Of a DNA stretch of 32,000 nt, positions 1-32,000 are shown one piece after another. The notes below the pieces were generated by a model. It worked only from the letters and a program-made list of their open reading frames with translations. It did no database searches and had not been told where the DNA came from. The stretch's first letter is position 1; every line of letters starts with the position of its first letter. A program made the translations under genes and the position numbers. The DNA is from Streptosporangiaceae bacterium. GTDB lineage: Bacteria; Actinomycetota; Actinomycetes; Streptosporangiales; Streptosporangiaceae. The stretch covers positions 93,161 through 125,160 of the forward strand of contig DATGGU010000012.1 in assembly GCA_035308365.1 (NCBI GenBank). The letters run 5' to 3'.

Positions 1-2
1 AC

Positions 3-734
3 GAGCGGCAGGCCGAGGATCTCGTCGGCGGCCGGATCGACGCGGCGTGGAACTCCCCGCTGGCCTGGATTCGGGCGCGGCGGCTGGCCGACGCCGCGGG
101 AATCAAGCTGGAAGCCCTGGTCATGCGGGACACCGACCGGGATCTGCGGTCCCTGGTGGTCACCAAGGTGGGCTCGGGCATCGAGAACCTGTCCCAGCTC
201 GACGGCCGCACGATCGCCGTCGGCGCCGTCGACTCGCCGCAGGCCAACCTGCTGCCGGTGTCGCTGCTGCGCAAGAACGGCCTGATCCCTGGGGAGAACC
301 TGACCGTCCGGCGGTTCGACGTGGGCGTCGGGCTGCACGGCGACCACATCGGGGGCGAGCGGGATGCCGCCCGCGCGCTCATGGCCGGTGCGGTGGACGC
401 GGCCTGCATGATCGACGCGAACCACCTGCTGTTCTCCCGCGAGGGTGTGCTGCCGGCCGGATCGACCACGGTCATCGGCGAGACCGACCCCTTCGATCAC
501 TGCAACATGACGATCGGGCCGTCCGCCGACCCGGCGGAGGTGAGCCGGTTCCGCGAGCTTCTCCTAGCCATGTCCTACGACGACGCCACGCTGCGCCCGC
601 TGCTTGACCTGGAGGGCCTGAAGCTGTGGTGTCCCGGCCGCACCAGCGGGTATCAGGCGCTGGAGACGGCCGTTGACGAGATTGGCTTCTACGGAAGTGG
701 TGGTGATGTCCGCGCCAGCGACTATCGACCTTGA
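3..734 (+). CDS. PhnD-like periplasmic substrate-binding protein (phosphonate/phosphite ABC type); 5' end lies outside the window
   Basis: The frame is open from nt 3 with no stop before the listed start at 123. It reads ...GRIDAAWNSPLAWIRARRLADAAGIKLEALV. Together with DGRTIAVGAVDSPQANLLPVSLLRKNG and MIDANH in the 123..734 ORF, this resembles the PhnD/transferrin-type SBP family. GC3 is high. Confidence 0.7.
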   Translation, partial: ERQAEDLVGGRIDAAWNSPLAWIRARRLADAAGIKLEALVMRDTDRDLRSLVVTKVGSGIENLSQLDGRTIAVGAVDSPQANLLPVSLLRKNGLIPGENLTVRRFDVGVGLHGDHIGGERDAARALMAGAVDAACMIDANHLLFSREGVLPAGSTTVIGETDPFDHCNMTIGPSADPAEVSRFRELLLAMSYDDATLRPLLDLEGLKLWCPGRTSGYQALETAVDEIGFYGSGGDVRASDYRP

Positions 735-1893
735 GGATCTAGGCCTGGAGTCCGGAGGCCACCTGCTCGTGCAGCGTGGCCTCCGGGACCTTCCGGTCGG
801 CGGGCGGCTGTCCGTCCGCGGCCAGGATCCCGCACTGCGCACCCACCTGGGTGCCTGGTGCCGCAGCCAGGGTCACGGCATCGACCTGACCGGCGTAACA
901 CCCGTCGTGGTCAAGGGCTCGGCGAGCAGCGCACGCTGGCACCGCGCCGAACGGGCCGGCCGTCCTGACGTCAATGGAGTGGTGCCACGGGCGGACGTCC
1001 GCTGGGGCCTCGCGCCACGTGGCGCCCTGGTGGAAGAAGGTGGCCCGCCGCTCAACGTGGACCTCATCGACCAGGATGTGGTCTGGGCGGACGCGGCCAG
1101 GCAGCTCTATGTGAACGGCGCCGCCCGGCAGTGGAACCCCGATACCGCCATCGCCTGGGACGCCGAGTTCGAGCTGCCCGAAGAGATCGAGACCGCGGTC
1201 GTTCAGGTGATGACCTACCTGATCGAGAACGAGTACGCGGCGCTGCAGATACCGGCCAAGTTCATCGGGCGCCTGCACCCGCACTATCGCGAGGTGATGC
1301 AGGTTCTCTCGGTGCAGGTCGCCGACGAGGCCCGCCACGTCGAGGTGTTCACCAGACGGGCGCTGCTGCGTTCCAGCGAACTCGGCGTGTCCGGCGCCGG
1401 TGGCCGGGCTTCGCTGCAGACCCTGCTCGACGAGCCGGATTTCTCGCTCGCCGCCTTCCTGCTTTCGGTGCTCGGAGAGGGCAGCTTCCTGGATCTGCTG
1501 TCCTTCATCGCGCGGCACGCACCCGACCCGGTGACCCGTGAGGTGGCCAGCCTCGCCCAGCGGGACGAGCGCCGGCACGTGGCGTTCGGGATGGCGCACC
1601 TGAAATACGCGGTCGAGGCCGACCGGTCGATGCTCGGCCGGATGCGGATGGCGGCCGAGCGCCGGCATGACGCACTGGCCAGTACCGCGGGACTCAACCA
1701 GGACGTCTTCGATTCGCTGATCGTCCTGGCCGCGCATTCCTGGTCGCCCGCCGCGATCACCGACGGCTGGAGCGCCGTTCAGCAGTTGCAGTACGACATG
1801 GACCAGGGCCGGCAGCGCCGCCTGGCTCAGCTCGGCTTTCCCGCTGACGAGGCGACCGAACTGTCCGCGCTGCACACCCGCAACTTCATGTAG
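706..1893 (+). CDS. Ferritin-like di-iron carboxylate protein with an N-terminal TusA/SirA-like domain that lacks the Cys
   Basis: It has the four-helix di-iron ligand pattern E / EXXH / E / EXXH (IENEYAAL, ADEARHVE, LGEGSF, RDERRHVAFG). The N-terminus (GGRLSVRGQDPALRTHLGAWCRSQGH) looks TusA-like but has no CP motif. ATG at 706 follows GGAAG and is preferred over the TTG at 673. It overlaps the upstream stop by 29 nt. Confidence 0.7.
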   Translation: MSAPATIDLEDLGLESGGHLLVQRGLRDLPVGGRLSVRGQDPALRTHLGAWCRSQGHGIDLTGVTPVVVKGSASSARWHRAERAGRPDVNGVVPRADVRWGLAPRGALVEEGGPPLNVDLIDQDVVWADAARQLYVNGAARQWNPDTAIAWDAEFELPEEIETAVVQVMTYLIENEYAALQIPAKFIGRLHPHYREVMQVLSVQVADEARHVEVFTRRALLRSSELGVSGAGGRASLQTLLDEPDFSLAAFLLSVLGEGSFLDLLSFIARHAPDPVTREVASLAQRDERRHVAFGMAHLKYAVEADRSMLGRMRMAAERRHDALASTAGLNQDVFDSLIVLAAHSWSPAAITDGWSAVQQLQYDMDQGRQRRLAQLGFPADEATELSALHTRNFM

Positions 1894-1903
1894 GCAGATG
1901 GAT

Positions 1904-1933
1904 GGGGGCCGGCCGCCATAGCGGCCGGCCCCC
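1904..1933. terminator. Bidirectional GC-rich hairpin between convergent genes
   Basis: Perfect 13-bp stem GGGGGCCGGCCGC / GCGGCCGGCCCCC with a CATA loop. It lies between the stop at 1893 (+) and the stop at 1948 (-). Confidence 0.6.
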
Positions 1934-1947
1934 GAGCGTGCCGGGCG

Positions 1948-3651
1948 TCAATCGCTGTGCTGGCCGAGTTCCGCGTGGTTCAGCCACCGGCCGAGGGCCC
2001 GCAGCGAGTAGGTGTGCGCGATGAGGTCGTCGCTGTAGTTCATCTGGTCGTAGTAGAGCCCGACCGCGGCCGGCCGCCATGTTCCCGCGCTGTCCTGCTG
2101 GGTGACCAGCCAGTCCACCGCCCGGACAACCTGGTCGTCCCACGGCGGCAGGCCGGCCCGCAGCAGCGCGTACAGAGCCCAGCCCGTTTCCTCGGCGGTG
2201 CCGCCATCCGGCCCCTCGGTGGCTGTCATCGGCCAGGAGCCATCCGGCCGCTGGGTGGCCCGCAGCCACTGCCGGGCACGGGTGGCCACCGGATCGGTCA
2301 GCCGGCCGAACTCCGCGTACGTCTCCAGCACCTTGGCGGTGCCATGGGTGCGGTCCCTGAACCACAGCGACGGGATGCCACCGTCGGCACCCTGCTCGGT
2401 CTCGAAGTACCTGAACGCCCGCTCGACCGGCGACCGCGGGCCGCCGCCGCCGGCGCCGAACCGGCGCAGCGCACTGATCACGTGAGCGGTGACACCGGCG
2501 CACGGCCCGTCGTGGATCATGGATGAATTCCGCACCCACTCCGACCATGAGCCGTCCTTGTTCTGCCGGGACAGCAGCCAGCGCAGGCCAGCCTTGATCG
2601 CCGGGTGCTCCGCGGGGACGCCGAGCATGCCCAGGGTGGACATGACGACCGCGGTGTCCTCCGATTCGGGCCAGCCGGTCGGGTTGGCCCAGGACCAGCC
2701 GCCGGCGGGCAGCCTGAGCGCGTCGAAGGGCTCCGTCCATTGCGCCGAGAGCAGCCAGTCCCTGGTGGCCACCAGCCGCTCGTCAGCACTGACATCCGCA
2801 CGTTCGGCCAGGGCGGCCACGGCGTAGCCGGTCACCGCCAGTTCCAGGTCCCGGTCGATCGCCCACGATCCGTCCGGCCGCTGCGTCGCCAGCAGGTAGT
2901 CCAGGCAGCCGCGCTGGATGTCCGCGCCGATATCCGGGCCGGCCAGGCTGAGGCCCAGGTAGACCAGTGCGGCCATCAGCGGGCACTCTTCCATCCCGCC
3001 GTTGCTCCCCTGAACGGCGCGCAGCCAGGCCAGGCCCTTGGGCTCGGCCAGCCGGCGGGCGATCCTGGCCGGCCTGCTGAGCTTCATGACCCGCGACTGC
3101 CAGGCGCCCAGCCCGATGACCCCGGGCAGCGCGATCGACGCCCGGTTGCGGAACCTGGCCGGAAGCAGCATCACCTCGATGGGCTGGACCGGCTGATCAT
3201 CGGCGTCACGCAGCCCGGCCATCGCCCAGACGATCGCCACAAGCTCCCGCCATGTCCTGATGTTCGGCAGGATCGCGGCCTCGCCGCCGCTGGCTTCGAT
3301 GAACTTCGTGCCTTCGCCGATGCACCGCCTCGAACCGGCCGGATCAAGGGACTTCAGCGCGGCCAGCGCGAACGCCGTGACGCTCGGATCGCCGGGCGGA
3401 TCGCTGTCCGCCATGCCCCAGCCGCCATCGGACTGCTGGCTGGCCCGCAGCCAGCCGAGCCCGGCCTCGATCTTGTCCTGGTACGCGGCGCGATCCGCCT
3501 GGGCCAGGGCCAGCAGCCCGATCGCCGTCGGCATCGCGGAGGATGAGAGCCGGTCGGTCCAGCCACCATCCCCCCGCTGCTGGGCGTAGAGCAGGCCGGT
3601 GGCGGCGGCAACCGCTTCGGTTGCCCTCTTGTGCAGGTTGCGGCGTTCCAT
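1948..3651 (-). CDS. Squalene-hopene-cyclase-like class II terpene cyclase (prenyltransferase/squalene oxidase repeat protein)
   Basis: Repeated QW-type segments (QQRGDGGW, QQSDGGW, QRPDGSW, RQNKDGSW, TQRPDGSW, QQDSAGTW). The aligned acid motif is GWPESEDTAVV, where SHC and class II diterpene cyclases have DXDDTA. ATG at 3651 follows GGAGGAG. Confidence 0.85.
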   Translation of the reverse strand: MERRNLHKRATEAVAAATGLLYAQQRGDGGWTDRLSSSAMPTAIGLLALAQADRAAYQDKIEAGLGWLRASQQSDGGWGMADSDPPGDPSVTAFALAALKSLDPAGSRRCIGEGTKFIEASGGEAAILPNIRTWRELVAIVWAMAGLRDADDQPVQPIEVMLLPARFRNRASIALPGVIGLGAWQSRVMKLSRPARIARRLAEPKGLAWLRAVQGSNGGMEECPLMAALVYLGLSLAGPDIGADIQRGCLDYLLATQRPDGSWAIDRDLELAVTGYAVAALAERADVSADERLVATRDWLLSAQWTEPFDALRLPAGGWSWANPTGWPESEDTAVVMSTLGMLGVPAEHPAIKAGLRWLLSRQNKDGSWSEWVRNSSMIHDGPCAGVTAHVISALRRFGAGGGGPRSPVERAFRYFETEQGADGGIPSLWFRDRTHGTAKVLETYAEFGRLTDPVATRARQWLRATQRPDGSWPMTATEGPDGGTAEETGWALYALLRAGLPPWDDQVVRAVDWLVTQQDSAGTWRPAAVGLYYDQMNYSDDLIAHTYSLRALGRWLNHAELGQHSD

Positions 3652-3678
3652 AGCCGGCTCCTCCGGAGTGCGTCGTCG

Positions 3679-4731
3679 TCAGTTCTGGACGACCTGGTTT
3701 CTGCGCTTCACCCGGCTCGGTTCGTAGCTCTGCCGCATCATCACGATGGACGCCACCAGCCAGGCCCCCGCGGACGGTATGAGCAGCACCACGGCGATCC
3801 ACACGTTGCTCACGGCGGCGACGAATCCGGAGGTCAGGACCAGCCGCTCCACCACGATGATCTCGTGTGAGCGCAACGAGGTCAGCCGGGGTATCGGCCG
3901 CGGTGCGTGAATCAGCATGAGACCCGAGACCAGGCTCATCGCCACGGAGGCGGCCAGGAAGGGGACGTATCCGGCGAGGTGGAAGCGCGCGCCGAGGGTG
4001 AGCGGATAGCCGGCCGCCAGGCCCAGCCAGCCGAGGTCGAACGTGAGCAGCAACCACAGGGCCGGGGTGTCGCCGTGACGCACCGGGAACGTGCGGTAGC
4101 CACCGCTCCGGTCGCCGTCCCGGTCGCAGATGGCACCTATGACATTCGACCCGGAGTCGTGCAGCCAGAAGATCAGGGCGATCGGCAGCAGCCTGGGCTG
4201 CAGTGCGTGGCTGGTGGCCAGCGTGCCGTGGATAAAGGCCATGGCCGTCACCCCGCCGCGGACCAGATTGCCCCAAATGCCGTGCGCCTTAAAGTACTTG
4301 CTGTACGAGACGCCAAGCGTGAGGGCGGCAAGGACGACAAAGAAGTTCAATGGGTTCAGCAGAACCGCAATGACCATTCCGAGCAGCACGCAGACGACCA
4401 TGCCTGCGAATGCCTCCCAGGGCTTTACCCGGCCAGACGGCACCGGCCGCTGGGGCTTGGTTTTGGTATCCAGATCGCGGTCGAAATAGTCGCCACCATA
4501 CATGGCGGCGACCCAGCCGAGACTGGGTGCCAGCCAGGTTCCGATCAATCGCAGGGCAGGCCTGTCGCCCGACGCGAGCAGCGCGCCGGACACGCTGACC
4601 AAGCCGGTGTAAGAGAACAGGTCGAGCCGCCATATCTCGACATGCGCCACCAATCGGTCCCGCAGCTTGAGCCGTGGTTGCCCGGCGGCGAAGCCCGCGT
4701 CAGCACGGCCATAGGGAGACCTCACAGTCAC
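3679..4731 (-). CDS. UbiA-family membrane prenyltransferase or UbiA-type terpene synthase
   Basis: Two Asp-rich motifs (GGDYFDRDLD and ICDRDGDRSGGYRTFPV) in a polytopic hydrophobic protein. GTG at 4731 sits 8 nt after GAGAGGA. The stop is 27 nt upstream of the cyclase start, consistent with the same operon. Only the 3' third of the 1051-aa track ORF is real. Confidence 0.85.
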   Translation of the reverse strand: MTVRSPYGRADAGFAAGQPRLKLRDRLVAHVEIWRLDLFSYTGLVSVSGALLASGDRPALRLIGTWLAPSLGWVAAMYGGDYFDRDLDTKTKPQRPVPSGRVKPWEAFAGMVVCVLLGMVIAVLLNPLNFFVVLAALTLGVSYSKYFKAHGIWGNLVRGGVTAMAFIHGTLATSHALQPRLLPIALIFWLHDSGSNVIGAICDRDGDRSGGYRTFPVRHGDTPALWLLLTFDLGWLGLAAGYPLTLGARFHLAGYVPFLAASVAMSLVSGLMLIHAPRPIPRLTSLRSHEIIVVERLVLTSGFVAAVSNVWIAVVLLIPSAGAWLVASIVMMRQSYEPSRVKRRNQVVQN

Positions 4732-4941
4732 GACAGCGTTCCTCTCGGTTTGTCGGCATGCGTGTTCGCGGCCTGCGCGGACGAGGAGGAGGCAGAGCGC
4801 TCGGGTAGGGTCAGGTTTGCACGGAGTCTGGGAAAAGTGAAGTTGCACCCTGTTTATGTGCGGCAATGGCGACAACCGGTCTTTAGCCGCGGCCAAACGG
4901 GGAACTTCGCTTTTTATGGGATCGAGCGAAGGGGTGACGGC

Positions 4942-6237
4942 ATGCGAGCAATAACCCAGAGCGCGGAGCAGTTGGCCGGCTGGGTCATCGACGGCTGCCA
5001 GCGGACGCTGGATCTGGTGGCGGACCTGGACGACGAGCAGATGGTGGGCCCACTGCTGCCCACGGTAAATCCCCTGCTGTGGGAGATCGCCCACCTGGCC
5101 TGGTTCCAGGAGAAGTTCGTCCTCCGCCAGGCCTGCGGCCAGCCGCCGATCCTGAGCTTCGGGGACGCCCTGTACGACTCGGGGGCGATCCCGCACGACA
5201 CCAGGTGGCGGCTGGCGCTGCCGTCCCGCGAACAGACCGCCAGTTACATGCGCGAAGTGGCCGACCGGGTGGCGCAGGAGGTGCTGCGCCCGGACGCGAC
5301 CGACGTGGTGCGGCACTTCGCCCGGTACACCGTGCACCACTACGACATGCATACCGAGGCGCTGACATACACCAGGCAGACCCTGGGATTCCCGCCTCCC
5401 GTGCTGCCCGGGTCCACCGGCACACCGCAGGCGGCAGCCCTTCCCCGGGCGGGCGGACTGCCCGGGGACGTCGAGTTGCCGGGGGGGCGGTTCCTGCTCG
5501 GAGCCCTGCTGAGCGACCCGTTCGTCTACGACAACGAGAAATGGGCCCACCAGGTCGAGATCGCCCCGTTCGCCATCGCCCGGGCGCCGGTCACACAGGC
5601 CGAGTTCGCCGCGTTCGCCGACGACGGCGGCTATGCCGACACCAGGTGGTGGTCCGATGGTGGCGCCTGGCTGGGGGCCACCGGGGCGAAGCACCCGGTG
5701 TACTGGCGGCGCGACGGCGGCGGCTGGCAGCGCCGGCATTTCGACACCTGGGTGGACCTCGAGCCGCACCAGCCGGTGAGCCACGTGTGCTGGTGGGAGG
5801 CGGACGCGTACTGCCGCTGGGCGGGCCGCCGGCTGCCGACGGAGGCCGAGTGGGAGTACGCCGCAACCGGCGATCTCAAGCCGAGGCCCGTCTACCCCTG
5901 GGGTGATGCCGAGCCGGGCGCCGGGCACGCCGTGACCGACTGGCGCTGGTTCGGCCAGGCCGACGTCGCCGCCTGCGCCGAGGGGGACAGCCCGGCAGGC
6001 TGCCGGCAGATGATCGGCAACGTGTGGGAGTGGACGGCCAGCGACTTCACCGCCTACCCCAACTTCGAGCGGGACGCCTACTTCGAGAACTCCGAGCAGT
6101 TCTTCGGCCAGCGTAAGGTGCTGCGCGGGGGAGCCTGGGCGACCAGGGGCCGCCTGCTGCGGTCCACGTTGCGCAACTACTTCACCCACGAGCGCAGGGA
6201 TGTCGTGGCCGGCTTGCGCACCTGTGCGCCCCGCTGA
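4942..6237 (+). CDS. senA: EgtB/OvoA-family non-heme-iron C-S/C-Se bond-forming enzyme (DinB_2 + FGE-sulfatase domains), SenA-like
   Basis: DinB-type N-terminus (NPLLWEIAHLAWFQE). HX3HXE iron motif (HYDMHTE). FGE-sulfatase C-terminus (RLPTEAEWEYAA, GNVWEWT, RGGAW). ATG at 4942 follows AAGGGG. It sits directly upstream of the SenB-like GT. The symbol rests on context and could equally be an EgtB/OvsA-type relative. Confidence 0.8.
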   Translation: MRAITQSAEQLAGWVIDGCQRTLDLVADLDDEQMVGPLLPTVNPLLWEIAHLAWFQEKFVLRQACGQPPILSFGDALYDSGAIPHDTRWRLALPSREQTASYMREVADRVAQEVLRPDATDVVRHFARYTVHHYDMHTEALTYTRQTLGFPPPVLPGSTGTPQAAALPRAGGLPGDVELPGGRFLLGALLSDPFVYDNEKWAHQVEIAPFAIARAPVTQAEFAAFADDGGYADTRWWSDGGAWLGATGAKHPVYWRRDGGGWQRRHFDTWVDLEPHQPVSHVCWWEADAYCRWAGRRLPTEAEWEYAATGDLKPRPVYPWGDAEPGAGHAVTDWRWFGQADVAACAEGDSPAGCRQMIGNVWEWTASDFTAYPNFERDAYFENSEQFFGQRKVLRGGAWATRGRLLRSTLRNYFTHERRDVVAGLRTCAPR

Positions 6238-6246
6238 CGGCCGGAC

Positions 6247-7257
6247 ATGATTCTGCTCGTCAGCCCGGCCGCCGCCGACAGCACGACCGGCAACGGAGTC
6301 ACCGCGCGCCGCTGGGCGGGTTTTCTGCGCGAGCTGGGCCACCAGGTGGAGCTGAGCCGCGAATACCGCGGCGGCGGCTACGACGCACTGCTCGCGCTGC
6401 ACGCCCGCAAGAGCGCGGACGCCATCCGCGCCTTCCGGGCCAGCCATCCGGGTACCCCGGTGGTGCTCGCCCTGACCGGGACGGATCTCTATCCCGACCT
6501 CGCCACCGCCGGTGTGGATCCGGAGGTGCTGGCCATGGCCGACCGGCTGGTGCTGCTGCAGCCACGTGGCCTGGATCAGCTCGATCCGGCCACGCGGGAA
6601 AGGGCCCGGGTGATCGTGCAGTCGGTGCCCCCGATCGAGCGGAAACCGCCGCGGGCCGGCTGCTTCGAGGTGGCCTTCCTGGCTCATCTCCGGCCGGTTA
6701 AGGACCCGCTGCGGCCGGCCGAAGCGGTGCGCGAGCTGCCAGCCGGGTCCCGGATCCGGGTCACTCACCTCGGTGCAGCCCAGGACGCCGAACTCGGCGC
6801 CGCGGCGGCGGCCGAGTCGGCCGCGAACCCGCACTATGACTGGCTCGGCCCAAGGCCACGGAAGGAGGCACTGGACCTGCTGGCCCGCAGCCGCCTGCTC
6901 GTGCTGACCTCACGGCACGAAGGCGGCGCCAACGTCATCTCCGAGGCGCTGGCCGCCAGGCTGCCCATTGTCTGCTCGGCGATCCCGGGCTCGGTCGGGC
7001 TCCTTGGCGAGGACTATCCCGGCTACTTCCCGGTCGGCGACGGCGGCGCCCTCGCCCGTGCGCTGTATGACGCGGAGCAGGACACCGGCGGCTACTACGG
7101 CGCGTTGCGCGAGCACTGCGCCTCGCTGGCCGGCCTGGTCGACCCCGAACGTGAACGCCGTGCCTGGGCCGGCCTGCTGGCCGAGCTGGCCCTGCCGGCC
7201 AGCGGGTTCGCAGACTTATTCAAAACCAGCCCGGCAGCCTTGACGCCAGGTTCGTGA
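6247..7257 (+). CDS. senB: GT-B glycosyltransferase, SenB-like (selenosugar synthase family)
   Basis: 336 aa. N-terminus MILLVSPAAADSTTGNGVTARRWAGFLRELGH and C-terminal GT4-like core (EGGANVISEALAARLPIV). It starts 10 nt after the senA-like stop. As I recall, the pairing with an EgtB homolog matches the published sen cluster. Confidence 0.7.
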   Translation: MILLVSPAAADSTTGNGVTARRWAGFLRELGHQVELSREYRGGGYDALLALHARKSADAIRAFRASHPGTPVVLALTGTDLYPDLATAGVDPEVLAMADRLVLLQPRGLDQLDPATRERARVIVQSVPPIERKPPRAGCFEVAFLAHLRPVKDPLRPAEAVRELPAGSRIRVTHLGAAQDAELGAAAAAESAANPHYDWLGPRPRKEALDLLARSRLLVLTSRHEGGANVISEALAARLPIVCSAIPGSVGLLGEDYPGYFPVGDGGALARALYDAEQDTGGYYGALREHCASLAGLVDPERERRAWAGLLAELALPASGFADLFKTSPAALTPGS

Positions 7258-7300
7258 GCCGCGGTAGCTGGCTGCTCACCAGCGGTTCTGAATAAGCCTC

Positions 7301-8332
7301 TCAGTAGCTGCGGCCGACGGCCAGGTCGGTGAGGATGCTGAGCCGGTCGCGGCTCGGGCTGGGTGGCAGTTGGTCGAGGGCTGCCCGTGACTGCTTCGCG
7401 TACTGCCGGGCCATCTCGGTGGCCGCGCAGATCGCGCCGGTGCGGTCCAGGATCTCGCGCACGACCGCCAGGACCGGCCCGGCATCGCCGGGACCGAACA
7501 GGGCGTCGCTGATGAGCTGCCGGTCCGCCGGGGTTGCGGTGGAGCAGGCCAGGATGATCGGCAAGGTCGGGCGCCCGTTCTTCACGTCGCTGGCCTGCGG
7601 CTTGCCCATGACCTCAGTGTCGCTGACATAGGGGAGCAGGTCGTCATACATCTGGAAGGCAAGGCCGAGGGACTCACCGAAGTCGCACAGCGCGTCCACC
7701 AGGTTGGGTGGCCCGCCGCCAAGCAGGGCGCCGCTCTTGCACGCGCCGCGGAACAGCGCCGCGGTCTTCAGGCTGATCATCAGCAGATAGGCATCCAGGT
7801 CCAGGCTGCGGTCGCGGTGCAACTCCGCTTCCATGCTCTGCCCCCGGCACAGATCCAGGCCGGCCTGGGCCACCGCCTCCAGCGCCGCGACCACCCGGGC
7901 GGCGGGCACCCCGCTGTGGTGGCACTCGGCCAGGCCGGCGAACAGGTCGAAGATCAGCGCATCGCCGGCGATGATCGCGTCGGCGATCCCGTATGCGCAC
8001 TGCACGGAGGGCCGGCCGCGGCGCAGGTCGTCACCGTCGATGATGTCGTCGTGGATCAGGCTCGCGACGTGGCCACATTCGGCGCCGACGGCGGCCGGGA
8101 GAACCGCGGTGGCGCTGCCACCCACCGCGAGAGCGGCTTCGAGCAGCAGCGACGGCCGGAAGAGCTTGCCGGTCGGGACCAGCGCGTAGTGGCAGATCGA
8201 GGCCAGCAGCCCGGGCCGGCCGGTCCAGCGGGTTTCGAGCGCGCCCCCGACCAGCGAGGTCGTGGTTTCACCGGCGGCGATGCAGTCGTCGTGCTGCTGC
8301 CGAATCCCGGTCTCCAGCGTGCCATCCGTCAT
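7301..8332 (-). CDS. Polyprenyl diphosphate synthase (GGPP/FPP synthase family)
   Basis: First Asp-rich motif is LIHDDIIDGDDLRRGRPS. The second motif region is FQMYDDLLPYV, followed by GKPQASDVKNGRPTLP. ATG at 8332 follows GGGAGTG. Confidence 0.9.
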   Translation of the reverse strand: MTDGTLETGIRQQHDDCIAAGETTTSLVGGALETRWTGRPGLLASICHYALVPTGKLFRPSLLLEAALAVGGSATAVLPAAVGAECGHVASLIHDDIIDGDDLRRGRPSVQCAYGIADAIIAGDALIFDLFAGLAECHHSGVPAARVVAALEAVAQAGLDLCRGQSMEAELHRDRSLDLDAYLLMISLKTAALFRGACKSGALLGGGPPNLVDALCDFGESLGLAFQMYDDLLPYVSDTEVMGKPQASDVKNGRPTLPIILACSTATPADRQLISDALFGPGDAGPVLAVVREILDRTGAICAATEMARQYAKQSRAALDQLPPSPSRDRLSILTDLAVGRSY

Positions 8333-8411
8333 CGCTGCTCACTCCCGCCCATGGTGCTGCCTGGGCGCACGCATCCATTGCTGGCTGCAGGATTCATCGT
8401 CAAACTCCAAA

Positions 8412-8443
8412 GGTCTTTATGATCACCGGTCTTTATGATCACC
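8412..8443. repeat. Perfect 16-bp tandem direct repeat (GGTCTTTATGATCACC x2) upstream of the polyprenyl synthase gene
   Basis: Read directly from the sequence. It lies 80-110 nt upstream of the start at 8332, in a locally AT-richer stretch. On the coding strand it sits just upstream of a TTGACG hexamer. Each unit contains the TGATCA palindrome. Confidence 0.6.
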
Positions 8444-8521
8444 GCAGAAATGACCCGATGGGCGCTTGACGCTAGCAGTTGAAACGCCGCGGAGAAAGAG
8501 CTTGACTGACAGTCGACAATC

Positions 8522-9178
8522 TTAGCTGACCGGCCTATTCTCAAGACTCCATTCCAGCATCCCGCCGTTCAGCCGCCTGGCCCGCCAGCCATTGGACCGC
8601 AGCAAGCGGACGGCCGCATAAGCGAGCACGCAGTACTCGCCCCGGCAGTATGCTACGACCTCGAGATCAGCGGGTAGTTCGGACAGCCGCTGGCATAGTT
8701 CGTCCAGCGGTATTCCGATTGCACCCTCGATGTGCGCGGCGGTGAACTCCGTCGCCGGCCGCACGTCGAGCAGGACCAGTTCGCCGTTCCTGAGCCCGTC
8801 GAGCAGGTCGTCCCGGCTGATCGCCTCGACCTCGTCTTCCCCGAGAAACTCTCTGGCCACCCGCTCGGTCTCGGCCAGGTACATCATCGCCACGTCGCGC
8901 AGCATGACATAAAGCCTGGCCACGTCGCCGGCGGCCAGCCGGTAGTAGATCCGGGCCCCGTCCCTGCGGCCGCGCACCAGCCCGCCGGCCCGCAGCGTCT
9001 GCAGGTGTGCCGAGGCCGTGGTGAGCTTGAGTGCGGTGGCCTGGGCCAGTGACTCCACGGTACGCTCGCCCTGCGCGAGCACGTCTATGATCTGCAGCCT
9101 TTTCGGGTTCGCCAGCGCCTTACCGACGCGAGCCAGCTGATCGAAAAGTGCATCCTTTGTGCGAGCGCGATCAGACAT
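8522..9178 (-). CDS. ArsR/SmtB-family HTH regulator fused to a C-terminal rhodanese domain
   Basis: ArsR wHTH (LANPKRLQIIDVLAQGERTVESLAQATALKLTTASAHLQTLRAGGLV). Rhodanese domain (LLDVRPATEFTAAHIEGAIGIP ... VVAYCRGEYC active-site loop). Confidence 0.85.
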   Translation of the reverse strand: MSDRARTKDALFDQLARVGKALANPKRLQIIDVLAQGERTVESLAQATALKLTTASAHLQTLRAGGLVRGRRDGARIYYRLAAGDVARLYVMLRDVAMMYLAETERVAREFLGEDEVEAISRDDLLDGLRNGELVLLDVRPATEFTAAHIEGAIGIPLDELCQRLSELPADLEVVAYCRGEYCVLAYAAVRLLRSNGWRARRLNGGMLEWSLENRPVS

Positions 9179-9347
9179 GTCAAGAGTCTCTCACGGCCGT
9201 TATCTCATACCTATATGGCGGCGCCTAATACGGGGTTCAGCCCACTAGTACCTGTGCCGGTTCGCCGCTAGACTCCCGTCGATCGCCGGCCGCTTTGGGC
9301 CGGCCCTCAGATAATGGGCCTTGACATTTCACTGAGTTCACGGACTG

Positions 9348-10529
9348 GTGATTACTGTGGATGCCGTAGCCTTTCCCCGGCCGATGACTCAAGACGGCCT
9401 GCCCGATCCCCTGCTGCTCGAGCTGGCCGCGGACAACCCCGTGCTGCCCGTCGCCGGGCCAGGCGGCAAGGCGTGGCTGATCACCGGCCACGAAGCCGTT
9501 CGCGAGGCGCTGTCCGAGCCCTCCCGGTTCACCAGCGTCATCGATCCGGCGGTGACCGACGCCAGGGCCCGCGCGGGTGTGTCGATGGTGGGGCTGGACC
9601 CACCCGACCACACCCGGGTACGGAAGCTGGCCGCGAAGGCCTTCACCGCCCGGCGCATCCAGGGGCTCGTGCCGAGCGTGGAACGTGTGGTCACCACGTT
9701 GCTGGACGCGATGGCGGAGGCCGGCCCGCCGGCCGACCTGGTGACGTCGCTCGCGGTGCCCCTCCCGCTGCACATGATGTGCCAGATGCTCGATCTGCCG
9801 GCCGAGGACCAGCCCGGCTTCCTGCGCTGGTCCGACGTGTTCACCGGCATGAACACCGGCTACACGATGGAGGAAGTCGCCGACGCCAACGACAAGCTGC
9901 ACGCCTACATGCTCGATCTGGCGGCGCGGCGCAGGAAGCACCTGGGCGAAGACCTGTTGTCCGATCTTATCCGCGCCCGCGATGGCGAGGACGCCCTGAC
10001 CGAGCAGGAACTGCTCAACACGATGGTCCTGTTGCTGGTGGCCGGGCACCAGACCACGGTGCGCGCCATCGCCAGGAGCGTGCTGGTCCTGCTCCACTCG
10101 GGTCAGTGGAAGCGGTTCGCCGCGGCCGAGGTCACCGCCGAGCAGGTGGTCGAGGAGGCGTTGCGGCACCAGACGCCGATCGACACCGGCCTGTTCCGCC
10201 GGGCTGCCGTGGACACCGAGATCGCCGGTGTCCAGATCAAGGCCGGCGAGCAGGTGTTCCTCAGCGTGCACCTGGCCAACTTCGACCGCAACGCCTGGCA
10301 CGAGCCGCACGTGTTCGACCCCGGCCGCGGTGACCAGCGGCACCTGGCATTCGGCCACGGTGTCCACTTCTGCCTCGGCGCGCCGCTGGCCAGACTGGAG
10401 CTCAGCACCGCCCTCAGCCTGCTGGCGGCCCGGTTCCCCGGCCTGCGGATGGACGTCCCGCTTGACGAGCTGACCTGGACGGTGGGTTCATGGCTCAACA
10501 GCCTGGTCGCTCTTCCCGTCACCTGGTGA
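9348..10529 (+). CDS. Cytochrome P450
   Basis: Heme-binding loop FGHGVHFCLGAPLARLE, EXXR (EEALRH) and I-helix LLVAGHQTT. The start is GTG at 9348, with ATG at 9384 as an alternative. Confidence 0.9.
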   Translation: MITVDAVAFPRPMTQDGLPDPLLLELAADNPVLPVAGPGGKAWLITGHEAVREALSEPSRFTSVIDPAVTDARARAGVSMVGLDPPDHTRVRKLAAKAFTARRIQGLVPSVERVVTTLLDAMAEAGPPADLVTSLAVPLPLHMMCQMLDLPAEDQPGFLRWSDVFTGMNTGYTMEEVADANDKLHAYMLDLAARRRKHLGEDLLSDLIRARDGEDALTEQELLNTMVLLLVAGHQTTVRAIARSVLVLLHSGQWKRFAAAEVTAEQVVEEALRHQTPIDTGLFRRAAVDTEIAGVQIKAGEQVFLSVHLANFDRNAWHEPHVFDPGRGDQRHLAFGHGVHFCLGAPLARLELSTALSLLAARFPGLRMDVPLDELTWTVGSWLNSLVALPVTW

Positions 10530-10648
10530 CGCCTGCCCATCCGATGTGCGACACTCCGCAATGCGTATCTTGGCCAATCGCTCGCGATGCTATTCCAGAA
10601 AGGACGCCAGCCCTGCCCACCCCACCAGGCTGGCCGCTATCACCGCGC

Positions 10649-10677
10649 GGACGGCGGAATAATGAATTCCGCCGTCC
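10649..10677 (+). terminator. Strong hairpin downstream of the P450 gene (terminator or attenuator candidate)
   Basis: 12-bp perfect stem GGACGGCGGAAT / ATTCCGCCGTCC with an AATGA loop. There is no U-tract. It lies 120 nt after the P450 stop and 27 nt before the decarboxylase ATG. Confidence 0.4.
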
Positions 10678-10703
10678 CCGCCCGTTAACTGAATGGTCAG
10701 CCG

Positions 10704-12197
10704 ATGAGCATCGAAATCAGTGCTGCGGACCGGGCGAAGCTACTGCATGCCCTGGTGGAAGAGATCGAAAACTATCTTGATACCGCGGCCGATGACACTG
10801 GCCGCTCGCCGGTGGCCGATGCGGACGTCGACGAGCTGCTGGCCGCCTTTGATTTCGATCAGCCGGTAGCCGCGGCCGATGCCCTGGATCTAGCCATTCG
10901 CGGATTGCGTGATATGCAGCCGCGCACCCGGCACCGGCGGTATTTCGGATTGTTCGATGCCACCCCCACGACCATGTCAATTATCGGTGAAGCGCTGTCC
11001 GCCACCTTCAACCCATGCCTGGCCACCCGCAACGGGAGCCCGTTCGGCATCGCCGCGGAGGAAAAGCTGGTTGCCGCATTTGGCGAGAAATTCGGTTATC
11101 CGCCCTGCGAGGTGGACGGAATCCTGACCAGCGGCGGGTCGGAGACGAATCTTTCGGCCATGCTGATGGCCCTTACCCACCGGATTCCCAGCTATCCGCA
11201 GACCGGCCTGATCGGGCTGGCCAGCCGTCCGGTCGTTTACGTTTCGCCGGAGGCCCACCCATCGGTGCCGCGTGCGGCCCGCCTGACCGGCCTGGGTGCC
11301 GAGTCGGTGCGCGAGGTTGAGACCGACTGCGCGCAGCGCATGGACCTGGCCGCGCTGGAGAAGATGATCGTCGCCGACCAGCGGGCCGGGCTGACGCCGG
11401 TTGCCGTGGTGGTGACCGCGGGCACAACCGGCGCGGGCGCCATCGACCCGATCGACGGAGCCGCCTGCATCGCTGCCAGGCACGGGCTGTGGCTGCACGT
11501 CGATGCGGCGTGGGGCGGCGCGGCCGCGCTGCTGCCCGATCCCGACCCGGCATTCCAGGGCCTGGCCAGGGCGGACTCGCTCACCTTCGACCCGCACAAG
11601 TGGATGTCGGTGCCGCTTGGCCTGGGAATGCTGCTCACCCGCCATCGTGGCCTGCTGGCCAGGACCTTCTCGGCCGGCCCGACATTTCTCGACGCCGATG
11701 GGCGGGAGGCGGAGCCATTCAGCCGGTCGCTGCGCTGGTCCCGTAGCTTCGCAGCACTGAAACTGCTGCTTTCACTCGCGGTGACCGGCTGGCAAGGGTT
11801 CGAGGAAACCTTGCGGCAGCAGATGAGGCTGGCCGACGAATTGCGCAAAGGGCTGGCCGGATCGGGCTGGCAGATCGTCAATGACACACCACTGCCGCTG
11901 GTTTGTTTCCTGCCGGCCGACCGGGCCGAACAGCACCCGCACAGATTGCGACTTATCGCCAGGGCCATCAATTCCACCGGTGACGCTCATATCTTCGTGG
12001 TCAAGTCCGGCGGACGGCACGTGCTGCGAGCCTCCATCACGAACTACGCGACCACGGAAGCGGACGTCGTGGCGCTGATCGGCCTGCTCGACGACGCGGC
12101 CCGGCGGTCACAGGGCTTACCCGGCCCGTCACACAACCGGCCCGCATGGGAGGTGCCGCCGCGATGGTCGATACGAAGACCGCGAGCCCCCCGCTGA
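10704..12197 (+). CDS. Group II pyridoxal-phosphate-dependent decarboxylase
   Basis: SGGSETNLSAM, HVDAAWGG and the PLP-lysine motif DPHKWMSVPLG. Confidence 0.85.
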   Translation: MSIEISAADRAKLLHALVEEIENYLDTAADDTGRSPVADADVDELLAAFDFDQPVAAADALDLAIRGLRDMQPRTRHRRYFGLFDATPTTMSIIGEALSATFNPCLATRNGSPFGIAAEEKLVAAFGEKFGYPPCEVDGILTSGGSETNLSAMLMALTHRIPSYPQTGLIGLASRPVVYVSPEAHPSVPRAARLTGLGAESVREVETDCAQRMDLAALEKMIVADQRAGLTPVAVVVTAGTTGAGAIDPIDGAACIAARHGLWLHVDAAWGGAAALLPDPDPAFQGLARADSLTFDPHKWMSVPLGLGMLLTRHRGLLARTFSAGPTFLDADGREAEPFSRSLRWSRSFAALKLLLSLAVTGWQGFEETLRQQMRLADELRKGLAGSGWQIVNDTPLPLVCFLPADRAEQHPHRLRLIARAINSTGDAHIFVVKSGGRHVLRASITNYATTEADVVALIGLLDDAARRSQGLPGPSHNRPAWEVPPRWSIRRPRAPR

Positions 12198-13450
12198 CCT
12201 CATGGCGCCGGGACTTCCGGCAGCTCTGGACAGCGCAGACGGTGTCGTCGTTCGGCAGCCAGATCACCACGGTGGCGCTGCCGCTGACGGCCGCGGGGCT
12301 GCTGCACGCCAGCGCGGGGGAGATGGGCATACTCGCGGCCGGGTCCACCCTGCCCAACCTGCTGTTCTCGTTCTATTTCGGGGCGCTGGTCGACCGGGTC
12401 TTCCGGCGCTGGGCGCTGCTGGTGTGGGCCGACCTGATCCGGATGGTGCTGCTCGCCCTGATCCCGGTGGCATGGGCGGCCGGTTTCCTGTCGGTCGGCC
12501 TGCTGATCGGCATCGCGTTCGTGACCGGCGCGGCCAGCCTGTCGTTCGGGATCACCTGGTCCGCGTATCTGCCCTCGGTGGTTCCGGCCGGCAACCTGGT
12601 CGAAGCGAACAGCAAGCTGCAGGCCAGCATGACGATCGCCGATCTCGGCGGTGTCAGCCTGGCCGGAGCGCTCGTGCAGCTCTTCGGCGCGCCCAACGCG
12701 ATGACCATCGACGCCGTCTCGTTCGCCTTCTCGGCGGTGTTCCTGGCCCGGATGCGTTACCGGGACGGCCAGAAGCCCGCCCCGCGTGAGGGCAAGCCCA
12801 ACATGTGGCGCGAGGTGGGCGAGGGCCTTCGGTACTGCGTCAGCGAACCGCGGCTCCGGGCGATCGCCGGGGCGGCGGCCAACCTGAACCTGTTCAGCAG
12901 CGTCGCCCTGGCGCTCGGCATCCTGTTCCTCAACCGGACACTGCGGATTCCGCCATACCTGATCAGCCTGATCTTCGCCGCGTGGGGAGTGGGCGCCGTG
13001 GGGGGCTCGCTGCTGGCCCCGATGCTGGGACGGCGGTTCACCGAGGGGCGCACGATCATCGCCGCGTCGGCCGTCTTCTCCGTCGCCCTGTTCGCCTACC
13101 CGCCGGTGCACGGGCCGGTGTGGTTCGAGTCCACCGCGCTGATCATCGTCAACATCGCCTTCGGCTTCGCGGTGTTCGTCTTCGACGTGCACACTGCCGC
13201 GCTGCGCCAGGTGATATCCCCGGACGAGCTGCAGGGCCGGACCGCGTCGGCGATGGCGTTCGTGACCCAGGGGGTCAAGCCGGCCGGCGCCCTGCTCGGC
13301 GGCGTGCTGGGCGAGACCATCGGAATCCGGGGGGCGCTGTGGTTCGCCGCCGCCGGAACGATCACCACCGTGCTGTGGACCTACCGGTCCCCCCTGCGCC
13401 TGGGGAAGGGAGCCGAGGCCGTCACGGCCGAACCAGATCCAGTGACCTGA
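12164..13450 (+). CDS. MFS transporter
   Basis: About 12 hydrophobic segments. N-terminus is WRRDFRQLWTAQTVSSFGSQ, typical of the EntS/MFS_3-like group. ATG at 12164 lies 10 nt after GGGAGG and is preferred over 12146. Confidence 0.8.
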   Translation: MVDTKTASPPLTSWRRDFRQLWTAQTVSSFGSQITTVALPLTAAGLLHASAGEMGILAAGSTLPNLLFSFYFGALVDRVFRRWALLVWADLIRMVLLALIPVAWAAGFLSVGLLIGIAFVTGAASLSFGITWSAYLPSVVPAGNLVEANSKLQASMTIADLGGVSLAGALVQLFGAPNAMTIDAVSFAFSAVFLARMRYRDGQKPAPREGKPNMWREVGEGLRYCVSEPRLRAIAGAAANLNLFSSVALALGILFLNRTLRIPPYLISLIFAAWGVGAVGGSLLAPMLGRRFTEGRTIIAASAVFSVALFAYPPVHGPVWFESTALIIVNIAFGFAVFVFDVHTAALRQVISPDELQGRTASAMAFVTQGVKPAGALLGGVLGETIGIRGALWFAAAGTITTVLWTYRSPLRLGKGAEAVTAEPDPVT

Positions 13451-13468
13451 ACAAGCCTTGGAGACGTC

Positions 13469-14728
13469 ATCAAAGTCCTGTTCTTTGTCATCCCGGCGCA
13501 CAGCGACCTGCATTCGGTAATCCCGGTCGCCGAGGAACTTGTTGCCCGGGGCGATCAGCCGGTCCTCTACCTCACCGGGGAATTCGCCCCTGCGGTGCGG
13601 CGGGCCGGTGCGCAGTTCCGGCCGCTCGATCCCGCCGTCGACCTGTATGGGGAGCTTTCCAGCGGGAATCCGCTCGCTTCCATCGCAGATGCCGGAAAGG
13701 TCATCGAGCGGATGGGACCGTTGGTTGCCAACCTGCTCGTCGAGGGCCTGCGGGTGGTGCCGGCCATGATAGACGCGGTCCGTGCGGAGAATGCGGACTG
13801 CATCGTCTACAACCCCATGTGCCCGTGGGGCATCGCATTGGCGAGGATGCTCGGCCTGCCGGCGGTCACCTTCTCCACGACCTTCGTGATGAAGCCCGGA
13901 TCGGACTTCGAGCAGATGTTCGCCACCTCCGCGAACGCGGAGAAGATGGCGGCCACCTGGGACTACGTCCGGCGCAGCGTCGATGAACTGCACACCTTGC
14001 ACGGCGTCCCACCGCTGCGGCTGAGCGACATGTTCTCCCCCTGCGAGCCGGCGAACATCGTGCCGATCATCCGGGAGTTCCAGCCCGATGCCGCCAGCCT
14101 GGACGAGCGCTACCTGTTCACCGGCCCATCGATCCGCGGCGGCGGCACCGATCCCGGCTTCCCGCTCGATCACCTGGACGGCGGGCCCGGCCTGTATATT
14201 TCGCTCGGCACGGCCATCAGCCGCGGATCCGGATCACGGTTCGCCCGCCTCTGCTTCGATGCGTTCGGCGGTACCGGCTGGCGGGTGGTGCTGTCCGCCG
14301 GGGCCGGGACCGACCTGGCCTCGCTGGGCACGCCGCCCGCCAACTTCCTGGTCCGCGGCCACGTCCCGCAACTTGACGTGCTCCGCCGGGCGGACGTCTT
14401 CGTCACCCATGGCGGCGTCAACTCGGTCATGGAAGCCATGTGGCACGGCGTTCCGCTGGTCGCGATCCCGCACACGATCGAGCAGCTGATGTTCGCCGAC
14501 CGGGCCGCCCAGCTCGGCCTGGGAGTCAGGCTCGACCCAGCCGGCATCACCGCCGGTGCCCTGCGCGTGGCGGTGGACTCGGTCGCCGCCGATCCCGGCT
14601 ACCGGGCCAGGCTCGCCGGGATATCGGCAGCGGCCAGGCAGGCCGGCGGGTACCAGCGGGCCGCGGATGCCATTGCGCAGGCCGCCAGCCGGTCAGTTCT
14701 TTCCAGCCAGCCCACTGCCGCGATATGA
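13469..14728 (+). CDS. MGT-family (macrolide-type, GT1) glycosyltransferase; start codon uncertain
   Basis: C-terminal signature HGGVNSVMEAMWHGVPLVAIPHTIEQ. The conserved N-terminus (IKVLFFVIPAHSDLHSVIPVAEELVARG...EFAPAVRRAGA) is in frame upstream of the track start at 13595. It has no ATG, GTG or TTG; the candidate is ATC at 13469 after GGAGA. Confidence 0.7.
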   Translation: MKVLFFVIPAHSDLHSVIPVAEELVARGDQPVLYLTGEFAPAVRRAGAQFRPLDPAVDLYGELSSGNPLASIADAGKVIERMGPLVANLLVEGLRVVPAMIDAVRAENADCIVYNPMCPWGIALARMLGLPAVTFSTTFVMKPGSDFEQMFATSANAEKMAATWDYVRRSVDELHTLHGVPPLRLSDMFSPCEPANIVPIIREFQPDAASLDERYLFTGPSIRGGGTDPGFPLDHLDGGPGLYISLGTAISRGSGSRFARLCFDAFGGTGWRVVLSAGAGTDLASLGTPPANFLVRGHVPQLDVLRRADVFVTHGGVNSVMEAMWHGVPLVAIPHTIEQLMFADRAAQLGLGVRLDPAGITAGALRVAVDSVAADPGYRARLAGISAAARQAGGYQRAADAIAQAASRSVLSSQPTAAI

Positions 14729-15642
14729 CCAGGGAAAAGTTTACGATGGCCGAAACGCCGGAGCTGCCGCCGATCGTGTGCGCGGTGGACGACCGTTACG
14801 TCAGCCCGCTCTGTGTCTTCATGCAGTCGCTGTCCGCGGCCCACCCCGGCCTGCCGCTCCGGGTGATCGTGATGCACCAGGGCCTGACCGACGGCAACTG
14901 CCACCGAATCCATTTCCACGCCGAACGGCTCGGGCTGCGAGCCGAACTGCGGGCGGCGCCGGGGGTGGACCCGAGGTACCCGGTGAGCATGTGGGTGACC
15001 GACGCGACGTATCTGCGGCTTGCGTTGCCGGATGTGGTCACGGACTACCCGCTCGCCTTGTACATGGACGTGGATCTCATTGTCCTGCGGGATCTGCGCC
15101 GCCTGCTGACCACCGGGCTGGACGGGTTCCCGCTGGCCGCGGTCCGTGACCCGCTCAACCCGACGCTGGGCACCGGATTCGGCCTGCCCGGCTGGCAGAA
15201 CCTTGGCCTGCCTGCCTCCAGGGAATACTTCAACGGCGGCGTCATACTCTTCAACCTGCCCGAATGCCGCCGGCGCGGGACCTTTGAAGCGAGCCAGCGA
15301 TTCGCCCGTGATATGCCGCGACACATTTTGTTCTGGGACCAGGACGCGCTGAACTGGGCAGTGGACGACACATGGCTGCGGCTGGACAGATGCTGGAACA
15401 CATTGTCGGTATCAGCGCTGAGCGAGACGTTCCAGGACTGGAAATACCTCGCCGAAGACGTCCTGCCGTTCAGCCGGCTCATCGAGGACGAGCGCACGGC
15501 CGCGGTGTTCCACTTCGCGGGCCCGCTCAAGCCGTGGAATCCGGACTATCCGGCCGGCCCGGCCCGTGATCTCTACGCGTCTTTCGCCCGGCAGGTCGCC
15601 GGCAGCGAGCCGCTGGCAGGTGTGACTGAGGAGAAGGCATGA
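14725..15642 (+). CDS. Family 8 glycosyltransferase (retaining; LPS glycosyltransferase/glycogenin-like)
   Basis: CAVDDRYV, DxD (YMDVDLIV), YFNGGVILFNL and WDQDALN. ATG at 14725 overlaps the upstream stop (ATGA). Confidence 0.85.
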   Translation: MTREKFTMAETPELPPIVCAVDDRYVSPLCVFMQSLSAAHPGLPLRVIVMHQGLTDGNCHRIHFHAERLGLRAELRAAPGVDPRYPVSMWVTDATYLRLALPDVVTDYPLALYMDVDLIVLRDLRRLLTTGLDGFPLAAVRDPLNPTLGTGFGLPGWQNLGLPASREYFNGGVILFNLPECRRRGTFEASQRFARDMPRHILFWDQDALNWAVDDTWLRLDRCWNTLSVSALSETFQDWKYLAEDVLPFSRLIEDERTAAVFHFAGPLKPWNPDYPAGPARDLYASFARQVAGSEPLAGVTEEKA

Positions 15643-16232
15643 GTTCCCAGCGCAGCGAGGTCGCCGAAAGAAAGTCCCCGGCAGTTGCCACTCCCGTCAC
15701 ACTGGGCCTGCGCACCGGCCCACTCGGCCGTGCCATCCGGCTGTTCGGTGCCGTGGTGCTGGGCCTGGGGGTGTCCTCCTTCATCCAGACCGGAGTCGGT
15801 CATTTCGGCCGGGCCAGCGAGGTGCGATCGCCCACCATGTGGGTGCTCACCGTGATCGTGGCGATCCTCCTGGTCGACCTGATCGTCAGGTTCCTGCCGT
15901 TCCCCCGCGTGGTCCGAGGGGTCATCCTGGCCGCGGTGGTCATCGCGGTGATCGTGACGGCGGCCATCCGCGCCGCGTCCCCGGGGCCGCTGTGGGGCCC
16001 GCCGCTGAGCAGCCTGGTCTGGTGGATCGACGTGGCCGACCTGAGCTTCTCCACCGCCAGCCTGGTGCTCTCCATCCCGATCGGCACTCCTGGCTGCGAA
16101 AAGGTGGCGTGGGCCGAGTTGTACGTCATGCTGCGCGGCGGCCGGCGGCCGGCCGGGAGATGGTGCGTCGGCGGATTGCATGTTGTCGACAACTGGGAGA
16201 TCGCGCGCCGGCTCAGACGTGCTCAGGCCTGA
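15639..16232 (+). CDS. Hypothetical polytopic membrane protein with a GCE...C motif
   Basis: Its start overlaps the GT8 stop (ATGA). It has 4-5 hydrophobic helices. The C-terminal motif is IGTPGCEKVAWAELYVMLRGGRRPAGRWC. Confidence 0.6.
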   Translation: MSSQRSEVAERKSPAVATPVTLGLRTGPLGRAIRLFGAVVLGLGVSSFIQTGVGHFGRASEVRSPTMWVLTVIVAILLVDLIVRFLPFPRVVRGVILAAVVIAVIVTAAIRAASPGPLWGPPLSSLVWWIDVADLSFSTASLVLSIPIGTPGCEKVAWAELYVMLRGGRRPAGRWCVGGLHVVDNWEIARRLRRAQA

Positions 16233-16277
16233 CATATTCGCCTTACCGGAAGTATCATGGCGGCATGATATTCGCCT
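16229..16277 (+). promoter_or_regulatory. Candidate promoter plus operator ahead of the methyltransferase/HgcAB-like operon
   Basis: CTGACA (16229-16234), an 18-nt spacer, then TATCAT (16253-16258). A 7-bp inverted repeat TATCATG-GCGG-CATGATA (16253-16270) overlaps the -10. It is flanked by the 10-nt direct repeat ATATTCGCCT at 16234 and 16268. The patch is AT-rich within GC-rich DNA. Confidence 0.3.
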
Positions 16278-16307
16278 ATCCGGATGAGTCAGGATGAAGG
16301 AGGCCGC

Positions 16308-16748
16308 ATGCGAGGGCGTTCCGGCCGCTCCTGCTGTGCCCAGGAACCTTCCCTGGGCACCGCCGACCGGTACCTGACCGGGGAGCGGCGCCGGGTCATG
16401 GTGCGCCGGGCGATCCTGGTTGTATCGGCCGCACTATTTGTGGCGGCCGTCACGATATCGGCGTCAGGGGTGGGGCAGGCGGCGCTCGCTCACCGATTGT
16501 GCTGGGGGTCTGCCATCTGCGCGTCCGGCCTTGCGGCCACCTGGATCCGGCAGGCGATGACCACCGGGCGGCCCGGCTGGCGGCTGCTGGCCGCGGTGGC
16601 CGCGGTGGCCGCCGGCATCGCCTGGCAGCCGGTCATCCCGGCGGCCGCGGCCGTCGCCGCGCTGACCGAGCACACGCTGCGCCGGGGCGCCGTCCCGGTG
16701 CTCACCGCGCGAGCCGGTTCCCGTCAGGTAGCCAGGACGAACGGCTGA
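16308..16748 (+). CDS. Small hypothetical membrane protein
   Basis: ATG at 16308 lies 4 nt after a strong SD (GAAGGAGG). It has three hydrophobic, Ala-rich segments, high GC3 in the distal two-thirds and an N-terminal CC pair. I recognised no family. Confidence 0.45.
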   Translation: MRGRSGRSCCAQEPSLGTADRYLTGERRRVMVRRAILVVSAALFVAAVTISASGVGQAALAHRLCWGSAICASGLAATWIRQAMTTGRPGWRLLAAVAAVAAGIAWQPVIPAAAAVAALTEHTLRRGAVPVLTARAGSRQVARTNG

Positions 16749-16771
16749 CTCCGGTGTCCTCGTTCGTCTTC

Positions 16772-24536: not shown

Positions 24537-24917
24537 GTGGATGGAGGCGGCGATGAGCGGACAGAGCGCGGGCCGGTGGTGACCGCGTCGCGGCCGGCGA
24601 TCACCCCTGAGGTCGTGGCCAGGTTCTTCCGGGCGCTGAGCGATCCGACCAGGCTTCGCCTGCTGGAGTTCCTGCTCGACACCGAGCATACGGTGACCGA
24701 GTGCGTCGAACAGGTCGGCCTGTCCCAGGGCCGGGTGTCCACGCACCTCGCCTGCCTGGCCGACTGCTGCTACGTGCGGGCACGCCGCCAGGGCAGGTAC
24801 GCCTACTATAAGGTTTCCGACCCGCGGGTTGCCGATCTGGTGAAGCTGGCGAACGCCCTGGCTGCCGACAACGCCAGTGCACTGACCATATGCGAGCGCA
24901 TCGACGTCCGGATTTGA
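24537..24917 (+). CDS. ArsR/SmtB-family metal(loid)-responsive transcriptional repressor
   Basis: FRALSDPTRLRLLEFLLDTEHTVTECVEQVGLSQGRVSTHLACLADCCYV is a classic ArsR wHTH with a Cys cluster. The start may be GTG at 24576 or 24579 instead. Confidence 0.8.
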   Translation: MDGGGDERTERGPVVTASRPAITPEVVARFFRALSDPTRLRLLEFLLDTEHTVTECVEQVGLSQGRVSTHLACLADCCYVRARRQGRYAYYKVSDPRVADLVKLANALAADNASALTICERIDVRI

Positions 24918-25007
24918 CCCGCGAAGCGATCAAAGACCCGTTCAAAACGATCATGGAACCAGGTTCTGGCCTTCGGCAGACGCTGGTCATCACATATTTG
25001 AAAGGGC

Positions 25008-25988
25008 TTAACGCAGGTCTTCTCCGGCGGCCAGGTGGGACCTGAACCAGGCGATGGTCGCCTGCAGGCCCTTTTCGACGGGAGTTTCCGCCTCCCAGCC
25101 AAGCAGATTCTGGGCCAGGCTGATGTCGGGACGGCGCACCCGTGGATCGTCGACCGGGCGCTCGATGAACTCGATGGGCACGTCGGTGCCGGTCATCTCC
25201 CGGATCCGCTGGGCGAGACCGAGAATGCTCATCTCCTCGGGATTGCCGATATTCACCGGGCCGGGATGCCCGGAGGCGGCCAGCGCCAGAATTCCCCGGA
25301 CGGTGTCGTCTACATAGCATAGTGAGCGGGTCTGGCTGCCGTCCCCGGCGACCGTGATCGGTTCCCCGGCGAGAGCCTGGCGGATGAACGTGGGAATCGC
25401 CCGGCCATCGTTGGGCCGCATCCGCGGGCCGAACGAGTTGAAGATCCGCACTATGGCGGTGTTCACCTGGCCACTGGTCCGGTACGCGGTGGTCAGCGCT
25501 TCGGCATAGCGCTTGGCCTCGTCGTACACGCCGCGCGGGCCGATCGGGTTGACATTCCCCCAGTATGTCTCCTGCTGCGGATGCTCCAGTGGGTCCCCAT
25601 ACACCTCGGAGGTGGACGCGAGCACGAACCTGGCCTTCTTCTCCCGGGCCAGGCCGAGGGCGTGCAGCGTCCCCAGGCTGCCGACCTTCAGGGTGTGAAT
25701 TGGCAGCCGCAGGTAATCGACCGGTGAGGCCGGTGAGGCGAAATGCAGTACGAGGTCGACGTCACCAGGAACATGGATATAGTCGGTCACATCGCAGCGG
25801 ACCAGCCTGAATTGTACATCTGGCAGCAGGTGCGCGACGTTGTCCGGCATTCCGGTGAGGAAATTGTCCAGGCAGACGACCTGGACGCCATGCGTCAGCA
25901 GGCTCTCGCACAGATGGGAGCCGAGGAAACCCGCGCCACCCGTGACGACCGCTCGCCGGAATTTTCCGGGCGAAGGAGAAGTGGTCAT
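25008..25988 (-). CDS. UDP-glucuronate decarboxylase (UXS-type SDR, NAD-dependent epimerase/dehydratase)
   Basis: [12 protein letters not shown]ossmann motif, STSEVYG, YDEAKR catalytic motif and the [10 protein letters not shown] segment typical of UXS. Confidence 0.85.
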
Positions 25989-26248
25989 AGCAGAGTCTCC
26001 ATGTCGTACTCTCGGTCGCTTGTCATATACCGCCTGGATCGCCGATGTGCCCGGATAGCATAACTAACTTTCGCCGCCGGGCGTGAGCCCTGGCGACAAA
26101 TTGCCATCCGCAAGTATATAACCCGGCGATTCGTACACCATCTCCCTTTGTGGCTTTCGCCGGAGCGCACAGTTAGTATGAGCGGAGCGTGATCAGCTTC
26201 ATGATCGTTAACAGTTGACGTGGTCCGGTCCTGCCGGGGAGGAATGCT

Positions 26249-27286
26249 GTGGTGTATGCGGGTCGGCGGCTGACCCAGTTCAGCAGCGGCGCTGGTTGAG
26301 CCTGTAAGTTCGCGCCCAGCGAACTGGCGCAGGTTCTGCGCTCCATGACACCTGTGGTTCATCCGGATCTGATCGTCGGCACCGAGACCGGTGACGACGC
26401 GGCGGTCTGGCGGATCAGCGACGACCGCGCGCTGGTGGCGACCGCCGACTTCATCACGCCGATCGTCGACGACCCCCGGACCTGGGGCAAGATCGCGGCC
26501 ACCAACTCGGTCTCCGATGTCTACGCGATGGGCGGGCGGCCACTGTTCGCGCTCAACCTGGTCGGCTGGAACAGCAGCGAGCTGCCCACCGAGCTGCTCG
26601 GCGAGGTGCTCTCCGGCGCGGCCGAGGTCGGTGCCGAGTGCGGGTTCGTGGCCATCGGCGGGCACACGGTCGAGGATCCCGAGCCCAAGTTCGGCCTGGT
26701 CGTGATCGGTGAGGTGGATCCTGCCCGGGTGCTCACCAACAGCGGGCTGCGCGACGGGGACGACCTGGTGCTGACGAAACGGCTCGGCACCGGCATCGTC
26801 GCCACGGCGATCAAGCAGGCGGTGGCGCCGGATCCGGTCGCGTCGGCGGCCATCGAGTCGATGACGACGCCGAACGCGCGAGCCGCGGCGGTCGCGGTGG
26901 CGGCCGGTGCCACCGGCTGCACCGACGTCACCGGGTTCGGGCTGCTCGGCCACCTGAGCCGGATGGCCGAGGCGTCCGGCGTCGACGTCGAACTCGACGT
27001 CTCGGCGGTGGCCCTGCTGCCCGGCGTGGCTGAGCTCGCGGAGAAGGACATGGTGCCCGGCGGCTCCCGGCGCAACCTCGCCTGGGTCCGTGACCGGCTG
27101 GATCCCGGTGACGCTCCGGAGCTCACGCAGCTCATCCTGGCTGACGCCCAGACGTCGGGCGGCATGTTGTTCGGCGTCGAGCCGGGCCGTGCACCTGGTG
27201 TGGTCGCCGAGATAACCGCGGCCGGTGTGCCGGCCGCCGTGGTCGGCCGCGCGAGCAGTGGGACCGGCCGCGTCCGGCTGCGCTGA
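26249..27286 (+). CDS. selD: Selenide, water dikinase (selenophosphate synthetase) with an in-frame TGA read as selenocysteine at 26297-26299
   Basis: The track ORF (26345..27286) is clearly SelD (DDAAVWR, TADFITPIVDDPRTWGKIAATNSVSDVYAMGG, TDVTGFGLLGHL, QTSGGML). The same frame upstream reads V(V)YAGRRLTQFSSGAG-TGA-ACKFAPSELAQVLRS. This matches E. coli [24 protein letters not shown] with TGA at the Cys17 position. GTG at 26249/26252 follows GGGGAGGAA. Confidence 0.85.
26301..26333 (+). promoter_or_regulatory. SECIS-like hairpin immediately downstream of the selD UGA
   Basis: CCTG-TA-AGTTCGC-GCCCA-GCGAACT-GGCG-CAGG. The inner stem is 7 bp and perfect (26307-26313 / 26319-26325) with a 5-nt loop. 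The outer stem is 4 bp. It starts 2 nt after the TGA. Confidence 0.5.
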
Positions 27287-27298
27287 CCGGAGGGGCCT

Positions 27299-27314
27299 CC
27301 TGCGCTGACGCGCA
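27299..27314 (+). terminator. Hairpin after the selD stop
   Basis: CTGCGC-TGAC-GCGCAG followed by AGTTTCC, starting 13 nt after the stop. The stem is short, so confidence is low. Confidence 0.3.
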
Positions 27315-27503
27315 GAGTTTCCGGCGCTGGGGTGGACGGATGGGTTTGCCTGAGCGCCGAGCGGAAAGATGCGTTCCGTGACGTCGCCTCCGCCACCACT
27401 GGCAGACCATCAACCTGTTCTGGCAGACACACTGCGGCAGACCGAATATGGCGGACACAATACTGGGGAACGGACAGGAAGATCCGGGCCAAAGGTGGGT
27501 GTC

Positions 27504-28493
27504 ATGAGGTTGCGGGCAGGCGTGGCGATCGACTTGGGCACGGTCAACACGCTTGTCTGGATTGCCGGGCGCGGGATCGTGGTCGAGGAACCATCGGCGG
27601 TCGCCATCGACCGGGCCAGCGGTAGGGTGGCCGCCGCCGGCCGCCAGGCGGATGCACTGGCCGGTAAGGAGCCCCAGGACGTCGAGGTGATCCATCCGCT
27701 GCGGGACGGGGTCATCGCCGACCTGGGCGCGGCCGTGGCCATGCTGCAGGCATTCGTGCGGCGGGCCAAGCTGCGGCGCAGCTTGCTGAAGCCGTCGGCC
27801 GTGGTCTGCGTGCCCAGCGGCGCCACCGACGTGGAGCGGCAATCCCTGGTCGCGGCGGCGGCATCGACCCGGCCGCGGTGCTCCGTGCGGCTGGTCGACG
27901 AGCCGGTCGCCGCGGCGGCAGGAGCCGGGCTTGACCTCACCGAGGGAACCGGGGCGTTCATCGTCGACATCGGCGGCGGGACCACCGAAGCCGCGGTGGT
28001 GGCCGGTGGGCACCTGGTCCGGGCCCAGTCGCTGCGGATCGGCGGCAACGCCATGGACGAGGCGATCGTGGACGCGGTCAAGGCCGAGTTCGGCCTGCTG
28101 CTCGGCCGCGACGCCGCCCGCAGCCTGAAGATGACGCTGGGCCTGGCAGGCGCGGCCGGATCGGCCGAAACCGTTGGCATCGACGCGGCCCGCCGCACCC
28201 CGCGCATCGAACAGGTGCCGGCGAAGCTGGTGGCGAAGGCGCTCGAGCGGCCGGTCGGGATCATCATCGATTCGGTGCAGGAGATGATGTCGGACATCCC
28301 GCCGAACCTCGCCGAAGACGTGGTGCGCGGGAAGGTCCGCCTCGCCGGGGGCGGTTCCCTGCTGCCCGGCCTGGCCGACCGGATCGAAGCGGCCGCGCGC
28401 ATCCCGGCCTTCGTCGTGGATGACCCACTGCGCTGCGTGGTCCGCGGTGCGGCCGAGATCCTCGAGCACAAGGACGACACTGCCAAGGGCTGA
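27504..28493 (+). CDS. mreB: MreB/Mbl-family actin-like protein
   Basis: IDLGTVNTLVW, HPLRDGVIAD, LVDEPVAAAAGAGLD, FIVDIGGGTTE and LAGGGSLLPGL. ATG at 27504 follows AAAGGTGGG. Confidence 0.8.
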   Translation: MRLRAGVAIDLGTVNTLVWIAGRGIVVEEPSAVAIDRASGRVAAAGRQADALAGKEPQDVEVIHPLRDGVIADLGAAVAMLQAFVRRAKLRRSLLKPSAVVCVPSGATDVERQSLVAAAASTRPRCSVRLVDEPVAAAAGAGLDLTEGTGAFIVDIGGGTTEAAVVAGGHLVRAQSLRIGGNAMDEAIVDAVKAEFGLLLGRDAARSLKMTLGLAGAAGSAETVGIDAARRTPRIEQVPAKLVAKALERPVGIIIDSVQEMMSDIPPNLAEDVVRGKVRLAGGGSLLPGLADRIEAAARIPAFVVDDPLRCVVRGAAEILEHKDDTAKG

Positions 28494-28513
28494 GATCGGC
28501 GGCCAGCCGCGTC

Positions 28514-29230
28514 ATGACTGACGGGATCGTGCACGTCTGGCTGATCCACCTGGATCTGCCGGACCCACTCATGGCAGGCTGCGCGGCCGTGCTCGACCGC
28601 ACCGAGCGGGAGCGCGCCGCGGCGCTGACCCATCCCGCGGGCAGGGACCGGTTCGTCGCGGCCCATGGCGCCGTGCGCCTGATCCTGAGCGGGCACCTGG
28701 GCGTCCCGCCGGGCCGGATCGCCTGGCAGCGCGGCCCCAAGGGCAAGCCGGAACTAGCCGGAGCCGGGGCCGGGGCCGGTGGCGTGCGGGTCAGCATCTC
28801 TCGTTCCGGCAGGCTCGCGGCGCTGGCCATCGCCGCCGGCCGGCCCGTGGGGGTTGACCTGCAGCAGTTCCCGGCCGCCCTGGATCCGTGCCGGATGGCC
28901 GAGCGGTTCTACCCGCCGGATGAAGCCAGGTTCGTCGCGGCCGGCCGGGCCGGGGCACAGCTCGGCCGCTTCATCAGGCTCTGGGCCCGCAAGGAGGCCT
29001 GCGTCAAGGTGGGTGGCGGCGTGCTCATGCAGGGCCTCCGGTTGCACGTGAACGGCCGCGGCAGCGTCGTGGTGACCGACCCCGGCGGCCCGCTTCCCGG
29101 CCCTTACCTGGTCCAGGACGTCCCGGCGCCGCAGCGGTTCGGCGCCGCCGTCGCGGCCGGCGGAACGGCCGGCTACGAAGTGGCCCGGCACTGGTGGCCG
29201 GCCCGCGTTACCGCTTCCCGGCGGGCTTGA
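28514..29230 (+). CDS. Sfp-type 4'-phosphopantetheinyl transferase
   Basis: VGVDLQ (Mg site), GKPEL and the FIRLWARKEACVK (W/FxxKEAxxK) motif. Confidence 0.8.
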   Translation: MTDGIVHVWLIHLDLPDPLMAGCAAVLDRTERERAAALTHPAGRDRFVAAHGAVRLILSGHLGVPPGRIAWQRGPKGKPELAGAGAGAGGVRVSISRSGRLAALAIAAGRPVGVDLQQFPAALDPCRMAERFYPPDEARFVAAGRAGAQLGRFIRLWARKEACVKVGGGVLMQGLRLHVNGRGSVVVTDPGGPLPGPYLVQDVPAPQRFGAAVAAGGTAGYEVARHWWPARVTASRRA

Positions 29231-29241
29231 GGATACCTCCG

Positions 29242-29733
29242 TCAGAGCAGTTTGGGCTGCTGGAAGTACGGGGTGGACTCGCGGTTGAAGAGGAGCATGA
29301 TCGCTCCGGCCCCGACCAGCCACACCGCGACCGCGACGATCACCGTCCCGATGTCGTGCACCTGGACGAACGAGCCGAACAGGTTCAGCGTATTGATGCC
29401 GAAGAACACCGCCGAGACGATCCGCGCCCAGTTCCGCCCGCGGCGGTTCGCCCAGGCCATCCACAGCCACAGGCCCACCGCGACCAGCCCGGAGAGCACG
29501 TCGGTGGCGATGAAGCCGACCTCCGCCGTGTGCACCTGCGACGAGCTGTAGTGCGGGTACTTCGCCAGGATCGCTGCCCTGAGCCCGCCGATGGTCGCCA
29601 AAGTGACGATCACGACGATCGCGCTGAGCCCGGCACCGACGTACATGAGCTTGACGGCGTTGAGCACCGAACGTGGTGGCTGCATCCCCGCAGGATTCTG
29701 CGGGCTGGCCGATGTGGGGTACCGCTCGTACAT
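29242..29733 (-). CDS. Hypothetical membrane protein
   Basis: Four hydrophobic helices. ATG at 29733 lies 5 nt after AAGGGAG. I recognised no family. Confidence 0.55.
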   Translation of the reverse strand: MYERYPTSASPQNPAGMQPPRSVLNAVKLMYVGAGLSAIVVIVTLATIGGLRAAILAKYPHYSSSQVHTAEVGFIATDVLSGLVAVGLWLWMAWANRRGRNWARIVSAVFFGINTLNLFGSFVQVHDIGTVIVAVAVWLVGAGAIMLLFNRESTPYFQQPKLL

Positions 29734-29799
29734 CGCTGCTCCCTTGAGTGTTCCCAAGGATATTAGTCAAGGGCTTTTTGACGGTGTCAGGAACCGTGG

Positions 29800-30519
29800 T
29801 TACGAACCTCGCGACTCGCCGGGAGTTACCTGCCGGGGGAGCGGCTGGCCGTCGACGGGCCGGTTCAGCTGGTCATTCCAGCGATCCAGCTCCCCATCGT
29901 CCATGATCTGGAAGATGAACAGCGCCCGCATGGCTTCGAGCAGGTCCTGTGTGTCGGCCTGGAGCGGGCGCGGCCGGGCCAGCCCGTTGAGCAGGAAGCC
30001 GTTGACCATGGCCACGAAGGCACCGGCCGCCTGGGCCGGCCGGCGTGCGCCCAGCGCGGCCAGCGTGACGTAGGCCAGCCGCTCGAAGGTGTCCAGCGCC
30101 TCGGTGACGCTGTGCTGCAACGCCGGGTTGCGGGCCGCCTCCAGGAAGACCTCGAACTGGGCGATCGTCGAGTCCCGGTCACGGGCCAGCAGCGCCTTGA
30201 CGAACCGCCTGGCGACCTGTTCCGCTGTGCGCGAGCCGTCCGCTGCCGCCTCCGCCAGCTTGGTCAGCTCGCTCACCCGTTCGGCCACGTGGCGGCGGAG
30301 CGCTTCCTCGGTCAGCTGCTGGATCGACTCGAAGTAATAGGTGGTCGCGGCCAGCGGCACCTGGGCGCGAGCCGCGACCGCCCGGTGCGTGACGGAGCGA
30401 ACGCCGCCCTCGGCGATCAGGGCGACCGCGGCGCGCACCAGCGCGTCCCGCCGGATCCGGCTTCGCTCCTGCAACGGCTCGCGATCCTGTGGTGGCACGG
30501 CGGATGTGACCATTGACAC
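29800..30519 (-). CDS. TetR-family transcriptional regulator
   Basis: The N-terminal HTH is RIRRDALVRAAVALIAEGGVRSVTHRAVAARAQVPLAATTYYFES. Confidence 0.85.
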   Translation of the reverse strand: MSMVTSAVPPQDREPLQERSRIRRDALVRAAVALIAEGGVRSVTHRAVAARAQVPLAATTYYFESIQQLTEEALRRHVAERVSELTKLAEAAADGSRTAEQVARRFVKALLARDRDSTIAQFEVFLEAARNPALQHSVTEALDTFERLAYVTLAALGARRPAQAAGAFVAMVNGFLLNGLARPRPLQADTQDLLEAMRALFIFQIMDDGELDRWNDQLNRPVDGQPLPRQVTPGESRGS

Positions 30520-30695
30520 ACCCTACCCAGAGTTGTACCCCCGTCCCAATTTTAAAAGTGGTGCAAAAGTACTAATTCGCTCAGCAGGTCGCCGCCATGC
30601 CGTGGTCCGGCCAGACAATCCAGACAGCCGGTCTCGGCCGGCCGCCTGCCGGGCCGGTGCCGTGGTTGTAGCAACGCCGAGCCAAAAGTGCGGAT

Positions 30696-30712
30696 GTTGC
30701 CGTTGCGGCAAC
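30696..30712 (-). terminator. Hairpin downstream of the secreted-protein gene
   Basis: GTTGCCG-TTG-CGGCAAC (7-bp stem), 32 nt past the stop at 30744 on the minus strand. Confidence 0.35.
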
Positions 30713-30743
30713 GTCGGCCAAAGGCGAAATACCGGTTGGAATG

Positions 30744-31433
30744 CTAACTCTGAGGGGCGATCTTTTCCAGTTCCTTGTTTGCGCGTACGTCAACTGCGGC
30801 GCAGTACTTCCGGTAGATGCTCATGTAGGTGGCGATGTGCTTGAAACTGAAATTTCCCACACAGTCGGCGCCGCCGTCATACAGCGTCTGGGTGTAGATG
30901 TTGCCGCCGAGCCGGTAGGTGACCCGCAGCCCGGCTACCCAGTAGTCGGTGTTCAACCGAGAGCCCAGCACTCCGTATTCGATCATGTCGGGCATTGGGC
31001 CGTAGCGCCGCAGGCTGCTGCTCCGCGTCTTCCAGGGAAGCACGGTATAGCCGCGCAGCGGCAGCAGCCGCCAGGTGCGGGACGGTGAATTCCCTTTCCA
31101 GATAGGCCAGCCCCGGGCGGACGTCAGCAGGTCGTTGTGCTCGGGCAAGACACCAGCATGCACCAGCCGGGGCGTTGGGTAACCGGGCAATGGGACCAGG
31201 GCGATGCTTTCCAGGGTGACCGGGACTGAGCCGGTGTTCTGCACCTGCATCGGAAAGTCGGCGACCAGGCCGGGCGGGCTGCCGATGCCACCGTAGGACA
31301 GCCCGCCACCGTTAGTTAGGACGTTCCCGCCGGGATCCTGGGTGGCCGCCAGGGCGATCGCCACGGTGGCCGCCAGAACACCCCCGGCCCCCACCGCAGC
31401 GAACCCCCATCGCCGGCCTGGCAGCTTCACCAC
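30744..31433 (-). CDS. Hypothetical secreted protein
   Basis: Signal-peptide-like N-terminus (RRWGFAAVGAGGVLAATVAIALAATQ). Coding-type GC3. I recognised no family. Confidence 0.5.
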   Translation of the reverse strand: MVKLPGRRWGFAAVGAGGVLAATVAIALAATQDPGGNVLTNGGGLSYGGIGSPPGLVADFPMQVQNTGSVPVTLESIALVPLPGYPTPRLVHAGVLPEHNDLLTSARGWPIWKGNSPSRTWRLLPLRGYTVLPWKTRSSSLRRYGPMPDMIEYGVLGSRLNTDYWVAGLRVTYRLGGNIYTQTLYDGGADCVGNFSFKHIATYMSIYRKYCAAVDVRANKELEKIAPQS

Positions 31434-31457
31434 TTGGCCCTCGCGGCAGGGAGGCGG

Positions 31458-31834
31458 TTAAAGATCACCGTCATAATAGACCGTTGAGTCCTGTACGGGA
31501 TATTTGTTGCCGCAGACGTCTGTTTCGACCCGCTGTTTGCGGACGTCGATCGGGACGGTGCGCCCGCCGCTTGCATTGATGTCCAGGTGGATTCTGTTCT
31601 TGATCGTTTACCCTCGGGCACGACCTGGAACCAGATGCGTGGGCCGTGGCCATCCGGGTCCCGGATCCGGTCCGGGCCGCCGCCGAGTTCTTCTTCGGGG
31701 ACTCCTACTTCGCGCCAGTAATCGTCCCAGCTCGGGAAGCCGGGCGGCGCTAACCACCCAACAGCGGCAGCCCTCGGCCCGGCCTCGCGTGCGGACAGCA
31801 TTCCAGAAGACTGTGACAATGGGCTCATGTCCAC
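31458..31834 (-). pseudogene. Frameshifted VOC/glyoxalase-like-domain gene remnant
   Basis: One frame reads ...FPSWDDYWREVGVPEEELGGGPDRIRDPDGHGPRIWFQVVPEGK. The family-typical continuation TIKNRIHLDINASGGRTVPIDVRKQRVE is in another frame. The switch occurs at GAGGGTAAACG near 31606-31616 and looks like a 1-nt deletion. The N-terminus also looks degraded. Confidence 0.5.
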
Positions 31835-32000
31835 TGGCGCGCAGCCCGTTCGCAGCGCTCACCCGGGCACCGCGCGGAGCCAGGGCGGTCCGCGTAAGGA
31901 GCTGGCCGACCTGCTGAAGTCCCGGCGGGACCGGCTGACGCCCGCTGACGTGGGGCTGCCCGAGGGCACCCGGCGCCGTACCGCGGGGCTGCGCCGGGAA
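31827..32000 (+). CDS. XRE/MmyB-like HTH transcriptional regulator, N-terminal part (runs off the window)
   Basis: From ATG at 31827 it reads MSTGAQPV...RKELADLLKSRRDRLTPADVGLPEGTRRRTAGLRRE. This is the stereotyped N-terminus of actinobacterial XRE/MmyB-like regulators. The frame is open to the window end. Confidence 0.6.
   Translation, partial: MSTGAQPVRSAHPGTARSQGGPRKELADLLKSRRDRLTPADVGLPEGTRRRTAGLRRE

Follow-up and report, generated by a model that had tools for sequence, protein, structure and literature searches.

The selenoneine pathway appears to be built into a conserved terpenoid gene cluster in actinomycetes

The window, a stretch of 32,000 nucleotides from a Streptosporangiaceae metagenome-assembled genome (a soil actinomycete), appears from its genes to hold one member of a conserved actinomycete cluster family whose terpenoid pathway has incorporated that for selenoneine. 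As its product we consider a selenium-containing meroterpenoid most likely, with selenoneine covalently attached to a terpenoid, and give this an even chance of being correct. This reading is based on the conserved linkage of sen and terpene genes, the clade structure of the terpene enzymes, a pathway change associated with sen, the selenium genes of relatives, the hercynine-type SenA and the precedent of the pla and ato pathways. The initial annotation had offered two hypotheses, a terpenylated selenoneine-like product or co-regulated antioxidant and terpenoid production; our results favour the first, with neither proven. Literature searches gave nothing linking sen genes with terpene genes, in agreement with the annotation's view of the architecture as undescribed, and its recurrence in several actinomycete families points to an undescribed selenium-containing terpenoid.

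Profile searches and gene calls recovered every gene named in the initial annotation, on the same coordinates and strands, and other assemblies containing this contig, with gene calls made independently, gave the same boundaries. From 1948 to 10529 the order is class II cyclase (-), UbiA (-), a 210-nt gap, SenA (+), SenB (+), polyprenyl synthase (-), ArsR-rhodanese (-) and P450 (+). The features are as follows.

706..1893, plus strand: 395-aa protein with two E..H diiron-type motifs (weak TusA-like and AurF-like signals)
1948..3651, minus strand: class II terpene cyclase, SHC-like, 567 aa (SQHop_cyclase_N, SQHop_cyclase_C; PF13243 129 bits, PF13249 92 bits)
3679..4731, minus strand: UbiA-family prenyltransferase, 350 aa (PF01040 131.9 bits)
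4732..4941, no strand: divergent intergenic region, 210 nt (sequence and alignment with four relatives)
4942..6237, plus strand: SenA, selenoneine (hercynyl-selenosugar selenoxide) synthase (NF041186 483.5 bits, cut-off 420)
6247..7257, plus strand: SenB, selenosugar synthase (Se-glycosyltransferase; TIGR04348 359.8 bits, cut-off 300)
7301..8332, minus strand: polyprenyl diphosphate synthase, 343 aa (PF00348 196.9 bits)
8522..9178, minus strand: ArsR/SmtB HTH and rhodanese fusion regulator (PF01022, PF00581; NF033788 79.5 bits, cut-off 55)
9384..10529 (alternative start 9348), plus strand: cytochrome P450 (PF00067; start 9384 per gene call)
10704..12197, plus strand: group II PLP-dependent decarboxylase (PF00282 206.9 bits)
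12164..13450, plus strand: MFS transporter (PF05977, PF07690; gene call)
13595..14728, plus strand: macrolide-type (UDPGT/EryCIII-like) glycosyltransferase (TIGR01426 260.4 bits, cut-off 260)
14725..15642, plus strand: GT8-family glycosyltransferase (PF01501 96.6 bits; start per gene call)
26252..27286, plus strand: SelD, selenophosphate synthetase (TIGR00476 335-350 bits, cut-off 125; in-frame TGA 26297-26299)

The identities proposed for senA and senB held, both proteins scoring above NCBI curated cut-offs. The divergent region was exactly of the size claimed, with boundaries matching independent gene calls, and the polyprenyl synthase gene does converge on senB, across a 43-nt gap. The cyclase had been wrongly described as DXDD-type: its acid motif reads GWP-ESEDTA-VV, i.e. 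ExED. What was shown by computation is which genes these are, that their catalytic motifs are intact, that their co-location is conserved and how the clades are structured.

Interleaving of the sen and terpene genes proved to be conserved in relatives. A senA-centred scan of 80 loci from other bacteria found terpene neighbours in none, and the reciprocal, cyclase-centred test covered lineages with cyclases at least 61% identical (n = 9). Eight of these have senA-senB immediately next to the gene for the cyclase or UbiA, 0-250 nt away: the window contig (L095-97), L081, L082, L083/84 (Streptomyces), L085 (Amycolatopsis TNS106), L091, L093 and L094 (Actinokineospora). Linkage in the ninth, L092 (Micromonosporaceae), is indirect, with SelD and a polyprenyl synthase present and a partial SenA on an equal-sized contig from the same source. 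The linkage spans Streptosporangiaceae, Streptomyces, Amycolatopsis, Actinokineospora and Micromonosporaceae, at least four actinomycete families. The context sample comprised 12 lineages seen directly and about 10 placed only from equal-sized contigs, mostly metagenomic. At least two gene orders occur, senB<senA<>UbiA>cyclase and cyclase>senA>senB, the latter with gaps of 3-37 nt that make it look operon-like. The two orders are interleaved on the cyclase tree and the link has therefore survived rearrangement. As the association recurs across independent cyclase-clade lineages despite such rearrangements, the sen-terpene arrangement is more than chance juxtaposition.

The initial annotation had regarded senAB pairs lacking terpene neighbours as a sign of chance. 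Such pairs do occur, in L001 and L002, but these are complete standalone egtD-senA-senB-selD islands, making this too coarse a sign. A mobile sen island could have landed next to a terpene cluster on a single occasion and been passed on since without any functional tie, which would be in line with these self-contained modules, with the 0/80 result and with a GC dip at 4-5 kb. However, the observed rearrangements should have separated neutral hitch-hikers, and this reading fits poorly with linkage in all nine cyclase-clade lineages examined (eight direct, one inferred) from at least four families, with tight adjacency kept whilst gene orders differ, and with cyclase and UbiA clades that both track sen presence. 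We consider this the least probable of the explanations, and very improbable.

The ExED motif of the cyclase retains all three acidic positions of DxDD, and ES(E/D)DTA-type variants were found in 120/120 homologs examined. Its place is intermediate, with canonical enzymes on one side and the meroterpenoid cyclases AtoE/PlaT2 on the other. In the cyclase tree, a sen-linked clade (70 of 121 sequences) split from sen-free sequences in 50/50 bootstraps. The UbiA tree gave the same split, with a sen-linked clade of 80 of 126 sequences, again in 50/50 bootstraps. Both Asp-rich motifs of UbiA are intact (D81YFDRDLD and D203RDGD), and the clade-specific residues lie 4-5 positions before the first and 2-6 before the second; these substitutions are conservative (A/M for S/L, V/I for L/L). 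In the pla and ato pathways, a UbiA enzyme prenylates a small acceptor, and the product is then the substrate of a class II cyclase (PMC11317874, PMC11600129). The acceptors known for related UbiA enzymes are neither thiols nor selenols but C3 units of the keto-acid or PEP type.

The terpene half could alternatively be a platensimycin-like labdane system, in which the cyclase would act on GGPP and UbiA would be a class I-type terpene synthase (PtmT1-like), and the resulting hydrocarbon scaffold would have nothing to do with the selenium genes. This gene combination is also that of the ptm cluster, the acid positions of DxDD are all present, the nearest outside relatives of the cyclase are DxDD-type, and clusters of relatives come with MEP-pathway genes. 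The closest solved structure to the cyclase, however, is squalene-hopene cyclase (E = 4e-27), whilst solved bacterial class II diterpene cyclases match far more weakly (E = 1e-7 to 1e-9). The enzyme's 567 aa agree with the mean length in the family of meroterpenoid cyclases (566.5 aa), sen-free sister clusters hold a meroterpenoid gene set, and the sen linkage would be left unexplained. We therefore regard a labdane system as improbable.

In those sister clusters (L086-88), an FAD_binding_3 monooxygenase lies beside UbiA (3/3); together with the polyprenyl synthase and cyclase these make up the set described for meroterpenoid clusters. The monooxygenase was found in 0/9 sen-linked loci, which keep a P450 ortholog instead, suggesting that the pathway changed upon gain of sen. 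Orthologs of the window P450 are 55-60% identical in L083, L085, L092 and L094, compared with at most 39% in sen-free clusters, and the enzyme is a conserved member of sen-linked clusters.

Selenium might then enter the terpenoid through a pathway intermediate and not as finished selenoneine. UbiA could alkylate the selenosugar of SenB, or an electrophilic selenoxide or selenenic acid from SenA could attack the terminal alkene and start cyclisation in the class II cyclase, with selenium in the role that an epoxide has in the sen-free sister clusters. Absence of the flavin monooxygenase, the counterpart of the family's epoxidase, from all sen-linked loci would fit this, as would the directly adjacent, co-directional cyclase and senA of one gene order and the passage of the SenA product through a selenoxide stage described in the literature. 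The idea is purely inferential, however: the conserved P450 could provide the epoxide, an ExED motif with three acidic positions might simply protonate the alkene, and the conserved hercynine-binding residues indicate that hercynine is still the SenA substrate. We know of no enzyme that starts polyene cyclisation with selenium and judge an intermediate route unlikely.

SenA carries the composite active-site motif N-E-H/H-R/H/H/Y/N/N-Y-F/R, with the hercynine-type N-Y-F...R where OvsA has Q-A-Y. Standalone loci that have EgtD directly upstream share this motif, and a 100% identical protein in a Streptosporangiaceae MAG is annotated SenA. Terpene-linked SenAs were not monophyletic relative to standalone actinobacterial SenAs (0/100 bootstraps). 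As neither phylogeny nor motif separates the two, SenA bears no sign of adaptation to a new role. SenB adjoins senA in 64 of the 80 senA loci. SelD lies 19 kb from senB and reads GAG-TGA-ACK, with TGA at the catalytic Cys/Sec position and a hairpin after it (dG -26.8, z -2.0). It is just 50% identical to cluster-type SelD; the SelD of L082 shares 65-72% identity with its L092 and L002 counterparts. The window SelD is probably a Sec-containing housekeeping-type enzyme supplying the pathway, not a cluster SenC. The window copy of the cluster has no importer and no dedicated SelD. In relatives, the cluster often includes SelD and a putative selenate importer, made up of a selenate-binding protein candidate matching TIGR04553 (358-370 bits, cut-off 250) and its ABC partners.

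For the selenoneine-terpenoid conjugate, the chemical steps are all inferred, as are the regulation, the acceptor used by UbiA and whether prenylation or cyclisation comes first. SelD would provide selenophosphate, through the distant Sec-type enzyme here and through a dedicated copy plus putative selenate ABC importer in relatives. SenB would form the selenosugar, which SenA would oxidatively couple to hercynine, made by a housekeeping EgtD elsewhere in the genome, yielding selenoneine via a selenoxide/selenenic-acid stage. The polyprenyl synthase would make a diphosphate of C20 or longer, and UbiA would move the prenyl group, linear or already cyclised, onto a small nucleophilic acceptor, proposed to be selenoneine and most simply at selenium. 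The ExED cyclase would generate the polycyclic skeleton, to be tailored by the conserved P450 and glycosyltransferases. The ArsR-rhodanese protein probably regulates the cluster, responding to reactive sulfur or selenium.

Counted against a conjugate were the standalone type of SenA, the conservative UbiA changes, the lack of an importer and dedicated SelD, the C3 acceptors of related enzymes and free selenoneine in Amycolatopsis palatopharyngis. This species, reported to accumulate free selenoneine (bioRxiv 10.1101/2022.04.13.486033), probably carries the cassette, its cyclase and UbiA each lying on a 238,697 bp contig. Its free selenoneine is also compatible with two independent products.

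The main rival, less probable than a conjugate but a real contender, is one co-regulated locus making free selenoneine and a selenium-free glycosylated terpenoid. The genes would be held together by co-regulation, for example by the ArsR-rhodanese protein, or by joint physiology: selenoneine might shield either the producer or a step sensitive to oxygen, or it might act as a redox cofactor or as a carrier that is later set free, like ergothioneine in lincomycin biosynthesis. A SenA indistinguishable from standalone synthases, sen-free sister clusters in which the scaffold is possible without selenium, and the thioredoxin, mycoredoxin-like and ferredoxin genes of some clusters agree with two products. 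Co-regulation alone, however, leaves unexplained why senA-senB follows the cyclase within 3-37 nt, why the link outlasted several rearrangements in at least four families, and why flavin monooxygenase loss and a parallel UbiA split came with sen acquisition. In biosynthetic clusters, moreover, an embedded precursor module usually supplies the end product.

The remaining genes differ in their distribution. The polyprenyl synthase (motifs DDIID and DDLLP) fell under every NCBIfam equivalog cut-off; residues -5 and -4 relative to the first motif are small (A and S), suggesting a product of C20 or longer. Its orthologs occur in L082, L092 and L093 (61-68% identity), and those of ArsR-rhodanese in L081, L082, L090 and L092 (67-74%). 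The 706..1893 protein flanking the cyclase has weak Pfam matches (AurF E = 5e-4, TusA E = 7e-3) and no homolog in the other loci, being confined to this lineage. The PLP decarboxylase likewise had no homolog among other sen-linked loci and looks lineage-specific, and its membership of the cluster is uncertain, as is that of the MFS transporter, a possible exporter. GT28/EryCIII-like glycosyltransferases directly adjoin the cyclase in L085, L093 and L094, and the one at 13595..14728 is probably a tailoring enzyme. A GT8 homolog, 46% identical, adjoins the ArsR-rhodanese gene in L081. MEP-pathway genes lie alongside the cluster in relatives.

Base composition falls at 4-5 kb of the window (GC 0.643). 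An E. coli-type promoter scan of the 210-nt divergent region gave no match. A conserved promoter-like block facing senA pairs TTGCAC (4817-4822) with GAAGTT (4839-4844) across a 16-nt spacer and may be the senA promoter. Most of the four aligned relatives have TTGCA(C/T), 16-17 nt and then TAGGAT, TACGAT or GAGGAT, and L094 carries CGAGTA at the second element.

Genes of the window (approximately 70% G+C) were picked by third-position GC together with family matches, and the gene set was backed by independent gene calls on the same contig in three other assemblies (L095-L097). All functions were inferred from sequence and gene context. The initial annotation had described a senA/senB-like pair interleaved with a terpene cluster at 1948-10529, and each of its genes was found in place:

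1948-3651, minus strand: SHC-like class II cyclase, 567 aa (SQHop_cyclase_N and SQHop_cyclase_C)
3679-4731, minus strand: UbiA prenyltransferase, 350 aa (family match; Asp-rich motifs intact)
4732-4941, no strand: divergent intergenic gap, 210 nt (sequence and independent gene calls)
4942-6237, plus strand: SenA (NF041186, 483.5 bits; cut-off 420)
6247-7257, plus strand: SenB (TIGR04348, 359.8 bits; cut-off 300), 9 nt after senA
7301-8332, minus strand: polyprenyl diphosphate synthase, convergent on senB (Asp-rich motifs intact)
8522-9178, minus strand: ArsR-rhodanese fusion (family matches)
9384-10529, plus strand: P450 (family match and gene call)
Downstream of the P450: PLP decarboxylase, MFS transporter, macrolide-type glycosyltransferase and GT8 enzyme (family matches)

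Neither an E. coli-type promoter and terminator scan nor an inverted-repeat search found anything convincing in the 210-nt gap; a promoter-like block emerged only from alignment with relatives. Across 4001-5000, which spans the 5' end of the UbiA gene and the gap, G+C falls to 0.643 and AT skew reaches 0.137, and third-position GC of UbiA also declines toward the gene start. This dip is compatible with a regulatory region or with a junction left by past recombination. Mechanical ORFs of the two glycosyltransferases (13595-14728 and 14440-15642) overlap by 289 nt; the same-contig gene calls start GT8 at 14725, which shortens the overlap to 4 nt, as is common for translationally coupled genes.

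A protein 100% identical to the window SenA carries the annotation 'selenoneine synthase SenA [Streptosporangiaceae bacterium]', which identifies a metagenome-assembled genome of this family as the source. The EgtB model scored the window SenA at 313.5 bits, under the cut-off of 360. The window protein matches the SenA composite motif, xNEH--HRHxHYYN(F/Y)(F/Y)R (PMC11030361), at 12 of 13 mapped informative positions, the exception being Tyr to Asn at residue 383. Its residues for binding iron (the histidines), selenosugar (N/E/R) and hercynine (N-(F/Y)-(F/Y)-R) are kept, as is the catalytic Tyr. Among solved structures its best match was OvsA, at 298.6 bits over the full length (Variovorax SenA, 221 bits). 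Identity as OvsA was nevertheless rejected: at the discriminating positions N383/N412/Y413, N412 and Y413 are SenA-type, the window has N-Y-F vs Q-A-Y in OvsA, and OvsA-YNF, engineered to accept hercynine, outscored wild-type OvsA against the window protein (298.6 vs 293.6 bits). At position 383 SenA has Tyr and OvsA Met (Met401). The window SenA shares the selenosugar-dependent NHISS lineage with the ovoselenol pathway (OvsA/OvsM with SenB/SenC; PMC11030361), but carries Asn vs Met401 and has no OvsM-type partner in the window. OvsA is almost confined to aquatic gammaproteobacteria (PMC11030361).

Asn383 is limited to nine sequences of an actinobacterial clade with 100% support, including those of two standalone islands, L001 and L002. 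Both islands have EgtD (PF10017, 370-383 bits) directly upstream of senA, then senB and selD, and L002 additionally has a selenate-type importer. EgtD beside senA in these islands supports hercynine as the substrate of the whole Asn383 clade. We found no egtD in the terpene-linked loci; it adjoins senA in 15 of the 80 senA loci listed. Terpene-linked SenAs do not form a clade separate from the standalone actinobacterial SenAs (0/100 bootstraps) and their motif is identical, so neofunctionalisation of SenA in the terpene context was rejected. On our reading, a terpenoid cluster took up a selenoneine module of the ordinary actinobacterial type, with hercynine coming from housekeeping egt genes. 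Like senABC of Variovorax paradoxus and Amycolatopsis palatopharyngis, the window has SenA and SenB over curated cut-offs and a SelD. It differs in having no adjacent senC, in a SelD that lies 19 kb off and is predicted to contain Sec, in having no egtD, unlike the closest standalone islands, in the Asn for Tyr found throughout the actinobacterial clade, and in the position of senAB between the UbiA/cyclase operon and the polyprenyl synthase.

Conservation of the linkage was studied from both sides. A pattern-based, senA-centred scan of one genome per GTDB species gave at least 80 loci, examined by tblastn with all window proteins over ±10 kb. The closest senA loci among the matches listed were L001 (a Propionibacteriales MAG, 71% identity) and L002 (Haloechinothrix aidingensis, 69%). 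SenB was adjacent in 64/80 and SelD in 19/80 of the senA loci listed, and cyclase, UbiA or polyprenyl-synthase homologs were within ±10 kb of none of these 80. This suggested chance juxtaposition at first, a reading overturned by cyclase-centred look-ups. The scan was misleading because it was pattern-based and sampled bacterial senA broadly, missing the window's actual relatives. In the reciprocal test we searched with the cyclase and took the genomic context of homologs over a range of identities; a metagenome scan with the same query added two short loci, uninformative for senAB. Direct gene context covered twelve lineages, mostly metagenome contigs, with flanks of at most 10 kb.

Genomic context of window cyclase homologs (locus; cyclase identity; source; gene order)
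L081; 73%; metagenome; UbiA-cyclase at contig start, cut senA (70% identity) diverging upstream
L082; 72%; metagenome; SelD, polyprenyl synthase, ABC importer, senB-senA <> UbiA-cyclase, ArsR-rhodanese
L091; 68%; Logan assembly of a sequencing run; cyclase>senA>senB>ferredoxin, 3-nt gap
L083/84; 66%; Streptomyces sp.; cyclase>senA>senB>ferredoxin, 18-nt gap, then dxs-ispG-ispH and UbiA
L092; 65%; Micromonosporaceae MAG; UbiA-cyclase, ArsR-rhodanese, dxs, SelD, polyprenyl synthase, start of importer
L093; 63%; MAG; cyclase>senA>senB>importer, 37-nt gap
L085; 62%; Amycolatopsis sp. TNS106; senB-senA <> UbiA-cyclase-GT
L094; 61%; Actinokineospora sp.; senB-senA <> UbiA-cyclase-GT
L086; 58%; Crossiella cryophila; without senAB
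L088; 54%; Nonomuraea terrae; without senAB
L087; 52%; Saccharomonospora xinjiangensis; without senAB

The interleaving is thus conserved across relatives, a question raised with the initial annotation: senAB lies beside the cyclase or UbiA gene in the loci whose cyclase is at least 61% identical, in L092 by inference. For L092, a protein named 'SenA, partial' (P0172) comes from a Micromonosporaceae contig of the same size, 23,777 bp, and sits where the L082 gene order predicts senA. Ten further cyclase matches were paired with SenA matches on equal-sized contigs, from which we infer that they are co-located. The sen-free loci could hold sen genes beyond the flanks. Their cyclase is accompanied by four or five P450s and a glycosyltransferase, with PhyH-type oxygenases in two, and in all three a FAD_binding_3 monooxygenase lies beside UbiA. 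The sen-linked loci, the window and the 8 kb preceding the window all lacked a FAD_binding_3 homolog. An ortholog of the window's P450 (55-60% identity) is kept in sen-linked loci.

In neighbour-joining trees built on Kimura-corrected distances, all sen-linked cyclases fell in one clade of 70 (tree of 121), split from the sen-free enzymes in 50/50 bootstraps. The two gene orders are interleaved on this tree, indicating repeated rearrangements with the link kept. Hitch-hiking of senAB beside the terpene genes, in keeping with the empty senA-centred scan and set against this persistence, is very improbable. The UbiA tree splits likewise (80/126, 50/50 bootstraps), with five clade-specific substitutions, all conservative, of which four lie just before the two Asp-rich motifs. 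Loss of the flavin monooxygenase at the same node as this sen-tracking split of cyclase and UbiA is an argument for a hybrid pathway.

The supply of selenium was also considered. In the window, the 19 kb around senB are free of SelD; the one at 26252-27286 is of the Sec type and shares only 50% identity with cluster-type SelD. A clustered SelD occurs in the relatives L082 and L092. Its mechanical ORF (plus strand) starts at 26345, and upstream in frame lies RLTQFSSGAG-TGA-ACKF, with the TGA at 26297-26299. When translation is started just past the TGA, the TIGR00476 score climbs from 335 to 350 bits; 3' of the TGA lies a hairpin (dG -26.8, z -2.0). By comparison with E. coli SelD (GAG-C17-GCK), the TGA falls at the catalytic Cys. 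The window SelD is therefore a probable selenoprotein, and a Sec-type SelD implies Sec-decoding machinery in the organism. In four relatives the SBPs beside senB, accompanied by an ABC permease and ATPase, scored 358-370 bits with TIGR04553 (cut-off 250) and are 'putative selenate ABC transporter' proteins of that family. In most relatives the whole selenium module of import, activation, SenB and SenA is within the terpenoid cluster, and the window copy is reduced.

The cyclase did not bear out its earlier description as 'DXDD-type': its motif is GWP-ESEDTA-VV. Variants of the ES(E/D)DTA type were present in 120/120 homologs retrieved, making this a family signature and not a defect of the window gene. 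ESEDTAV has acids at positions 1, 3 and 4 and Val at position 7, the D to E changes at positions 1 and 3 being conservative. In a search of 1.84 billion representative proteins, relatives at 39-48% identity were mostly DxDD-like (DSEDTAM, EADDTAT, DIDDTSY, DVDDTAY) and AtoE-type motifs (MALETAE, ASMETAE, VTLESAE) appeared only at approximately 34-38%. The best PDB match is SHC, and the length of 567 aa is within the 534-604 aa range of AtoE-like cyclases. The ExED cyclase may protonate an alkene, which is still conceivable because acids are kept at all three DxDD positions, or alternatively an epoxide.

Clusters for atolypene, phenalinolactone, brasilicardin, tiancilactone and longestin combine a polyprenyl synthase, UbiA, flavin epoxidase and SHC-like noncanonical cyclase; a small C3 unit is prenylated by UbiA before the cyclase acts by opening an epoxide (PMC11600129, PMC11317874). 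These AtoE-like class II cyclases average 566.5 aa and replace DxDDTxx with xxx(E/D)(T/S)xE or a single conserved acid, and the neighbours named in the cluster survey are methyltransferases, sulfotransferases, acyltransferases, dioxygenases and NRPSs, with no sen or selenium genes (PMC11600129, PMC11317874). Like the AtoE/PlaT2/Bra4 systems, the window cassette has UbiA, polyprenyl synthase and an SHC-like non-DxDD cyclase of approximately 566 aa; accessory P450s, glycosyltransferases and MEP genes are a further point in common, and the sen-free sister clusters hold all four core genes. By contrast, the flavin epoxidase (PlaT1/AtoF type) is missing from the window and all sen-linked relatives, and the window motif, although acidic at position 4 as in AtoE-type enzymes, has three acids vs the single acid of AtoE, as judged against the published motif description. 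Filing the enzyme as an AtoE-like meroterpenoid cyclase is only partly tenable, as motif and epoxidase both disagree. It probably functions like a member of the AtoE group whilst positioned between that group and canonical enzymes. The published names CcrTC and UtaTC suggest Crossiella and Umezawaea enzymes, and both genera are among the cyclase matches.

Taken together, these observations lead us to propose, with moderate confidence, a hybrid pathway in which selenoneine is joined to a terpenoid. SelD, SenB and SenA would make selenoneine and the polyprenyl synthase a C20-C25 diphosphate. UbiA would attach the terpenyl group to selenoneine, in the simplest case through the strongly nucleophilic selenium atom. 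The ExED cyclase would form the rings, and the P450 and glycosyltransferases would tailor the product. Several evolutionary observations argue for this: the link outlasts rearrangement in at least four families and is operon-like in one gene order; the cyclase and UbiA splits parallel sen presence, together with loss of the flavin monooxygenase; and the cluster itself includes genes for importing and activating selenium.

The main rival is that one locus makes two separate products, a possibility we hold only tentatively. It is favoured by the unchanged SenA and by free selenoneine in A. palatopharyngis, a probable carrier of the cassette, and faces the same parallel splits and embedded selenium genes. 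Free selenoneine was first detected in A. palatopharyngis (bioRxiv 10.1101/2022.04.13.486033). Its UbiA (P0310, 52% identity) lies on a contig of 238,697 bp, and a contig of equal length carries a cyclase from the 90% cluster of P0048 (63% identity, inside the sen-linked clade); the entries for this strain are P0310 and P0370. With a UbiA and a sen-linked cyclase in this strain, its sen cluster is probably of the hybrid type, and A. palatopharyngis thus probably carries the senAB-terpenoid cassette. The original selenoneine preprint makes no mention of terpene, cyclase or prenyl (bioRxiv 10.1101/2022.04.13.486033).

Two further readings change the chemistry of the join. Selenium might be transferred from a pathway intermediate, including by selenium-initiated cyclisation, which we regard as unlikely; the intact hercynine-binding residues of SenA argue that hercynine is still its substrate. 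More specifically, selenium may replace oxygen as the cyclisation trigger in the sen-linked clade, a highly speculative proposal. The ring cascade would then leave a C-Se bond at the site of the hydroxyl derived, in the sister clusters, from the flavin-made epoxide. Selenium-induced polyene cyclisations are in use in synthetic chemistry, and a selenium trigger, if true, would be their enzymatic counterpart and a new initiation mode for class II terpene cyclisation.

Other terpenoid systems offer partial parallels. The platensimycin/platencin cassette comprises PtmT2 (class II), PtmT1 (a UbiA-type synthase), a GGPP synthase and MEP genes, and the same four gene kinds occur here, including MEP genes in relatives. 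PtmT1 is a synthase, not a transferase, and a platensimycin-like scheme would give the window UbiA that role. This is improbable: the window cyclase is SHC-like, not CPP-synthase-like, and the selenium module is absent from ptm. In tuberculosinyl-adenosine (Rv3377c/Rv3378c) and cyslabdan a cyclic diterpene is joined to adenosine or to mycothiol-derived N-acetylcysteine. By description these resemble the proposed hybrid in having a class II cyclase and a terpene attached to a polar nucleophilic small molecule, and cyslabdan shows that a low-molecular-weight thiol can end on a labdane. The joining enzymes differ, since Rv3378c is not a UbiA and cyslabdan arises from a P450 epoxide and mycothiol, and neither product contains selenium or a histidine betaine.

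Both halves of the locus are known kinds of system and their conserved fusion appears new. The architecture had been put forward as undescribed, and in agreement we found no paper tying selenoneine or sen genes to terpene systems in the full-text literature searched, which leaves out most subscription journals. To our knowledge, dedicated selenium small-molecule pathways are few (selenoneine, ovoselenol, selenosugar precursors) and none feeds a larger secondary metabolite. C-Se-forming enzymes, often with importer and SelD, joined to a terpenoid assembly line predict the first selenium-containing terpenoid natural products. With such products, UbiA-type transferases would be seen to use a wider range of acceptors, and the chemistry known for SHC-like meroterpenoid cyclases would be extended. 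A. palatopharyngis offers a cultured probable carrier that is a known selenoneine maker, other carriers include cultured Streptomyces and Amycolatopsis, and senAB beside an ExED cyclase provides a genome-mining rule.

Several neighbouring genes were noted. Directly flanking the cyclase, a 395-aa protein at 706-1893 combines two diiron-type E..H motifs (DEARH, DERRH) with a weak AurF-like match and a weak N-terminal TusA-like match. It had no homolog in any other locus examined and is a lineage-specific candidate oxygenase or sulfur/selenium carrier. Unannotated ORFs of 320-399 aa beside the polyprenyl synthase in relatives were rejected as missing pathway enzymes, being mutually unrelated and having weak APH-like, weak amidohydrolase-like or no matches. 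The window's first gene, truncated at 3-734 (with the upstream region at 2137-4114 of L095), was rejected as a selenate importer: unlike the TIGR04553 proteins of relatives, its product is an Rv1680-like SBP, and its partner gene encodes an Rv1679/FadE16-like acyl-CoA dehydrogenase. The same dehydrogenase adjoins cyclase/ArsR-rhodanese genes in L082 (77%) and L090 (82%). In Streptosporangiaceae it may thus be part of the cluster, and it could stand in for the absent flavin monooxygenase.

Redox genes accompany some relatives. An ArsO-like/MSMEG_0569-like flavin monooxygenase (40-72% identity) occurs in the Streptomyces and Micromonosporaceae cluster versions (L083 7401-8447; L084; L091 1-1017; L092 1870-3009). 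Enzymes of this kind oxidise soft heteroatoms, and this one could act on selenium or serve as an epoxidase. Cysteine dioxygenase type I, a mycoredoxin-like glutaredoxin (87.6 bits, below the cut-off of 89.5) and thioredoxin were found at L092 17427-17999, L093 17493-17840 and L083 1182-1511; these thiol-redox genes might reduce selenoxide or selenenic-acid intermediates. After the Actinokineospora cluster, L094 14171-18849 encodes an Fe-S subunit, an NrfD-like membrane subunit, a catalytic subunit of the PhsA/DMSO-selenate family and a chaperone. No member of this molybdopterin oxidoreductase set reached a curated cut-off; the set is a candidate for reducing selenate or selenite to supply the pathway.

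Between the window cluster and SelD lies a metal(loid)-handling island (16499-21319). Its genes encode a CpaM corrinoid-protein-associated methyltransferase (NF043040, 254.5 bits vs cut-off 180), an HgcAB-like fusion (NF043039, 301.8 vs 285) with an NVWCASAGG cap-helix-like motif, a heavy-metal P-type ATPase and a MerB-like organometallic lyase.

Follow-up and report, generated by a model that had tools for sequence, protein, structure and literature searches.

Selenocysteine (Sec)-containing SelD, with the motif UxxK, is an experimentally verified selenoprotein family and the second most widespread one in prokaryotes (PMC13188914), and as early as 2006 FdhA and SelD were named as the bacterial selenoproteins with the widest distribution (PMC1794560). 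Selenoprotein genes of UGA-rich actinobacteria are known to suffer from truncated calls in annotation (PMC13449736). According to the bSECISearch model summarised in PMC13188914, the bacterial SECIS (bSECIS) has a 4-16-bp stem and a 3-9-nt apical loop with a G within the first two loop positions (usually followed by G or U), a distance of 16-37 nt from the UGA to the loop and a minimum free energy of -7.5 kcal/mol or lower. A SelD homologue is also present as SenC of the senABC cluster, in a genome with SenA and SenB; the V. paradoxus SenC was characterised from E. coli expression, and a Sec-type SenC is not mentioned in that work (Kayrouz et al., bioRxiv 10.1101/2022.04.13.486033).

We analysed a stretch of 32,000 nucleotides of Streptosporangiaceae DNA (the window), for which an earlier sequence-only reading had proposed that selD is itself a selenoprotein gene. 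This core claim is supported by the conserved UGA, by covarying hairpins and by a reading frame under selection, and we consider it very probable (about 0.9) that the gene at 26249/26252-27286 encodes a full-length Sec-type selenophosphate synthetase (SelD) whose UGA is recoded via downstream RNA structure. With the Sec-type SelD/SPS2 family (TIGR00476) the window SelD shares the full-length match, the UGA at the position of the catalytic Se-binding loop, the Lys three residues after Sec and structured RNA directly downstream of the UGA, and it shows no difference in kind. The gene is thus an added case of the known Sec-type SelD family, with no new mechanism; that such SelD proteins are known in other bacteria had been noted in the sequence-only reading, in agreement with PMC13188914 and PMC1794560. 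Its further point, that the synthesis of this SelD needs selenium itself, follows from SelD being a selenoprotein and has long been established in the literature. The window lineage (soil actinobacteria near Pseudonocardia and Streptosporangiaceae MAGs) is represented in databases only by a 310-317-aa truncation of the protein.

Reading frame of selD and its in-frame UGA

The selD gene and its translation signals were located as follows.

26249..27286, + strand: full-length selD coding sequence, 345 codons including the predicted UGA-Sec codon; start GTG at 26249 or 26252, stop TGA at 27284-27286
26238..26242, + strand: Shine-Dalgarno-like GGAGG, 6 nt ahead of GTG 26249 and 9 nt ahead of GTG 26252, kept in the closest MAG (L006)
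26297..26299, + strand: in-frame UGA, predicted Sec codon, at the position of E. coli SelD Cys17; the counterpart of Lys20 is AAG at 26306-26308
26345..26347, + strand: internal Met33 codon (ATG), mistaken for the selD start by ORF callers

The frame is closed upstream by a TGA at 26216-26218 and open from 26219, and it translates as (V)VYAGRRLTQFSSGAG, the TGA at 26297-26299, ACKFAPSELAQVLRSM and on to the stop at 27284-27286; the coordinates given earlier for the open frame (from 26219), the GTG codons (26249/26252) and the TGA (26297) all agree with the sequence. The mechanical ORF list begins selD at ATG 26345, with a product of 313 aa, which the sequence-only reading had regarded as a gene cut short, suggesting that the extended product be aligned with the family model. 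The 345-aa product, with C substituted for U, matched TIGR00476 (selD) at 370 bits (cut-off 125), residues 7-313 lying on profile positions 1-309, so that the N-terminus is covered from the first profile position, and it also matched NF002098 at 345 bits (cut-off 299). Moreover, L006 and L086/L087, the two relatives closest to the window, have a CTG (Leu) codon in place of ATG 26345, which therefore is not the selD start. Both results bear out the truncation, which is also widespread in databases: each of the nine closest relatives there is entered as a fragment of 310-317 aa, and the 313-aa product is itself on record. The remainder of the gene is intact, with a GC3 of 0.89.

The alignment to E. 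coli SelD (PDB 3u0o) extended residue for residue over about residues 7-336 (E = 2.3e-75) and placed the TGA on catalytic Cys17 with Lys20 retained, as had been proposed. The N-terminal glycine-rich loop reads RLTQFSSGAG-U-ACK, with SGAG-U-AC-K opposite HGAG-C-GC-K of E. coli, and thus contains the UxxK motif, whereas in E. coli Cys17 is encoded by TGY and there is no recoding signal. The 5' leader of the gene (window 26217-26248; 9969-10000 in L006) differs between the window and L006 at a single position and is thus better conserved than the coding sequence, in which the two share 90% nucleotide identity; a sigma-70-like promoter was not detected in this leader.

Confirmation of the TGA at 26297 in independent data, a check that the sequence-only reading had proposed, was obtained from five other metagenome assemblies (ENA, JGI, NCBI) which carry the exact 313-aa product and are identical to the window in the TGA and its flanks. 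Among them, L001 (from ENA) belongs to a variant strain, set apart by two SNPs in a nearby gene and a 49-bp indel. We further screened SelD loci in one genome per species and examined the same codon in the 80 homologous loci returned, of which 54 had TGA and 26 had TGC or TGT (Cys-type). The TGA-type loci include L006 (labelled Streptosporangiaceae, 87% identity), many Acidimicrobiales, other Actinomycetota, Gemmatimonadota, Chloroflexota and others, and the TGA is kept in the relatives at 87% (L006) as well as at 74% identity (L086/L087). We compared the ten codons preceding the TGA among 51 distinct TGA-type genes. They spell out the family motif R-L-T-x-[FYL]-S-H-G-A-G with a wide variety of codons (six for one Arg, five for one Leu), and their pairwise differences comprised 5234 synonymous versus 2631 non-synonymous ones. 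Judged by these codon comparisons, the segment upstream of the TGA is under purifying selection, unlike a non-coding leader.

In the window, TGA is an ordinary stop that terminates 20 of the 27 ORFs, selD among them; the predicted recoding would therefore be local, and reassignment of TGA in the genetic code was ruled out. A GC3-based scan of the window for other in-frame TGAs with coding signal on both sides yielded only gene-gene junctions, thus the window holds no second selenoprotein gene to vouch for the Sec trait.

RNA structure downstream of the UGA

Three helices were delineated around and after the UGA.

26307..26325, + strand: hairpin H1, 7-bp stem AGUUCGC/GCGAACU with loop GCCCA, -9.5 kcal/mol; the inner stem of the sequence-only reading
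26327..26341, + strand: hairpin H2, 6-bp stem GCGCAG/CUGCGC (7 bp with G26326-U26342), apical G-GUU-C, 33 nt from the UGA
26298..26336, + strand: outer stem H0, which encloses H1, with 26298-26305 paired to 26329-26336 and including the GA of the UGA

The hairpin described earlier at 26301-26333 consists of H1 and five H0 pairs; its inner stem has 7 bp and its loop 5 nt, and it is the fold of minimum free energy. Folding of this single sequence was within chance (z = -1.67; 17 of 200 shuffles folded as well), and we therefore relied on comparative analysis, testing the helices in an alignment of 47 distinct TGA-type selD sequences. In these genes 88.4% of the cells were paired in H1, with four pairs changed on both sides, and 93.6% in H2, with three. 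Jointly, the two hairpins were 90.8% paired, versus 26-46% with partners slid, and their covariation, amounting to seven pairs changed on both sides, was reached by none of 500 shuffles. One compensation in H1, found in the window clade, pairs a CTC-to-TTC change (Leu to Phe) with a synonymous GAG-to-GAA change, converting C:G into U:A; in H2, GCG...CGC is opposed to ACG...CGU (12 sequences), the pair 34-48 being GC in 29 sequences and AU in 12. RNAalifold independently predicted H2 and the four apical pairs of H1, the latter with outer pairs other than those of H1. Cys-type selD genes paired H1 at 65% and H2 at 46%, and those of Bacteroidota folded weakly.

The claim that RNA structure follows the UGA thus holds for H1 and H2, both of which covary, and the originally described hairpin is upheld in its inner 7-bp stem. 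As a conserved element the outer stem H0 is weakly supported: 81.6% of its cells were paired, a single pair had changed on both sides, and synonymous C26302A in L006 breaks one of its pairs. H0 and H2 have nucleotides in common and are mutually exclusive; in free RNA H0 with H1 is the most stable combination (-23.0 kcal/mol, versus -19.6 kcal/mol for H1 with H2).

Selection on the RNA was also apparent from the coding sequence itself. Over codons 7-32, a single codon, synonymous, was changed relative to L006 and likewise a single, synonymous one relative to L086 (98.7% nucleotide identity), whereas the rest of selD was 90.1% identical to L006 and 77.0% identical to L086 at the nucleotide level. 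Such suppressed synonymous change is the signature of an RNA element that overlaps the coding sequence.

Measured against the bSECIS model, H2 lies within the limits in every respect (loop GUU, stem of 6-7 bp, 33 nt from the UGA, -8.0 to -9.6 kcal/mol). It resembles the consensus in its 3-nt loop (5 nt if counted as G-GUU-C) and in having G and then U at the first loop positions, and would be the likeliest SelB-binding element. H1 deviates from the model in spacing alone, with 14 nt against the lower bound of 16 nt; its loop sequence is not conserved across phyla. The placement of a hairpin at the site of a bacterial SECIS, as put forward in the sequence-only reading, agrees with H1 save for the 14-nt spacing, and it is H2, unseen in that reading, that has all the features of the model. 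What the consensus lacks is the extra conserved hairpin between the UGA and H2. A scan of the window at Rfam gathering thresholds found nothing and a permissive scan of 26230-26400 gave chance hits only, with no bacterial SECIS model matched, so the covariance-model search that had been suggested as a check did not recover the element: no Rfam family matches the region.

The SECIS of E. coli fdhF is a single hairpin, while the SECIS region of the window selD has two in tandem, an arrangement common to selD genes of Actinomycetota, Chloroflexota and Gemmatimonadota. The closest Cys-type gene, selD of Pseudonocardia xinjiangensis (L088, 10001-11035), pairs an H2-like hairpin at six of six positions (GCGCAGGUGCUGCGC), which has either survived a conversion from Sec to Cys or arisen from the AQVLR peptide together with GC-rich codons. 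The complementarity of H2 could likewise stem in part from the AQVLR peptide and GC-rich codon usage.

Selenocysteine machinery and alternative readings

We searched for the genes that decoding of UGA as Sec would require. The window, the 5 kb beyond and L001 yielded neither tRNA-Sec nor selA or selB, and a tRNA scan of the window found no tRNA. A metagenome scan with Pseudonocardia SelA gave, among the matches listed (at least 80 loci), no contig attributable to the window organism; these matches included none from samples 3300005537 or 3300005541 and no selD of more than 70% identity. The machinery was found in relatives. The TGA-type selD of an actinomycete MAG (L030), which is 65% identical and has every pair of its H1 and H2 stems intact, is directly followed by tRNA-Sec (Rfam 65.6 bits), selB and selA; in L085, tRNA-Sec, selA and selB adjoin selD, and in P. 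xinjiangensis selA and selB adjoin the Cys-type selD. The window organism would, as the sequence-only reading implied, carry selA, selB and selC, and Sec is predicted to be inserted at UGA 26297.

The selD gene might instead be a pseudogene or encode an N-terminally truncated SelD, the TGA being a fixed nonsense codon and translation starting at ATG 26345 without the catalytic loop. This is the 313-aa product that ORF callers and public databases record, and it would fit the failure to find Sec machinery in the window, 5 kb beyond it or among the metagenome SelA matches listed. Yet different phyla share the TGA, the frame upstream of it and the glycine-rich motif, with changes that are mostly synonymous; the closest relatives have CTG in place of the supposed start; the gene is otherwise intact, with its high GC3; and compensatory changes maintain hairpins specific to TGA-type genes. 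We therefore regard a truncated or decayed gene as highly improbable. A sequencing or assembly error for TGC or TGT is negligible as an explanation, given that the same TGA is present in the five other ENA, JGI and NCBI assemblies, sequence variants included, and also in related species.

Alternatively, selA, selB and selC may have been lost and the UGA may be read through without Sec (e.g. by a near-cognate Cys or Trp), leaving the hairpins as relics. The H2-like hairpin kept by the Cys-type L088 gene indicates that relic structures can persist, and the Sec machinery of the window organism is a prediction. Against this, selD of this clade is far better conserved at synonymous sites near the UGA than elsewhere, which points to ongoing RNA-level selection, and the TGA has been retained in the relatives at 87% and 74% identity, although one substitution would give TGC or TGT, the outcome expected if Sec decoding had been lost. 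Relatives (L030, L085, L088) also carry the Sec machinery. Read-through of this kind appears very unlikely.

Under the preferred reading of selD as a Sec-type gene, translation would begin at a GTG behind GGAGG, and SelB carrying Sec-tRNA(Sec) would recode UGA 26297 as Sec, directed by H1 (26307-26325) and then H2 (26327-26341) immediately downstream, with the apical G-GUU-C of H2 as the likeliest contact for SelB. In free mRNA the 3' arm of H0 would overlap H2; because H0 includes the GA of the UGA, it must open on arrival of the ribosome, which would free H2. The resulting protein would carry Sec in its N-terminal glycine-rich loop (UxxK). The selenophosphate made by it would serve Sec synthesis and, most likely, also the selenoneine pathway of SenB and SenA, whose genes lie 19 kb upstream. 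A more far-reaching proposal, which we consider unlikely at present, is that selenocysteine and selenoneine synthesis form one combined system whose single hub is the Sec-type SelD of this clade, in keeping with the gene layout of L030. The conserved region of three helices would then be a switch and not a plain SECIS, H0 and H2 alternating while H1 keeps a fixed distance as a spacer; SelD output, and selenoneine synthesis with it, would be tuned autocatalytically to selenium supply, and the two-hairpin arrangement would form a distinct class of SECIS.

Selenoneine genes and other genes of the window

The selenoneine genes were identified by family models.

4957..6237, + strand: senA (selenoneine synthase) homology region, NF041186 SenA at 480.9 bits (cut-off 420), residues 351-774
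6247..7257, + strand: senB (selenosugar synthase), TIGR04348 SenB at 359.8 bits (cut-off 300)

The senA ORF has 776 aa, is open from 3907 and contains DinB_2 and FGE-sulfatase domains. Its residues 1-350 (window 3907-4956) have no Pfam or NCBIfam match, the SenA of L086 being 432 aa long, and represent either a novel domain or an over-extended ORF.

The sequence-only reading had SelD feed the senAB pathway. The presence of SenA and SenB was confirmed by these matches, whereas the link to selD is plausible but indirect here, as the start of selD (26249) and the end of senB (7257) are 19 kb apart, with more than 12 unrelated genes between them, and the genes are adjacent in relatives. The three-gene senABC cassette is absent from the window, selD not being co-localised with senA-senB. 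Like SenC, the window SelD is a SelD homologue in a genome with SenA and SenB; unlike SenC, it is of the Sec type and is encoded 19 kb from senAB. In L086/L087, the 74%-identical TGA-type selD directly adjoins senA-senB in divergent orientation, and L030 has a compact "selenium island" (4572-11662) with senB, senA, TGA-type selD, tRNA-Sec, selB and selA within about 7 kb. TGA-type selD is found together with senAB also in two Chloroflexota (L058, L063). On the strength of these gene arrangements, the window selD is the counterpart of the sen-linked selD genes and probably supplies both the Sec and the selenoneine pathways, with selenophosphate predicted to pass from SelD to SenB. The SelD of L030 has the variant loop HCAG-U-AGK. 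Genes for a phosphonate-binding-protein-like and an AurF-like protein adjoin senAB in the window (123-1893) and lie downstream of selD in L086 (12310-14374); a rearrangement may therefore have separated selD from senAB in the window lineage.

Surveys of SelD and SenC that are built on annotated proteins mis-score this clade, because the close relatives are stored without the catalytic loop. Furthermore, sen gene sets co-occur with Sec-type SelD in several lineages, in which the small-molecule (selenoneine) pathway should require selenium itself as well as the machinery that decodes Sec, an incremental point.

Several other genes of the window deserve mention. A gene on the - strand (8522-9178), 1.3 kb downstream of senB, encodes an ArsR/SmtB HTH domain fused to a rhodanese domain, the latter with a weak match to NF041203 "rhodanese-related (seleno)protein" (36 bits, below the cut-off). 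Between senAB and selD, a run of organometal and corrinoid genes occupies 16499-21319.

Within 16499-21319: CpaM corrinoid-protein-associated methyltransferase, NF043040 at 254 bits
17410-18498: HgcAB-like fusion protein, NF043039 at 302 bits
18508-20511: P-type ATPase
20627-21319: MerB-like lyase

The MerB-like gene of the strain variant L001 has both a Ser-to-Leu substitution and a nonsense change from CAG to TAG (window 20907 and 20933; L001 4612 and 4638), and callers split the gene into two. A Sec codon hidden in this split gene was ruled out, as the CAG-to-TAG SNP is unrelated to Sec. The 49-bp indel of L001 relative to the window lies somewhere between 21319 and 26345.
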